This document shows, piece by piece, positions 1 to 47,667 of a DNA stretch of 47,667 nucleotides; the first letter of the stretch is position 1; the number at the start of each line of letters is the position of its first letter. Both the position numbers and the translations under genes were made by a program. Origin of the DNA: Actinomycetes bacterium (GTDB lineage: Bacteria; Actinomycetota; Acidimicrobiia; Acidimicrobiales; Bog-793); assembly GCA_021803215.1 (NCBI GenBank), contig JAJZLV010000125.1, forward strand, positions 1 through 47,667, read 5' to 3'. The notes under the pieces were generated by a model. The model was given only the letters and a program-made list of their open reading frames with translations, searched no databases and was not told the DNA's origin.

Positions 1-7
1 GCGGTCG

Positions 8-84
<77 letters not shown>

Positions 85-96
85 GCGAAGAAGGCC

Positions 97-102
97 AGTA
101 TA
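97..102 (-). promoter_or_regulatory. Putative -10 box (TATACT) of the tRNA-Met gene
   Basis: TATACT on the minus strand 12 nt upstream of the mature tRNA 5' end, in GC-rich surroundings. Confidence 0.55.
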
Positions 103-443
103 GAGGAGACCAGGCGCCCCCGCCGCTGGTAGCGCCTCAGTCGGAATCACGCGCGCTGAGAGGCCTAAGGGGATGGTCGGCTCCTGCAGCGATCTCTCCA
201 GGGCTGCTCGGTGAGCCGACCCGCACACACCAGGCCGCGTGTCAAAGATGAGTCTTCGTCCTGCGACGGCGAAGTGGACAGAGCACTGGGCCGGCTCTTC
301 GGCGCTGGTGATGCTCACGCGGTGGGTTTTGTGAGGGAGTCATCACTGGGAGATTCGGCCAGCAGCCGAAAGGCACGACGAACGGCCCGGGCGGAGACCA
401 GTAGCCCTGTCGTCGAGGGACCAGAGCACGTAACATCTTGGCC

Positions 444-857
444 ATGTCTTCGGCTTCGGAAGTTCTCGCAAAGGTTCCGATCTTCTCTATGCAGCCTCCC
501 AAGGAGATCGCGAAGCTCGCCCGTGCCGCCCACGAGCGCACCTTCGCGGCGGGGACCGTCATGAGCGAGGAAGAGGACTTCGGGAGCATCTTCACCGTCA
601 TCGTCGATGGGGAAGCGAGCGTCTCCGTAAGGGGCCGCCAGGCACGCACCTTGAAAGCAGGAGACTTCTTCGGCGAGATGTCGATCATCGACCGGTCTCC
701 TCGCTCGGCGACTGTCAAGGCAGAGACAGACTGCACCTGCCTCATGCTCACCCAGCCAGTCTTCCGCCCCTTTGCCGTCTCACATCCCGACACCATGTGG
801 GCGCTCTTGGAGCTGATGGTGAAGCGGGTACGCGAGAGCGAGGCGCGCCAGAGCTAG
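444..857 (+). CDS. Stand-alone cyclic nucleotide-binding domain protein
   Basis: VPIFS, GDFFGEMSIIDRSPRSATV phosphate-binding cassette; ends before any CRP HTH. ATG 444 preferred over TTG 438. Confidence 0.9.
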   Translation: MSSASEVLAKVPIFSMQPPKEIAKLARAAHERTFAAGTVMSEEEDFGSIFTVIVDGEASVSVRGRQARTLKAGDFFGEMSIIDRSPRSATVKAETDCTCLMLTQPVFRPFAVSHPDTMWALLELMVKRVRESEARQS

Positions 858-859
858 CA

Positions 860-1700
860 GAAGGGACCGGCTCGTCAGGCACCAGTGCCACGCTCGGCTC
901 CCTTGCACTCCTCTCTGGGACAGTCCTCTTCGCCGACACCGCCGAGACCGACGGCATCTCGAGTCCGAGGCGGGAGCCCACCTCTTGCTCAATGCCCGGC
1001 AGGAACTGCCCGGCAGGCGTTGCAGCCAGCGCCCACTCATCTCTAGGCCGGCAGCGCTCTCGGAGAGCTCCGCTGGTAGCTTCGGCACCGGTGCGAGATC
1101 GAAGGTGGCCGTCCGGCCGAATCCCGGCTGGCGAGCCTCTTCCAGCACCGCACGGAGCCGGAAGAGTCGCTGCCCCGCCTCGCTGGGAGGCTCCCGCGCC
1201 TTCCAGAGAACCTCTCGGTGAAGAGATCTCTCGACGCTGGCGAGCCCCTCCCAGGCCTCGCCCGCCCAGACGAAGACCGCCGAAACCTCGAGCCAAGGCG
1301 AACCAATGGAGACGAGCTGGCCTCCTGTGTCATAGAGAGCCACGATGCCTGCGAGCCGACAACGCGTAGCCCTTCGACAACTCGACGACGTCGGCGTCGA
1401 TCTGGGTCCGGTCGGTGCCTTGGGCGAAGAGCCGGCGATGGCCGCCTTCCAGCCCGAGGTCGCGCTCATAGTGGCCGGCGAGCTCGCCAGAGTCCCAGAG
1501 CGCGCCTGCTGTACGTAGAAGCGGTCGAAAGCTCATCGCTAACCCTGGCACCGAGTGGCACGTCGAGAGCCAAGAGGAGGTCCGCGTGCCCGGATGGGCG
1601 AGGAGCCCACGCCGGCCAGGAAGCCGCCGGCTTCTCCTCGCGCCAGCCCGTCAGATTATCGAGCAGTCGTCGCTGCCCGCAGAGCTGGGCCGGAAGACAC
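860..1700 (-). pseudogene. Possible decayed gene of unknown family
   Basis: Protein-like segments occur in successive minus-strand frames (LWDSGELAGHYERDLGLEGGHRRLFAQG; LAGIVALYDTGGQLVSIG...); no single intact ORF; family not recognised. Confidence 0.3.
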
Positions 1701-1732
1701 AAGCCGCTCCCGGCCGCCCGGCAGGAGACCGC

Positions 1733-1873
1733 TCAGTAGCTACCGCCGTGCACGGTCGTCGCCGGGTGGTGGCCACCGCCATTCGAGCTGCAGCCGGCCG
1801 CCACAAGTCCGCCGCCCACGATGAGGGCGACCGCGAACAGCACCCGCCGGTAAATCGAGACGCGCCTTTGCAT
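1733..1873 (-). CDS. 46-aa putative lipoprotein
   Basis: MQRRVSIYRRVLFAVALIVGGGLVAAG-CSSNGGGHHPATTVHGGSY: basic N-region, hydrophobic core, lipobox-like VAAGC; purine-rich GAAAGGGA before ATG; 40 bp downstream of the MFS-ASST gene. Confidence 0.7.
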   Translation of the reverse strand: MQRRVSIYRRVLFAVALIVGGGLVAAGCSSNGGGHHPATTVHGGSY

Positions 1874-1913
1874 TCTGTTCCCTTTCAAACGATCGCTCCG
1901 GCCTGTCAAAAGC

Positions 1914-4913
1914 TCAGTGAAATTTCCTCTCGATCCCAAAGACCCGAGACGACCTGAGGACTCGGCCGGCCGAGTCGAGCGCCTCAACCTCGAAGCGCCT
2001 GGCCCTCGAGGAGACGAGCATCACGCTCTGGAAGCCTCTCTTCGGGGCAGTCAGCAGCTGGCGGAACCGGCCGCCCGGTCCTTCAGCCAGCACCCGCCAG
2101 CGCGCCACCTCGGTCGCCCCGTTCCAGCTGACGTAGATCTTCGTGCGATCCCCAGCTGGCCGGGCGACCGCCCTCGGGAGGGTGAGCGGCTTTCCCACCC
2201 AATGACGGACGAGGACGGCCCGGTACGACAGGTCCGGGCCGGGCAGCTGGGCATTGAAGATCAGCTTGCCCGAATGGGTGTACTCGGTCAGCTCTGGCTG
2301 GGCCCCCCAGCCGACGAGGACGTCACCGTTCGGCAGGAGCTGGGTGCTGCCCATGTAGGCGGCGTCGAAGCTCTTCCCGTAGACGTACTGCGCCTTCAAG
2401 GTGGCGGTGTGCGTCTTGCGGTTCAGGTGGAGGACGAGGGCACGAGAGGGGGCGGTCGCTCCCACGTAGGTGCCGGCTCCGCTGATCTGGCAGCAGTGGT
2501 CGTCGAACATGGTGATGGTCGACCGACCGTTCATGACGACGTCGTGCTGCCACTCGAACATGGCCTTCTTCGGCAACTTGAACGAGGAGTGCCTGCCTCC
2601 GAGCGTCCAGACGATCTTCTTGGTCTTCACGTTGATGTCGTAAGCCGCCCAGGTGTTGCGCATCGAGACGACGAGCGTGTCCTTGTGACCGAGGCTTATC
2701 GAGTTGACGTGGTAGGCGTCCCAGGGAAAGCCGTTCGTCTGCGGGATGGCGTGCGAGGCGGAGAGCGGGATGTGGTGGAGGGCGTTCCAGCTCCAGACGA
2801 GCTTTCCTGTCTTCAAGTCGTACTTCTGGACCGCCGAGTCCGTGATGGCACCGTTCTCGGTCCCGCCGTACCTGTAGAGGTTCATCGGGATGTTCTTGTT
2901 CGCCGTCACGTAGGCGTACTTGCCCTTGATGATGAACGAATGGAGGGTGAGCACCCAGCCGTCCTGGCCCTTGATCTTGGCGATCGTCTTGTAGTGCTCG
3001 TTCACCACGATGTACTCACCGGACTCGGTCGCCCCGGTCGGGGTGATGATCCCCTGCCACCAGGAGAGGACCGGCTTGCCCTCGTAGATCTGGGCTGCCA
3101 GGTCCGAGGCGACGTACTTGGGCGGCGTCGGCCTGAACCAGATCGGTGTCAGGTTCGGCGCCAACAGGAGCGGGCCGCTCTGACCGTCCATCGGGTGGGT
3201 GGTGAGGTTGTAGAAATTGCCGACCATGACATCGCCCGGAAGCGTCTTCCGGCTGGCCGTGCCCTCCGTGACCGTGATGCGCGGGGGATGGAGATTCGGG
3301 GCCGAGACGAAGTCGTAGGCCCCCTGCTTGCTCCAAGCCCCGATCGGAGCCCCCGCGCCCCCTGCCACACCGAAGTCGAGCGAGAGGAAGGCGACGATGA
3401 GAAGGCCGACCCCGATCGGGAGGCTGAGGCGAAGCTTCGGCTGGCTGCGGGCCGGGGCGTTGTCGGTCCTCGGCATGAACAAGAACGCCACCACCAAGGC
3501 GGCAAGGACGAAGCCGGCTCCTATCAGGTATGCGAGCCGGTAGCCGTCGGTGAGGGCCACTGAGGCCACCTTGTTCTCGCCGAAGAAGTGGGTGGTGAAC
3601 TGGGTGGCGAGCGAGATGAGGAGGGCTATCCCGAGCCCGCCGCCCGATTGCCGGGCGGTGTTGACGAGGCCCGAGACGAGCCCGGCCTGCTCGGGAGCCG
3701 AGCCCTGGATGGCCGCGATCGTCGAAGGGACGATCGAAAGGCCGATGCCGGCCGCCACGAGGAGGCCGGGAAGGACGATGTAGCCGACGGCGCTGCCGCT
3801 CGGCCCGATGCGGACGAAAAGGAGCATGCCGGTGAGCATCAGCAAGAGCCCGCTGACCAGGACCGGGCGGGGCCCGAAGCGGGACACCAGCCCGCCCGCC
3901 CGGTGGGCGGAGAACATGATCAAAAGCGCCATCGGCAAGAAGGCGAGCCCGGTGGCGAGCGGCGTGAGGCCGAGCACCTGCTGGAGGTAGAGAGAGCTCA
4001 CGTACCACATGGGAAAGAGCGCTGCGCTGAACAAGAGAACGACGGCGTTCGCCACGAGCACCGGCCGGGTGAGCGAGCGGAACGGGATGAGCGGCTTTCT
4101 CGCGAGGTGGGTCTCGACGTAGCCGAAGACCCCCGACAGGACGAGTCCGCCCGCTATCGGCCCGATGGCGAGCGGGGCGAGCCAGTTCGAGTTGCCGGCG
4201 TTCACGACCCCGTAGACGATGAGGACCAACGATGCCGTGAGCAGGAGCGCCCCGAAGAGGTCGAAGTCGCTCCTCTCGCTCTCCTTCCTGCGCTCGGCCA
4301 CCACCGCGAGAGCGATGAAGGCGGCGATGATCCCGATCGGCGGGTTTATGAGAAGCACCCAGCGCCAGCCGAGGCCGGAGGTGAGCACCCCGCCGAGCAG
4401 TGTGCCGGCCGCTCCCCCGGCACCGTTCATGGCACCCCAAAGAGCGATCGCCTTGTGACGCTTCGGCCCTGCCTCGAACGAGTAGGTCACGATGGCGAGC
4501 GACGAGGCGGCCATGAGGGCCCCCGAGAGGCCTTGCACGCCGCGGGCGACGACGAGGAGAGTCTGGGTCGGCGCCATGCCGCCCGCCAGCGAGGTGAGCG
4601 AGAACAAAAGGAGGGCGGCGACGAAGAGCCGGCGCTGCCCGAAGTGGTCGCTCGCCCGGCCGCCGAACATCAAAAAGCCGGCGAAGGCGATGGCGTAGGC
4701 GTCCACCACCCACTGCAAGCCGACGGCCGAGAAGCCGAGGCTCGACTGGATGGAGGGGAGGGCGACGTTGACGATGCTCAGGTCCAAGATGACCATGAAC
4801 TGAGCCACGCAGCAGACGACGAGGAGCCAGCGGCTCCTTCCTTCGAAGCTGATCCCTCCCGCCTTGGTCTCCGGCCCGCCGCCGCCTCGGCGCTCGCCGA
4901 CTTCGGTGCTCAC
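1914..4913 (-). CDS. DHA2 (EmrB/QacA-like) MFS transporter fused to a C-terminal arylsulfotransferase (ASST)-like domain
   Basis: N-half: MVILDLSIVNVALPSI, WVVDAYAIAFAG, GGRASDHFGQRR, WRWVLLINPPIG. C-half: APNLHPP, WDAYHVNSI, WTLGG, FEWQHD, MFDD, GSTQLLPNG, YVSWNGATEV. GTG 4913 overlaps the upstream stop (GTGA). Confidence 0.9.
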   Translation of the reverse strand: MSTEVGERRGGGGPETKAGGISFEGRSRWLLVVCCVAQFMVILDLSIVNVALPSIQSSLGFSAVGLQWVVDAYAIAFAGFLMFGGRASDHFGQRRLFVAALLLFSLTSLAGGMAPTQTLLVVARGVQGLSGALMAASSLAIVTYSFEAGPKRHKAIALWGAMNGAGGAAGTLLGGVLTSGLGWRWVLLINPPIGIIAAFIALAVVAERRKESERSDFDLFGALLLTASLVLIVYGVVNAGNSNWLAPLAIGPIAGGLVLSGVFGYVETHLARKPLIPFRSLTRPVLVANAVVLLFSAALFPMWYVSSLYLQQVLGLTPLATGLAFLPMALLIMFSAHRAGGLVSRFGPRPVLVSGLLLMLTGMLLFVRIGPSGSAVGYIVLPGLLVAAGIGLSIVPSTIAAIQGSAPEQAGLVSGLVNTARQSGGGLGIALLISLATQFTTHFFGENKVASVALTDGYRLAYLIGAGFVLAALVVAFLFMPRTDNAPARSQPKLRLSLPIGVGLLIVAFLSLDFGVAGGAGAPIGAWSKQGAYDFVSAPNLHPPRITVTEGTASRKTLPGDVMVGNFYNLTTHPMDGQSGPLLLAPNLTPIWFRPTPPKYVASDLAAQIYEGKPVLSWWQGIITPTGATESGEYIVVNEHYKTIAKIKGQDGWVLTLHSFIIKGKYAYVTANKNIPMNLYRYGGTENGAITDSAVQKYDLKTGKLVWSWNALHHIPLSASHAIPQTNGFPWDAYHVNSISLGHKDTLVVSMRNTWAAYDINVKTKKIVWTLGGRHSSFKLPKKAMFEWQHDVVMNGRSTITMFDDHCCQISGAGTYVGATAPSRALVLHLNRKTHTATLKAQYVYGKSFDAAYMGSTQLLPNGDVLVGWGAQPELTEYTHSGKLIFNAQLPGPDLSYRAVLVRHWVGKPLTLPRAVARPAGDRTKIYVSWNGATEVARWRVLAEGPGGRFRQLLTAPKRGFQSVMLVSSRARRFEVEALDSAGRVLRSSRVFGIERKFH

Positions 4914-5620
4914 GAGGTCTCGGCCGCGACCTCTCCCGCTCGCCACTCCGACAGGACAGCCAGAGCGGAATCGATGATGCGATCGGCGAAGGTGGCGGAG
5001 TCGTTGACGCGGGGGAAGGGCTCCTGCGGCACGGGCAGCTCGAGGAACTCACAAAGAGGCTCCCAGCCCTCTGCCGGGTTCCAGACGAGCAGGCGGTCGG
5101 CCGGAACGGTCGCTTTCACCCCGGCGTTGTACTCCTCCATGGCGTGGGCCATGTAACCGGGATCGGCGTCGTCCGGGTCCTCCGGCATGAGCCCGCTCTT
5201 CTGCCACATAGAGCGCATCATCTCGAGGTAGCCATCCCAGGCAGGGTCGATCTTCGCCCGGGCGCTCGAGAGATCCCGCATGAGGAGGTCGCCGTAGAAC
5301 ATCCCCCAGATCGTGTCGGTCATGCTGCGCTCCCAGCTCTCGGGCTGGCGCACGCTCAACAGCACCTTGGCATCCGGGTAGAACTCGATGAGCTCCCTGT
5401 AATAGAAGGCCCCCGGCCAGTCGACGGTCGCCTGGTACCCGGCAAAGACGCTCTCGAAGTCCCCGCCGCCGCTCTCGAAGAGCGACTGCCACTTCTCTGC
5501 AAGGCTCAAGTCGCCGAGGACGTTTACCATGTGATAGCAGGGCCCGAGCCCGAGCTTTTCGAGCGCCTCTTTCTGCGACAAGGTCGCAGTGCGCGGCAGG
5601 CCGGCTCCGATCAGCTTCAT
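4910..5620 (-). CDS. Sulfotransferase family protein (Sulfotransfer_4-like, probably PAPS-dependent)
   Basis: MKLIGAGLPRTATLS, GPCYHM, ATVDWP, YPDAKVLLSVR, VPADRLLV, GWEPLCEFL, PFPRVN; RBS GGAGGGG before ATG 5620. Confidence 0.9.
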   Translation of the reverse strand: MKLIGAGLPRTATLSQKEALEKLGLGPCYHMVNVLGDLSLAEKWQSLFESGGGDFESVFAGYQATVDWPGAFYYRELIEFYPDAKVLLSVRQPESWERSMTDTIWGMFYGDLLMRDLSSARAKIDPAWDGYLEMMRSMWQKSGLMPEDPDDADPGYMAHAMEEYNAGVKATVPADRLLVWNPAEGWEPLCEFLELPVPQEPFPRVNDSATFADRIIDSALAVLSEWRAGEVAAETS

Positions 5621-5761
5621 GTGATTCCCCTCCAAGGTGTGTTGCTCCCGGACCACCATAGCGAGGCAGTCTTGCGCTGTGAAAGCCTTGAGTGCTGCCT
5701 GGGTCCGAACTGAGAGCTTCCTTGGCTTAGAGCCGCGTATACCCCTACCCTCTCAGGAGGA

Positions 5762-8734
5762 TCAGCTCACCCGCTTCCAGCTGGGAAAGCGCAGCCTCTT
5801 GGCACCGATGGCGTCGGCGCTGGCATGGCTCTTGCCGGCCCGGCCGGGGGAAAGTGGGCTCGGCGGGCTGCTGAACGGACGGCCCTTGGCCGCACCCGTC
5901 GACTTGGAGGAGGCCTTCTGCTCGGCGATGAGCTTGTGGGCTTGGCTCAGGTAACGCCCCATCACTGCGAGGTCCCTCTGCAAGGCGCCGAGCTGGAAGC
6001 CCCTCTCGGCCACGAGCGAGCGCTGGTAGGCCTGATAGGCCTTGTCGAGGTCCGCCGTCACCTTGACCGAGAGCACCGACGACGGAGAGCTGCCCACGTA
6101 GCGGACGCTCGAGCCGAAGACGGACTTGAGCGCTCCGATCAGGCTCGGGGCAAAGCGCACCTCGTTTCCGTTCAAGTCAACCGCCACGTCGGCCAGCACC
6201 GGGGGTGACCTGCTGTCCGAAGAGACGTAGATCGACTGGATGTAGATGAACGAGTCCTCGATAGGGACGAGCACAGGCGAGCCGTAGAGGACCCGGGCGT
6301 GCGCCCGGCGCAAGAGGGCGACCTGTTGCACGACCGCCCGGCTCAGCTGGAGCCGCGACGCCACCAGCGAGGGCCCGAGGGCAGAGGCCTTCACCCGGGG
6401 AAGCTCGTAGCTGATGAGCCGGCCGTAGCTCTTGTAGCCGCTCTCTGCCACGGTGAAGCCGGCCAGCTGCTCGGTCCGTCCGGTGATCGAGAAGGGGACG
6501 AGCGGCTCGACGGCGAGGAACTGGGTGTTGGTCCGCCCCGGCAGGCGCAGCATCTCGTAGGTCGGCACGTAAGGGGCGTTGCGGCTCCCCTCGGCCAGGG
6601 AGAAGGAGTTCTCGAAGCGGTAGAACTCCCTCGCGCCGGCCGCCGTCGCCTGGTAGTGGTAGCGCCCGTACATGGCCGAGAGCAGCATGAGGAGCGACCT
6701 CGAGTAGCGAAGGTGGTTCTCGAGCCCGGGAGAGAGCCGGCTCATCGCCTTGAGCGGCTCGATGAGTCCCGGGTAGACGTGCTCCCAGGCCCTCAGCACC
6801 GGGTCGCGCGGGTCGAGCGCGAAGAAGCTCAGCTTCCCGCTGTAGGCGTTCACGACCGCCACGACCGAGTTGCGGACGTAGTTGTACTGGCCCTGCAGCC
6901 CGTTGTTCGGTCCGAGCACTCCGGTGGGGGCTCCCTCTGCATAGGGGTAGGAGTCGCTCGTGGTGTAGCAGTCGACCATGAAGTAGACCTGCCCGCCCGA
7001 GACGACGGGATAGGGGTGCGAGCCAACCTTCAAAAACGGCGCCGCCTTCGCGACCCGCTGGCGGACGTTCTGCACGAACAAGATGCGTGATCTCTTGGTG
7101 ATGAGGCTCGAGTCGAGCAGGTTGAGGTCGTGAAAGCGCATGGCGAAGGCCGCCCGCTGCCAGAAGCCCGTCAACCGCACACCGCCCGAGCCGCGGTAGT
7201 GGCTCGTGACCGGACCCTTGGCCGTGGCGTAGTCGAGCTCCCTCTCTTTCGTGTCGACCACCACGTAGCTGCTGGAGCTGTCCCCGAAGTAGACGGCCGG
7301 CTGGTCTACGACCGGGGCGCCGTTCGTCGAGTTGTCCGGGATGCCGGAGATGTCATAGGTCGGGCGGCCGCTCGAGGTGACGGTGTTGGCGGGCGACATC
7401 ACGACCCCGTAGCCGTGGGTGTAGATGAGGTGCTCGGCCACCCAGCTGTGGCGCGGGACCGCCCCGCTGTCCACCTCCCTCGTGCCGATCACCACCGGAG
7501 TGAGGCTCTGGCTCCCGCCGTTCGTAAGCTGGTAGCGGTCGATCGAGAGTCCGGCCACCCGGTAGTAGCTGTGGAGCGACTGCATGGCGTCGTAGGTGGC
7601 GCTGGCCACGCTCGGGCTCCAAAGTGGCAGCTCGGCGAGCGCCGGCAGGTCGGCCTCGACCGTGCTCGCCTTCAGGTTGGGGCTGGCGTCGAAGCGGACC
7701 GCCCGAACCTGCGAGAGCCCGAAGGCCGCCCGGGTGGCGGCGATGTTCCGCTGCAGGTACGGGAGCTCGACGCTCGCCTGGGAGGGGTTCACCACCACCC
7801 ACTGCACGATGGCGGGGTAGATCATCCCGATCACGAGGGCCACGAAGGCCCAGAGGCCGACCGCCACGGCCGGCAGCGCCCAGCTGCGGTGGTAGACGTT
7901 GTAGCTGAGCAGGACGAACGAGATCATGCTCAAGATGGCGAGGATCGAGAGCGCCGGCAGGCGGACATGTACGTCGGTGTAGTCGGCCCCCACCACGAGC
8001 CCGTTCGTGGACAGCCCCAGGTCGAAGCGGTCGACGAAGAAGTAGCCGGCGGCTCTCACGAGGGCGACGATGGCGAGGATGAACGAGAGGTGGGCGGTCG
8101 CCCGGGCGTCCACCCGGGGGCTCGGCCCGCTGGTCCGGATGGCGCCGTTCAGGTAGTGGGCGACGGCCGTCACTATGAACAGCACCACGAGGGCCACGAG
8201 CGACCAGTCGACGAGGAAGGACAAGAAGGGCAGGCGGAAGACGAAAAAGCCGATGTCGCGGTGGAACTGCGGGTCCTTCACGCCGAACTTCCCGCCGTTC
8301 ATGAACAACAGCCAGTGCTGCCACTGCCCGCTGGCGCCGACTCCGACCGCCAGGGCGAGGAGGAACGAGACGACCGTGCGCAGCGCTACCCGGAAGCGCC
8401 CGATCGAGGCCCGGTAGCGGCGGGCCATCTCGTACTCGGCCGCCGAGTAGATGTCGGGCGGCGAGAGGGCGTCGGCCACGTGGAGGCTGGTCCAGCAAGA
8501 GACGAAGAAGACCCCGCTGAAGACGATCGCCAGCCCGGCCCGGGTCTCGGCCATCGACCGCCAGATCATCGAGAGGTGGACCGAGCCGAACCAGAGGTAG
8601 TTCGTGTAGGCATCGGCGATCAGCTGGACCGCCACGATGGCCAAGATGACCGCCAGGACCCCGAGGATGATCGCCAGCTGGTAGCCGCGCAGCAGGCGCG
8701 GCCGCGAGATGACGGCCTGGTCTGGGAGCCTCAC
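5762..8734 (-). CDS. UPF0182 family membrane protein
   Basis: YTNYLWF, FGVKDPQFHRDIGFFVFRLPF, GADYTDVHVRLP, HLIYTHGYG, YTTSDSYPY, YNYVRNSV; start placed at GTG 8734. Confidence 0.92.
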   Translation of the reverse strand: MRLPDQAVISRPRLLRGYQLAIILGVLAVILAIVAVQLIADAYTNYLWFGSVHLSMIWRSMAETRAGLAIVFSGVFFVSCWTSLHVADALSPPDIYSAAEYEMARRYRASIGRFRVALRTVVSFLLALAVGVGASGQWQHWLLFMNGGKFGVKDPQFHRDIGFFVFRLPFLSFLVDWSLVALVVLFIVTAVAHYLNGAIRTSGPSPRVDARATAHLSFILAIVALVRAAGYFFVDRFDLGLSTNGLVVGADYTDVHVRLPALSILAILSMISFVLLSYNVYHRSWALPAVAVGLWAFVALVIGMIYPAIVQWVVVNPSQASVELPYLQRNIAATRAAFGLSQVRAVRFDASPNLKASTVEADLPALAELPLWSPSVASATYDAMQSLHSYYRVAGLSIDRYQLTNGGSQSLTPVVIGTREVDSGAVPRHSWVAEHLIYTHGYGVVMSPANTVTSSGRPTYDISGIPDNSTNGAPVVDQPAVYFGDSSSSYVVVDTKERELDYATAKGPVTSHYRGSGGVRLTGFWQRAAFAMRFHDLNLLDSSLITKRSRILFVQNVRQRVAKAAPFLKVGSHPYPVVSGGQVYFMVDCYTTSDSYPYAEGAPTGVLGPNNGLQGQYNYVRNSVVAVVNAYSGKLSFFALDPRDPVLRAWEHVYPGLIEPLKAMSRLSPGLENHLRYSRSLLMLLSAMYGRYHYQATAAGAREFYRFENSFSLAEGSRNAPYVPTYEMLRLPGRTNTQFLAVEPLVPFSITGRTEQLAGFTVAESGYKSYGRLISYELPRVKASALGPSLVASRLQLSRAVVQQVALLRRAHARVLYGSPVLVPIEDSFIYIQSIYVSSDSRSPPVLADVAVDLNGNEVRFAPSLIGALKSVFGSSVRYVGSSPSSVLSVKVTADLDKAYQAYQRSLVAERGFQLGALQRDLAVMGRYLSQAHKLIAEQKASSKSTGAAKGRPFSSPPSPLSPGRAGKSHASADAIGAKRLRFPSWKRVS

Positions 8735-8744
8735 CGGAGAAAGG

Positions 8745-10742
8745 CTACGAGGTGGCGGGCACCAACAGGCAGCGGCAGCCGGGATGGACGGGCGGGTGCA
8801 GCTGGCCGGTCGGGAACTCCTCTCCGACCGCCACCGGCCCGGCGAGGGCGTTGTCGTCGCAGTCCGGGCAGGGCTGCCCATCGTCGTCGACCACCCAGCG
8901 GGCCGCCGTGCCGGCCCCTCCCGCCACGGCGCCCTTCGAGAAGGACTTGACGGCGAAGTCGCCGGCCGCCTGCTCGACCCTCTTTCGCCGCCACTCCCGG
9001 TAGGAGGCTCCGGCTGCCTCGGTGGCTCCCTCGGAGAGGTCGCTCACCTCTTCGAGGGCCTCCTCTAGGCGGTGGCGCAGCAGCCCGCTCACCTCGGCCG
9101 CCAGCTCGGAGGCGATCTCGCTCCCGGCGCTGGCAGGCGAGCCGTCGGCCGGCTCGGCTCCGGAGAGCCAGCGGTGCCCGAGACTCCAGGCGTCGGCCAA
9201 GAGCTTGGCCGTCGCCTCTTCGATCCTCGAGCGCTGGGCCTCTGCGGGGAGAAGCTTTTCCAGCTCGGGCCGGCCGGAGGAATGCCGGATGGCGTCGAGG
9301 AGGAGGTTCTGGTCGTCTTGCAGGGCCCGCTTCAAGGCTCGCGAGAGCCTGCCGGTGACCGGCCCGAGCAGCTCGGCTCGCCGGGTGAGAGCCGCCTCGT
9401 CGTCGCTCGGGAGCTCTTCGGCCTCGGCCGCGCCCGGCGCCACCGGGGTCTCGGCCCCCGCCTTGCCGGCCTCGTCGAGCTCGACCGGCGGGAGCTCGTC
9501 GCTCTCGCGGACGTCCGCCTCGTGGGCCGAGTGGATCCCGAGCACACCCTCGCCTGGGAGCTCCCCCTCGCTCGCTGGCCGGCCCGGCCGCCCCTTTCTC
9601 CTCGCCGGGCTGGTCGGCTCGGCGGCCTTCAGATCAGGCCCTATCTCGTCGGAGGGCTGTCCGGCCGGCTCCGGGCCGGCCGCGGCCTCCTTCCGCCCCG
9701 GCTCTCCACCGAGAGGGGTCGGCTCGGCCAGAGCCGCCTCGCCGCCCGGCTCTCCTCCGGGCTCGGCCTCGTTCTCTCTCCGGTCGGCTCGGATGCGGGC
9801 GAAGAGCTCCTCGACACTTCTCCGTGAGCTGAGGTGGTCCTCTTCGGTCGACTCCTCCTCCGAGTCCGCCTCCTCGTAGCTCTCCGCCCCGGCAGGCTCT
9901 CTCGGGCGGACCGCCTCGGAGAGCTCCTCTGCTGCCTCGAGCCCGAGAGCTCCCTCTGCGAGCAGGCCCTCGTCGGCGCCGACCACCGCCTCGAGGTCGG
10001 AGTCGTCGGAGCTCTGCTCGGCCGCCTCGCCGGCAGCCGCCGCCGCCACCCGGGCGTCGTGCTCGGCGCTCGCCACCCGCTCAAGCAGCTCCCCGACGGC
10101 CGAGCCGACCGACTCGACCACCTCGATGAGGAAGTCCCGCCCGGCCCGCAGCTCCTCGAGCTGCACCCGGAGGCCCCGGCGCTTCTCGGCGAGATCTCCG
10201 AGGATCTCTCCCCGAAGCGCCTTCGCCTCGCGCACGATCCGGCGGCACTCCGCCTTGGTCGCCTGCAAGAGGGAGACCGCCTCCTGGCGGGCCGACTCGG
10301 TGACCGCCTCGGCCTCGAGCTGCGAGGCCTCGATGATGGCGGTCGCCTCCGCCTCGGCCGCCTCCTGGCGAGAGGCCAGGACCGACTCGGCCGCTCCGAC
10401 TATCTCGGCCGCCCTCGCCTCGGCCTTCGCCACCACCTCCTGGGCGGCGTCGTGGGCCGCCTGCAGGATCTTGGCCGTCTCGACTCCGACCGCCCTCATC
10501 AAGGTGGCCTCGTCCAGCTCGGGCTCGGCCGCCCGGCGCTCGGCCTCCGCCACCTTGCGGCGGAGCGCCTGCTCTCTGTCGAGCATCTCCCGCACCTCGC
10601 CGGCGAGCGCCTGCAGGTACTGGCGGACGGCCTCTTGCTCGAAGCCGCGCCGGCCGGCCGGGAAGGAGTGCCGGGAGATCTCCTCCGGGTGAAAACCCGT
10701 GCGGGTGCTGATCGCCACCATCAATGGCTCTTCGGGCGTCAT
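8745..10742 (-). CDS. DivIVA-domain coiled-coil protein with C-terminal Cys/His motif
   Basis: N-terminal HPEEISRHSFPAGRRGFEQEAVRQYL resembles DivIVA; Ala/Glu coiled coil; C-terminal CPDC...HPPVHPGCRC. Confidence 0.8.
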   Translation of the reverse strand: MTPEEPLMVAISTRTGFHPEEISRHSFPAGRRGFEQEAVRQYLQALAGEVREMLDREQALRRKVAEAERRAAEPELDEATLMRAVGVETAKILQAAHDAAQEVVAKAEARAAEIVGAAESVLASRQEAAEAEATAIIEASQLEAEAVTESARQEAVSLLQATKAECRRIVREAKALRGEILGDLAEKRRGLRVQLEELRAGRDFLIEVVESVGSAVGELLERVASAEHDARVAAAAAGEAAEQSSDDSDLEAVVGADEGLLAEGALGLEAAEELSEAVRPREPAGAESYEEADSEEESTEEDHLSSRRSVEELFARIRADRRENEAEPGGEPGGEAALAEPTPLGGEPGRKEAAAGPEPAGQPSDEIGPDLKAAEPTSPARRKGRPGRPASEGELPGEGVLGIHSAHEADVRESDELPPVELDEAGKAGAETPVAPGAAEAEELPSDDEAALTRRAELLGPVTGRLSRALKRALQDDQNLLLDAIRHSSGRPELEKLLPAEAQRSRIEEATAKLLADAWSLGHRWLSGAEPADGSPASAGSEIASELAAEVSGLLRHRLEEALEEVSDLSEGATEAAGASYREWRRKRVEQAAGDFAVKSFSKGAVAGGAGTAARWVVDDDGQPCPDCDDNALAGPVAVGEEFPTGQLHPPVHPGCRCLLVPATS

Positions 10743-10798
10743 GGGGGCCCAGCCTATGACCCGGCCCCCGGGAGGATGGGCCTGTTGCGCGCTTTTGC

Positions 10799-11998
10799 TC
10801 AGCGACTAGGTCCCTTCGCCGGCAGCTTGCCGCCGTAGGAGCGCAGGATCCTCAGGGCCTGGGCTATGGAGGAGACGGCGTAGACCTTGAGCTTCGGTCC
10901 GGCGTGGGCCTTGGCGGTCTTGTACTCGGCCGGCGGCACCAAGAAGATCTGGGCGCCCGAGCGCCGGACGGCGATCGTCTTCTGCGCCACTCCCCCGACC
11001 GGCCCGACCGCTCCGGTGACCGACATCGTGCCGGTGGCCGCCACCTTGTGGCCGCCGGTCAGGTCGTAGGGGTCGAGGCGCTGCATGAGCCCGAGGGTGA
11101 AGGCGAGGCCAGCCGAGGGGCCGATGATCCCCTCGTTCGAGAGGTCCACCTTGAAAGGGAGCTTGCTCAGCCGGTAGCTCGTCTCGGCGTCGAACGAGCC
11201 GATGCAGGGAACGGCGGGCATCCTCTTGCCGGTGGCCGGCGAGATGTGCAGGAGCGGGTAGCGGCTCTTCTGCCCGTAGATGGGACAGACCAGGGTGGCG
11301 GCGCGCCCCTTGCCCTTTATCCGCCAGGCGCCGAGGCGAACCCGCACCGTCTCCCGCTTGCGGGCCGGGTAGCTGAGAAGATGCATCGCGACGCTGTCGC
11401 CCGGCCGGTAGCGGGCCAGCGCCAGGCTGAGGGCGACGGCCGTCGTGACCGGCTTGCGGTCGACCCCGGTGATCACCTCGCCGACGGCGAGGTAGTGCTC
11501 GGCCGGGGAGCCCGGGATGAAGGCGTACATGAGCGCCCCCTGCGGGATGGCCCGCACGGCGTAGCCGAGCTGCCGGAGGGCGACGACGGTGGCCGCCTGC
11601 TGGGCGTCTGCCATGTCGAGCACCCCCTCGGTGTCGTACTGCTGGGCCGTCTCCGGACCGAGCAGGTCAGAAGAGCCGATGATCTGGGCGTTCGGGTTCA
11701 ACGCGAAGTAGGGCCACTCGATGGCCCGCAGCGGCGTGAGCTCGACATCGACCAAAAGGACCTCCCCTTTGTGGCGGCGCAGCTTGGCTCTCGGCACCCC
11801 GATCAGCTTGATGACCGACTGGGCGGTGCCGGGCGTGATGGCGTAGTAGGGGATCGAGACGAGCGAGGAGACGATGGCGGCGACGAGGATCACCGCCCCG
11901 GCGACGAGAAGGCCCGTCCGCAGCCGGTGCGAGCGCTGCGCCTCCCCGGCGGGGGGCTGCTCGATACCTAGGCTGGCGTCGTCCTCATGTGCGCTCAC
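10799..11998 (-). CDS. YlbL-like PDZ-domain Lon (S16) protease
   Basis: TM anchor, PYYAITPG, PDZ region, GPSAGLAF (catalytic Ser), VAATGT, GGVAQK (catalytic Lys). Confidence 0.9.
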   Translation of the reverse strand: MSAHEDDASLGIEQPPAGEAQRSHRLRTGLLVAGAVILVAAIVSSLVSIPYYAITPGTAQSVIKLIGVPRAKLRRHKGEVLLVDVELTPLRAIEWPYFALNPNAQIIGSSDLLGPETAQQYDTEGVLDMADAQQAATVVALRQLGYAVRAIPQGALMYAFIPGSPAEHYLAVGEVITGVDRKPVTTAVALSLALARYRPGDSVAMHLLSYPARKRETVRVRLGAWRIKGKGRAATLVCPIYGQKSRYPLLHISPATGKRMPAVPCIGSFDAETSYRLSKLPFKVDLSNEGIIGPSAGLAFTLGLMQRLDPYDLTGGHKVAATGTMSVTGAVGPVGGVAQKTIAVRRSGAQIFLVPPAEYKTAKAHAGPKLKVYAVSSIAQALRILRSYGGKLPAKGPSR

Positions 11999-12634
11999 GA
12001 GCCAAGAGCCTTACACCGCCAGGCAGGAGACGAGGCGCGGTCGAAGGCCGAGCTGGCCGCCGCCGGCCACTCCGGCGACCTCGAGCGGGTCCGCCGGGCG
12101 ATCGGCGACCCCTCGCCCAGCCTGCGGGCGACCGCCCTCGGGGCCCTCGGCCGCCTCGGGGCGCTCGACCTCCAGGCGCTGGCGGCCGGTCTCTGCGACG
12201 AGGACTCGGCGGTCCGCCGGCGGGCGGCCGAGCTCTCGCACCGGGCCGGGCTCGACAAGGAGGGGGTGGCGGCGCTCCTGCTTCCCCTGCTCGACGACGA
12301 GCCCGAGGTCGTCGAGGCGGCCTGCACCGCCCTCGGCGAGCTCGGCCTCGAGGAGGCCGTCGACGAGCTCGGCCAGGTGGCGACCGGCTCGGCCGATCCC
12401 CTCTGCCGGGAGGCGGCCGTGGCGGCGCTCGGCTCGATCGGGGCAGTCGCGGGGCTTTGCTACATCCTCGCCGCCTGCGAGGATCGGCCGGCGATCAGGC
12501 GCCGGGCGGTCCTCGCCCTGGCGCCCTTCGAGGGTCCGGCGGTGAAGGCCGCCCTGGAAAGGGCCCTCAGCGACCGCGACTGGCAGGTGCGCCAGGCGGC
12601 GGAGGATCTCTCGGAGGGGCGGCCTTGGGCCTGA
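11987..12634 (+). CDS. HEAT-repeat protein
   Basis: Repeats DPSPSLRATALGALGRL, DEDSAVRRRAAE, DPLCREAAVAALGSIG, DRDWQVRQAA; start uncertain. Confidence 0.85.
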   Translation: MCAHEPRALHRQAGDEARSKAELAAAGHSGDLERVRRAIGDPSPSLRATALGALGRLGALDLQALAAGLCDEDSAVRRRAAELSHRAGLDKEGVAALLLPLLDDEPEVVEAACTALGELGLEEAVDELGQVATGSADPLCREAAVAALGSIGAVAGLCYILAACEDRPAIRRRAVLALAPFEGPAVKAALERALSDRDWQVRQAAEDLSEGRPWA

Positions 12635-13622
12635 CGGCCTCGCTCGTCGCCCGGGGCTCGGGCTGGCGCAGGCAGCGGGCGGCCCCGTGCACGGCGGTGC
12701 GGGAGGGGTCGGCCGCCAGGTGGACCGGTATGCCGGTGGCCGAGGCGAGCTTCCTTGCGAAGCCGGGCAGCATCGCCCCCTCGCCCGCCAGGTGGAGGCC
12801 CTTGGTCAAAAGGTCGTTCGCCAGGTCCGGCGGGGCCGTCACGATGCACGAGACGGCGGCCTCGAGCATCGCCCGTACGTGCTCGGCGGCGGCCGCCGAG
12901 GCCTCCGAGGTCGAGATGACGACGGTGCGCGGCGTGCCGTTGGAGGCGTCCCGCCCGGTCACCTCGATCTTCTGCTCGCTCTCTCGCCAGGCCGTCACGA
13001 CGGCCTTTTTCACCTGCTCGGCCACCTCGGTCGGCACGACAAGGTCGAACGAGCGGGCCAGCAGCTGGCGGATCGAGCGGTCGATGTCGTCTCCCCCGAC
13101 CGGTATCGACGCCTTCGTGACGGTTCCCCCGAGGGCCATGACGGCGACGTCGGTCGTGCCCGCCCCGGCGTCGAGGGTCATCGTGGCGACCGGCTCCTCG
13201 ATGTGGAGGCGAAAGCCGATGCCCGTGGCGACGGCATGGTCGATGAACTCGACCTTCGGGGCGCCCGCCTGCTTGAAGGCCCGCTCCATCGCCCTTTTCT
13301 GCACGCCGGTGGCGAGGCCGGGCACCGAGCAGAGAACCTCGGGATGGCGGCCGACCTGCCCGGCCACCTTCTCGAGGAGGTGGGTGGCCACCTTGTCGGT
13401 GAGCTGCAGGTCCTGCAGCTGCCCGCGGACGACCGGCCGGACGAGGCCCACCTCCCCGGCCGAGCGCCCGATGAGGGCGCGGGCGGCCGAGCCGAAGGCG
13501 ACGAGAGAGCCGTCCCGCAGGTTGACGGCCGCCAGCGTCTCGTCCTCGAAGAGGATCTTCCCCGCGGCGTCGGCCAGCCGGGTGTGACGAGTTCCGAGGT
13601 CGAGCGCCACCCGCCCGCTCAC
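12567..13622 (-). CDS. Divergent MreB-like actin-family protein
   Basis: ALDLGT, LVRPVVRG, DAGAGTTDVAV, VGGDDIDRSI, AEQVK, VTGRD, PPDLAND, TGIPVHLAADP; GTG 13622 coupled to the moaE stop. Confidence 0.85.
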   Translation of the reverse strand: MSGRVALDLGTRHTRLADAAGKILFEDETLAAVNLRDGSLVAFGSAARALIGRSAGEVGLVRPVVRGQLQDLQLTDKVATHLLEKVAGQVGRHPEVLCSVPGLATGVQKRAMERAFKQAGAPKVEFIDHAVATGIGFRLHIEEPVATMTLDAGAGTTDVAVMALGGTVTKASIPVGGDDIDRSIRQLLARSFDLVVPTEVAEQVKKAVVTAWRESEQKIEVTGRDASNGTPRTVVISTSEASAAAAEHVRAMLEAAVSCIVTAPPDLANDLLTKGLHLAGEGAMLPGFARKLASATGIPVHLAADPSRTAVHGAARCLRQPEPRATSEAVRPKAAPPRDPPPPGAPASRGR

Positions 13623-14074
13623 CGGGCGAGCTCCCGCGCCGCGGGGCTCCAGTCGGTGCCGCCGGGCCAGAACTCCCGCTTCCAGATGGGAGCGGTCGCC
13701 TTCAAGGTGTCGATCAGGTAGCGGCAGGCCTCGAAGGCCTCGGCCCGGTGGGCCGAGGCGACCACCACGACCACAGAGGCCTCCGCCAGGGCGACCCGGC
13801 CGGTGCGGTGCCAGACGACGATGCGGCCGAGGGCCGGCCACCTGGCCCGCGCCTCGGCGGCGAGCTTCCGAAAGCCGGGCACCACCTGCTCCTCGTAGGC
13901 CTCGTACTCGATGGCCGTGACCCCGGTGCGCTCGCCGGCGTGGTCCCGCACGAGCCCGACGAAAGAGGCGATCCCGCCCCAGCTCGGGCCGCTCGCGTAG
14001 GCGATGGCCCGGGCGACGTCGAGGGGCTCGTCTGTCACCTCAAGCCAGTCGGCCTCGCTCGGCGGTTCGCGCAC
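13619..14074 (-). CDS. moaE: Molybdopterin synthase catalytic subunit
   Basis: SFVGLVRDH, IEYEAY, WHRTG, SAHRAEAFEAC, IDTLKATAPIWKRE; start uncertain. Confidence 0.92.
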   Translation of the reverse strand: MREPPSEADWLEVTDEPLDVARAIAYASGPSWGGIASFVGLVRDHAGERTGVTAIEYEAYEEQVVPGFRKLAAEARARWPALGRIVVWHRTGRVALAEASVVVVVASAHRAEAFEACRYLIDTLKATAPIWKREFWPGGTDWSPAARELAR

Positions 14075-14148
14075 GAACGAATCGTAGAGGTGAACAACGC
14101 TTTGGGCGCTCCGCCCCGCGCAGCGCAATTCCACCCCGCTTTGTAACC

Positions 14149-15420
14149 TTGCCCCTCGTGGTGGAACCGGGCGACGACTTCGAGGAGCTGGGCGAGGACG
14201 AGCCCTCCGGCCCGCTTTTGCCGCCCGACGACCGGCTCTGGCGCCACCCCTCCGAGCTCTTCGCGGCCGGTGACCGGCCCTTTTCGAACCAGGTGCTGGC
14301 CGCCCGCCGGCAGTGGCTGGCGGCCACCCCGAGCCGGGCCGGAGCAGGGGCGGCCGGCCTCGTAGGCGCCCTGCTCGCAGCCGGCGTCGTCCTGGTCGGG
14401 GTCCACCTCACCTCGTGGCTCACCCCGCAGCACCACGCCCGGCCCACCTCTGTGAGCGCCGGTCTGTACGCCGCCCCGACCGAGACGACGCTCCCCTCGG
14501 TGAGCGCGGTCGGGCTGGCCGGCTTTTTCGACAGCCTCAACGCCGCCATCGTGAAGGTGCGGGCGGTGGTCGGCGCCCGCCAGGTGATGAGCGACGGGGT
14601 CGTCATCTCCCAGAGCGGGGACATCCTCGTGGCGGCCCGCTCCATCGCCGGAGCGCTCAGCGTCTCTGTGATGCTCTCTGACGGCGAGGAGCTGCCGGCG
14701 AGCCTCTTAGGGAGCGACTCCGCCACGGGCATCGCCGTGCTGAAGATCCCCGAGGGGAACCTCTCATGGCTCGCCTTTTCTACCAACCACGCCACGCCGG
14801 TCAACTCCTTCCTCGTAACGGCCTGGAAGCGCCAGCGCCTCGCCATGCAGCTGGTCTCGCTCGAGAAGAGGCCGGCTCGCACCGGCCTCGACGGGGGGCC
14901 CTCGCTCCTAGAGCTCTGCCCCGGCTCGCTTCGCCTCGGCCGGGCCCCGAACGGCGCCGCCCTCTTCGACAGCTCCGGCCAGGTGATCGGCTTCGTCACG
15001 GGCCACGCCGGCCACCGGGCCGTCGCCGTCCCCGGCTGGCTGGCCATCCGGGTGGCCAGCCAGCTCGTCTCGAACGGCCACGTCTCGCACGGCTGGCTCG
15101 GCATAGTGGGAGAGACGACGGAGCTGTCGAGGAAGGTGCTGAGCGCCGTCGAGAGCTCCTCGCCCGGAGTGCTCGGCTCGGGCCACGGCCTTTACCGCCA
15201 CGGCGTGCGGGTCCTCTCGGTCACCTCCGGCAGCGGGGCGGCCGCCGCCGGCCTGCGTCCTGGCGACGTCATCGAGGCCGTCGACGGCCAGCCGGTCCCC
15301 TCCATGAGCGACCTGCAGGCCGCCCTCTACCTGATGAGCCCGAGCTCTTCTGTAGACCTAGAAGTAGTGCGAGGCAACCGACTCTCGGATGTGAGCGTCC
15401 GCCTGCAAGCGGCGGCCTAG
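14149..15420 (+). CDS. Membrane-anchored HtrA/S1C-like trypsin-fold + PDZ protein, catalytic residues degenerate
   Basis: TM helix; SDGVVISQSGDILV, LLGSDSATGIAVLKI, LFDSSGQVIG, HGWLGI, AGLRPGDVIEAVDG. Confidence 0.8.
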   Translation: MPLVVEPGDDFEELGEDEPSGPLLPPDDRLWRHPSELFAAGDRPFSNQVLAARRQWLAATPSRAGAGAAGLVGALLAAGVVLVGVHLTSWLTPQHHARPTSVSAGLYAAPTETTLPSVSAVGLAGFFDSLNAAIVKVRAVVGARQVMSDGVVISQSGDILVAARSIAGALSVSVMLSDGEELPASLLGSDSATGIAVLKIPEGNLSWLAFSTNHATPVNSFLVTAWKRQRLAMQLVSLEKRPARTGLDGGPSLLELCPGSLRLGRAPNGAALFDSSGQVIGFVTGHAGHRAVAVPGWLAIRVASQLVSNGHVSHGWLGIVGETTELSRKVLSAVESSSPGVLGSGHGLYRHGVRVLSVTSGSGAAAAGLRPGDVIEAVDGQPVPSMSDLQAALYLMSPSSSVDLEVVRGNRLSDVSVRLQAAA

Positions 15421-15425
15421 GCGAG

Positions 15426-16637
15426 ATGAGCGACCCTCCCTCCTCCTTTTCGGGGGGAGGCGACGAGTTCTTCTCGAAGATGCTCGGGGACCTGCTGCGG
15501 CTGATGCCGTCGGGCGGGGCCATGCAGTGGCAGCTCGCCTACCAGCTGGCCGCCTCCTCGGCGACAGGCGACAGCCCCGACCCCTATCCCGACCCCCGCG
15601 AGCGGATCAGGCTCGAGGAGCTCTCGAAGATCGCCGAGCTGCACGTGGCAGACGTCACCGGCATGCACCTCTCACCCTCGGGCCGCAGCCCCCGCCTCAC
15701 CCCGACCAGCCGGGCCGAGTGGGCGAGACGGACGCTCGACAGCTGGCGGCCGGTCCTCGACCGGCTCTCGGGCGCCTTCCGGGCCGGCGGCGTGAAGCTG
15801 CCGGGCGTGGTCGACCCCGAGCAGGGCGAGGGCCGGAGCGCCCAGCTCGAGGAGATGCTCGGGCGCTGGATGAGCGCCGTCATGCCGATGATGATGTCGA
15901 TGCAGGTGGGCTCGGCCGTCGGCCAGCTCGCCGGCCGGGCCCTCGGCCACTACGAGGTGCCGCTCGCCCCGGCGACCGGAGACGAGATCCTCGTCGTCTC
16001 GGCCAACATGCATCAGATGGCGGAGGACTGGAGCCTCCCGGCGGACGACCTCGGCCTCTGGCTCTGCGTCCACGAGATGGCCCATCACGCCGTCTTGTCC
16101 CGCCCCCATGTGGCCGAGCGCCTCGCCTCGCTCGTCGTGGCCCATGCCGAGAAGGTGCGCCCCGATCCCGCGGCCCTCGAGCAGCTGATGCAGAGCGGGC
16201 CGGCCATGGGCGACCCCGCCTCGATGCTCGAGCTGCTGGGCGACCCGTCGGCCTTCGCCGGGGCGCTCGACTCCGACGAGCTGCGCCGGCTGAGGGCCGA
16301 GCTCGACGCCCTGACGGCCACCATCTCGGGCTACTGCGAGCACGTCACCTCGCTCGTGGCGAGAAGGCTCATCGGCGAGCACGCCCCGATCGGAGAGGCC
16401 ATGCGGAGAAGGCGCCTCGGGCGGGGAGCAGGAGAGAGGATGGCCGAGCACCTCTTCGGGCTCAGCCTCGACCAGGACCAGGTCGACCGGGGCGAGCACT
16501 TCGTGACCGGGGTCCTCGACCGCTCGGGCGACGCCCAGCTGGCCCGGCTCTGGGTGGACGAGGAGAGCCTCCCCACCCCGGCCGAGGTGGACGCGCCGGG
16601 GCTCTGGCTGGCCCGGCTCGGGCTGGACGACCGGTGA
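15426..16637 (+). CDS. Zinc-dependent metalloprotease (DUF2342/zincin-like)
   Basis: LWLCVHEMAH (HExxH), SRAEWA, SGYCEHV, LPTPAEVDAPGLWLAR; ATG 15426 follows the HtrA-like stop. Confidence 0.88.
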   Translation: MSDPPSSFSGGGDEFFSKMLGDLLRLMPSGGAMQWQLAYQLAASSATGDSPDPYPDPRERIRLEELSKIAELHVADVTGMHLSPSGRSPRLTPTSRAEWARRTLDSWRPVLDRLSGAFRAGGVKLPGVVDPEQGEGRSAQLEEMLGRWMSAVMPMMMSMQVGSAVGQLAGRALGHYEVPLAPATGDEILVVSANMHQMAEDWSLPADDLGLWLCVHEMAHHAVLSRPHVAERLASLVVAHAEKVRPDPAALEQLMQSGPAMGDPASMLELLGDPSAFAGALDSDELRRLRAELDALTATISGYCEHVTSLVARRLIGEHAPIGEAMRRRRLGRGAGERMAEHLFGLSLDQDQVDRGEHFVTGVLDRSGDAQLARLWVDEESLPTPAEVDAPGLWLARLGLDDR

Positions 16638-16858
16638 GCCCGCCCGGGCAGGCGGCCGCCTCGGCCGAGAGGGCTCCGGCCCGCTCGCGGAGAGCCCCCA
16701 CGAACCAGCTGCGCGCTGGCTCGCCACGAAGGATCCGCCCTCGGGCGAGCTGAGCGCTGCCACAGGAAAGAGCGCCCGCTCGGGTGGCCAGCTCCATCAC
16801 CCGATCCCAAGCGGCTCCTGGCGGAGCTCCTGGCCGCAGAGGGCCTGGGGCGAGCCGG

Positions 16859-17163
16859 TCAACAGCCGAGGGCAGGCCCGGTGGCCGAGAGAGGTCTCTC
16901 ATAGTCTCTCCGGCGACGACCCCGAGGGGGCCTGTCAGGACCCGCTCTCGATCCTGTGGATCCCGTCACAGTTGACGACCGAGGCCTTGTCGAGCCCCGC
17001 TTACTCCGAGTCCAGCTCGACCTCGACGCCGCGGCCGCGGCTGTTCGTGGTCACCTCGGCGACGGTGACGAGCTGGCGGAGCTCGATCACCTCGGACCTC
17101 GTGAGCCCGAGGACGGGAAGCCGCTTTCACCGCGTCGGCCGACCAGAGCTCAGCGCGCCTCAC
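16859..17163 (-). pseudogene. PemK/MazF-family toxin pseudogene
   Basis: MRRAELWSAD / frameshift / RLPVLGLTRSEVIELRQLVTVAEVTTNSRGRGVEVELDSE*AGLDKASVVNCDGIH / frameshifts / LTGPLGVV...ALGC*. Confidence 0.8.
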
Positions 17164-17368
17164 CCGTCGCTCCGGGCCTCGAGCTCCTCCGAGCGCTCAT
17201 CGGATCGTTCCGGGTGGCCTCGGTAAGCCTCCCGGTCGCAACCTGCCATGGCCTCCCGCACGGCCTCGAGGAGCCTTGTCGAGCCGCCGCGGAGACGTTG
17301 ATCCCCAGCCGGCCAGCCGGTGGCGCGAGGTCCTCGCCGAGGCTGACGGTGCCGCGCCGAGACGCCAT
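17160..17368 (-). pseudogene. Antitoxin pseudogene (CcdA-like N-terminus)
   Basis: MASRRGTVSLGEDL...RLGINVSAAARQG, frameshift to LEAVREAMAGCDREAYRGHPE...DG*, whose stop overlaps the toxin GTG. Confidence 0.7.
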
Positions 17369-17562
17369 GCTTTTGTGCGATCAGGATGCGCCTAGCGAAC
17401 GGCGGCGCGAAGGGCCCATCGGGCTAGGGACCCGGTCCTTTGAGGCGAGCCGCACCTCTTTGACAAGGCCGGCCGGGTCGCTCACCGGCTCGGCCCGAGG
17501 TCGAGCTCGAGAGCCGGGCAGGCTCGAGGCTGGCGGCCCGGGCTCGAGCTGGGCCCAGATGG

Positions 17563-17868
17563 TCAGCCCGGCAGCTCCCGGGCAGGCTGCTCGGGCTCCT
17601 CTGGCACTCCGAGGTCCCACTCCAAGATGATGTTCTCCCGCTCGGCGTCGCGCACGATCCGCTCCCGGTTGCGGCGGAACTGGGGGTCGTGCGGCGGGAG
17701 GAGGACGAGGCGGGCCAGCGCCCTCTCCCGGAAGGCCTCGATGACGGCCCGCTCGCCGAACTCGGACTCCACCTCCCAGTGGGGCGCCACGGGACCGAGG
17801 TAGACCAGGCGCACGTGTCCGCGGGGCGGCTCCTGGGCCTCTCCCTGGCTCGGCGGGGTCATCGTCAT
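17563..17868 (-). CDS. Hypothetical protein
   Basis: Protein-like composition (GHVRLVYLGPVAPHWEV...DPQFRRNRER), strong GC3 bias, RBS AGGAG upstream. Confidence 0.75.
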   Translation of the reverse strand: MTMTPPSQGEAQEPPRGHVRLVYLGPVAPHWEVESEFGERAVIEAFRERALARLVLLPPHDPQFRRNRERIVRDAERENIILEWDLGVPEEPEQPARELPG

Positions 17869-18038
17869 AAGCGGGCCTCTCCTTTTGCCGGCTCACCGCC
17901 TTGGATGAGCCTGCTCCACTCTAATCGGCCTCCCCGGAAGGCCCCTGGACGGAGTTAACCAAGAGTTCCCCCGATTCACAGCTTCTTCTCAACTGATGCG
18001 CACGCTCCCGCCAGTTGATGCGCTAAGACTGTCTTCCG

Positions 18039-18284
18039 ATGGACACTTCGTGGATGGCTCGGGGGAACTGCCGGGAGCAGCCTCCTGACCTCTTCTTCCC
18101 GAGCGACGGCGTCGGCGTCGAGATAGCCCGCCGGGTCTGCGCCGACTGTCCCGTCAAGGTGCCCTGCCTCGAGTACGCCATGGAGAACCACATCGACCAC
18201 GGCGTCTGGGGCGGAACCTCCGAGCGCGAGCGCAGGCGGATCGCCCGGCGCCGGAGGCTGGCGGCACTCAAGACGGTCGACTAG
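18039..18284 (+). CDS. WhiB family Fe-S transcriptional regulator
   Basis: WMARGNC, FFP, CADCPV, CLEYA, HGVWGG, basic tail. Confidence 0.95.
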   Translation: MDTSWMARGNCREQPPDLFFPSDGVGVEIARRVCADCPVKVPCLEYAMENHIDHGVWGGTSERERRRIARRRRLAALKTVD

Positions 18285-18348
18285 GCCCGACCTGACGGCT
18301 ACCCCGCCCGGCCAGGGAGAGAACCTGCCAGAGGGCGCCCTCGAGGCC

Positions 18349-19152
18349 GTGATCAACGTCTCGGAGGGAAGGGACCCGGCCCGCATCTCGGCCATCGCCG
18401 AGGCGGCCGGCTCGAGCCTGGTCGATCTCCACAGCGACCCCTACCACCATCGGAGCGTCTACACCCTGGCCGGCCAGCCCGACGAGGTCGAGGAGAAGGC
18501 CCTCTCCCTCTCCTTGCGGGCCGTCGAGCTCCTCGACTTGCGGAGCCACCAGGGCGTCCACCCCCGCCTCGGGGTGGTCGACGTCGTGCCCTTCGTGCCG
18601 CTCGGCTCCCCACCGCCCGGCGAGGAGCGCTTCGCCCGGGCGAGCGAGGCGAGGGCCCGCTTCGCCGGGGCGATGGCCAAGGCCGGCGTGCCCTGCTTCC
18701 TCTACGGGAGCGAGCGCTCCCTCCCCGAGGTGAGAAGGCGGGCCTTCGTCGACCTGTTGCCCGATGTCGGCCCGTCAGAGCCGCACCCGACCGCCGGGGC
18801 CTGCTGTGTCGGGGTGAGGGACTTCCTCGTCGCCTACAACCTCGTCATAAAGGGCCCGCCTGAGCTGGCGAGAGAGATCGCCCGGCGGATCCGCCGGCCG
18901 GAGCTGCGGGCCCTCGGCTTCGACCTCGGAGGAGAGAGCCAGGTCTCCTGCAACCTCCTGTCGCCCGAGACCCTCGGCCCCGGCGAGCTCTTCGACGAGG
19001 TCTCCGAGCTGGCCCCGGTCGTGAGGACCGAGCTCGTCGGGCTGGTTCCCCGCTCCGTCCTGGAACGGGTCGCCCCAAAGCGCTGGGGGGCCCTCGACCT
19101 CTCGGTGGGAAAGACGATCGAAAGGGCCCTCGAGGCAAAGAAGGGCTCTTAG
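18349..19152 (+). CDS. Glutamate formimidoyltransferase (FTCD N-terminal type)
   Basis: INVSEGRD, DLHSDPYHHRSVYTL, HQGVHPRLGVVDVVPFVP, HPTAGA, LVAYN, QVSCNL, ELVGLVP. Confidence 0.9.
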   Translation: MINVSEGRDPARISAIAEAAGSSLVDLHSDPYHHRSVYTLAGQPDEVEEKALSLSLRAVELLDLRSHQGVHPRLGVVDVVPFVPLGSPPPGEERFARASEARARFAGAMAKAGVPCFLYGSERSLPEVRRRAFVDLLPDVGPSEPHPTAGACCVGVRDFLVAYNLVIKGPPELAREIARRIRRPELRALGFDLGGESQVSCNLLSPETLGPGELFDEVSELAPVVRTELVGLVPRSVLERVAPKRWGALDLSVGKTIERALEAKKGS

Positions 19153-19427
19153 GCCGAGACCTCGTCGTGATGGGCCAGCACGCGGGCCCGGCGCACCCGG
19201 CGCCGCTCCCGCTCGCTCATGCCGCCCCAGATGCCGAACTTCTCGCCGTGGGCGATGGCGTACTCGAGGCACTCCTGTTGCACGACGCAGCCACGGCAGA
19301 CGGCCTTGGCCTCACGGGTCGAGGCTCCCCTCTCGGGGAAGAAGAGCTCGGGGTCGACTCCCATGCAGTTCGCCCGGGACTGCCATGACTTGTCGAGACC
19401 TTCTGTGAACAACGAGGTGAGTGCCAC
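19149..19427 (-). CDS. WhiB family transcriptional regulator (WhiB/WhiB2-like)
   Basis: WQSRANC, DPELFFPERGASTREAKAVCRGC, CLEYA, EKFGIWGGMSERERR; RBS GGGGAGG. Confidence 0.95.
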   Translation of the reverse strand: MALTSLFTEGLDKSWQSRANCMGVDPELFFPERGASTREAKAVCRGCVVQQECLEYAIAHGEKFGIWGGMSERERRRVRRARVLAHHDEVSA

Positions 19428-19457
19428 CAGATCCTCCCCTTCGGTGGACTGTCAAAC

Positions 19458-19478
19458 GTGTAACTACACGCTTGTAGT
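19458..19478. promoter_or_regulatory. Overlapping inverted repeats upstream of whiB
   Basis: GTGTA-AC-TACAC (19458-19469) overlaps ACTACA-CGCT-TGTAGT (19463-19478) in an AT-rich patch 30-50 bp upstream of the start. Confidence 0.5.
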
Positions 19479-19529
19479 CATCATCTACCCAATCGCGGGC
19501 GATCGCAAGGGGGGATCTGGTGGGCTTGC

Positions 19530-21611
19530 TCAGGCGAGGCGGCGCGCCCGGCCGGCCGGGCGCCCGCCCGGTGGCGCCCCGAGCGACCTCCGGTTCTCGA
19601 TGAAGTCGACCAGCAGGTAGTCGCCCAGGTTCTCCGGCGTCGTGAAGAAGGCTCTCCCCTTGTTGAGCTGGGTGATCTTCTCGATGAACTCCCGCAGGTG
19701 CCCGGTGGCGTCGAGGGCGAAGGTGTTGAGGCGGATGCTCTCTCGCGTGAGGCGCAGCACCTCCGCCAAGGTGGCGTCGACCGTGGCCCTGACCGGCGGG
19801 TAGTTGAAGAAGACCTCGCCGTCCTCCATCAGGTGGGCCGTCGGCTCGCCGTCGGTGATCATGATGATCTGCTTGGAGCCCGGCTCGCGGGCGAGGAGCC
19901 GCCTCGCGATCATGAAGGCGTGCTGCATGTTCGTCCCGTAGACGAAGTCCCACGAGACCTCGGGCAGCTCGGCCGCTCTTATCTCCCGGGCCGTCTCGGA
20001 GAAGCCGACGATGCCGAGGTAGTCGCGGGGGAACTGGCTCGAGATGAGCGAGTGCAGCGCCATCGCCACCTTCTTGGCGGCGAGGAAGTTGTCCCGCATC
20101 GGCATCGAGAGGGAGAGGTCGAGCATCAGCACGCTGGCACAGCGCGTCAGGTGCTCGGTCTGCTCGACCTCGAAGTCGTCCGGGCGCAGGCGGACCGGGA
20201 AGCTCACGGCCGCCCGGGCGGCGGCACCGCCGGAGCGCTCGACCCGCTCGGCCTCCCGTCCGATGGCGTTGCGCACGGTCCGCTCGATGTGGAGGTTGAA
20301 CGGGTCGCCCAGCTCGTAGGGCTTGGTCCACTCGGCCCGCTCATGCCCAGAGCCGGTCGCCACCAGCTCGTGGCCGCCCAGGCGGTCCTTCGCGAGGCGG
20401 GAGAAGAGCTCTTTGAGCGCCCGCTGGCCGATCTTCCTCAGCCCTGCCGGGGTGAGCTCGAGCCGGCCCTCTCTCGTCTCGACCAGCCCGGACTCCTCGA
20501 GCCGCCGGGCCAGGCGGGCCAGCTGGTCGAGCGAGTCGGCCGCCTGCTCGCCGAGCAGCTGGCGGGCCCGGTCGAGGTCGACCTCGGCGAGGGCGCCCGG
20601 CTGCGGCGCGCCCGAGAGGAGCTGCTCCAGCTGGTCGAGCTCGGCCAGCTCCTGGAAGACGTCGGAGGCCTCCGAGAGCCCGATCGCCTGGCCGCCCGAG
20701 AACTCGACCCGCCTCTCCCAGGCTGCGTCGGGGAAGAGCGATCGGAGGTTCGCCCCGAGCCGATTCACCTGCCAGGAGAGGTCCAGGTCGCCCAGCAGCT
20801 CGTCCATCAGCTGGCTGAGCTGGCTCCGCTGGCCGGGGCTCATCGAGGCGAGCATGGCCGAGGTGGCCGCCATCCGCTCCGCCAGCTGCTCCAACAGCTC
20901 GTCGAGGCTCTTCGGGTTGCCGGGGAAGAGCTCGCCGAACTCCGACATGAACTGCTCGAAGCTCGGGTCGAGCTCCTGGCCGGCCTGTCGCTGCTCGATC
21001 ATCTTGTTGAGGGCGTCGAGCGCCTGGCGGAGCCGCTCTTTTTGCTCCTCTCCCATCCCGGCCAGGGAAGTGGCCGTCTGGTCGAGGTAGCTCTGGACGA
21101 CCTCCTGGCGGAGCCGCGCGAGCAGCTCCTCGAAGCGCTCCCTCGCCTCCGGCGAGGTGAACTCGTAGCCCGAGAGAGCCCTCAGCCTGCCGGCCAGGTC
21201 ATCTGGGAGCAGGCCGAGCTCCATCTCCTTGTCGGAGACGACCTCTCGGGTGACCTCCTGCCGCCGCTCGTCGCCCGAGGCCTCGGCCTCTCCGAGCAGC
21301 TGGCTCAAGGCCTCCTTCTCGCTGGCGACGATCTCGTCGAGCTGGCGGGCGATCTCGGAGAACCCGCCCCCCAGGTCGTAGCGCTCCTGGGCCTCCCGCC
21401 GGCGCTGGCGGAGCCGCTCGAGCAGCTCCCGCAGACCGGCGACCTCCCGACCCTTGCGGTCCTTGAAGCCGCTTTGCATCATCTGGCGCAGAGCGGCGTT
21501 GACGTCACCGTGGTAGATGAGCTCGTCGTTGATCTCGTCGAAGATGGCATCGGCGTCGAGGTCGAAGCCGGCCTGGCTCCCGTCCCAGCGCGAGTAGTGG
21601 AAGCCCCTCAC
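19530..21611 (-). CDS. VWA domain-containing protein (partner of the AAA+ ATPase)
   Basis: FHYSRWDGSQ start; MIDAS DLSLSM, YGTNMQHA, IIMITDGEPTAH; GTG 21611 overlaps the upstream stop. Confidence 0.9.
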   Translation of the reverse strand: MRGFHYSRWDGSQAGFDLDADAIFDEINDELIYHGDVNAALRQMMQSGFKDRKGREVAGLRELLERLRQRRREAQERYDLGGGFSEIARQLDEIVASEKEALSQLLGEAEASGDERRQEVTREVVSDKEMELGLLPDDLAGRLRALSGYEFTSPEARERFEELLARLRQEVVQSYLDQTATSLAGMGEEQKERLRQALDALNKMIEQRQAGQELDPSFEQFMSEFGELFPGNPKSLDELLEQLAERMAATSAMLASMSPGQRSQLSQLMDELLGDLDLSWQVNRLGANLRSLFPDAAWERRVEFSGGQAIGLSEASDVFQELAELDQLEQLLSGAPQPGALAEVDLDRARQLLGEQAADSLDQLARLARRLEESGLVETREGRLELTPAGLRKIGQRALKELFSRLAKDRLGGHELVATGSGHERAEWTKPYELGDPFNLHIERTVRNAIGREAERVERSGGAAARAAVSFPVRLRPDDFEVEQTEHLTRCASVLMLDLSLSMPMRDNFLAAKKVAMALHSLISSQFPRDYLGIVGFSETAREIRAAELPEVSWDFVYGTNMQHAFMIARRLLAREPGSKQIIMITDGEPTAHLMEDGEVFFNYPPVRATVDATLAEVLRLTRESIRLNTFALDATGHLREFIEKITQLNKGRAFFTTPENLGDYLLVDFIENRRSLGAPPGGRPAGRARRLA

Positions 21612-23071
21612 GACCTGGTCCGGTAGGTGGCCCGCGGCCCGGCGGCCTCCTTGTTGAGCCGCTTGGAGAGGTGGAGGCCCTCGAGGACGAGCTCGACGGC
21701 GCTCGCCACCATGCCCGGGCTCTCGGAGCCGGCCAGCGCCCTCACGGGCTGGCGAAGAGCCGGGACGGCCTCCAGCACGGCGAGGTAGTCGGCCGAGGAG
21801 AGGTCCGGGCCGGCGTGCACGACCCGGCCGTCCTCGAAGGCGCCCACCACCTGGCCGAGCTGGTCGGTCGGGCAGTCCTCCCGGAAGGTCTGCAGGACGG
21901 CCGCCCGCACGAGGCGGTCGACGATCTCCTCGTCCTCCCCCTCCTCGAGCGACTCGATCTCGAGCTTGCCGAGGGTGGAGGAGAGGAGCGACTCGAGGTC
22001 GCTCACCCGGGGGACCGCCTCCGCCTCCTTGTGGCGGACGGCCCGGCGCACGGCGGCGGCCGTCAGGGTCTCGTAGTTGGCGACGGAGAGGCGCACCGAG
22101 ACCCCAGAGTGCTGGCTCACCCGGGGGGAGCGCCGGGCGAGCTGGCTCAGGCGGGCGACCACCTCGGCCATGAAGGCCGGCATCTCGACTCGCACCCCGA
22201 CGTCGTCGAGCGGCTCTGCCTCCTGGGAGATGATGGCGAGCTCGGTCTCGACGTCGAGCGGGTAGTGGGTGCGCACCCTCGTCCCGAAGCGGTCCTTGAG
22301 CGGGGTGATGATGCGGCCCCGGTTGGTGTAGTCCTCCGGGTTGGCCGAGGCGACCAGCACGACGTCGAGCGGTAGGCGCACCTTGTGGCCCCGGATCTGG
22401 ACGTCGCGCTCCTCGAGCACGTCGAGCAGGCCGACCTGGATCCGCTCGGCCAGGTCCGGCAGCTCGTTGATGGCGAAGATGCCCCGGTTGGTGCGGGGCA
22501 CGAGGCCGTAGTGGATCGTGAGCTCGTCGGAGAGGTAGCGACCCTCGGCCACCTTGATCGGGTCGACCTCTCCGATCACATCGGCGATCGAGGTGTCGGG
22601 CGTAGCGAGCTTCTCGCCGTAGCGCTGGCTGCGGTGCACCCAGGTGAGAGGGGTCTCCTCCCCCTTCTCGGCGAGAAGGTCGCGGGCGTGCCGGCTGACG
22701 GGCGCATAGGGGTCGTCGTTTATCTCCGAGCCGGCGACGGCCGGCACCCACTCGTCGAGCAACCCGACGAGGGAGCGGATGATGCGGCTCTTCGCCTGGC
22801 CCCGCTCGCCGAGGAAGATGATGTCGTGGCCGGCGATGATCGCCTGCTCGATGGCCGGCAGCACGGTCTCGTCGTAGCCGAGCACCCCCTCCACGACCGG
22901 GCGGCCCTCGGCGAGGCGGGCGAGGAGGTTCTTTCGCAGCTCCTTTTTGACAGGAAGCGATCGCCAGCCGGAGGCTCTCAGCTCGCCGAGGGTGCGCGCC
23001 GCAGGGGCCGGCGAGGTCGGCCTTGGGCCGGGAGGAGTGTTCGGCTCGAGATGGTCCGCGGTGTTGCTCAC
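21608..23071 (-). CDS. Magnesium-chelatase-like AAA+ ATPase
   Basis: RTLGELRASG, Walker A GERGQAKS, FAINELPDL, SANPEDYTNRGRIITPLKDRFG. Confidence 0.92.
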   Translation of the reverse strand: MSNTADHLEPNTPPGPRPTSPAPAARTLGELRASGWRSLPVKKELRKNLLARLAEGRPVVEGVLGYDETVLPAIEQAIIAGHDIIFLGERGQAKSRIIRSLVGLLDEWVPAVAGSEINDDPYAPVSRHARDLLAEKGEETPLTWVHRSQRYGEKLATPDTSIADVIGEVDPIKVAEGRYLSDELTIHYGLVPRTNRGIFAINELPDLAERIQVGLLDVLEERDVQIRGHKVRLPLDVVLVASANPEDYTNRGRIITPLKDRFGTRVRTHYPLDVETELAIISQEAEPLDDVGVRVEMPAFMAEVVARLSQLARRSPRVSQHSGVSVRLSVANYETLTAAAVRRAVRHKEAEAVPRVSDLESLLSSTLGKLEIESLEEGEDEEIVDRLVRAAVLQTFREDCPTDQLGQVVGAFEDGRVVHAGPDLSSADYLAVLEAVPALRQPVRALAGSESPGMVASAVELVLEGLHLSKRLNKEAAGPRATYRTRS

Positions 23072-23164
23072 GGTTCGAGCCTACGATCCGCAACCGGCGG
23101 CTGGTTCGCCCGCCGGCGGGCCGAGGTGGAATGATCGAGGCGTTTTCCGAGACGGAGGTGTGCG

Positions 23165-24019
23165 TTGAGCGTCGTTGAAGGGACTGCGAGGCCCGCGCCG
23201 ATCCCGGTCGAGATCGGGCGGGCGCGAGGCGGGCCACCCCGATCGAAGGTCCTCCGACGAGACCTCTGGTGGCTGCAGCCGCTCGCCATCGCCCTCGGCC
23301 TGGCGGCCTTCGTCGGCTACGGCGTCTGGACGGCCTTCCGGGGCGACTACTACTTCGCCGGCGCCCATGCCCACTACCTCTCGCCCTTCTACTCCCCCTG
23401 TTTCGTGCGAAGCTGCCCGACCGACGTCGTCTGGGGCCCGGCCGGCTCGATCGGCTCGGTCTCGCCGGCCCTTTTGGTCCTCATCTTCCCGATGGGCTTC
23501 CGGGTCACCTGCTACTACTACCGGAAGACCTACTACCGCTCCTTCTGGGCCTCTCCCCCGGCCTGCGCGGTGGCCGACGCCGGCTCGACCAAGCCGGGCG
23601 GTGCCCGCTCCCGCTACAGCGGTGAGACCCGCTTCCCGCTCATCCTGCAGAACATCCACCGCTACTTCTGGTACGTGGCGGTGCTCTTCGCCGGCATCTT
23701 GACCTGGGACGCCATCGACGCCTTCCGCTTCGGGCCGAACGGCTGGGGCCTCGGCCTCGGCACGATCTTTTTCGTCGTGAACGCCGGGCTTATCTGGGCC
23801 TACACCCTCGGCTGCCATGCCTGCCGGCACCTTTGCGGCGGCGGGCTGAAGAGGTTCTCGCAGGCTCCGGTCCGCTTCGCCATCTGGCGCAAGGTCGTGA
23901 GCCCGCTCAACGCCCACCACCAGCTCTTTGCCTGGCTCTCGCTCTTTTGGATCGCCTGGACCGACTTCTACGTCTACCTGGTCTCCTCCGGCGCCATCCA
24001 CGACCCGAGGCTGTTCTGA
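23165..24019 (+). CDS. Succinate dehydrogenase membrane anchor (mycobacterial Sdh1 type)
   Basis: YLSPFYSPC, FRVTCYYYRKTYYRSFWASPPACAV, YSGETRFPLILQNIHRYF, CHACRH, HQLFAW. Confidence 0.9.
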   Translation: MSVVEGTARPAPIPVEIGRARGGPPRSKVLRRDLWWLQPLAIALGLAAFVGYGVWTAFRGDYYFAGAHAHYLSPFYSPCFVRSCPTDVVWGPAGSIGSVSPALLVLIFPMGFRVTCYYYRKTYYRSFWASPPACAVADAGSTKPGGARSRYSGETRFPLILQNIHRYFWYVAVLFAGILTWDAIDAFRFGPNGWGLGLGTIFFVVNAGLIWAYTLGCHACRHLCGGGLKRFSQAPVRFAIWRKVVSPLNAHHQLFAWLSLFWIAWTDFYVYLVSSGAIHDPRLF

Positions 24020-25863
24020 TGGCGAGCGTCGACTACGAGCGCCATGACTACGACGTGCTCGTCATCGGGGCCGGCGGGGCGGGGATGCGGGCCGCCATCG
24101 AGTCGCTCGAGCAGGGCTGCCGGACCGCCCTTGTCTGCAAGTCGCTCTTCGGGAAGGCCCACACCGTGATGGCCGAGGGCGGGATGGCGGCCGCCCTCGG
24201 CAACGTCTGGCCGGAGGACAACTGGCAGGTCCACTTCCGCGACACCATGCGGGGCGGCAAGATGCTCAACAACTGGCGCATGGCCCAGCTCCATGCCCAG
24301 GAGGCCCCCGACCGGGTCCTCGAGCTCGAGGCCTGGGGGGCCCTGTTCGACCGCACCCCTGACGGCCGCATCCTGCAGCGGGACTTCGGCGGGCACCGCT
24401 ACGCCCGCCTCGCCCATGTCGGCGACCGGACCGGCCTCGAGCTGATCCGCACCACCCAGCAGCGGGCCGTCGGCCTCGGCATCGACGTCTACATGGAGCT
24501 GAAGATCGTCCGGCTGCTCAAGAACGACTCGGGCGAGGTGATCGGGGCGGTCGGCTTCTACCGGGATAAGGGCAACTTCGTCGTCTTCTCGGCCAAGTCG
24601 ATCGTGCTCGCCACCGGCGGGGTCGGCAAGAGCTGGAAGTTCACCTCGAACTCCTGGGAGTCGACCGGCGACGGGCACGCCCTGGCACTTTGGGCCGGGG
24701 CCGACGCCATCGAGATGGAGTGCGTCCAGTTCCACCCGACCGGCATGATCTGGCCCACCTCGGCCCGGGGCCTCCTCGTGACAGAGGGGGTCAGGGGAGA
24801 CGGCGGCGTCCTCAAGAACTCAGAGGGCGAGCGGTTCATGTTCAACTACATCTCGCCCTATTTCAAAGACGAGACGGCCGAGACGATCGAAGAGGGCGAC
24901 AAGTGGTACGAGGACAAGGTCAACTACCGCCGTCCGCCTGAGCTCCTCCCCCGCGACGAGGTGGCGAGAGCCATCAACTCAGAGGTGAAGGCCGGCCGGG
25001 GCAGCCCGCACGGCGGCGTCTTTTTGGACATCGCCTCGCGGCGCTCGCCCGAGTACATAAAAAGGCGCCTCCCCTCGATGTACCACCAGTTCAAGCAGCT
25101 GGCCGACGTCGACATCACGGCCGTCCCGATGGAGATCGGCCCGACCTGCCACTACATCATGGGCGGGATCAGGGTCGACGCCGACACCGAGGAGACCGCC
25201 GTGGCCGGCCTCTTCGCGGCCGGCGAGGTGGCCGGCGGCATGCACGGGGCCAACCGCCTCGGGGGCAACTCCCTCTCGGACCTCCTCGTCTTCGGACGAC
25301 GAGCCGGCCTGGCGGCCGCCGAGCGGGCCAAGGCCAGCTCGGTCGAGACCACCCTCAGCGAGGCCCAGATAAAAGAGGTCATCGACCATGCCACCTCGTT
25401 CTTCGCCAACGAAGGGGGCGAGAACCCCTACGACCTCCACCACGAGCTGCAAGAGACCATGCAGAACCTCGTCGGCATCATCCGGACCGAGTCCGAGCTC
25501 ATCGAGGCGAAGGAGAAGCTCGCAGAGCTCGGCGAGCGGGCGAAGAAGGTCACCGCCACCGGCGGCCGCGAGTTCAACCCCGGCTGGCACCTCGCCCTCG
25601 ACCTCGAGTCGATGCTGGCGGTCGCCAACTGCACGACCCTCTCGGCCATCGAGCGGAAAGAGAGCCGGGGCGGCCACACCCGGGACGACTACCCCAAGGC
25701 CGACCCGGAGCTCGAGAAGGTCAACATGGTGAGCCGCTACCGGGAGGGCAACTACAGCGTCACCCCCGAGCCGAAGCCCGAGATGCCACCCGAGCTGATG
25801 GCCCTCATAGAGCTGAGCGAGGGCGAGGGTAAAAGCGCCCCCGCCAAGGAGGAGAGCAAGTGA
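24019..25863 (+). CDS. sdhA: Succinate dehydrogenase/fumarate reductase flavoprotein subunit
   Basis: VIGAGGAG, KAHTVMAEGG (FAD-binding His), QFHPTG, TEGVRGDGG, CHYIMGG, HGANRLGGNSL, ESRGGH. Confidence 0.95.
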   Translation: MASVDYERHDYDVLVIGAGGAGMRAAIESLEQGCRTALVCKSLFGKAHTVMAEGGMAAALGNVWPEDNWQVHFRDTMRGGKMLNNWRMAQLHAQEAPDRVLELEAWGALFDRTPDGRILQRDFGGHRYARLAHVGDRTGLELIRTTQQRAVGLGIDVYMELKIVRLLKNDSGEVIGAVGFYRDKGNFVVFSAKSIVLATGGVGKSWKFTSNSWESTGDGHALALWAGADAIEMECVQFHPTGMIWPTSARGLLVTEGVRGDGGVLKNSEGERFMFNYISPYFKDETAETIEEGDKWYEDKVNYRRPPELLPRDEVARAINSEVKAGRGSPHGGVFLDIASRRSPEYIKRRLPSMYHQFKQLADVDITAVPMEIGPTCHYIMGGIRVDADTEETAVAGLFAAGEVAGGMHGANRLGGNSLSDLLVFGRRAGLAAAERAKASSVETTLSEAQIKEVIDHATSFFANEGGENPYDLHHELQETMQNLVGIIRTESELIEAKEKLAELGERAKKVTATGGREFNPGWHLALDLESMLAVANCTTLSAIERKESRGGHTRDDYPKADPELEKVNMVSRYREGNYSVTPEPKPEMPPELMALIELSEGEGKSAPAKEESK

Positions 25864-26699
25864 GCGCGGTCAGCACCGGTGAGCTTTTGATGAAGCTGTG
25901 GCGAGGCGACGCCAGCGGCGGCGACTTCGTCGAGTACCGCCTCCCGGCCCAAGAGGGCGAGGTCGTGCTGGACGTCGTCCACCGCATCCAGGCGACCGAG
26001 GCGCCGGACCTGGCCGTCAGATGGAACTGCAAGGCGGGAAAGTGCGGCTCCTGCTCGGCCGAGATCAACGGCCAGCCCCGGCTCATGTGCATGACGAGGA
26101 TGTCGACCCTTCCGATCGACGAGCCGATCACCATCTCGCCCATGCGGACCTTCCCGGTCATACGAGACCTCGTCACAGACGTCTCGTACAACTACGAGGT
26201 CGCGAAGCTGATCCCCTCTTTCACCCCGGGACCTCGCCCGGCCGAGGGCTACCGGATGTTCCAGGTCGACGTGGAGCGGGGCCAGGAGTTCCGGAAGTGC
26301 ATCGAGTGCTTCTTGTGCCAGAACGTCTGTCACGTGATCAGGGACCACGAGGAGAACAAGGCGCACTACGCCGGGCCCCGCTTCCTCGCCCGGCTCGCCG
26401 AGCTCGAGATGCACCCGCTCGACACCCTCGACCGAAGGGCCTACATCGCAGAGAGGATGGGGCTCGGCTACTGCAACATCACGAAGTGCTGCACCGAGGT
26501 CTGCCCCGAGGGCATCCACATCACCGACAACGCCATCATCCCCTTGAAAGAGCGGGTCGTCGACCAGCGCTACGACCCGGTCGCCTGGCTCGGCCGGAAG
26601 ATCCGGGGCAGGCCGCGCCCGATGACGCCGGCCGACGTCGAGCCCTACACCGGGGCGGCCGCCAAAGCGGCCCGGGCCGGCCAGGCCGAGGCCTCCTGA
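25860..26699 (+). CDS. sdhB: Succinate dehydrogenase/fumarate reductase iron-sulfur subunit
   Basis: CKAGKCGSC...LMC, CIECFLCQNVC, CNITKCCTEVCP. Confidence 0.95.
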   Translation: MSAVSTGELLMKLWRGDASGGDFVEYRLPAQEGEVVLDVVHRIQATEAPDLAVRWNCKAGKCGSCSAEINGQPRLMCMTRMSTLPIDEPITISPMRTFPVIRDLVTDVSYNYEVAKLIPSFTPGPRPAEGYRMFQVDVERGQEFRKCIECFLCQNVCHVIRDHEENKAHYAGPRFLARLAELEMHPLDTLDRRAYIAERMGLGYCNITKCCTEVCPEGIHITDNAIIPLKERVVDQRYDPVAWLGRKIRGRPRPMTPADVEPYTGAAAKAARAGQAEAS

Positions 26700-26701
26700 G
26701 C

Positions 26702-27079
26702 TTGCAGCCGGCCTTCGCCTCGAGCGAGTGGCTCGAGGCCCTGGCGGCCCGCCTGGCCCGGTCGGGCGCCGTCCCGGAGGGAGAGGCCGTCTGGCTCCGC
26801 CAGGTCGTCACCGACCTGCCGGAGGGCGGGGCCACCAGCTGGGTCGTCGTGCTCGAGCCGGGCGCGGCGCCCCGGGTGGAGCGGGGCGGGAGCGAGGAGG
26901 CCGACATCACCCTCGTCGCCAGCTACGGCTCGCTTGCAGAGCTCGCCTCCCGCAAGAAGACGGCAGCCGAGCTGCTGGCCGATGGAGAGATGAAGATCGA
27001 GGGCGACGTCGCCAAGCTTCTCGGGGCTGCCGGGCTCCTCGAGGCGCTCTCGGCCGCGCTGGCGGGCCTGGGGGCCTGA
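26702..27079 (+). CDS. SCP2 sterol-binding domain protein
   Basis: FASSEWLEAL, LRQVVTD, EADITL, GEMKIEGDVAKL; TTG start inferred just after sdhB. Confidence 0.8.
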   Translation: MQPAFASSEWLEALAARLARSGAVPEGEAVWLRQVVTDLPEGGATSWVVVLEPGAAPRVERGGSEEADITLVASYGSLAELASRKKTAAELLADGEMKIEGDVAKLLGAAGLLEALSAALAGLGA

Positions 27080-27167
27080 GCCGTCACTCAACTGTCATGC
27101 AGCAGCCATCGACTTCTAAGGACCGGGCGATATCCTTCGCGTACTGGAGCTACGGAAGGAGCAGCCA

Positions 27168-27377
27168 ATGAGCCTGACCGGAGTGATCGACGATCACGTT
27201 CTCCACCATTACCGGGAGCTGCTCGACCAGGAGGATTCCGCCTTCGACGAGCTCGAGCATGCCTACGAGGAAGGCGATCGCAACCACTTCGAGTCGGACT
27301 TCAGCTGCTGGACGGCTGCCGTGCGAAAGCGGCTCGCCTACCTGAGACGCCTGGGCGTGGAGATCGAGACCCCCTGA
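27168..27377 (+). CDS. Small hypothetical protein
   Basis: RBS AAGGAG; acidic helical 69-aa product. Confidence 0.75.
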   Translation: MSLTGVIDDHVLHHYRELLDQEDSAFDELEHAYEEGDRNHFESDFSCWTAAVRKRLAYLRRLGVEIETP

Positions 27378-27433
27378 CCGTGCTGGTCTCCGCTGTGTCG
27401 CTCGGACTCCGCGAGGCACCTCTCTAAAGACGA

Positions 27434-27990
27434 GTGCCCGTATCTCCGGGCGCCTTCGTCTCTCATCTTGTCGACGCCGAGGAGGCTGCCCGGATCGGAA
27501 AGGGAGCCTCGATCTGGCAGCGGACGAAGCTCCGCCGCGGCGCCGTGATCGGAGAGAACACAAGGCTCGGCGGCTCTTTGTACATCGGGTTGGACGTGCA
27601 AATCAGCAAGAGCTGCAAGCTCGAGAACGCCGAACATCTTTGAAGCTGGCCTGGCCGGTGACTGCGTCTTCATCGGCCCCGGAGCTCTGCTCCTCAGTGA
27701 CCGCTCTCCGCGGGCCGACCGCGGGCGGGGCGCCAGAGGCCGAGGACGACTGGAGGGCCTCGGGCGTCGTCGATGACAGAGCCTCGATCGGAGGTGACGT
27801 CGCGGCCCTCCCAGGCGCACGGATCGGCCCATGGGCCTGAGCGGGGCCGGAGCACTCGTCACCGGGACATGCCGCCGTTCGCCCTCGTGATCGATAGCCC
27901 CGGTCGGCGGATCGGAACCTCGGCCGCTGTGCCCCGCCGGGACGAGGTGGCGGCTCGTCCGCTTGCTGCGGCCTCAGCCTTGCCATCGAC
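27434..27990 (+). pseudogene. Hexapeptide-repeat sugar N-acetyltransferase pseudogene (WbpD-like)
   Basis: ARIGKGASIW...GAVIGEN...YIGLDVQI, then shifted frames CVFIGPGA, ASIGG..LPGARIGPWA*, PPFALV..PGRRIG. 3' end approximate. Confidence 0.75.
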
Positions 27991-27992
27991 GA

Positions 27993-28592
27993 TCAGGAGG
28001 GCTTCCCACTTCCCCTCGGCCGAGCGACCCCGCCAGAGAAAGGAGTCGGCCACAGAAGATCGGCGAGCTCCGAGACGAGTCCGAGGAGCTCGTTCGCCGT
28101 GGCGAGGTAAGCCGAGAGGGGACGACCGATCGGGTCACTCACGTCGTCGCTCGTAGAGGCTCCGAGGAGCTCTGATCGCTCGCGGCCCATGCCGACACGC
28201 GCCGTCCACTCCTCAGGGCTGTCGCTACTTGCTCTCGGTCCGACCTGGCCACCGCGCCGCACGAGCTCTTTCAAGGTGAACGATCGGTCCCAGCTCGTCG
28301 GCGACATGACCACTGTGTGACGCACGTGCTCTCGAGCCATTCCAATCACGACGTCGGCTGCCTCGAGGTCTTCAGCTGTCAGCTCGAGGCTCTCTCGCGA
28401 GAGGGAGCTCGTCTCCTCCCCGAGGCGTCTCAGGCTCGTCGTCACCTCCGATGGCACGACCCGTCCCCCCGGCAGGATCCCTCTCGAGAACACACGACCG
28501 GAGACGCCTCGCGCCGCCAGCTGGCCCGTCATGAACGCCTCAGCCATCCGCGAACGGCAGGTGTTGCCTGTACAGACAAAGAGAATCCTCAC
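27993..28592 (-). CDS. Low-molecular-weight protein tyrosine phosphatase
   Basis: ILFVCTGNTCRS (CX5R), ADVVIGMAREH, SFTLKE, DVSDP. Confidence 0.9.
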   Translation of the reverse strand: MRILFVCTGNTCRSRMAEAFMTGQLAARGVSGRVFSRGILPGGRVVPSEVTTSLRRLGEETSSLSRESLELTAEDLEAADVVIGMAREHVRHTVVMSPTSWDRSFTLKELVRRGGQVGPRASSDSPEEWTARVGMGRERSELLGASTSDDVSDPIGRPLSAYLATANELLGLVSELADLLWPTPFSGGVARPRGSGKPS

Positions 28593-28948
28593 TCGCCATC
28601 TCGGCTCGCCGGCCTCAGCGCTCCACACAGGAACCTACTGCTGGCCGGTCGACAAGCCGCCTCCCGGGTGAGATCGTAGAGGAGGTCCTCTTGAAGCCGA
28701 GACGTGGGAGCGATCGGCTCGGCACTGCATGACAGGGCACCGAACCATCCGCCCGCTGCCGACTGGGCGTTCGATGACATGCCGCCCCCTCCCGCCAGCA
28801 ACATGGGGCAACCCGCCTCGGGGTTCGGCTACCAGCATTCAACCACTGGGCCCGGGCCAGTCGTAGGTCCAGCGAAGGGGACCGGCACCCGTCATGCCAG
28901 CGGCTCGCGGTGAGCCGTCTCACCCGATGTGGCCCTACTCGAGCCGCC

Positions 28949-29908
28949 TCACTTGAGGTCGAGGCGTTTGGCGAACCAGCTGATCGTACGCAGCAATCCG
29001 TCGGTCAAAGTCACCTCGGGTGCCCAGCCGAGCAACTCTCCCGCTCGTGTGATGTCAGGCTGGCGCCTCGCTGGATCGTCCTGCAGTGCCTCGAGTTGGA
29101 CTACCTCGGACGACGAACCCGTCGCCTCGAGCACCTGGCTCGCCAACTCGAGCACCGTCAGCTCCGTCGGGTTGCCGAGGTTCACCGGCCCGGTGACGCC
29201 CCGAGCATCGAGTGCCGCCACAAGCCCGGAGATGAGGTCGCTTTGGTAGCACAGACTGCGCGTCTGGCGACCGTCGCCGTAGATGGTGAGCGGACGACCC
29301 GTGAGAGCTTGCACGATGAAGTTCGAGACAACCCGCCCGTCACCCGCCCGAAGGCGCGGGCCATAGGTATTGAAGATGCGGACGATCACGACGTCAACGC
29401 CCCGCTCGCGCGCCCACGCCATCGAAAGGGCCTCGGCGAAGCGCTTGGACTCGTCGTAGACACTCCGCGGCCCGATCGGGTTCACGTTGCCCCAGTAGGT
29501 CTCGGGCTGCGGGTGGACGATCGGGTCACCGTACACCTCGCTCGTCGAGGCGAGCAGGTAACGGGCCCCTTGCTCGGCGGCCAGCCGGAGACAGGCCTCG
29601 GTTCCCCGGCTGCCGGCGTCGAGGGTCTGGAGCGGGAGCCGGAAGTAATCGGCTGGTGACGCCGGGCTCGCCAGGTGCGCTACGACGTCGACCGGCCCGT
29701 CGATCGTGAGTCGTTCGGTGATGTCGGCACGGACGAGCGAGAAGCCCTCCTTCCCCAACAGGTGCGACACGTTGGTACCGTCACTCGTCGAGAGGTTGTC
29801 GACGCAGACGACTTCGTACCCGCGAGCAAGGAGCGCCTCGCAGAGATGCGAGCCGAGAAAGCCCGCCCCGCCCGTGACAACGGCCCGCCCCGTCGATCCC
29901 CCGGTCAC
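28949..29908 (-). CDS. UDP-glucuronic acid decarboxylase (UDP-xylose synthase-like SDR)
   Basis: TGGAGFLGSH, HLASPASP, ASTSEVYGDP, YWGNVNPIGPRSVYDESKR, RIFNTYGP, GDGRQTRS. Confidence 0.92.
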   Translation of the reverse strand: MTGGSTGRAVVTGGAGFLGSHLCEALLARGYEVVCVDNLSTSDGTNVSHLLGKEGFSLVRADITERLTIDGPVDVVAHLASPASPADYFRLPLQTLDAGSRGTEACLRLAAEQGARYLLASTSEVYGDPIVHPQPETYWGNVNPIGPRSVYDESKRFAEALSMAWARERGVDVVIVRIFNTYGPRLRAGDGRVVSNFIVQALTGRPLTIYGDGRQTRSLCYQSDLISGLVAALDARGVTGPVNLGNPTELTVLELASQVLEATGSSSEVVQLEALQDDPARRQPDITRAGELLGWAPEVTLTDGLLRTISWFAKRLDLK

Positions 29909-31191
29909 AGGATGCCGATTCCTTCATATTCGAAGCCAGCCCGGCGAAGAGCCGCCGCGTCGAGGAGGTTGCGGGAGTCGACGATGGCGCGGCGGGCCAT
30001 GGCATTACCGACCTTGTCGAAGTCCAACGAGCGGAACTCCTCCCATTCGGTGGCAAGCACGATCACGGAGGCGCCCTCGCAGGCTGCATAGGCGTCGCCG
30101 GCAACCCCGATACCGTCGAGCGGACTACAAAGCGTTGGGTCGTACGCGGTCACCGTGGCGCCAGCCTCGCGAAGACGCCAGGCAACCTCGAGCGCGGGCG
30201 AGGAACGTAGATCGTCCGTGCGCGCCTTGAACGTCACACCCCACAGGGCGACGCGTACACCCGATAGGCTCCCGCCAGCCAGCCGGGCGGCCTTTCGGAC
30301 GACGCGGTCGTACTGCTCCTGATTGACGGCTATAACACCCTTCAGGAGGCTGAAGTCGTAGCCGGCCTCCTCGGCAATCTGCACGAGGGCGGCCGAATCC
30401 TTCGGAAAACAGGAGCCGCCCCACCCAGGTCCTGGGCGGAGGTAGCTCGAGCCGATACGCGGGTCAAGCCCCATCCCGACACAGACCTGGTGAACATCCG
30501 CGCCGACGGCTTCACACAACGCTGCCACCGAGTTCACGAAGCTCACCTTTGTCGCCAGGAAGGCATTAGAGGCGTACTTGATGGTCTCGGCGGTGGGCGG
30601 GTTGGTGAAAATCACCGGTGCGTCGATCCCGGCAAACAACCTTGAGACCCGTACGGCAGTCTCCTCGTCGAGCGCCCCGATCACAATCCGGTGGGGATGC
30701 AGGAAGTCGTGCACGGCTGACCCTTCCCGCAGGAATTCCGGGTTGGAGGCGATGCGCACGTCGCTTCGTCCAAGCAGTCCTCCGACAACGTCGGCCGTGC
30801 CGACCGGAACCGTTGATTTGTTAACCACGATCGATTCGTCTCTCAAATGCGGCCCGATCTCGGCCGCCACCGCCTCTACGAAGCTCATGTCGGGCGCGCC
30901 GTCGGGGCCCTCAGGCGTCGGCAGGCAGAGAAAGATGAACTCTGCGTCCTCGACTGCCCAAGTATTGTCAGCACCAAATGCGAGACGGCCGGCGGCGCAC
31001 CCTCTTCGGATGAGGTCCTCGAGATCGTCCTCCAGGATCGAGATCCTGCCCGAGCGGAGGAGTTTTATGCGCGCTGTGTCGCAATCGCTGCAGCGCACCT
31101 CGTGACCGAGGTGGGCTAAGCCGGCTGCCGTGGTCAGGCCGACGTACCCGGCACCGATGACGGCAACATGCTGGTACCCGGGCGAGGTCAC
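29905..31191 (-). CDS. ugd: UDP-glucose 6-dehydrogenase
   Basis: GAGYVG, NKSTVPVGT, SNPEFLREG, KYASNAFLATK, GWGGSCFPKD, TDDLRSS; start placed at GTG 31191. Confidence 0.92.
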   Translation of the reverse strand: MTSPGYQHVAVIGAGYVGLTTAAGLAHLGHEVRCSDCDTARIKLLRSGRISILEDDLEDLIRRGCAAGRLAFGADNTWAVEDAEFIFLCLPTPEGPDGAPDMSFVEAVAAEIGPHLRDESIVVNKSTVPVGTADVVGGLLGRSDVRIASNPEFLREGSAVHDFLHPHRIVIGALDEETAVRVSRLFAGIDAPVIFTNPPTAETIKYASNAFLATKVSFVNSVAALCEAVGADVHQVCVGMGLDPRIGSSYLRPGPGWGGSCFPKDSAALVQIAEEAGYDFSLLKGVIAVNQEQYDRVVRKAARLAGGSLSGVRVALWGVTFKARTDDLRSSPALEVAWRLREAGATVTAYDPTLCSPLDGIGVAGDAYAACEGASVIVLATEWEEFRSLDFDKVGNAMARRAIVDSRNLLDAAALRRAGFEYEGIGIL

Positions 31192-31645
31192 GCGCCGCTC
31201 TGGGCGCAGCGCTCGGGGTTGACGGAGATAATGAGCCTGGCGGCCTCGCGCCACGCCACCCCGTCGCCCGATCCGTTGTCAACGACGAAGAATCGGAATG
31301 GATCCAGCACAGGCGAGATACTGCCACAGCCGAGGGTCGTAATCTGACAGACGGGGTGCACCACGCACTTGTCGCGCTTGATCGACCATTTGTTCATCGC
31401 TGTCGGAATGGAGTTGGCCTTGGAGAACCATCACCTTGTGGTCCGACACCCCCAAGCCGTCCGGAAAGGCAAGGCAGCCAACCCGTGCGTTCCGGTCGAG
31501 CATGTCTTGCCGCACGAACGGCGCCGGGGCTCAGATCCCTGAATCAACCCACATTCATGCCGGGAGGCCCATAATTGGCACTGGCGGCCCACCCACGGTA
31601 GCCTCTGTCCTCGGACCACGCAGCAACTCGTGGGAGGGGGGAATA

Positions 31646-32623
31646 GTGCCATTACCGAAGGATGCGCGCATCTTCGTCGCCGGGCATGCCGGTCTGGTCG
31701 GATCTGCGGTGCTCCGGAAACTCAAGGCTGAGGGCTACACAACTCTCCTCGTCGCTCGGCGCGACCAGCTTGATTTGCGCGACCAGGCGGCGGTCAACTA
31801 CTGGTTCCGGGCCAACCGACCCGAGTACGTGTATCTCGTGGCAGGCACGGTCGGTGGCATCATGGCCAACTCCACCCGGCCCGCGGAGTTCCTCTACGAC
31901 AACATGATGATCCACGGCACCGTGGTCCATGCGTCCTACCTCTACGACGTGACGAAGCTGTTGTACCTCGGCAGCTCGTGCATCTACCCCCGTCAAGCCA
32001 CCCAGCCGATCACGGAGGACCAGCTGCTCACGGGTCCGCTGGAGACGACCAACGAGGCCTACGCCCTGGCGAAGATCGCCGGCATAAAGTTGTGCTCGTC
32101 CTACCGCGCGCAGTACGGCAGCAATTTCATCTCGGCGATGCCGACCAACTTGTACGGTCCGAATGACAACTTCGACCTCAACAGCAGCCACGTTCTCCCC
32201 GCTCTGATCCGCAAGTTCCACGACGCGAAGACGAGCTCGAGGACGCAGGTCGAGATCTGGGGAACGGGCAGCGCCATGCGGGAGTTTCTACACGTCGACG
32301 ACCTCGCCGATGCTTGCCTGTTCCTCATGGAGCACTACGAAGAGCCGGACCACATCAACATAGGCACTGGCGACGATCGCAGCATCCGGGCGCTGGCAGA
32401 GCTCGTCCGCGACATCGTGTACCCCGCGGCCGAGCTGGCGTTTGACACGAGTAAGCCCGATGGCACGCCGCGCAAGGTGCTCGACGTCTCCAAGCTCCGC
32501 TCGCTCGGCTGGTCGCCCACGATCGGCCTGGAGGACGGCATCCGCTCCACCTACCAGTGGTTCCTCAGCGCGTTGCAAACTGACGAGGTGAGAGGGCGAG
32601 AAGCGGTCCCCGCCGCGACGTGA
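31646..32623 (+). CDS. fcl: GDP-L-fucose synthase
   Basis: AGHAGLVGSA, VGGIMAN, LGSSCIYP, YALAK, MPTNLYGPNDNF, SHVLPALIRK, REFLHVDD, KPDGTPRK; RBS GGAGG before GTG 31646. Confidence 0.95.
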   Translation: MPLPKDARIFVAGHAGLVGSAVLRKLKAEGYTTLLVARRDQLDLRDQAAVNYWFRANRPEYVYLVAGTVGGIMANSTRPAEFLYDNMMIHGTVVHASYLYDVTKLLYLGSSCIYPRQATQPITEDQLLTGPLETTNEAYALAKIAGIKLCSSYRAQYGSNFISAMPTNLYGPNDNFDLNSSHVLPALIRKFHDAKTSSRTQVEIWGTGSAMREFLHVDDLADACLFLMEHYEEPDHINIGTGDDRSIRALAELVRDIVYPAAELAFDTSKPDGTPRKVLDVSKLRSLGWSPTIGLEDGIRSTYQWFLSALQTDEVRGREAVPAAT

Positions 32624-33333
32624 CCACGTCATCGAGCTCGATCCGCTATGCGAATGGTCGGGTCAAGCGGGCCTTCGACTTGACAGCCGGCGTGGCGCTG
32701 AGCATCGTGACCGCGCCAATAATCTTGCTGCTCGCCGTCGGGTCGGCTGTGAGCTTCCGAGCCTGGCCCCTGTTCGTGCAAGAGCGCCTCGGTCGAGGCG
32801 GGCGTACGTTCTGCTTCCTAAAGCTGCGCTCGCTGCCGACAGACACCCCGACCGACGTTGACAAGGTCGCGATCACCACCATCACAAACACCCGGTGGGG
32901 CGAGTTCCTCCGCTCGTCCCACCTCGACGAGTTGCCCCAGTGCTGGCTGGTCGTCACGGGCCGCATGAGCCTGGTCGGTCCCCGGCCTGAGATGCCGGCC
33001 CTGGCGGCTACGTACGACGCCGCCTTCGTGGAGGAACGCCTGGCGGTGCGCCCCGGCATCACCGGCCCGTGGCAGGTGAGCACGGCGGCTTCGGGGCTGA
33101 TCGGCGAAGCACCCGAGCTCGACCGCCTCTACCTGGCCCATGCCGGGCCGCGGCTCGACGGCTGGGTATTGTTGCGGACCGTCGGCGGACTTGTCGGCTT
33201 GCAGCGGTTACCTCTTGATCGCTTCCCCGCGTGGGCTTGCAACGGTCCAGCCCCTACTGGTGCGCCGATACCAGATGTCGCCGTCGCCGGACAAGTGGAA
33301 GACGTTATACGGCCGCCGGAATACTCGTCGTGA
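32620..33333 (+). CDS. Priming sugar transferase (phosphoglycosyl transferase)
   Basis: KRAFD, FVQERLG, KLRS, LDELPQ, GRMSLVGPRP, RPGITGPWQV. Confidence 0.92.
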   Translation: MTTSSSSIRYANGRVKRAFDLTAGVALSIVTAPIILLLAVGSAVSFRAWPLFVQERLGRGGRTFCFLKLRSLPTDTPTDVDKVAITTITNTRWGEFLRSSHLDELPQCWLVVTGRMSLVGPRPEMPALAATYDAAFVEERLAVRPGITGPWQVSTAASGLIGEAPELDRLYLAHAGPRLDGWVLLRTVGGLVGLQRLPLDRFPAWACNGPAPTGAPIPDVAVAGQVEDVIRPPEYSS

Positions 33334-34124
33334 GCGACACTCGGGGCCTCTCCGCGGGCACGAAGGGCTGTACACCCTCGTTCACCTGCTGCTCAGTGCG
33401 CATCGACGCCCACACACTCGAGTCGGCCGTTGACGCGCTGCTTACGCGGCCCGATCCGCGCGAGGGCCGGTCCGTCCACCTGTGCAACGCCTACACCTTG
33501 TCATTGGCCCGGCGCGACCTCGAGTTGCGCCGTCGCCTCAACCAAGGCAGCCTCAACTTGCCCGACGGCATGCCGCTGATCTGGGTGGGCCGGCGTCTCG
33601 GCCTCGACTACCTGGAGGGTCGTGTCTACGGGCCCGATCTGATGATCGCTGCTATGGACCGCGGTCGAGAGATCGGTCTGCGTCACTACCTGCATGGCTC
33701 CACTGACGCGGTACTGATGGAGCTCGAGGCCGAGCTGCTGCGGCGCCTGCCCGGGGTTCACATCGTGGGGCGGGACGCGCCACCCTTCCGCGAACCCACT
33801 GCCGACGAGCAGTCCGCGCTCGAGCAGCGCTTGGTCAACCTTGGACCCGACATCGTGTGGGTGGGTCTCGGGACACCGAAACAGGACGCGTTCGTCCACC
33901 ACTTCCGCCACCGGGTCCCGTCGACTTTCGTGGGTGTGGGCGCGGCGTTTGACTTCATCTCCGGGGCCAAGCGTCAGGCGCCGGTGTGGATGCAGAAGCG
34001 GGGCCTCGAGTGGGCGTACCGCCTGGCCCGCGAGCCACGGAGGCTGGGGAGGCGTTACCTCATCGGCAACGCCCGCTTCGTGACCGGCATAGTATGCGAG
34101 CGCCCGAAGGTCGAGGTGCCGTAG
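33330..34124 (+). CDS. WecB/TagA/CpsF family glycosyltransferase
   Basis: PDGMPL, RVYGPDL, VWVGLGTPKQ, GVGAAFDF, QAPVWMQKRGLEWAYRL, EPRRL. Confidence 0.93.
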   Translation: MSDTRGLSAGTKGCTPSFTCCSVRIDAHTLESAVDALLTRPDPREGRSVHLCNAYTLSLARRDLELRRRLNQGSLNLPDGMPLIWVGRRLGLDYLEGRVYGPDLMIAAMDRGREIGLRHYLHGSTDAVLMELEAELLRRLPGVHIVGRDAPPFREPTADEQSALEQRLVNLGPDIVWVGLGTPKQDAFVHHFRHRVPSTFVGVGAAFDFISGAKRQAPVWMQKRGLEWAYRLAREPRRLGRRYLIGNARFVTGIVCERPKVEVP

Positions 34125-34143
34125 TGGCGACGGATGGTCACCG

Positions 34144-34971
34144 GTGGATGTAAGAAAGCGGGTGAAGCGGAGTTCGCTCGCTCCTCTTGCGGCCTTTGCA
34201 AGCCGGGCGCGGACAGTAACGAGCTATGAGTGGCGCCAGGCCAGGCGATCCTGGGCGTGGCTCATCGGTTCCCACGAGTACACCAACTTCACCTACGAGC
34301 TGACCACCGAGAACGTCGTCGAGATGGCTTGGTTCGTGTCGGCAGTGACCGGACTTGGGTTCGACGACTCCTTCGGGTACATCGAGGAGCTTCACAACGA
34401 CCAGGCCTTGCTCGATCACCTCCGCCGTGCTGTCGCCGATTCGCCACTGCGCCGCGTCATGGATCCTGAGCCGCGTTACGGACGTCGAGCCGCTTGGTAC
34501 GCAATCGTTCGGGCTATGCGCCCGCAGCACGTCGTGGAAACCGGGGTCGACAAGGGACTCGGCTCCTGTGTGTTTGCCGCCGCGCTGCTCCGTAACGCGG
34601 ACGAGGGTCACCGTGGCCGCTTGACCGCGCACGACATCAACCGGGATGCCGGCGCGCTGATCGGCGGGGAGTACGCATCGGTCATCGACCTTCGCTTTGG
34701 CGACTCGATCACGATGCTGGCTGGGTCCGCCACACCGGTCGACTTGTTCCTCCATGACAGCGACCATCGATACGAGCATGAATCCGCCGAGTACCGAGCC
34801 GTCGCGGGGTCTCTCACTGAGAGTGCACTCGTCATGACCGACCATGGCGGCCCAGCCCTGAGCGACTTCGCCAGGGCCAGCGGTCGGCGCTTCTTGGCGT
34901 TCCGAGAGGATCCGGCTGATCACTGGGCGCCCGGAGGCGTACTCGGTGTGGCCATGCATGTGGCGACGTAA
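34144..34971 (+). CDS. Class I SAM-dependent methyltransferase
   Basis: VVETGVDKGLGS, GDS, VDLFLHDSDHRY. Confidence 0.85.
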   Translation: MDVRKRVKRSSLAPLAAFASRARTVTSYEWRQARRSWAWLIGSHEYTNFTYELTTENVVEMAWFVSAVTGLGFDDSFGYIEELHNDQALLDHLRRAVADSPLRRVMDPEPRYGRRAAWYAIVRAMRPQHVVETGVDKGLGSCVFAAALLRNADEGHRGRLTAHDINRDAGALIGGEYASVIDLRFGDSITMLAGSATPVDLFLHDSDHRYEHESAEYRAVAGSLTESALVMTDHGGPALSDFARASGRRFLAFREDPADHWAPGGVLGVAMHVAT

Positions 34972-35017
34972 TGCTTGACGAACGGGCCCACCGCCCGTCA
35001 AGCATCGGGGTGCCGGC

Positions 35018-37009
35018 ATGAGAGTCCTCGTGGTGCACAATCGCTACCGCGCCGCGCTCCCCTCGGGCGAGAACATGGTCGTCGACCGGGACGTCGCCAT
35101 GCTTCGCGACGCTGGCGTCGAGGTCGACACCTACATCCGCGACAGCGACGAGATCGAGCACTTTGGACCCGTCAAGCGGGCGGGACTGGCGGTACGACCG
35201 ATCTACTCCCTCGAAGATGCCAAGGCGTTCAAAGCGCGGATCCAGTCGTTCGGCCCCGACGTGGTGCACCTGCACAATCCCTACCCGTTGATCTCGCCGG
35301 CGATCATCCGAGTGGCGAAGGCAGAGGGTGTGCCGGTGATACAGACCGTGCACAATTACCGCTTCGCCTGTGCAAACGGCCTGTACTTCCGGGACGGCCG
35401 CGTGTGCCAGGACTGCCTCGGCAAGCGGGCGCCCTGGCCGGCTGTGTGGCACGGCTGCTACCGGGGCTCAATGACACAAAGCGGCATCATGGCGAGCTCG
35501 CTGGCCGTACATCGACGCACCTGGCAGATGGTCGATCGCTTCCTGGCGGTGAGCGAGTTCCTGGCGGAGCAGCTCGTGGCAGCGGGGGTGCCGCCGGGGA
35601 AGATCACGGTGAAGCCCAATGCCGCGCCCGACCCAGGGGAGCCGGAACCGATCGGCGAGGGGTTCCTCTTCGCCGGGCGACTTGCCGTGGAGAAGGGTAT
35701 CAACCTCCTACTTGAAGCCTGGCGCCTGTCGAACCTCGGTGGAGCGACGACTCTGACCATCGTCGGCGATGGCCCGGAGCACAACACTGTCCAGCAGGCA
35801 GCGCACATCGACCCAAGCATCAGCTATCTCGGATCGGTGACCAGCGACCGGATCGGTCAACTGCTCGAAGACTGCGCCGTTCGGGTCGCCCCGTCGCTCT
35901 GGTTCGAGGCCCAACCGCTGGCGGTCATCGAGTCGTACGCGAGGGGTCGGCCGGTCATTTCGACGAGCGTGGGCGCCAACGCCGGTGTCGTGAGTGACGA
36001 GGTCGGTTGGATCTGTCCGACGACGAGTGCCGTCGATCTGGCAGAGACGATCCGGCACGCGTTCGGAGACCACAGCGGCACACGCGTCCGCGGCATGGCT
36101 GCCCGATCGCTGTACGAGCGCTCGTATCGCCCTAGTGAGGCGACCCGATCCCTACTCGAGATCTACCACGGGCTCGAACGGGTGACGGCTTGCAGCACTG
36201 GCAACCCTTTTCTGAGTGGCGATCGCCTCTACGGTGAGGACCTCAGCGACGAGGAGACCGCCAGGTGGGTGGCCGATGAGCGCGAAGCTTACGCCGAGCT
36301 CGGACCGGGAGAGCTGCCCGCCGAGTCGTACCGGCGAGGCTACTTCGACCACTTCCACGGAGTGAGCCGCCTGCCTGACGGCCGGTTCAAGAGCGTGCTC
36401 GGCCTCGGGAGCGCACAGGGCGGCGAGTTCCTGGCGATCATCGACCGCATCGACGAGCTGACGATCGTCGAACCCTCACGGAAGCTGCGATCGGACCGCC
36501 TCGGTGGCTTGCAGCCCCGCTACGTCGACCCGAGCCCTGACGCGGCCCTCCCGTTCCCCGAGGCCTCGTTCGACCTCGTGTTCTGTCTTAGCGTGCTGCA
36601 CCACATCCCCAAGGTCTCGGCCCAGGTTCGCGAACTGGCTCGAGTACTCTCTCCTGGGGGGTACATGCTGGTTCTTGAGCCGATCGTGTCCCTCGGCGAT
36701 TGGACCGGTCCCCGCAAGGCGGGGCTGACCAAACGTGAGCGCGGCATCCCCCTCTCGCTCCTTCGCTCCATGCTCACCGATGAGGGTCTGGTGATCGAGT
36801 ACGAGGCACTGTGCGACTTCCCGATCACACGACGTCTGCCCCGCGGCTACGACTCTGTCTGGTCGGTTCAGCTCGATCGTCTGCTGTCGCAAGCTACCGC
36901 CTGGAACTACCGCTACCACCCCACGTCTGCGATCCAGAAGCTCCGTCCGACCGGCTCGTTCTTCGTGGTGACCAAACCAAACTCGCCGGCCTCGGTCTCC
37001 GTACCATGA
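35018..37009 (+). CDS. GT4 glycosyltransferase fused to a class I SAM methyltransferase
   Basis: N: MRVLVVHNRY, SGE, VVHLHN, TVHNYR, FAGRLAVEKG, PSLWFE. C: VLGLGSAQG, LPFPEASFDLV, VLHHIP, RVLSPGG. Confidence 0.88.
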   Translation: MRVLVVHNRYRAALPSGENMVVDRDVAMLRDAGVEVDTYIRDSDEIEHFGPVKRAGLAVRPIYSLEDAKAFKARIQSFGPDVVHLHNPYPLISPAIIRVAKAEGVPVIQTVHNYRFACANGLYFRDGRVCQDCLGKRAPWPAVWHGCYRGSMTQSGIMASSLAVHRRTWQMVDRFLAVSEFLAEQLVAAGVPPGKITVKPNAAPDPGEPEPIGEGFLFAGRLAVEKGINLLLEAWRLSNLGGATTLTIVGDGPEHNTVQQAAHIDPSISYLGSVTSDRIGQLLEDCAVRVAPSLWFEAQPLAVIESYARGRPVISTSVGANAGVVSDEVGWICPTTSAVDLAETIRHAFGDHSGTRVRGMAARSLYERSYRPSEATRSLLEIYHGLERVTACSTGNPFLSGDRLYGEDLSDEETARWVADEREAYAELGPGELPAESYRRGYFDHFHGVSRLPDGRFKSVLGLGSAQGGEFLAIIDRIDELTIVEPSRKLRSDRLGGLQPRYVDPSPDAALPFPEASFDLVFCLSVLHHIPKVSAQVRELARVLSPGGYMLVLEPIVSLGDWTGPRKAGLTKRERGIPLSLLRSMLTDEGLVIEYEALCDFPITRRLPRGYDSVWSVQLDRLLSQATAWNYRYHPTSAIQKLRPTGSFFVVTKPNSPASVSVP

Positions 37010-38184
37010 GGGTGCTCCTCGTGCTCGGCTACAGCCTCCCGACCCAGCAGGCCCTCTGGGAGGAGGTGTCGCGGCGAGACGTCGACCTGCACGTGGCTTA
37101 CACGCTTGATATCCCCCAAAGCGGAGAGGTCGGCCCACCCGAGTTCGGGACAAGACATGAGCTAGCGGGTGTCCGGGTCCGCGGGGACCGCCTCACCTGG
37201 ATGGGCTACCGGGGACTCAGCAGGCTCATCAAGGAACTCCGACCCGATCTCGTTCATGTCCTCAACGAGCCGTGGTCAGTGGTGGTCCTCCAAGCCCTCC
37301 ATGCACGAGCTCGTCATGTGGTGACCCACGGCTGCGAGAACCTATGGGACCAGGGAGGACCTCTCGAATACAGGGCGCGACGTCATGTCACCCGGCGTAA
37401 TCTCCGCCGCACGAGTGGATTCGTCTCCTGGAACAGCGAGGGAGTCACTTGGGCTCGGCGCAGAGGACTACCACCGCCCAGTCCGGCGATCGTCCTCTGC
37501 GCCGAGCTACCTCGACTCGATCACTTCAACCATCCCGAACGGCGACGTGCGGCAGGCCGAGAACGATGGGGATTCGACCAGGAGTTCGTCTTCGGATATG
37601 TCGGGCGACTCGTCTCTGAAAAGGGACTCGACTGGCTGCTGGACTCGTGGAGAGCTGCCAATCTGCCTGATCACGCCCGTCTGGTATTCGTCGGGGGAGG
37701 GCCGATGGAAGCCGCGATCCGCTTTGCCGCGGCCGCCGACGCACGGATCCGGCTCATCGGCCCGGTACCGTTGGGCCAAGTTCCCACAGTGATGGCCTCA
37801 CTCGATGCGCTAATTCTGCCTTCGCTGACAACGCGAGATTGGCGTGAGCAGTACGGGCGGGTGATCACGGAAGCCATGGCATCAGGGGTACCTGTGATTG
37901 CCAGTGATTCCGGCGCCATTCCCGAAGTCGTCGGAGATGCCGGCATCATAGTCGGCGAGCGATCGACAGCAGAGCTCGCCGCGGAACTCCGGCGAGTGAG
38001 CCTCGATCAGGCATTGCACCGCTCGCTCGCGGCAGCCGGCGTGGCGCGGGCACAGACGACCTTTTCACCCGCACTCGGGGCTGACCGCCTGCTTGGTTTG
38101 TGGGCGGCGGTAGCGGAGGATATCGGTACCGTGACGCACACTGCCGGCAATGCTCGCTCGACATCGGCCGGCGAAGAGTTATGA
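37006..38184 (+). CDS. GT4 glycosyltransferase
   Basis: GYVGRLVSEKG, LPSLTT, WREQYGRVITEAMASGVPVIASDSGAIPEVVGDAG; ATGA coupling. Confidence 0.92.
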   Translation: MRVLLVLGYSLPTQQALWEEVSRRDVDLHVAYTLDIPQSGEVGPPEFGTRHELAGVRVRGDRLTWMGYRGLSRLIKELRPDLVHVLNEPWSVVVLQALHARARHVVTHGCENLWDQGGPLEYRARRHVTRRNLRRTSGFVSWNSEGVTWARRRGLPPPSPAIVLCAELPRLDHFNHPERRRAAGRERWGFDQEFVFGYVGRLVSEKGLDWLLDSWRAANLPDHARLVFVGGGPMEAAIRFAAAADARIRLIGPVPLGQVPTVMASLDALILPSLTTRDWREQYGRVITEAMASGVPVIASDSGAIPEVVGDAGIIVGERSTAELAAELRRVSLDQALHRSLAAAGVARAQTTFSPALGADRLLGLWAAVAEDIGTVTHTAGNARSTSAGEEL

Positions 38185-38303
38185 GCGACCCGAATCCTTT
38201 CAACCTCCCAGCCGTCGCTGGCGCCACGAGAAGCGGCTTCAAGCGACTCTGCGCTACCCGGCTGTACTCGTGTCCAGTGGACGCCCTTCGATGCCGATGA
38301 AGC

Positions 38304-39379
38304 GGCCAGTTCCAGCACTCATTGCAACGCAAGGCGAGCGTAGCAGTCGGCAGATGACTGCCAGTTGATGGAACGGCGAGGCATGTGATTGATCTGGCGA
38401 CTGATGGAATCGAGATCGCTCTGGTCGTAGATCCCGAGGTCGGTGCCTTTCGGCAGCCAGCGCCGGACGAGTCCGTTGAACGCCTCGTTCGAGGGGCGTT
38501 GCCACGGCTTGTGCGGCTCGCAGAAGTAGACGGCGATCCCGCTCAGCTGCTGGAGATCCTGCCAGCGGGCCATCTCCCGGCCCTGGTCCCAGGTAAGGCT
38601 GCGGCGGTGCTCTTCAGGCACCTTGTCGAACAGCTCGACGAGGCAGGCGAGCACCTCGGTGGCGTCGTGGCCGTCCGGCAGCGATCCGAGCAGGTTGAAG
38701 CGGCTCGCCCGATCGACGAGGGTGACGACTGCAGAGGCGCCTCTCTTCCCGATGATGAGATCGCCTTCGAAGTGGCCCACCTCTCTGCGCTCGTCGGCGA
38801 CCGGCGGCCGCTGGTGGATGAGACAGAACGTCCCGAGCGGACTCGTCCGAGAAGCGCAGGCACCGCCACCCCGGCAGCGGGGGCGACGGCGACGCCGTCG
38901 ACGGTGGAGATGGACGTGCAGCCCGGCGGAGAGGCCACGACGGCCGTTGGCATACACGCCCTTGTAGATCGTCTCGGCGCACAGCGTCGTGCCCTCAGTG
39001 GCCAGCTGGCGGGCGATCGTCACCGGCGAGTCCTTCGCCTTGAGGCCCGCTTCGACGCGACGGGCGAGGGCGGGATCCACCTCGAAACGGGTGGGACGGC
39101 GCCGTCTGCGCTGGCGATGGGCTCGCCGGTCTGCCTCCGCCGCCCGGTAGGCGGCGCGGCCGCCGTTGCGCTTCACCTCACGCGAGATCGTCGAGGTGGG
39201 ACGCTCGAGCACTCGTGCGATCTCGGCAAAGGAGTCCCCGCGTTCGATCCCTGCACGGATCTCCTCGCGCTCGTCCGCGCGAAGTGGTTGCCCTGGCATG
39301 ATGGTCTCTCCACTGGTCGTTGTTTCGGGGTGACCCGGCCATCATGGCCGGACCGTTGCAACGACTGGTGGAACTCGCC
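38304..39379 (-). mobile_element. IS30-family insertion sequence
   Basis: Imperfect terminal inverted repeats GGCCAGTTCCAGCACTCATTGCAACG and (reverse complement) GGCGAGTTCCACCAGTCGTTGCAACG enclose one transposase; no clear target duplication. Confidence 0.9.
38319..39299 (-). CDS. IS30-family transposase
   Basis: HTH AEIARVLERPTSTISREVKRN; GHFEGDL, SLTWDQGREM, PWQRPSNE (DDE). Confidence 0.95.
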   Translation of the reverse strand: MPGQPLRADEREEIRAGIERGDSFAEIARVLERPTSTISREVKRNGGRAAYRAAEADRRAHRQRRRRRPTRFEVDPALARRVEAGLKAKDSPVTIARQLATEGTTLCAETIYKGVYANGRRGLSAGLHVHLHRRRRRRRPRCRGGGACASRTSPLGTFCLIHQRPPVADERREVGHFEGDLIIGKRGASAVVTLVDRASRFNLLGSLPDGHDATEVLACLVELFDKVPEEHRRSLTWDQGREMARWQDLQQLSGIAVYFCEPHKPWQRPSNEAFNGLVRRWLPKGTDLGIYDQSDLDSISRQINHMPRRSINWQSSADCYARLALQ

Positions 39380-39807
39380 GACTCTAGCGGCGCCTGCCCC
39401 ATAGCGCCAGCGAGCGGCTCGGGATGGAGTGGCCACAAACGCCGGCTGCCAGCGCAATTCGAGGCCGCGACTCTGGCTCGGAATGTGACGTTCGCAGGGC
39501 CGGAGATGCCCGATTGGTTCGGCCACTTGGTTTGGCTTGAAGAGGTCCGCCCCCTTTCAAGCAGAACTTCACCCATCCAAGGTGTCCCCAACCGCCGGTC
39601 TCGGGGCGCGTTGTCGATGTTCAGCTTTGGTCACTCATCGCGGTCAGGTGAGCCGATCTTTCAGTCTGTTGCTCCGCTCGGCTCCAGGGGTGAATGTGCT
39701 CTTCTGGGCCAGCGCGAGCGGTGAGGATCGTGCCACGCCATGATCGTGACAGGCGGACGGCTTGTAGCCTCGGTTGGGTGGATGAGGGAGAGACGACCGT
39801 TGATGGG

Positions 39808-40122
39808 ATGGGTGAGCGCGCCAGTCGTCGGGAGGCGAGAGCGTTGATCGCGGCATATCACGAGGAGCAGTTGGGGTTGCTCCTGGAGCGGGTGAGGGAA
39901 GGGTTCGTCAGGCTGGATGCTGGCGAGATCAACGTTTTCGAGCTGGACGAGCTGATCCACCATTACAAGCGTTCGGCCGCCGAGTTGTGGAGGTTCTGCG
40001 GGTCCTCGGGCGGCGGGTGGGTGCGGGCGGCGCGGACGGTGGAGTTCTTGCATGACGAGGGAGATAAGCCGGACTGGTGGGGGGCGGGGGCTTCCCGGGG
40101 GCGGCGTGGCCGAGAAGACTGA
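39808..40122 (+). CDS. Hypothetical protein
   Basis: Helical 104-aa product (AYHEEQLGLLL..FELDELIHHYKRSAAELWRFC..DWW); overlaps the next gene; start uncertain. Confidence 0.75.
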   Translation: MGERASRREARALIAAYHEEQLGLLLERVREGFVRLDAGEINVFELDELIHHYKRSAAELWRFCGSSGGGWVRAARTVEFLHDEGDKPDWWGAGASRGRRGRED

Positions 40123-41326
40123 TAGCGGGGTCTACCGCTGGGAGTTCAAGCCGCGGTTTCGCCGGCATGGTTTCGGGTGGAGATCCCAGCCAGCGATCGG
40201 GCGGATCAAGGAGGCGGTGAGCGAGATCAAGAGGGTTGCCCGCCACGACCCGGTGCTGGCGGGCGAAGGTGCGGTGGTGCTCTTGGAGCGGTTATCTCCG
40301 GCGCTGGAGCATGTGGATAGCTCGTCGGGGGCCATCGGCACGGCAGTGAACAACGCGATTTCTGCTTTGGTGCCGCTTATCGCCGCCGCACCGGCGGACG
40401 CTAAGACCCGCGACCGCTGGCTGGAAAGGCTGTGGGCGGCTCATGAAGCCGACCGTATTCCCTACATCGAGACGTTGACCGACTATTGGGGGGAGCTGTG
40501 TGGCTCCAAGGAGGTGGCCTCGGCCTGGGCCGACGACCTGGTTGGGATCACCCGGATGGCTCGTGGCTCCGACCCGAACCTTCGAGGTCATTTCCATGGG
40601 ACAGCCGCGTGCCTGAGCGCGCTGTACCGAGCCGAGCGCTACGAGGAGATCCTCGGCATCCTGGAATCGGAGAGGATGTGGCATTACCGGCGGTGGGCGG
40701 TGATGGCACTGACCGCGCTGGGCCGCAAGGCCGAGGCCATCCAGTACGCGGAGTCCTGCCGGGACCCGTGGACACCCGACGGGGCGGTCGATGCCGTCTG
40801 CGAGGAGATCCTGCTTTCCTCCGGGCTGGTCGACGAGGCCTACACCCGCTACGGTCTGCGGGCCAACCGGGCCGGCACCTACCTGGCCACATATCGAGCG
40901 GTGGCCAAGAAGTACCCCCACAAGAAGCCTGCAGACGTGTTGGCTGATCTGGTGGCCACCACGCCCGGTGAAGAGGCTAAGTGGTTCGCGGCGGCGAAGG
41001 ACATCGGGCTCTACGATGAGGCGCTGGCTCTGGCCCAGAGCGGGCCGTGCGATCCGAGAACGCTCACCCGGACGGCCCGGGATCTGGCCGAAGACCAACC
41101 AGCGTTCGCCGCGGCTGTCGGCCTGTTGGCCCTCGAGCGGCTGGCCCAAGGCGACGGCTTCGACATCACTGCCGCCGATGTGTGGGCCGCCTACCAGCAC
41201 ACGATGAGGGCCGCCGAACACGCCGGCCGATCCGGCGAAGTCCGGCAACGTATTAGGCAACTGGCCGCAAGCGAAGGCCCCGGCGGTTTCCTCAGCAGGG
41301 TCCTGGCTCGGGAGCTCGGCCGTTGA
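40106..41326 (+). CDS. Hypothetical all-alpha protein
   Basis: 406-aa ORF (WEFKPRFRRHGFGWRS, LEHVDSSSGAIG, PGEEAKWFAAAK) with TPR-like helical segments; GTG 40106 chosen. Confidence 0.85.
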   Translation: MAEKTDSGVYRWEFKPRFRRHGFGWRSQPAIGRIKEAVSEIKRVARHDPVLAGEGAVVLLERLSPALEHVDSSSGAIGTAVNNAISALVPLIAAAPADAKTRDRWLERLWAAHEADRIPYIETLTDYWGELCGSKEVASAWADDLVGITRMARGSDPNLRGHFHGTAACLSALYRAERYEEILGILESERMWHYRRWAVMALTALGRKAEAIQYAESCRDPWTPDGAVDAVCEEILLSSGLVDEAYTRYGLRANRAGTYLATYRAVAKKYPHKKPADVLADLVATTPGEEAKWFAAAKDIGLYDEALALAQSGPCDPRTLTRTARDLAEDQPAFAAAVGLLALERLAQGDGFDITAADVWAAYQHTMRAAEHAGRSGEVRQRIRQLAASEGPGGFLSRVLARELGR

Positions 41327-42192
41327 GACAGCGCGCCATCATCCATGTCGCCGGTCCCGAGGGAGCCGGCAAGACCACGTTCATCGAGAGTGTCTTGCAG
41401 CGGGTCGACCCGCCGATCCTTGTAGCGCGCTGCCGCCGGGACAACAGGCTGGCCGAGCCGAAAGAGACGTCGCCGCGAACAGAGCCAGAGTTGCGCCGCT
41501 ACCGCGAGGCGGGCGCCGGCGGTGTCGCGCTATTCACCTTCCCGGAAGCCGCGGCCACCACTGACGACTTCTTCATGACAGACCTGATGGTCGAGTACTC
41601 CAGGGCCGTCGTGCTTGAAGGTGACAGCCCTCTCTCCTGTGTTGACCTGTCGGTGTTCGTCGCGCCAACGCCCCATGGGCGGGAACGACTCTTCGTCCGC
41701 CGGTCCACACCAAGGCCCAGCCGGCGCAAGCAAGCTGCTCACCTCGAGCGGCTACTCGAAACGCCAGACGGTGTAGCTGAGCTGATGGGACGACTGGTCG
41801 GGGAACCGCTGGCCGCGATGTTGCGATTTCAGCCCGAACTGGTTGAAGCTGCACGGACGGAACTCCTGGAGAAGCTCGGCCATGCTCGGCAGTCTCCGGC
41901 GCTTCCCCCGACGAAGCGGTGGGCGGTCAGCGAGCGCTACGTCGGTATCGAACGGGCTCAACTCGCCATCGTGAATGTCCGCGACGAGGATGAGCGCCGG
42001 AGAGCCGACGAACTCGTCTCCAACTTGGTCAAGCTGCGCCAGGACGAGGAACTTTTCTCGGACATCCTCGGATACCGCGGCAACCGGATACCCATCACCG
42101 CAGTCGCGGCCAACCTCGCAGATCCCGCCGACCCAGGCGCGAAGAAGGCCATCGCCAAGGTCCGGCGAGTCGTCCAGTCCAGATCGGTCTAG
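41323..42192 (+). CDS. Hypothetical P-loop protein
   Basis: IIHVAGPEGAGKTT Walker A; AVVLEG possible Walker B; TTGA coupling to upstream gene. Confidence 0.8.
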   Translation: MRQRAIIHVAGPEGAGKTTFIESVLQRVDPPILVARCRRDNRLAEPKETSPRTEPELRRYREAGAGGVALFTFPEAAATTDDFFMTDLMVEYSRAVVLEGDSPLSCVDLSVFVAPTPHGRERLFVRRSTPRPSRRKQAAHLERLLETPDGVAELMGRLVGEPLAAMLRFQPELVEAARTELLEKLGHARQSPALPPTKRWAVSERYVGIERAQLAIVNVRDEDERRRADELVSNLVKLRQDEELFSDILGYRGNRIPITAVAANLADPADPGAKKAIAKVRRVVQSRSV

Positions 42193-42236
42193 CGAGGTGG
42201 TAATACGGCGTCCGGTCTTCCCCTGAACGAGAGGGA

Positions 42237-42572
42237 GTGTCTGTGCAAGAGGAGTGGAGCCGGAAAGGCGCAACACTCAGTGACAAGACCGCACGCAAGG
42301 AGTTCGGTCTGACCCAGAAGGAGATCGAGGCGGCCATCGACGCCGGTCAGCTCCAGTACCGAGTTGGCGTCATCCACGGCAACCCCTGGTTGAGACTCCT
42401 GCGCCGCGAGGTCGAGGAGCTCATGAAGAGCACCCACAACGACCGCGACCATCGGCAGCGGCGCGCCCGGGCCGAGTTGGCGCGGGTTGACCGCGATTTG
42501 AAGAAGCTCCGGTCCGAGGTCACGGCGCTGGAGGAGCATCGGGCGAAACTCCTCGCTGATCTCGAAGCATGA
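42237..42572 (+). CDS. Hypothetical protein (possible HTH + coiled coil)
   Basis: ARKEFGLTQKEIEAAIDAGQL then heptad tail LARVDRDLKKLRSEVTALEEHRAKL; start may be GTG 42243. Confidence 0.8.
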   Translation: MSVQEEWSRKGATLSDKTARKEFGLTQKEIEAAIDAGQLQYRVGVIHGNPWLRLLRREVEELMKSTHNDRDHRQRRARAELARVDRDLKKLRSEVTALEEHRAKLLADLEA

Positions 42573-42644
42573 CCTTGAGGGGGCGAGACCGTCCCGTACT
42601 CGCGGCGCCGATGCGACCACCTATCCCAGTTCGCCGGCCTGGGG

Positions 42645-43046
42645 TCACTTGCTAACTGGCTCGACTCGTTCGATCGTCTCCACTCGGTCCAGTGAACGAT
42701 CGAATGATGCGACTCGCTGTACGCCCGTGCTCTCCGCACACGCGACCAGATAGGCCTCGGCAAAGTCGACCCTGTCGCTCTCGTACACCTCGACGGCCCG
42801 GAGTAGCAGGGCAGGATCTACGCAGACAACCGAATCGAAGGCCACGAGCGAACGGAGCGCTTGGGCGACTTGAGCGCGCGGTGCCTCATAGAAGGACTCG
42901 AGCACGTAGACGGTCTCGGCGGCGACGACGTCGGTGAGCAGCAGTTCGGTCTCCGTGCGCAGGTATTCCGTCGCCGCCGCAGCCATGTCCGGGGGATCAC
43001 CCGTGAGATGTCGGACCAAGACGTTGGTGTCGACGAACGCCGTCAC
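42645..43046 (-). CDS. PIN-domain toxin (VapC family)
   Basis: FVDTNVLVR, AETVYVL, VDFAEAYL, VASFDR. Confidence 0.92.
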   Translation of the reverse strand: MTAFVDTNVLVRHLTGDPPDMAAAATEYLRTETELLLTDVVAAETVYVLESFYEAPRAQVAQALRSLVAFDSVVCVDPALLLRAVEVYESDRVDFAEAYLVACAESTGVQRVASFDRSLDRVETIERVEPVSK

Positions 43047-43291
43047 CGCCGCGCGGCCGCCCGCCCGCTCTTCGTCCTACGGATCACCTGATCCCACGCG
43101 ACGTTGCGCTTGGCGGCCGGGACCCGGACCGTGCCGGCGAGATCCAAGAAGTCCGGGACCTTCGCCAGTACCGCCCGGCTGCCTTCGACGCGGAAGACGA
43201 CCTCATCGCCATCCTCGATGCCAAGGGCGTCACGGACCGCCTTCGGTACGGTGACTTGCCCCTTCGAGGTCACTCTCGCGGCTACGTCCAC
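43043..43291 (-). CDS. AbrB/MazE-type antitoxin
   Basis: ARVTSKGQVTVPKAVRDALGIEDGDEVVF; coupled to the PIN gene; RBS AGGAGG. Confidence 0.93.
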   Translation of the reverse strand: MDVAARVTSKGQVTVPKAVRDALGIEDGDEVVFRVEGSRAVLAKVPDFLDLAGTVRVPAAKRNVAWDQVIRRTKSGRAAARR

Positions 43292-43300
43292 TTCTCACCC

Positions 43301-43326
43301 TCCTTACTCCGTACAGAAGGTAAGGA
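43301..43326. promoter_or_regulatory. Putative autoregulatory operator of the AbrB-PIN pair
   Basis: TCCTTAC-N12-GTAAGGA inverted repeat overlapping the RBS. Confidence 0.6.
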
Positions 43327-43495
43327 TACTAGGCGAGCGGACCGCCACCGACGGGACGTCTCAGAATGACCATGTGCGAGTTCGGTGGGGTGACACCGAA
43401 CGCCGGATGTGCGCGCAATGGTCAGCGATGAGGTATCGAAGACGTTAGGCGCCAGTGTTGGACCACCTAACTCAGATGGCATGTGATACTTCGGT

Positions 43496-44435
43496 GTGAC
43501 CGAGGATGAACTTCTCGGAAGGCGTGTACGGGTGGGCGCTGCCGACCTTGACCGGTGGTGCCGGAGGCACCTCGGTACCGGTGTCGACCAGGTGCTCTTC
43601 TCGGCCGGCCACCTCTCGACGGTGCTTGGGGTCGAGCTGGCGTCCGGACGACAAGTCGTCGTGAAGATCCGGCACCGCTCTGATCGGCTGACAGGGTGCG
43701 CCGCGGTGCACCGTCGCCTTTTTGACCGGGGCTTTCCCTGTCCCGAGCCGCTGATAGATCTCGAACCGATGGGCAGTCTTGCGGCGAGTGCCGAGGCGAT
43801 GGTGAGCGGAGGCAGCCTCTACCCGCCGTCGGGACGGACACCGGGGCCGTTCGCTGAAGCACTGGCGACGCTCGTGGCGCTCGCACCACCGCCGACCGAA
43901 GTCGCTTCCCTCGACCCGTTGCCCGCCTGGATGACTCCAGATCTCGACGCCACAGCACTTTGGCCGGCGCCCGACGACAGTGATGTCGACCTCAACGCGC
44001 TTGGCGGGCCAGCCTGGATCGACCACGCAGCATGGGTCGCTCGGAGCAGATTGGCGGCCTCAGCGCTGCCCGTCGTCGTTGGACACGGTGACATCTACAC
44101 CGGGAACATGACTGGCTCGAAGATCATCTCTTGGCCGTCTGGGATTGGGACAGCGCGATCGCGGCCTCCGAACCTGTGATCGCGGGCCTGGCTGCTGCCG
44201 TCTACCCTGCAAACAGCGCCGGGTCGGAAGCGACCATCCATGAGACGACGGCCTTTCTCGATGCGTACCAGGCGACACGGGGCACTTCAGCGCGAGCGAG
44301 CTCGCGGTGGCCTGGGCCGCAGGACTGTGCAACCGGGCCTTCGACGCCAAACAGCAGGCAGTGACCGAAGGCCGACCGAGATCGCTGACCGAGGCAGAAG
44401 CGATCGAACGATGCCGGCAAGTCGAGACCCTATGA
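43496..44435 (+). pseudogene. APH-like phosphotransferase, frameshifted
   Basis: VVVKIR, GFPCPEP, VGHGDIYTGN, then shifted frames AVWDWDS..FLDAYQ and ELAVAWAAG..AFDAK to TGA 44435. Confidence 0.8.
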
Positions 44436-44545
44436 GCCGCCCCCACCAGATGGCGCGTCCCCTCGTGAGGCGCCCATAACGACGACGACCATGCCCGGGC
44501 ACGTGCCTCCGGACGCCGGCTCGCGGGCGACCGCGAAGTGGAGGC

Positions 44546-44875
44546 TCAGCGGCCGCAGTCAACGGCGACTTCGAGCGCCTCGCAAAGCTGCCGCATCCTG
44601 ACGTCGGCCAGGCGCCCGATCCGTTCGGTGAGCACGCCGAGGGCGACGCTCTCGATCGAGTCCAAGTTGGCCACGCAGTGCCGTGGCACAGGGTCGTCGC
44701 CTGGTTCGAGGACAACCTCACTGGGCAAGCCACGGATGGTCGTGGTGCACGGAGCGATGACCGCCCGCCGAAGGCGAGGAATGGCGGCGTCGCGCGACAA
44801 CACGACCACCGGCCTTCGGCCAATGTCGGGAAGCTCACACCACCAGACGTCGCCCCGAGCGGGCAACGAGCTCAT
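44546..44875 (-). CDS. PemK/MazF-family toxin
   Basis: [38 protein letters not shown]. Confidence 0.93.
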
Positions 44876-45108
44876 GACGCGGCAGCCGCAGCCCGGAACG
44901 AGGCGAGATCACCCCACTCGTCGTCTTCGTCAAGCGGGTGGTGGTCGTAGGAGGCGTACGCTGCGTCGACTTCCGCGGCACGGTGTCGAGCGAGGAAGGC
45001 CGCCAAGGCGTCATCGACAAGGGCTGAGTCCGGCACGCCCGCCTTCACCTCGCGCGCCTGCTCGAGAAGTTGCTGATCCACGGTGGTGCTGATCCGGACG
45101 CGGGTCAT
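44872..45108 (-). CDS. Antitoxin (RHH-like) of the MazF pair
   Basis: [22 protein letters not shown], acidic tail DEDDEWGDL; ATGA coupling. Confidence 0.88.
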
Positions 45109-45114
45109 GCCATG

Positions 45115-45132
45115 AATATAGCATAGTTATGC
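45115..45132 (-). promoter_or_regulatory. Extended -10 promoter with overlapping palindrome
   Basis: Minus strand TG-C-TATATT ends 6 nt before the ATG (leaderless geometry); GCATA-GT-TATGC at 45121-45132. Confidence 0.6.
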
Positions 45133-45475
45133 CACATTCGAGCCGGATACTCGGCGGTTCCCTGACCCCTACCAACGCTGGCTCTCTCCGGCTGGACTCG
45201 CCCGAAAACGCCGGCTCGTGGGCGCCGCAGCCGCTCTGGAGCTGGGTCTCGCGGAAACGTCCGATGTTCGGTTGATCAGGGCACTGCGTACTGCGTACGC
45301 ATGCTCTGTGCAGCCCTACGCACCACCGGCAACGTCCGGAGGCCCGTCGCGAACCCGCTGCTCAGCGGCCCCACGCGCCGCGCCATCCTGCACACGCGTG
45401 CCCTATGCAGCGTTGATCAGGCCCCGAGAACAACACCCGAGAAACTCGCATCTCCGACGAGCGCCGGAACAAGAC

Positions 45476-45528
45476 ACCGCTGGCCAGGCGCCTGCACCCC
45501 TGCACGAGGTGCGCGCCTGACCAGCGGT
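45476..45528. terminator. Long hairpin next to the tRNA-like fragment
   Basis: ACCGCTGGCCAGGCGC ... GCGCCTGACCAGCGGT, 15/16 complementary; no clear U-tract, so terminator role is uncertain. Confidence 0.5.
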
Positions 45529-45583
45529 CGTGGTGGCGGGGGTTCAGGACCATCGCTTGACTTCGCGCCTCATGCCCGACGAG
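45524..45583 (-). repeat. Degenerate copy of the tRNA-Met 3' half and flank (att-like)
   Basis: 45524-45542 is identical to positions 1-19; GCCCGACGAG (45574-45583) matches 52-61 at nearly the same spacing. Confidence 0.8.
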
Positions 45584-45601
45584 TCCGCTGGTCACCGGAC
45601 T

Positions 45602-45688
45602 GCCCTGTGCAGCCGCCCTGTGCAACCGCCCTGTGCAGCCGCCCTGTGCAACCGCCCTGTGCAACCGCCCTGTGCAACCGCCCTGTGC
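45602..45688. repeat. 13-bp tandem repeat GCCCTGTGCA(A/G)CC, 6 full copies plus a partial one
   Basis: Read directly; no spacers. Confidence 0.95.
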
Positions 45689-45748
45689 GGTTGCCTACTC
45701 AATGTGGGCCGGGCATGCGAGCTCCCGAGCGACGCTGACCTCCGGGCG

Positions 45749-46036
45749 CTACGCGCTCTTCAGGTATTGGCGGAGCGCTCTGCGGATGAGCTCGGAGACG
45801 GTGACACCGTCGGTCTGTGCCCGCCGGGCGACTTCGTCGCGAAGGTCGGGGTCCAGCCGCACCGACTCGACCGACTTGGCAGCCTCACCGAGCGGTGGCC
45901 GGCCAGGTCCCCGGCGCTTTCCCTTCAGCTGACCGGGCTCGTAGCCGCGCTCGGCTTCCTGGGCGAACCGCTCGATCGTCTCGTCGGTGATCGGCTCCCC
46001 GCTCGTGGTGTGTCCGTACGTGTGCTTCTGTGTCAT
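45749..46036 (-). CDS. CopG/RHH-type antitoxin
   Basis: EAERGY, GRPPLG, SVRLDPDL..VSELIRRAL; ATG 46036 coupled to the upstream stop. Confidence 0.88.
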   Translation of the reverse strand: MTQKHTYGHTTSGEPITDETIERFAQEAERGYEPGQLKGKRRGPGRPPLGEAAKSVESVRLDPDLRDEVARRAQTDGVTVSELIRRALRQYLKSA

Positions 46037-46278
46037 GACTCGTCTCCGAAAAGCTCCTGGGCGGTCGAGCGCCGAAGTCCCATCGCGTGGATCACCAGCT
46101 CTTCCCCGCCGAGGTCCAAGACGACCAGTTCGAGCAGGTTCCCGGCTCGGTCGGGTCCGACCAGCAGGTAGCGCCGGGGATCGTCGCCCAGCTCGACCCA
46201 GGTGATCGAGTGGGCCACCGCGTGGTCGATGTCCTCGTCGGCGACGCCGTGGCGCAGTGCTGACTCGTGGATCTCCAC
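46033..46278 (-). CDS. Small putative toxin (RelE/BrnT-like)
   Basis: IHESALRHGV, LLVGPDRAGNLLELVV, VIHAM; toxin-first pair; TACACT -10 at 46287-46292. Confidence 0.78.
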   Translation of the reverse strand: MEIHESALRHGVADEDIDHAVAHSITWVELGDDPRRYLLVGPDRAGNLLELVVLDLGGEELVIHAMGLRRSTAQELFGDES

Positions 46279-46591
46279 ACAGGATAAGTGTAGTACGAGA
46301 AAGCCGACGTCGGGCGGGGCAGACGGCCCACCCAGGCTTGGCCGAAGCGGTCGCCATCGATGGCGACCTCGAAGCGCAGAGCCACATGCTCCCTACCGGG
46401 CCGTTTCGGAAGCTCTCGCTCTCTCGGCCGCGCCTGACGCCTGACGTGCTCCACTCGCCGGGCGTGGTCAATCCCCGGATCACGTCCCTCCGCCGTCCGC
46501 GAAGTACGGCGGGCGTCGCCCCGGCCTGTGTGGGTAGCGGTGGGCGCGCTCCGAGCCGCTCGGGCGTCACAAGTGCGCATTCCGGCGAATT

Positions 46592-46659
46592 CAGCCACCT
46601 GTTCCGGTTGAAAGCAGCCACCTGTTCCGGTTGAAAGCAGCCACCTGTTCCGGTTGAAA
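46592..46659. repeat. Three tandem 23-bp repeats CAGCCACCTGTTCCGGTTGAAA(G)
   Basis: Read directly; position fits IS21 subterminal transposase-binding repeats. Confidence 0.92.
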
Positions 46660-46730
46660 CCGGCCAGGGTGGGCGTCGCCGTCGAGTTGTCGAGCCGAGA
46701 TCGAGGAGGTGCCCGTGGACGACAGGTCTA

Positions 46731-47297
46731 GTGCCGAAACGGCGGTCGTCGGAGCAAGTCTCGCCCGAGCTGAAAGTCCTCATGCGCAAGTTGCGACTGG
46801 GCCGGCTCATCGACACCCTGCCCGAACGGCTGGCCCTGGCCACGACCCACGACCTCACCCATATCGAGCTCCTGGAGCAGCTGTTCTCCGATGAGGTCAT
46901 CCGACGGGACGGGGACTCGGCCGGGCGCCGGGCCCGGGCGGCCCGGCTGGATGCCAGCTTCGATCAGGAGATGCGCAAACTCATCGGCGTGGAGCTCCTC
47001 GTGATCGACGACTTCGCGCTGACCACATTGGATGCGACGGCAGCGGCGGACATCTACGAGCTCGTGGTCGAACAGCACCGCACCGCGTCCACCATCTTGA
47101 CCTCCAACCGAGACCCGAGCGAATGGTTGGCCGTGATGGCCGACCCGCTGCTCGCCCAGTCAGCGGTCGACCGTTTGAAGAGTGCAGCGTGGGAGCTGAT
47201 CATCGAGGGCGAGTCCTACCGTCAGCACGAGAAGCCGAGCATCAGCACAGCGCCAGCGGACCTTCCACCGGCGAGATCCCGGCGGCCACGAGCTTGA
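46731..47297 (+). pseudogene. istB: IstB helper ATPase with internal deletion
   Basis: LRLGRLIDTLPERL, Walker B LLVIDDF, TSNRDPSEW, SAVDRL, IEGESYR present; Walker A segment absent. Confidence 0.85.
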
Positions 47298-47560
47298 CAC
47301 TTCCGCCGGTCCCCGGGATCATCGGACCAGCCGGCAGAAGCGACCCCGAGGTGGTCCCATGATGCTGGCAACAGGGTGGTCCCTTGGGACTGGCAAGCGA
47401 CAAGGCCCGACGAAGCTGCAGGTCACGGCCTCGTGCATACGCACTGCATAGGCGGCTGCCCTACTCAACCGCGTCCCGGTCGGTGATCGGTCCCCGAGAA
47501 ACAGCGGACCTTCTGCGCGCCATCAACTCAGCCCTCCCGAGAATCCCAGTGGCCATTACC

Positions 47561-47667
47561 TCACTCCCCGAGCGCGGCTGCGATATCGCTGAGCCGGCGC
47601 CACAGGCGGCGGGCATCGAAGTCGTGGAAGTCGAAGTGCCGGTAGAACTCTGCGGCTCGCTCGTCGA
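47561..47667 (-). CDS. 3' end of a probable GNAT acetyltransferase toxin (cut by window edge)
   Basis: DERAAEFYRHFDFHDFDARRLWRRLSDIAAALGE* resembles the A..FY...GF C-terminal motif of TacT/AtaT-like GNATs. Confidence 0.65.
   Translation of the reverse strand, partial: DERAAEFYRHFDFHDFDARRLWRRLSDIAAALGE

Follow-up and report, generated by a model that had tools for sequence, protein, structure and literature searches.

A sulfotransferase gene overlapping an MFS-ASST fusion gene as a candidate trans-membrane sulfate relay in Actinomycetota

Results

Genes at the locus

The window, that is, the whole stretch of 47,667 nucleotides from an Actinomycetes bacterium that was analysed, carries three ORFs on its minus strand at the positions originally predicted. 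The first (5620-4910, 236 aa) encodes a Cpz8-like PAPS-type sulfotransferase, P0001, recognised by a PF17784 match and homology to Cpz8; the second (4913-1914, 999 aa), defined by its ORF and Pfam matches, encodes a fusion of an MFS exporter and an ASST; and the third (1733-1873, 46 aa) is a lipoprotein-like small ORF, P0003, with a signal-like N-terminus and a lipobox. The sulfotransferase gene starts with ATG, with GGAGG 8-12 nt upstream, and the fusion gene starts with the GTG of a GTGA sequence (4910-4913, minus strand) shared with the TGA stop codon of the sulfotransferase gene, confirming the original prediction of three co-oriented genes, the first two of them coupled. Third-position GC was 0.87 for the sulfotransferase, 0.91 for the fusion and 0.83 for the small ORF, all of which are coding-like. 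A promoter-like site upstream of the sulfotransferase gene (TTCACA-17-TATGGT, 5683-5655, minus strand; one found against 0.2 expected in shuffles) and a weak terminator-like hairpin past the small ORF (1715-1702, minus strand; seven such sites in the 6-kb region, where 2.5 were expected), both of them consensus matches only, bracket the three ORFs. The neighbours of the trio in the window are housekeeping genes, and the window sequence is present in sequencing runs that carry the labels mine drainage, mine tailings and sediment.

The small ORF had been proposed as a third component of the system. By eye, its sequence reads RR-hydrophobic-VAAGC, with the lipobox VAAG/C and a putative mature part of only 19 residues, and no Pfam family matched it. 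Such an ORF was absent beside the fusion in all 80 other loci, so that the window is the only one of 81 loci to have it. On this ground P0003 was rejected as a component; it probably lies outside the conserved system.

P0001 is related to Cpz8

P0001 matched the PF17784 profile over its full length (positions 1-215 of 215; E 1.6e-61, 208.4 bits, cut-off 22.8) and matched Cpz8 (PDB 9KF1/9KF2) at E 2e-41, with TM scores of 0.85-0.87. The AF2 model of P0001 (pLDDT 86.3) superposed on 9KF2 with a TM score of 0.85 and an rmsd of 2.6; of the two Cpz8 entries, 9KF2 was solved with PAP. The loop GAGLPRTATLSQK, the TVDWPG motif and R91/S99 are kept throughout the clade of P0001, and I4, G5, G7, R10, T11, T13, K17, R91 and S99 are invariant in its 14 members. 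In alignment, the N-terminal loop corresponds to GFGRTGT in Cpz8 and SgdX2. We take this loop to be phosphosulfate-binding and the downstream Arg/Ser to be the 3'-phosphate motif of PF17784 sulfotransferases. As judged from sequence, P0001 belongs to the PF17784 sulfotransferases, is related to Cpz8 and is predicted to be PAPS-dependent. By the same measure, Cpz8 has closer relatives: paralogues unlinked to an ASST matched it with 208 and 161 bits versus 145.5 bits for P0001.

The fusion joins an exporter to an ASST

The MFS module of the fusion (residues 24-479; 3477-4844, minus strand) matched PF07690 at residues 35-428 (E 8.3e-52, 176.7 bits). Its score against the DHA2 model TIGR00711 (E 1.9e-63, 214.9 bits) lies under the cut-off of 230.2 bits, and the module was therefore classed as DHA2-like and was not assigned to the EmrB subfamily. 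In the AF2 model, 14 MFS helices stand ahead of an extra helix, and the best structural matches of the MFS half were EfpA (8UFD), QacA (7Y58) and EmrB (8ZAL), with TM scores of 0.78-0.84; the Rv1410 homologue MHAS2168 is also among the nearest folds. These DHA2 pumps share the 14-helix fold, to which the window's fusion adds a 15th helix and a predicted extracellular enzyme of 480 residues. D44, R124, Q127 and G128 are invariant among 74 fusions, and the exporter half is intact as judged from sequence. DHA2 pumps mostly carry cationic or lipophilic cargo, and an aryl sulfate is an anion.

The C-terminal part of the fusion (residues 532-999; 1917-3320, minus strand) exceeded the cut-offs of both ASST profiles, PF14269 (E 4.4e-40, 138.4 bits, cut-off 27, residues 608-889) and PF05935 (E 7.2e-12, 45.4 bits, cut-off 24.2). 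It matched Cpz4 (PDB 9KF4/9KF6) at E 3e-72 with TM scores of 0.88-0.91, and the superposition on 9KF6 (TM 0.91, rmsd 3.3, 471 columns) identifies the domain as a beta-propeller. In sequence and structure, the two enzymes are direct homologues of Cpz8 and Cpz4, the pair cited at the outset. A stand-alone ASST paralogue on contig C17 matched Cpz4 with 350 bits versus 247 bits for the fusion domain. H658 (codon 2940-2942), H735 (2709-2711), R752 (2658-2660) and H790 (2544-2546), all on the minus strand, are invariant in the 74 fusions and in 21 fused and stand-alone ASST domains. In a profile alignment to E. coli AssT, a weak match (E 3.7e-4), H735, R752 and H790 fall on H356, R374 and H436; H790 sits in the motif WQHD, the 4P04 chain has N at position 436, and H658 is assumed to be the counterpart of His252. 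His436 is given as the sulfo-histidine of the ping-pong mechanism of E. coli AssT (10.64898/2026.10.08.757629). With its catalytic residues kept, the C-terminal domain is an ASST, as predicted. E. coli AssT (PDB 3ELQ) is likewise a beta-propeller ASST but is soluble and secreted, without a transporter fusion; it is described as periplasmic (PMC13426309), and its natural donor and acceptor are reported as not known (PMC13426309, 10.64898/2026.10.08.757629).

Between the two halves, a positively charged loop, PRTDNAPARSQPKLR, precedes a 15th transmembrane helix that is marked by hydropathy and modelled by AF2 (residues 487-517; 3363-3455, minus strand; mean pLDDT of the fusion model 85.5, pTM 0.83). 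This helix is predicted to place the ASST propeller on the outer face of the membrane, in agreement with the tethered external enzyme first envisaged. In addition, the two stand-alone ASST paralogues in the window's genome have N-terminal twin-arginine signals, with a lipobox following in one case, indicating that the ASST family is exported in this genome.

The sulfotransferase and the fusion recur together

Both domains were present in 117 of the 120 listed relatives of the fusion; the MFS-ASST fusion is common but unstudied. In 19 of 80 related loci, all from other species, a P0001 homologue was found at most 6 kb from the fusion, and because of this recurrence the pairing is far beyond chance. 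The expected co-occurrence of three genes therefore stands for the sulfotransferase and the fusion (19/80), but not for the micro-lipoprotein (0/80). The fusion-linked sulfotransferases form one clade (SH-aLRT 99), separate from 53 of 54 comparison sulfotransferases, which were taken from 51 sampled regions, none with an ASST domain within 8 kb. In the fusion clade of the window, the sulfotransferase gene lies directly upstream in 13 of 13 members and overlaps the fusion gene by four bases (ATGA or GTGA) in nine, and at one locus (L042), from a MAG, sulfotransferase, MFS and ASST are all encoded in one ORF. Furthermore, the same groups of loci emerge from the sulfotransferase tree and from the fusion tree. 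These comparisons indicate that the sulfotransferase and the fusion are co-inherited as a unit.

At the other 61 of the 80 fusion loci, a sulfotransferase was not found within 6 kb. In all five genomes with such loci that were compared, a copy 47-54% identical lies elsewhere in the genome, in three of them at most 3.5 kb from a stand-alone ASST. One member of the sulfotransferase clade adjoins a tRNA gene and a PPK2-like gene, and a search of its genome (G171, 98% complete) for an ASST match found none. The 61 loci, together with stand-alone ASST paralogues that need only a signal peptide or lipid anchor, would fit a locus in which the MFS half does no more than anchor the ASST in the membrane, and the adjacent sulfotransferase serves an unrelated pathway. 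We consider such a lack of functional coupling hardly probable at all, as the transport-motif residues do not vary among the 74 fusions, the linked sulfotransferases make up a clade of their own, the two trees are congruent, and the genes overlap in 9 of 13 clade members and are merged at one locus.

Supporting genes in relatives and in the genome

Among the 80 related loci, CysD was present in five, CysN-CysC or APS kinase in eight, a CysQ-like phosphatase in four and a type III PKS in seven. Sulfotransferase-type III PKS fusion proteins made up 5 of the 15 matches of one search, and another was seen at locus L048. In 24 of the 80 loci, ASST arrays end in a sulfatase with a twin-arginine signal. 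The genome of the window contains one PF17784 gene (P0001), three PF14269 genes, CysD, CysN-CysC and APS kinase. Searches of this 95.5%-complete genome for a type III PKS with PF02797 and tblastn gave no match, and neither the window nor the genome yielded any other gene for making a carrier.

These genes bear on two further explanations. The cytoplasmic enzyme could sulfate toxic phenols after their entry into the cell and the MFS half expel the conjugates, while the ASST independently sulfates phenols outside, which would amount to detoxification without a relay. PF17784 enzymes act on xenobiotics, and P0001 has matches to the oxamniquine sulfotransferases of Schistosoma (E 1e-26 to 5e-28). 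In addition, the MFS half is similar to drug-efflux pumps, and ASSTs are discussed as phenol detoxifiers in PMC12142624. An external ASST would still need an external aryl sulfate donor, however, and relatives have genes for a type III PKS, for PAPS synthesis and for a CysQ-like phosphatase, which suggest that a carrier is made and that PAPS flux is high, rather than that phenols are detoxified opportunistically. Given also the co-inheritance of the pair, detoxification seems distinctly unlikely.

Alternatively, the flow could be inward: the ASST would load sulfate from environmental aryl sulfates on a carrier, the MFS half would import that carrier, and the cytoplasmic enzyme would run in reverse, converting PAP to PAPS. 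PAPS-dependent aryl sulfotransferases are able to regenerate PAPS with p-nitrophenyl sulfate as the donor, and the twin-arginine sulfatases at the ends of the ASST arrays would suit such organosulfate salvage. Against it, the CysQ-like phosphatases of four related loci would break down PAP, which the reverse reaction needs as its substrate, PAPS-synthesis genes lie within the clusters, and the MFS is of an exporter type. Moreover, the window sequence occurs in runs from mine drainage, tailings and sediment, and in mine waters sulfate would usually be plentiful. We regard this direction of flow as very improbable.

Discussion

Two-step sulfation of this chemical kind is described for caprazamycin, where the type III PKS Cpz6, the PAPS-dependent sulfotransferase Cpz8 and the ASST Cpz4 act together (Tang et al. 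2013, as cited in PMC4257720 and PMC12142624). According to PMC4257720, Cpz8 sulfates triketide pyrones with PAPS, and the resulting esters are the sulfate donors for Cpz4. The pair in the window belongs to the same two enzyme families with catalytic residues kept, and a type III PKS accompanies seven of its 80 related loci. The differences are considerable: the window's genes overlap, no antibiotic gene cluster surrounds them, no type III PKS was found in the genome, and P0001 and the fusion ASST fall in clades other than those nearest Cpz8 and Cpz4. In addition, the ASST of the window is fused to a 14-helix exporter and an extra helix, which is predicted to place the second step outside the membrane. 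Literature searches for a layout of MFS-ASST plus sulfotransferase found no described system; the claim of novelty therefore holds for the arrangement, but not for the two-step chemistry.

In the AdpST pathway of sulfated adipostatins, a type III PKS is paired with a sulfotransferase that uses PAPS to sulfate the PKS-made phenol (PMC12135136). Relatives of the window's pair similarly have a PKS beside, or fused to, a PF17784 domain. The sulfated phenol is the end product in AdpST-type pathways, whereas in the window, as in caprazamycin, it would be a carrier.

Homology, catalytic residues, predicted topology, gene linkage and the supporting genes of relatives together suggest a two-gene, translationally coupled trans-membrane sulfate relay, an exporter-fused version of Cpz8/Cpz4 sulfation, and we judge this reading about equally likely to be right or wrong. 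The cytoplasmic Cpz8-like enzyme would sulfate a small phenolic or enolic carrier from PAPS, and the DHA2-type MFS half would export the sulfated carrier. On the outer face, the ASST propeller would take the sulfuryl group onto His790 and hand it to an extracellular acceptor, where PAPS is absent; the free carrier could then be reused. Several findings weigh against this reading: the 61 of 80 fusion loci that lack a nearby sulfotransferase, the clade member of G171 in whose genome an ASST match was not found, the negative search for a carrier-making gene in the window's genome, the paralogues that stand closer to Cpz8 and Cpz4, the score of the MFS half under the TIGR00711 cut-off, and the anionic nature of aryl sulfates, which sets them apart from most cargo of DHA2 pumps.

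The same parts could be arranged for sulfation on exit, with the MFS half exporting the acceptor, a metabolite or an envelope lipid, and the tethered ASST sulfating it on its way out; the donor formed by the Cpz8-like enzyme would leave by another route, or the donor would be environmental. EfpA and the Rv1410 homologue MHAS2168, which are among the nearest MFS folds, are both linked to lipid export, and the pTM of 0.83 in the AF2 model suggests that the propeller holds a fixed position on the exporter. PMC13426309 names the final product as the acceptor of Cpz4 in caprazamycin biosynthesis, which would also suit this order of events. The pair encodes one transporter only, however, and a donor made in the cytoplasm would still need an exit of its own, while the coupling of sulfotransferase and exporter, together with the single fusion, fits a handover of the sulfotransferase product. 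Sulfation on exit is thus unlikely.

If the relay reading is taken further, Cpz4-type ASSTs may generally be outer-face enzymes, and two-step sulfation may exist to move activated sulfate across the membrane. Exporter and transferase would be one machine, fed by a sulfotransferase docked inside (covalently joined in one MAG) and sulfating acceptors of the envelope or the environment. We put this broader view forward tentatively and consider it rather more doubtful than not. If true, such a machine would run in hundreds of species of Actinomycetota from soil, sediment and mine water, supplying arrays of ASST paralogues that differ in their acceptors, with secreted sulfatases taking the marks off again. 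The pair could explain how bacteria sulfate molecules beyond the cell.

Results

The first two genes of the unit are related to the two enzymes of caprazamycin sulfation, the PAPS-dependent sulfotransferase Cpz8 and the aryl-sulfate sulfotransferase (ASST) Cpz4. In profile searches, the 236-aa product of P0001 (5620-4910, minus strand) matched PF17784 over its full length (E 1.6e-61), and its closest solved relatives were SgdX2 (8Y9P, E 1.1e-41) and 9KF1/9KF2 (E 2e-41), which fold search named as Cpz8 of caprazamycin biosynthesis (TM 0.85-0.87 to P0001; one entry with PAP). The 999-aa product of P0002 (4913-1914, minus strand, GTG start) consists of a PF07690 MFS domain (residues 35-428), a linker with one further hydrophobic helix, and a PF14269/PF05935 ASST-family domain (608-889) that matched 9KF4/9KF6, the Cpz4 structures, with E 3e-72 and TM 0.88-0.91. 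Since P0001 matches Cpz8 and the fusion domain matches Cpz4, the analogy to this enzyme pair drawn in the original prediction is real homology on both sides.

The three co-oriented genes and the GTGA overlap described in that prediction were confirmed: the ORFs, including the 46-aa P0003 (1873-1733), occupy 5620-1733 on the minus strand, and four bases are common to the P0001 stop and the P0002 GTG start. GC at the third codon position was 0.87 in P0001, 0.91 in P0002, and 0.83 in P0003. A promoter-like site (5683-5655, minus strand) and a weak terminator-like hairpin (1715-1702, minus strand), both consensus matches only, bracket the three-ORF unit. The same-strand upstream genes are of housekeeping type, encoding UPF0182, a DivIVA-like protein, a Lon_C protease and, farther off, MreB, and no biosynthetic gene cluster was found around P0001-P0003 in the window. 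Downstream, a stretch of about 1.6 kb in which coding signal is low (85-1733) separates the operon from a tRNA-Met gene (8-84, minus strand), the exception being a 139-aa cNMP-binding ORF on the opposite strand (438-857, plus strand). The downstream side of the fusion was examined for a degenerate ASST gene, and window 1-1950 showed no remnant of one and no ASST similarity; the two-gene unit may represent an insertion flanked by the tRNA. Elsewhere in the window, HTH_38 and integrase-core (rve) domains mark the ORF at 38319-39341 (minus strand) as a probable IS-type transposase, and the region at 28.9-37 kb encodes sugar epimerases, a WecG/TagA glycosyltransferase, and a GT4-methyltransferase.

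To identify conserved residues, 74 fusions were aligned. Residues H640, H658, H735, N737, R752, Q789, and H790 were invariant, and the equivalents of H658, H735, R752, and H790 were invariant in 21 fused and stand-alone ASST domains as well. A profile of these 21 domains compared with E. coli AssT paired H735 with H356, R752 with R374, and H790 with H436, the AssT chain used (4P04) having N at position 436. His436 carries the sulfuryl group in a ping-pong mechanism according to a preprint (10.64898/2026.10.08.757629). According to a 2026 preprint, the Cpz4 entry 9KF6 lacked a describing publication, and its three histidines are conserved. In the MFS half, D44, R124, Q127, and G128 were invariant in the 74 fusions, which argues that this half is under selection as a transporter and not merely as an anchor. 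The adjacent cysteines C807-C808 in the motif DDHCCQ (window 2490-2495, minus strand) were also invariant in the 74 fusions and not conserved in stand-alone paralogues; they may form a vicinal disulfide that only the fused subfamily has.

Hydropathy analysis of P0002 revealed the 14 helices of DHA2 pumps, a positively charged loop (PRTDNAPARSQPKLR), and a 15th hydrophobic stretch at about residues 498-516. An AlphaFold2 model from the 74-row alignment (mean pLDDT 85.5, pTM 0.83) contained 15 helices, the last of them at 487-517, followed by an all-beta domain; a pTM of this size across two halves of about 480 residues would imply that their mutual position is also fixed in the model. Since the N-termini of MFS proteins are cytoplasmic and the number of helices is odd, the ASST domain is predicted to lie on the outer side of the membrane. 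In the window's genome, both stand-alone ASST paralogues start with a twin-arginine signal, which in one of them is followed by a lipobox, in agreement with an exported ASST family. Among stand-alone ASSTs of related loci, a crude regular expression placed the domain start in 31 of 104 ORFs, 11 of them with a twin-arginine pattern, a count too rough for use.

The relay that we propose is based on homology, residue conservation, the predicted topology, and the conserved linkage of the genes. A small phenolic or enolic carrier would be loaded with sulfate by the cytoplasmic PAPS-dependent enzyme, the sulfate ester would be moved out by the exporter half of the fusion, and the tethered ASST would take the sulfuryl group on His790 and hand it to an external acceptor. 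We give this specific three-step scheme an even chance of being correct. The MFS half resembles DHA2 pumps (TIGR00711, E 1.9e-63), but its 214.9 bits fall below the model cut-off of 230.2. Anion export is not typical of DHA2 pumps, which counts against the relay, and a rival explanation is that the MFS half exports the acceptor instead of the donor. A further weak point of the relay is that neither P0001 nor the ASST domain falls in the clade nearest to its caprazamycin counterpart, Cpz8 or Cpz4.

Fusions of this type are numerous in uncultured members of the Thermoleophilia and Acidimicrobiia. A total of 2786 proteins were obtained at E <= 1e-3 among 8000 candidates scored; among the matches listed, 117 of 120 proteins contained both PF07690 and PF14269, and the database labels of the listed fusions were only 'MFS transporter' or 'EmrB/QacA'. 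Of 599 pattern-matched stretches in species-representative genomes, at least 569 encode a relative. The locus counts that follow refer to the best 80 of these at least 569 loci, in which nearly all 999 residues were matched at 57-67% identity and which originate from MAGs with the titles Solirubrobacterales, Acidimicrobiales, Gaiellaceae, and Thermoleophilia; because the 80 loci are related to one another, the counts overstate independence. When a 400-genome sample was searched with the whole fusion at E <= 1e-150, the window's genome was the sole hit; with only two candidates scored per genome, this result is uninformative.

The expected co-occurrence of all three genes held for the sulfotransferase and the fusion and failed for the small ORF. 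In 19 of the 80 loci, the fusion has a P0001 homologue (50-67% identical) at a distance of at most 6 kb. As a control, the 400-genome sample of the phylum was used: a P0001-like gene at E <= 1e-20 was present in 40 of 401 genomes, a count that takes in the window's genome and one unpublished genome, and an ASST domain lay within 8 kb on either side of none of the 51 sampled genes. In the sulfotransferase tree, fusion-adjacent sequences formed one clade (SH-aLRT 99) of 20 fusion-linked sequences, comprising that of the window and 19 of the 20 found near fusions, with the second copy in locus L048 outside. Members of this clade share the N-terminal loop IGAGLPRT(A/G)TLSQK, the TVDWPG motif, and R91/S99. 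In the fusion tree, the window fell in a clade of 13 (support 97), all 13 with a sulfotransferase directly upstream, compared with 7 of the other 68 loci with one nearby. The two trees group the same loci, indicating that the pair has been inherited together. Nine of the 13 junctions have a four-base stop/start overlap (ATGA or GTGA); the others are a one-base overlap, gaps of 4 and 27 nt, and a single ORF.

This single ORF (L042:5290-8904, plus strand), from an uncultured Thermoleophilia MAG, encodes sulfotransferase, MFS, and ASST without interruption in about 1200 aa, a short linker replacing the last ~12 residues of the sulfotransferase. A search with the L042 junction against longer proteins found no further triple fusion, which is weak evidence, and since the case is confined to one MAG it could be an assembly error. 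A long C-terminal helix is predicted at residues 208-235 of P0001 (window 4910-4999, minus strand), beyond the ends of the sequence matches at 203 of the 212-residue Cpz8 chain and 216 of the 256-residue SgdX2 chain; it is conserved in the fusion-linked clade and truncated in L042. The helix might dock on the transporter; a complex prediction of the sulfotransferase with the MFS half scored 0.00, which speaks neither for nor against docking.

Copies distant from the fusion were also found. In five of five genomes with a fusion locus lacking the sulfotransferase, a copy is present elsewhere (47-54% identical); a stand-alone ASST is found at most 3.5 kb from three of these copies, and a type III PKS stands next to a fourth. 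The only sampled sequence inside the fusion-linked clade is that of genome G171, which is 98% complete and gave no ASST match though it has this gene. The G171 case counts against the link between sulfotransferase and fusion, and an alternative is that functional coupling is absent. We hold it to be quite likely that the two genes act together in one sulfation pathway. In G171, the genes that come after the clade member (L082, contig C67, 1-1089) are a tRNA gene and one of PPK2-like type.

P0003 reads as a lipoprotein precursor with a mature part that would be only 19 residues, and it has no family match. The proposal that this micro-lipoprotein is a conserved third component was not borne out: tblastn gave no match in the 80 other loci, and two pattern scans for small ORFs with a lipobox, up to 500 nt from the fusion, returned only P0003 and one clearly spurious GC-rich ORF, in L010. 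P0003 is outside the conserved unit, and may be a real gene of the window's strain. DNA nearly identical to window 1600-5800 occurs in mine drainage, mine tailings, and sediment metagenome runs of eight studies, some of which may themselves be the source of the window DNA; no RNA runs were listed among them. Runs X8, X9, and X12 provided long contig pieces that span 1600-5800 with few differences, none of them listed in 1733-1873 (P0003), and the overall number is too small for a selection test.

Neighboring genes in the 80 loci were counted by clustering of adjacent ORFs, followed by Pfam and tblastn searches. At least one stand-alone ASST paralogue was present in 57 loci, CysD in five, CysN-CysC or APS kinase in eight, a CysQ-like inositol-phosphatase-family protein in four, and type III PKS in seven. 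The order is sulfotransferase, CysD, CysN-CysC, CysQ-like, and fusion in L017 and L032, and PKS (divergent), sulfotransferase, ASST, and fusion in L028 and L075. One 562-aa ORF (L048:8895-10583, plus strand) combines a PF17784 domain with a type III PKS, as do 5 of 15 longer hits in the protein database (P0127, P0131, P0134, P0136, and P0137); by analogy, such an ORF would be Cpz8 and the caprazamycin type III PKS, Cpz6, in one protein. In 24 of the 80 loci, from Solirubrobacteraceae MAGs, arrays of two to four ASST genes around the fusion end in a convergently oriented gene for a PF00884 sulfatase with a twin-arginine signal (e.g. L004:12868-14718, minus strand). The sulfatase may erase marks, recycle sulfate, or serve salvage; inward salvage of organosulfates is also a rival to the relay as a whole.

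The window's genome (2.64 Mb, 95.5% complete) has one PF17784 gene, P0001, and three PF14269 genes, and its contig C114 encodes CysD, CysN-CysC, and APS kinase. A type III PKS was looked for in this genome without success, and the missing source of the carrier there is a weak point of the relay; another rival explanation is a detoxification pair without a relay. The second ASST (L139, contig C41, 2890-9107, minus strand) is in a co-oriented row of PLP-dependent decarboxylase, methyltransferase, ASST, DUF2891, and phosphoesterase genes, and if, speculatively, a phenolic amine like tyramine is the product of the decarboxylase, this row could supply a carrier or an acceptor. The third (L138, contig C17, 8366-9964, plus strand) has a twin-arginine signal and then a lipobox (LLGAAGC), adjoins a DDE transposase gene, and is closer to Cpz4 than the fused domain is (350 versus 247 bits).

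Discussion

In the caprazamycin scheme, as given in PMC4257720 citing Tang et al. 2013, Cpz8 uses PAPS to sulfate a pyrone made by a PKS, and the sulfated pyrone is then the donor for Cpz4. The PKS, PAPS-type sulfotransferase, and ASST of the related loci are parts of this scheme, and the chemistry of Cpz8 followed by Cpz4 is already known. What is new is that the ASST is joined to an exporter via an extra helix, the PAPS-type enzyme is translationally coupled to the fusion and in one case covalently joined, the setting is outside any antibiotic cluster, and the system is widespread in uncultured soil and sediment Actinomycetota. Consistent with the earlier view that the layout is undescribed, literature searches turned up no paper on an MFS-ASST fusion.

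What bacterial ASSTs use as natural donors and acceptors, and what roles they have, is mostly unknown according to PMC13426309 and preprint 10.64898/2026.10.08.757629. Caprazamycin is the only worked-out case, and the need for two sulfation steps is left unexplained there. An exporter-fused ASST coupled to a PAPS-type enzyme suggests a testable reason, namely sulfation in a compartment free of PAPS. If true, the module would offer self-supplying sulfation for biocatalysis, and it would sulfate envelope components or soil organic matter outside the cell; because the fusion is abundant, this would amount to a large hidden capacity for extracellular sulfation.

Follow-up and report, generated by a model that had tools for sequence, protein, structure and literature searches.

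A tyrosine-ended micro-lipoprotein linked to exporter–ASST fusions in actinobacteria, a candidate membrane-tethered sulfate carrier

ASTs work by a ping-pong mechanism in which sulfate passes from one phenol to another via a sulfo-His, and they sulfate Tyr peptides in vitro; for most ASSTs neither the natural donors nor the natural acceptors are known (excerpt of PMC13426309). In the synthesis of caprazamycins, the ASST Cpz4 is supplied by a small shuttle that has been loaded by a PAPS enzyme (excerpt of PMC4257720). A shuttle of another kind has been proposed for acyl groups, which would be carried between enzymes by the C-terminal Tyr of the DltX microprotein or of a tail fused to PatA (excerpt of PMC12148441). 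Here we describe a short lipoprotein with a C-terminal Tyr, the Tyr arm, encoded next to an ASST that is fused to an MFS exporter. Searches of the open-licence literature returned no description of the fusion, of the arm or of a sulfate-carrier role for Tyr.

The arm gene and its neighbours

The window, that is the whole stretch of 47,667 nucleotides analysed, carries three consecutive genes on its minus strand: Sulfotransfer_4, an MFS_1–Arylsulfotran_2 fusion and the arm, which starts 40 nt past the stop codon of the fusion (Table 1). The translated arm has a basic N-terminus, a hydrophobic stretch and the lipobox VAAG followed by Cys28, and thus shows the Sec/SPII features (basic n-region, hydrophobic h-region and lipobox Cys) at the level of motifs; from the lipobox we infer lipidation at Cys28. 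The mature part comprises 19 aa with three His and a C-terminal Tyr. A Shine-Dalgarno-like GAAAGGG precedes the ATG by 6 nt, and the GC3 of the gene (0.83-0.84) is near the genome mean of 0.86. When all six frames were given a synonymous-codon score, the arm frame was the best (+3.5 bits); the runner-up reached +1.1 bits but holds two stops, and the remaining four scored -10 to -21. Translation, lipobox and codon use therefore confirm the original prediction of a micro-lipoprotein with a 19-aa mature peptide ending in Tyr.

Table 1. Features of the arm gene and of the two genes that precede it on the minus strand of the window
Feature	Position	Strand	Basis
Micro-lipoprotein gene (Tyr arm), 46 aa	1733..1873	-	ORF translation, codon use, homologues
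Predicted SPII signal peptide, residues 1-27, ending in lipobox VAAG	1793..1873	-	motif inference
Predicted lipidated Cys28 and Gly/Ser/Thr-rich flexible linker	1739..1792	-	sequence; composition of short arms
Tyr46, terminal, invariant; proposed sulfate carrier	1736..1738	-	alignment of short arms; filter counts
Shine-Dalgarno-like GAAAGGG	1880..1886	-	sequence
MFS_1 exporter fused to Arylsulfotran_2 (Cpz4-like ASST), 999 aa from GTG	1914..4913	-	Pfam
Extra hydrophobic helix between MFS and ASST, following a basic loop	3366..3422	-	hydropathy
ASST domain, invariant His130, His207, Asn209, Arg224, His262 (domain numbering)	1917..3329	-	alignment, fold comparison
PAPS-dependent sulfotransferase, Sulfotransfer_4, no signal peptide	4910..5620	-	Pfam E 1.9e-61

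A Pfam scan of the 46-aa protein matched no family, including the Lipoprotein_15 repeat domain, and single-sequence peptide searches of 92 genomes of the window's family returned only weak signal-peptide matches. The exact peptide sequence was absent from the protein cluster collection searched and present in the ESM Atlas, where the best look-alikes score at most 0.85. Three RNA contig sets yielded short pieces of relatives and nothing covering the peptide, and terminator-like hairpins 3' of the gene were at chance level (1 found, 0.6 expected). What makes the ORF more than a chance one is the presence of homologous arms at other fusion loci, described below. We consider it a real gene, encoding what the comparison indicates to be a conserved accessory lipoprotein of an extracytoplasmic sulfation module.

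The GTG start of the fusion overlaps the Sulfotransfer_4 stop codon (GTGA), and the fusion frame stays open to position 4946. Among 7998 scored candidates, 1765 fusion homologues were found at E <= 1e-150; those fusion loci that have titles belong mostly to Solirubrobacterales and Acidimicrobiia, with some Streptosporangiaceae. The fold of the ASST domain agrees with that of Cpz4 (9kf6/9kf4; TM 0.88-0.89, 32% identity). The five residues listed in Table 1 do not vary among 64 fused ASST domains, and in an alignment they match identical residues in the Cpz4 structure 9kf4; by motif and order they may be equated with His252, His356, Asn358, Arg374 and His436 of the E. coli AST (excerpt of PMC13426309). 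As a separate observation, the adjacent Cys279-Cys280 (window about 2490-2495) are invariant in the 64 domains too, and a vicinal disulfide near the active site is possible. Hydropathy of the MFS part resolved only 12 hydrophobic peaks; we take this part to have the 14-helix DHA2 topology. Because of this assumed topology and the extra hydrophobic helix after the basic loop, the fused ASST domain is predicted to face the outside of the membrane.

The closest PDB matches of the Sulfotransfer_4 enzyme (hereafter SULT) are SgdX2 (8y9p) and 9kf1, and its nine PDB hits also include schistosome-type enzymes; by family and by these small-molecule SULT matches it is not of the TPST type. The window's genome encodes cysD-cysN-cysC and two further ASSTs, one with a lipobox and the other with a twin-arginine-like start. 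A search for type III PKS (PF00195) gave no match in this genome, which is 95.5% complete.

Elsewhere in the window, a tRNA-Met lies at the contig end (8-84, minus strand) and a gene for a stand-alone cNMP-binding protein at 438-857 (plus strand), both 0.9-1.7 kb downstream of the module. Since the module is patchy in the window's family (6 of 92 genomes), it may have been acquired near the tRNA-Met. At 8745-10742 (minus strand), upstream of a UPF0182 gene, a 665-aa DivIVA-domain protein is encoded whose C-terminus gives a weak Phage_Mu_F-like match (E 0.009, under the cut-off).

Tyr arms at fusion loci and their scaffolds

We searched 165 loci (5 from relatives, 80 genome contigs and 80 metagenome contigs) with a blind filter, which requires a lipobox followed by a mature part that is of low complexity as far as the stop codon, and which ignores the last residue. 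It returned 107 matches, four of which run off the locus. Among the 103 closed ones, 97 end in Tyr and 93 in GY, spread over 96 loci, and at a looser setting Tyr was the last residue in 107 of 122. The Tyr endings observed were GY, SY, NY or YY. Applied to the window's genome, the strict filter gave three matches, with the window's arm as the only one ending in Tyr.

Because some loci are duplicates, the 124 intact fusions were collapsed at 90% identity into 91 clusters. Of these, 69 have flanks of 1.5 kb or more in both directions. The blind filter found an arm in 49 of the 69, and a second, Tyr-directed and hence not blind, look brought the number to 64 and, with L176, to 65, although such counts overstate independence because the loci are related. 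The four well-flanked clusters without an arm after this look were L033, L055, L155 and L177. L033 is a second fusion copy, the other copy in the same genome having an arm, and in L055 a typical arm start is followed by a frame that continues, perhaps because of a frameshift. The link between arm and fusion is kept while the arm varies in position and orientation, being downstream, convergent or divergent. The proposal that a lipid-anchored (by prediction) peptide is tied to the neighbouring ASST is thus borne out by arms at homologous fusion loci. The short lipobox ORFs with terminal Tyr that the original prediction would have us look for at such loci are present, and the Tyr is their conserved feature.

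In an alignment of 17 short arms, only the Cys, the aligned Gly-2 and the terminal Tyr are invariant; G, T and S make up 74% of the 15 distinct short arms. Among 97 distinct arms the Tyr codon is TAC in 81 and TAT in 16, and the stop codon TGA in 51, TAG in 35 and TAA in 11. Both vary synonymously, and therefore the constraint acts on the protein.

The terminal Tyr was found on four scaffolds. Short arms of 18-25 aa, like that of the window, lie downstream or convergent (a), whereas long disordered arms of 102-163 aa, mostly with a QGY end, are divergent and upstream (b). At some fusion loci a Lipoprotein_15 protein with a Tyr tail replaces the arm (c), and at six loci without a separate arm, one of them (L106) frameshifted, a Cys-looped C-G-x-x-C-G-Y tail is fused to a Tat-lipoprotein ASST (d). 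Tails of this last type occur on 21 of 120 homologues of the Tat-lipoprotein ASST, among the matches listed, and three more stand-alone ASSTs end in SY, each beside a separate arm. In a FastTree tree of the fusions, which lacks support values and is descriptive only, the scaffold types sit in separate regions, with type (c) recurring at several positions. Conserved across scaffolds are only the predicted lipid anchor, a flexible linker, whose length varies from 18 to 163 aa, and the terminal (G)Y. In an AlphaFold2 model of the tail-bearing ASST of L083 the tail had pLDDT of 56 and 39 and no docking was visible. A complex prediction of the ASST domain with peptide residues 17-46 gave a score of 0.03 (mark 0.32) with controls not folded, and speaks neither for nor against binding.

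The commonest neighbour family of the fusion is a CysQ-like Inositol_P (18 of 91 clusters; the name CysQ is our inference). Several fusion proteins in databases (P0045, P0046, P0056, P0059, P0066 and others) start with about 80 extra residues that appear to be an antisense reading of a divergent arm gene; with database starts overrunning the arm in this way, gene callers hide it. At loci where an ASST gene is followed by a separate MFS gene (L210-L212, L214, L216), no Tyr arm was detected in the flanks examined, and the separate MFS is about 60-65% identical to the fused one. Two further small proteins recur. A conserved small membrane protein with a terminal KY motif lies 1-3 kb upstream of the fusion in one Solirubrobacterales clade (L039, L041, L042, L044, L045, L048, L053, L058, L066, L114, L138, L153), and a second conserved small lipoprotein, with a GIQC end, lies upstream of the arm in one clade (L038:2090-2488, L043:1419-1826, L113:2111-2509).

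Occurrence of arms and Tyr tails with and without the module

As a control set we used the 92 genomes of the window's family. The fusion occurs in six, Sulfotransfer_4 in the same six and in genome G108, and an ASST of any kind in 34. A short Tyr arm was present in 6 of 6 genomes with the fusion vs 1 of 86 without it, a contrast that is overstated because the genomes are related and incomplete. A profile of the 17 short arms gave 78 matches at E <= 1e-6, with 73 candidates scored per genome. Seven of them are training sequences and cover all six fusion genomes; the other 71 include one short Tyr-ending lipoprotein (in G027) and one Tyr-tailed Lipoprotein_15, the remainder being starts of longer lipoproteins with ends mostly unread. 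Fusion genome G114 has no arm on its fusion contig and two arms on other contigs, one beside a CysQ-like Inositol_P gene; both were found before they entered the profile. Of the 34 ASST-bearing genomes, 28 have no fusion but carry ASSTs of the Tat or lipoprotein type; no short arm was seen in any of these 28, so that those ASSTs do not need the relay proposed below. SULT and two or more other ASST matches are present in each of the 11 fusion genomes checked; these include five in addition to the six of the family, in which SULT is not adjacent but is encoded elsewhere, together with 4-10 ASST matches.

Searches by DNA pattern gave matches at background level with a first, loose pattern. A tightened one, which recovers only three of seven known arms, gave 72 matches, 32 of them in frame and read, with three true arms, all in fusion genomes. 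An order-wide profile search (251 genomes, 26 candidates each) returned at least 2386 matches and is not usable as a clean control. Contig C40 of G108 (L473) holds two SULT4 genes (34-35% identity), one of which lies 11 kb away from a pair of ASSTs, and no fusion or arm within the 20 kb read.

Tyr tails are also found outside the module. Among the 30 best-scoring of more than 300 Lipoprotein_15 (PF03640) matches (L434-L463), 17 end in a Gly/Ser/Thr linker plus Tyr, and the tail is carried by 12 of the 17 from genomes with ASSTs and by 5 of the 13 from genomes without (p = 0.14). This suggests, as far as sequence comparison goes, that a C-terminal aromatic end is a general tag on Lipoprotein_15 proteins. 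Most of the Lipoprotein_15 genes examined have unrelated neighbours. Since Tyr tails are often present where the module is absent, GY tails serve, or once served, a broader purpose, and a GY tag that already existed may have been taken over by the module. Three more of the 30 proteins end in SGW or GWSG. The gene of the G027 lipoprotein (L230:1486-1638), which ends in IAY, is immediately upstream of one for a DUF2142 membrane protein, and no ASST match was found in G027. The idea that Tyr arms also serve DUF2142 membrane proteins was rejected, since an arm was found at 0 of 30 other DUF2142 loci.

A proposed role for the terminal Tyr and its relation to known systems

By analogy with the shuttles described above, the C-terminal Tyr of the arm would be a sulfate carrier that is tethered to the membrane and can be recharged, and the three genes would form a module that sulfates outside the membrane, a proposal to which we give an even chance of being right. 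The cytoplasmic Sulfotransfer_4 would sulfate a small phenol using PAPS, and the MFS domain would export the aryl sulfate to its own fused, outward-facing ASST domain. This domain would then use its catalytic His to pass the sulfate to the phenol ring of Tyr in the arm, and the small phenol would be freed. The tethered Tyr-O-sulfate, unable to diffuse off, would serve as aryl-sulfate donor for the cell's other exported ASSTs, which, once charged, would sulfate their own envelope acceptors. The observations brought together here are the ORF, its linkage to the neighbouring genes, an anchor and a Tyr that do not vary, scaffolds that can stand in for one another, the intact catalytic residues and the co-occurrence of SULT and extra ASSTs. 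These comparative data favour a carrier over an acceptor, because a carrier needs only a tether, reach and a phenol, which are the conserved parts; likewise, a tail fused to a second ASST fits a carrier serving that enzyme better than a product. Whether the scheme extends to a general actinobacterial trans-membrane pathway, from aryl-sulfate export through a sulfotyrosine arm to surface ASSTs, with GY tails as a portable carrier tag, is a more tentative matter, and we lean slightly against it.

If the Tyr were instead an end acceptor, the cell would present or release the sulfo-Tyr lipopeptide, which would act as a signal, an adhesin or a surface charge in the manner of RaxX. The linkage of arm and fusion and the invariance of Tyr would be equally expected then, and ASTs do accept Tyr peptides (excerpt of PMC13426309); moreover, 43 of the 107 arms have two Tyr, many long arms bear two GY motifs, and G114 has two arms. 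A tail on the ASST enzyme itself, as in six loci, would nevertheless be odd for a product, and 105 of the 107 arms lack an acidic residue in the last 8 aa, unlike most sulfo-Tyr interaction sites (excerpt of PMC9372746). In addition, a scan of the commoner neighbour clusters (32 of 40 picks) showed no peptidase, receptor or peptidase-containing ABC/T1SS family, and no core is conserved around the Tyr beyond the G, on linkers of such variable length. We therefore hold an end-acceptor role to be unlikely. The lack of a core, the variable linker, a tail that can be fused to an ASST and a SULT that is not a TPST also tell against the RiPP-like peptide, in the RaxX sense, of the original prediction. 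Sulfation of the Tyr before export, by the cytoplasmic SULT as by RaxST on RaxX, with one sulfate delivered per lipopeptide to the outside ASSTs, would agree with a SULT that is co-distributed and usually adjacent, and RaxST does work in the cytoplasm (excerpt of PMC9372746). It seems very improbable, given that the nearest matches of the SULT are small-molecule enzymes (SgdX2, schistosome SULT), that the fused MFS would be left without a job and that one protein per sulfate would be costly.

An unsulfated Tyr could also dock in the ASST or MFS pocket, making the tail a non-covalent subunit that acts as plug, activator or stabiliser. An invariant terminal aromatic on a tether, strictly linked to the fusion, fits any docking role, but the replacement of Tyr by Phe or Trp in 0 of 103 closed matches points to the hydroxyl, and four unrelated scaffolds serve; we think such docking quite unlikely. 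Slightly less probable still is that GY tails are general to actinobacterial surface lipoproteins and have a role unrelated to Tyr sulfate, and that the module takes up such a lipoprotein on other grounds, with linker glycans, for instance, as the acceptor of Cpz4-like ASSTs that prefer sugars. The glycans on a Thr/Ser linker would presumably come from O-mannosylation. The Tyr tails of Lipoprotein_15 proteins, including those from ASST-free genomes, the G027 orphan, the Thr/Ser-rich linkers and the preference of Cpz4 for sugar hydroxyls (excerpt of PMC13426309) would all be in keeping with it. Against it, naked arms track the fusion in the window's family, the ASST-fused tail is short, Cys-looped and Thr-poor and still keeps its Tyr, and a Tyr end is found on only 1 of 52 lipobox ORFs of any kind in the window's genome. 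Metal binding by a His-rich mature peptide, the other role considered in the original prediction, is suggested by the three His in the 19 aa of the window's arm; as the His residues are not conserved (0-3 per short arm, none in 9 of the 15 distinct ones, one in 4, and no conserved His column), we hardly believe in it. The arm is thus best described as an uncharacterised lipoprotein for which the carrier option of the original prediction is the best reading, its RiPP and metal options being weak.

The module offers a genetically encoded and testable donor route for ASSTs. If the carrier proposal is true, sulfotyrosine would act as a catalytic carrier intermediate as well as an interaction mark, Tyr shuttles would be a logic common to envelope acylation and sulfation, and uncultured actinobacteria, abundant in soil and peat, would be able to sulfate their surface by a route so far unrecognised. 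The module could also yield a PAPS-free, recyclable route to Tyr-sulfated peptides.

Among known systems, RaxX/RaxST of Xanthomonas likewise places a small Tyr peptide beside a sulfotransferase and an exporter (excerpts of PMC11143521 and PMC9372746). As described there, RaxX is a peptide whose leader is cleaved off, whose core is conserved and whose Tyr is internal, and it depends on a TPST-type enzyme using PAPS in the cytoplasm and on a peptidase-containing T1SS, whereas the arm is a lipoprotein with a terminal Tyr and no core in a module of ASST and MFS_1. With Cpz6/Cpz8/Cpz4 (excerpts of PMC4257720 and PMC13426309) the locus shares a PAPS-dependent SULT and a Cpz4-fold, PAPS-independent ASST with intact catalytic residues. 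As its shuttle the Cpz pathway uses a diffusible pyrone from a type III PKS, an enzyme not found in the window's genome, and in these excerpts Cpz4 is not exporter-fused and no peptide arm is described, whereas the window's ASST is fused to an MFS. As in DltX/PatA (excerpt of PMC12148441), a membrane-tethered C-terminal Tyr exists in separate and enzyme-fused forms. There, acyl esters are carried between an MBOAT and an SGNH enzyme by an FxYxxF motif on a transmembrane helix; the arm, which has no homology to it, has a terminal (G)Y and a lipobox anchor, with sulfate as the proposed cargo and MFS_1, Arylsulfotran_2 and Sulfotransfer_4 as partners. A protein-borne sulfate carrier would be the sulfuryl counterpart of the DltX acyl shuttle, an analogy whose chances we put a little short of even. 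The Gly/Ser/Thr linker and GY end are common in Lipoprotein_15 proteins (17 of the 30 with the best scores), which stand in for the arm at some fusion loci, but the window's peptide is without the PF03640 domain. The arm would thus stand outside the RaxX class, the DltX family and Lipoprotein_15 and, if our reading is right, would work like DltX in a Cpz-type relay.

Follow-up and report, generated by a model that had tools for sequence, protein, structure and literature searches.

A conserved fusion of a DHA2-like transporter with a Cpz4-like arylsulfotransferase, coupled to a Cpz8-like gene, and its possible role in sulfation outside the membrane

PAPS stays in the cytoplasm, and how bacteria sulfate molecules outside the membrane, and which natural donors serve their many secreted PAPS-independent aryl sulfotransferases (ASSTs), is a largely open question. 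According to a 2026 review, the natural acceptors and physiological roles of most ASSTs are unknown (PMC13426309). A gene in the window (the whole analysed stretch of 47,667 nucleotides, from an Acidimicrobiales genome) bears on this question, as it encodes a transporter and an ASST in a single chain. Our literature search found no paper on such a transporter-ASST fusion family.

The fusion gene and its parts

The initial annotation described an uninterrupted frame of 999 aa, without naming a strand, in which a 14-helix transporter of the DHA2 type is joined to an ASST. The frame is indeed open from the GTG at 4913 and lies on the minus strand (Table 1). The single-chain fusion was confirmed by Pfam matches to MFS_1 (residues 35-428, 8e-52), Arylsulfotran_2 (608-889, 4e-40) and Arylsulfotrans (693-873, 7e-12), and by an AlphaFold2 model (pLDDT 83.6, pTM 0.80) with 14 helices in residues 25-479, a 15th at 492-516 and an all-beta domain at 547-994. 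All of the strings quoted in that annotation were located in the translation: LSLPIGVGLLIVAFLSLDFGVAGG at residues 496-519, YHVNS at 734-738, WQHD at 788-791 and CC at 807-808. The longest open reading frame (1914..4946) starts from another GTG and would give 1010 aa. The start at 4913 is the preferred prediction, because 8 of 14 related loci likewise show a four-nucleotide stop/start overlap with the upstream gene, there as ATGA.

Table 1. Features of the two-gene unit, with window coordinates and protein residues
Feature	Coordinates	Strand	Basis or remark
Fusion gene	1914..4913	-	GTG start, 999 aa; DHA2-like MFS, helix 15 and Cpz4-like ASST domain
ASST domain, residues 523-994	1932..3347	-	PAPS-independent aryl sulfotransferase; beta-propeller and C-terminal beta domain
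Vicinal Cys807-Cys808	2490..2495	-	sequence
His790 (WQHD)	2544..2546	-	aligned with E. coli AssT His436 by profile alignment to 3elq
His735 (YHVNS) to Arg752	2658..2711	-	aligned to residues 356 and 374 of the E. coli AssT chain
Helix 15, residues 492-516	3366..3440	-	signal-anchor or fossil signal peptide; AlphaFold2 helix
Basic loop between helices 14 and 15, residues 480-491	3441..3476	-	predicted cytoplasmic
MFS transporter part, residues 25-479	3477..4841	-	14 AlphaFold2 helices
GTGA, Cpz8-like stop overlapping fusion start	4910..4913	-	sequence; putative translational coupling
Cpz8-like PAPS-dependent sulfotransferase gene (Sulfotransfer_4)	4910..5620	-	236 aa from ATG 5620; 5659 is the start of the longest ORF
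Promoter-like site TTCACA-17-TATGGT, preceding the two-gene unit	5655..5683	-	consensus scan

The 14 helices of the transporter part agree with the helix count of the DHA2 family. Its top NCBIfam model was DHA2 efflux_EmrB (TIGR00711), at 214.9 bits, just under the curated cut-off of 230.2, and its nearest folds are DHA2 pumps, so the part is named DHA2-like. Residues D44, D89, R124, G164, G167, G170, G174 and G175 are invariant in all 60 homologues, and presumably represent the helix 1 aspartate, the loop 2-3 motif, the helix 4 arginine and the glycine-rich helix 5. Among the loci, identity reaches 61-73% in the MFS halves and 52-62% in the enzyme halves, the former being at least as conserved as the latter. 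The closest MFS-only relatives (46-51% identity) had an ASST or Cpz8-like neighbour in none of the six loci checked. The MFS part is a predicted proton-coupled exporter.

The enzyme domain resembles Cpz4 more closely than E. coli AssT. The initial annotation missed this relationship, as it did the Cpz8-like identity of the coupled upstream gene and the signal-peptide-like character of helix 15, which together are the most telling observations. The domain scores 138.4 bits against PF14269 (Arylsulfotran_2; curated cut-off 27), matches Cpz4 (9kf4) with a phmmer E-value of 3.8e-72 over 458 of 478 residues and a profile E-value of 1.2e-148, and its modelled propeller fold superimposes on Cpz4 with Foldseek TM-scores of 0.92/0.89 and rmsd of 2.6-3.1 Å. 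The alignment with the histidines of E. coli AssT, proposed earlier as a check, was carried out and paired H735 and H790 with positions 356 and 436, and Arg752 with 374. In E. coli AssT, His356 and Arg374 are active-site residues. A preprint presents His436 as the carrier of the sulfuryl group (bioRxiv 10.64898/2026.10.08.757636). H735, R752 and H790 are invariant in all 24 fused and stand-alone ASSTs compared. In 59 of 60 fusion homologues, the ASST part has no cysteines other than Cys807 and Cys808, which could form a disulfide; the pair is kept in the two closest secreted paralogues and deleted in the other aligned stand-alone ASSTs, and Cpz4 has Ala-Ala at this place. The domain is predicted to transfer sulfate from aryl sulfate donors without PAPS, and the review describes ASSTs as enzymes that accept phenols of many kinds and take simple aryl sulfates as donors (PMC13426309).

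Membrane topology and conservation of the fusion

The initial annotation also placed a 15th helix after the last MFS helix and, as a consequence, the enzyme outside. The helix was recovered in the AlphaFold2 model, with a 19-residue Kyte-Doolittle mean of 2.15, and a window of the same size with a mean of at least 1.6 is found at its place in 59 of 60 aligned homologues. It is the hydrophobicity that is kept, the sequence itself not being conserved. The loop preceding the helix holds four K+R in the window protein, and in 60 homologues it averages 3.5 K+R versus 0.6 D+E. Following the helix, a small-x-small tripeptide is present in 44 of 60 homologues (AFA in 20 of 60), which leaves room for release of the enzyme by cutting. 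A secreted paralogue (L016:11228-12757, minus strand) carries an ordinary signal peptide at the place of helix 15, in front of the shared motif GA..T.GA.SFVSAP. Judged from such features, helix 15 looks like a retained, fossil signal peptide, which could possibly even be cleaved.

The helices of the model number 15 and not the even count that would have spoken against the proposed topology, and because the number is odd, the ASST domain is predicted to lie outside. The charge distribution agrees, with 24 K+R in the predicted inside loops and 4 in the outside loops of the fusion, and an excess on the inside in all 60 homologues. Tat or Sec signal peptides or anchors were seen on unfused ASSTs, both in the same genome and at related loci. 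The location of the domain on the outer face of the membrane, either tethered or released by signal peptidase, is therefore a strongly supported prediction.

The fusion is a genuine conserved protein, neither a chance event nor an assembly artefact. All three Pfam families occur together in each of the 120 best database matches listed, with lengths of 964-1105 aa, and the query was matched end to end or nearly so in all 80 genome loci kept. Its confirmed relatives come from at least 569 species genomes, and of 201 genomes sampled from the order to which the Solirubrobacteraceae MAG with locus L002 belongs, 20 had a fusion-grade match. The junction is bridged by contigs from other sequencing runs, with no stop and 0 insertions or deletions. 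The earlier doubt, that the fusion would be seen in no other genome and that reads would reveal a stop at the junction, has thus been removed.

The copy in the window falls in an Acidimicrobiales-type clade, one of the two main clades, the other being Solirubrobacterales-type. The family is common in uncultured Actinomycetota of soil, peat, sediment and mine water: the stretch itself is present in mine drainage, tailings and sediment, and MAG titles of the relatives name peat and soil.

The upstream Cpz8-like gene and the surrounding pathway genes

The product of the gene overlapping the fusion start matches PF17784 (E = 1.9e-61; 208.1 bits versus a cut-off of 22.8) and, in phmmer, Cpz8 (9kf1, 8.9e-42) and SgdX2 (8y9p, 5.3e-42). 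Cpz8 structures (9kf2 with PAP, and 9kf1) occupy Foldseek ranks 1 and 2, with a TM-score of 0.89 and 38-39% identity, and the model (pLDDT 89.1) has the PAP-binding sulfotransferase fold. The Sulfotransfer_4 residues G18, G20, P22, R23, T24 and T26 are the same in all 25 sequences compared, and PF17784 has no other match in the genome of the window. It is strongly supported that this gene encodes a cytoplasmic Cpz8-like PAPS-dependent sulfotransferase. Its start at 5620 is preceded, 8 nt upstream, by GGAGGGG, and homologues begin with MKLIGAG; a 2-nt gap at 5637 in contigs of other runs lies upstream of this start. The promoter-like site, a pattern match alone, was the single one found, versus 0.3 expected.

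A Cpz8-like gene is located within 8 kb of the fusion in 20 of 81 loci. The fusions that have it immediately upstream group in a single Acidimicrobiales-type clade of 13 rows with support of 98, which includes the copy in the window. Where no such gene is nearby, PF17784 is present elsewhere in 29 of 30 fusion genomes; the background in an even phylum sample is 42 of 401 genomes, and the co-occurrence is confounded by kinship, as 25 of the 41 background genomes with PF17784 come from a single family (f25). In a single locus, L042, Sulfotransfer_4, MFS and ASST share one frame of 1218 aa, and a search for a second triple fusion of this kind found none.

Genes near the fusion in the 81 loci, assigned by Pfam, include type III PKS (7 loci), APS kinase (8), CysD (5), CysN (3) and CysQ-like genes (4). 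A type III PKS is encoded in 15 of the 30 fusion genomes of Solirubrobacterales type and, by coordinates, 11 of these 15 genes lie within 1.6 kb of a Cpz8-like gene and 3 beside the fusion. The genome of the window has PAPS supply in the form of an APS kinase on contig C114. The carrier synthase, a type III PKS, was not found in this genome (95.5% complete), and it is present in 1 of 13 genomes of the same clade, so the carrier lacks a candidate synthase exactly where the gene coupling is tightest. Further secreted ASST paralogues are found in 60 of 81 loci and a sulfatase in 26 of 81, and for this reason processing of extracellular organosulfates fits as well as biosynthesis does. The neighbour annotation reached window position 29923 and covered UPF0182, DivIVA, MreB, proteases and succinate dehydrogenase-like genes, among which no biosynthetic cluster for a final acceptor was recognised; the open reading frames from 31382 to 47297 were covered as a list.

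A possible sulfate relay and its comparison with known systems

In our estimate, the chances are about even that the two overlapping genes constitute a sulfate relay serving sulfation outside the cytoplasmic membrane, by analogy with the two-step sulfation by Cpz6, Cpz8 and Cpz4 in caprazamycin biosynthesis. In such a relay, the Cpz8-like enzyme would transfer sulfate in the cytoplasm from PAPS to a small carrier of phenolic or pyrone type, and the MFS part, whose direction of transport is not readable from its sequence, would export the carrier sulfate. Outside, the ASST domain would take the sulfuryl group on His790 and pass it to an extracytoplasmic acceptor, possibly part of the envelope, a metabolite that is secreted or a phenol from the environment, while the free carrier could diffuse back. 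The full vectorial form, uniting an aryl or pyrone sulfate made from PAPS inside, built-in export, a histidine-sulfuryl enzyme outside and cycling of the carrier, is put forward more tentatively, with a probability somewhat short of even. If it were true, the 1218-aa frame of L042 would represent its fully fused form. A consideration against the relay is that Cpz4 works inside the cell, and therefore the sulfotransfer chemistry needs no export.

Other readings of the same genes were weighed against the relay. It is possible, though unlikely, that the compound exported by the MFS part is a metabolite or xenobiotic still without sulfate, which the tethered ASST sulfates on exit using outside aryl sulfates (organosulfates of soil, sediment or mine water), while the Cpz8-like enzyme makes another sulfated compound. 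The broad use of phenols and donors by ASSTs, as outlined in the review (PMC13426309), would suit this explanation, as would the secreted ASST paralogues (60 of 81 loci), the sulfatases (26 of 81) and the carrier synthase not being found in the window's genome; however, it leaves unexplained the conserved four-nucleotide overlap with the Cpz8-like gene, the adjoining PAPS-synthesis, CysQ-like and type III PKS genes, and the retention of PF17784 in 29 of 30 fusion genomes. Very unlikely is sulfur scavenging in the reverse direction, with outside ASSTs loading the carrier from environmental aryl sulfates, the MFS part importing the carrier sulfate, and either the Cpz8-like enzyme running backwards (carrier sulfate and PAP to PAPS) or a sulfatase freeing sulfate. 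PAPS-dependent aryl sulfotransferases are reversible, which counts for it, together with the sulfatase neighbours in 26 of 81 loci, the arrays of secreted ASSTs and habitats rich in sulfate or organosulfur (mine drainage, tailings and sediment; peat and soil for relatives). Yet the nearest solved MFS relatives, EfpA, QacA and EmrB, are exporters, the neighbouring APS kinase, CysDN and CysQ-like genes point forward, to PAPS being made and PAP removed, and no sulfatase was seen next to the fusion, either in the window or among the listed members of its 13-row clade.

The remaining readings concern the fusion as such. Helix 15 could be an internal signal peptide cut by signal peptidase, the ASST being set free and secreted, so that the fusion would ensure only 1:1 synthesis and membrane insertion, which is compatible with the relay but would exclude the channelling suggested in the initial annotation, in which the enzyme would be docked where the transporter opens outside. 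The basic loop, the hydrophobic core and the small-x-small tripeptide (44 of 60; AFA in 20 of 60) suggest this, as does the normal signal peptide of the closest secreted paralogue ahead of GA..T.GA.SFVSAP. On the other hand, the tripeptide is a permissive motif and alanine-rich helix ends are common, and the species genomes examined in which the fusion persists number at least 80, even though, without coupling, separate genes would do just as well. We regard such co-delivery as quite unlikely. That the MFS part has decayed to a membrane anchor devoid of transport function, as a TIGR00711 score just below the curated cut-off could hint, is extremely improbable in view of the MFS_1 match (8e-52) across the full profile, the 14 well-modelled helices, the invariance of D44, D89, R124 and the glycine-rich helix 5 in 60 of 60 homologues, and identities that are no lower in the MFS halves (61-73%) than in the enzyme halves (52-62%).

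Should the relay exist, it would provide an activated sulfate donor where PAPS is unavailable to the cell. Its vectorial form would be a so far undescribed supply of activated sulfate to the envelope or surroundings, with a logic comparable to that of the lipid-linked donors of glycosylation outside the cell. The exporter-ASST fusion, the Cpz8-like loader and the linked PAPS and carrier genes of relatives make it directly testable with three proteins. Furthermore, the family may matter for organic sulfur cycling, because it is widespread (at least 569 species genomes; 20 of 201 in the order of L002). PAPS-free sulfation enzymes with natural donors are also wanted as biocatalysts.

Regarding known systems, a two-step sulfation relay is known from caprazamycin biosynthesis (PMC4257720, PMC4924298), where Cpz8, paired with an ASST in the cpz cluster, loads a pyrone carrier for Cpz4 (PMC4257720). 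Cpz4 of Streptomyces sp. (9KF4, 9KF6) is the best solved relative of the ASST domain, belonging to the same PF14269 and having the H..N, R and QH positions in common with it, at a Foldseek identity of 31-32%. However, Cpz4 stands alone, its 472 residues including neither signal peptide nor membrane part, and is hence cytoplasmic, its PDB chain starting about 13 residues before the domain, whereas the ASST domain of the fusion stands behind 15 membrane helices and should be outside. The product of the upstream gene finds its best structural match in Cpz8 (9KF1, 9KF2 with PAP), and SgdX2 (8Y9P) is a further relative; unlike Cpz8, the gene of the window is translationally coupled to a transporter-ASST fusion, in a genome where no Cpz6-like type III PKS was found. 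Of the caprazamycin-type set, the Cpz8-type linkage and the PAPS supply are present and a type III PKS was not found, and the cpz cluster has a defined final acceptor, a liponucleoside.

E. coli AssT (3ELQ, 4P05; PF05935) shares the beta-propeller (Foldseek rank 38) and lies outside the cytoplasm, as is predicted for the ASST domain, but is distant from that domain (profile E = 0.0026). AssT is soluble and periplasmic, its signal peptide is cleaved, and it lacks the transporter that the fusion carries. The transporter part, in turn, resembles the 14-helix DHA2 exporters EfpA (8UFD, 8X6X; TM-score 0.82-0.84, 29-30% identity), QacA (7Y58) and EmrB (8ZAL) in fold and helix count, with overall TM-scores of 0.78-0.84 and identities of 20-30%, yet all three exporters are devoid of the 15th helix and the enzyme domain that are both present in the fusion.

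The fusion gene and its distribution

The gene named in the initial annotation as a single-chain fusion of a transporter and an arylsulfotransferase lies on the minus strand, and its uninterrupted frame of 999 aa, beginning at GTG 4913, is borne out. Although the longest ORF would begin further upstream, a start at GTG 4946 was ruled out, because the conserved 4-nt overlap is the one at 4913. All motifs quoted for the product were found as well, namely the hydrophobic stretch (residues 496-519), YHVNS (734-738), WQHD (788-791) and the CC pair (807-808). Pfam matches cover MFS_1 (residues 35-428, 8e-52), Arylsulfotran_2 (608-889, 4e-40) and Arylsulfotrans (693-873, 7e-12), while the top NCBIfam model is efflux_EmrB (DHA2), with 214.9 bits vs a cut-off of 230.2. 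The GC content of 2501-3000, within the enzyme domain, is 0.594, compared with 0.64-0.71 in the other 500-base intervals up to 9000.

Coordinates of features in the window and of related genes elsewhere
Feature	Location	Strand	Length	Remarks
tRNA-Met (CAT)	8-84	-		at the beginning of the contig, ~1.8 kb past the 3' end of the fusion gene
ORF	438-857	+		cyclic-nucleotide-binding domain, 6.9e-16
Interval between ORF and fusion	858-1913		~1 kb	ORFs here have neither a Pfam match nor a strong codon-position GC bias
Fusion gene	1914-4913	-	999 aa	longest ORF 1914..4946, 1010 aa
Cpz8-like gene	4910-5620	-	236 aa	longest ORF from 5659; Sulfotransfer_4 1.9e-61
UPF0182 gene	5762-8881	-		728 bits
DivIVA-domain gene	8745-10742	-		longest ORF overlaps that of UPF0182 by 137 nt
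Stand-alone PF14269 sulfotransferase, window's genome	C17, L081:1045-2643	+	532 aa
Stand-alone PF14269 sulfotransferase, window's genome	C41, L082:1171-2724	-	517 aa
Closest secreted paralogue	L016:11228-12757	-		42% identical
Enzyme-part match in another genome	G546:C1:3059153-3060634	-	1101-aa open frame	query 494-993, 56% identity; no MFS match
Three-domain frame, Thermoleophilia MAG	L042:7248-10904	+	1218 aa	Sulfotransfer_4 17-221, MFS_1 266-659, Arylsulfotran_2 833-1114

In regard to homologues, a search with the fusion against a collection of 5.8 billion proteins gave 2028 matches at E <= 0.001 among 7999 scored candidates. Full-length fusion homologues do exist: all 120 listed matches carry PF07690, PF14269 and PF05935 in 964-1105 aa, one cluster being 99% identical to the query and the others 58-67%. 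Database names of such proteins are 'MFS transporter' or 'EmrB/QacA'. In a collection of species genomes, at least 599 stretches matched the query, at least 569 of them confirmed, and the best 80 loci, all from MAGs of Actinomycetota (Solirubrobacterales, Acidimicrobiales, Gaiellaceae, Thermoleophilia), align from query residues 1-30 to 986-999, with the exception of L034, which is ended by the end of its contig. The junction was also followed in contigs of four other public runs aligned to 1914-5659, where it proved intact, with zero indels within the fusion frame. One contig of X6, a run from the same study as the likely source runs, covers the whole interval, differing by 3 substitutions and by a 2-nt gap at 5637, and one contig of X8, from a different study, covers 2842-4852 ungapped, differing by 2 substitutions. 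An assembly or frameshift artefact was thus ruled out by the shared architecture in databases, the 80 loci and the contigs of other runs.

Clustering at 50% leaves essentially one full-length fusion representative, P0122 (1021 aa); the ASST relatives around it number 913 at a threshold of E <= 1e-30 and 7019 at E <= 0.001. The distribution of the fusion is patchy. In the order of the Solirubrobacteraceae MAG that holds locus L002, 20 of 201 genomes match at E <= 1e-180 (G487, flagged unpublished, being counted among them), 17 of them at full length. In the window's own order only 2 of 201 genomes match, the window's genome and G643, whose two full-length copies, L094 and L095, share 59% and 58% identity with the query; none of the three other genomes of the window's family gave a match. 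Likewise, in an even phylum sample of 401 genomes, several flagged unpublished, the whole query was spanned only in the window's genome among the 150 best matches listed. The genomes flagged unpublished enter into the counts alone. Taken together with this patchiness, the tRNA-Met gene at the start of the contig could mark the border of an island. Further upstream, the true start of the UPF0182 gene probably lies downstream of that of its longest ORF. Two sequences related to the enzyme part, the frame in G546 and P0124 (1006 aa), where the enzyme domain is matched in two stretches, possibly represent other architectures, e.g., a tandem ASST or an ASST joined to another kind of N-terminal partner.

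Topology and the enzyme domain

According to the AlphaFold2 model, built from an alignment of 60 homologues (pLDDT 83.6, pTM 0.80), 14 helices occupy residues 25-479 and are followed by another at 492-516, in agreement with the 15th helix originally proposed; an all-beta domain spans residues 547-994. Modelling of the MFS part (1-520) and the enzyme part (521-999) as a complex gave scores of 0.65, 0.01 and 0.01 in three runs without controls, which speak neither for nor against docking of the enzyme over the pump exit. Loops predicted to lie inside hold 24 K+R and those outside 4, and the same asymmetry is present in all 60 homologues (means of 19.2 inside vs 4.4 outside). The loop preceding helix 15 is basic (means of 3.5 K+R and 0.6 D+E), and helix 15 itself is hydrophobic in 59 of the 60, though variable in sequence. 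Two other PF14269 proteins of the window's genome begin with Tat-type (twin-arginine) signals, one with a lipobox, and stand-alone ASST paralogues adjoining fusions likewise begin with a hydrophobic signal or anchor. The closest secreted paralogue has an ordinary signal peptide right before the motif that is found after helix 15 in the fusion. From this we infer that helix 15 is a signal peptide retained from an ASST once secreted as a separate protein, in which case its direction would be fixed from inside to outside. A cytoplasmic enzyme domain was rejected on the basis of the loop charges, the recurrent hydrophobicity of helix 15 and the signal peptides of the paralogues.

The assignment to an ASST-like domain stood, while its closest solved relative proved to be Cpz4 (9kf4/9kf6, E = 3.8e-72; Foldseek TM-score 0.92/0.89) and not E. 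coli AssT. A profile built from 24 domains, fused and stand-alone, has a match to E. coli AssT (3elq) at E = 0.0026, and in its alignment H735 corresponds to chain position 356, R752 to 374 and H790 to 436. His436 of E. coli AssT is described as transiently sulfated in a preprint (bioRxiv 10.64898/2026.10.08.757636). H735, R752, H790, H658, D732, N737, E877 and R898 are invariant in all 24 domains. In 59 of 60 fusions, the enzyme part has no cysteines besides the Cys807-Cys808 pair, which also occurs in the two closest secreted paralogues but not in the other stand-alone ASSTs aligned, and which might form a vicinal disulfide on the outer side.

The Cpz8-like neighbour and gene context

Directly upstream, the stop of the Cpz8-like gene overlaps the start of the fusion in GTGA. 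This gene is the sole Sulfotransfer_4 match in the window's genome, and its model (pLDDT 89.1) has Cpz8 as the top match (9kf2 with PAP, 9kf1; TM-score 0.89, 38-39% identity). A ribosome-binding site and a promoter-like site, the latter a pattern match, are situated upstream of ATG 5620. The start at 5659 was ruled out, since it is overlapped by the promoter-like -10 box, whereas 5620 has the ribosome-binding site before it and is where homologues begin. Contigs of X6 and of a further run, X9, are without 2 bases at 5637; the position is upstream of the likely start at 5620, but the gap would disrupt the longest ORF.

Neighbours were counted by tblastn and Pfam names over 81 loci (the 80 and the window), ~8 kb on each side. 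Further ASST paralogues are near the fusion in 60 of them, a sulfatase in 26, a Cpz8-like gene in 20, an APS kinase in 8, a type III PKS in 7, CysD in 5, a CysQ-like phosphatase in 4 and CysN in 3. Representative gene orders are CysQ-like > Cpz8-like > fusion > ASST in L001, and PKS <> Cpz8-like > ASST > fusion > ASST in L029 and L075, and the 4-nt stop/start overlap is repeated in 8 of 14 related loci. In a FastTree of 80 fusions, which leaves out L026 and in which the branch of L053 is suspiciously long, 13 of the 14 copies with a Cpz8-like gene directly upstream, including that of the window, form a 13-row clade (support 98), and fusions of Solirubrobacterales form a second clade of 64 rows (support 99). 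In the latter, at L002, L004 and 24 other loci, the fusion belongs to an array of genes on one strand that includes as many as four additional ASST genes (600-690 aa), whose products have an extra N-terminal domain of ~150-250 residues without a Pfam match; a sulfatase (PF00884) is often nearby.

Among genomes with fusions of the Solirubrobacterales type, 29 of 30 have PF17784 elsewhere, compared with 42 of 401 in the phylum sample (G082 and G318, flagged unpublished, counted), a contrast inflated by kinship, because 25 of the 41 besides the window's genome belong to one family, f25. A type III PKS is present in 15 of these 30 genomes; by coordinates, 11 are at most 1.6 kb from a Cpz8-like gene, 3 are beside the fusion and the remaining one is next to neither. 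Two of six distal Cpz8-like loci adjoin CysD/CysN or an APS kinase. In L042, all three domains are joined in one frame, and the stop/start overlap of the sister loci is replaced by other sequence with indels. This triple fusion might be genuine or result from misassembly; no further Sulfotransfer_4-MFS-ASST fusion was found among proteins of 669-2132 aa.

A proposed sulfate relay, its alternatives and known systems

In the caprazamycin system, as outlined in two reports, the type III PKS Cpz6 makes pyrones, which are sulfated by Cpz8 with PAPS, and the sulfate is then moved by Cpz4 to the antibiotic (PMC4257720, PMC4924298). The favoured reading, to which we give about even odds, is that the unit in the window performs the same Cpz8/Cpz4 chemistry divided between the two sides of the membrane. 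A carrier would be loaded with sulfate in the cytoplasm in a Cpz8-like step, the built-in pump would move the carrier sulfate out, and the outside enzyme would spend it. That no carrier synthase (type III PKS) was found in the window's genome or in 12 of the 13 genomes of its clade counts against such a relay. It is also a weak point that Cpz4 acts inside cells, so that export is not demanded by the chemistry. Another is that the sulfatases and ASST arrays of the other clade agree with organosulfate processing. None of the public sequencing runs found to contain the stretch was an RNA run.

Several less likely alternatives concern the role of the MFS part. It could be an anchor only; D44, D89, R124 and the helix-5 glycines are, however, invariant in all 60 homologues, and between loci the MFS halves share 61-73% identity compared with 52-62% for enzyme halves, which argues for a constrained pump and not for a decayed anchor. 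The MFS part could also export the acceptor instead of carrier sulfate, or it could import, for scavenging; in fold it is closest to EfpA, QacA and EmrB, which are 14-helix exporters (Foldseek). Alternatively, the fusion could be a cleaved polyprotein. A small-x-small tripeptide precedes the motif after helix 15 in 44 of 60 fusions (AFA in 20), and, given its likeness to a signal peptide, helix 15 may still be cleaved. As for an unfused ancestor pair, none was found, the six closest MFS-only loci (46-51% identity) being without ASST, Cpz8-like gene or PKS within ~8 kb.

The literature searched yielded no description of a DHA2 pump-ASST arrangement and nothing on an arylsulfotransferase fused to the major facilitator superfamily. 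Going by titles and the openings of abstracts, none of the listed papers on PF14269/Arylsulfotran deals with a transporter fusion, and 'MFS' and 'transmembrane' have 0 occurrences in one review (PMC13426309). The components of the arrangement are, on the other hand, already known: DHA2 pump, Cpz4-type ASST, Cpz8-type loader and two-step relay.
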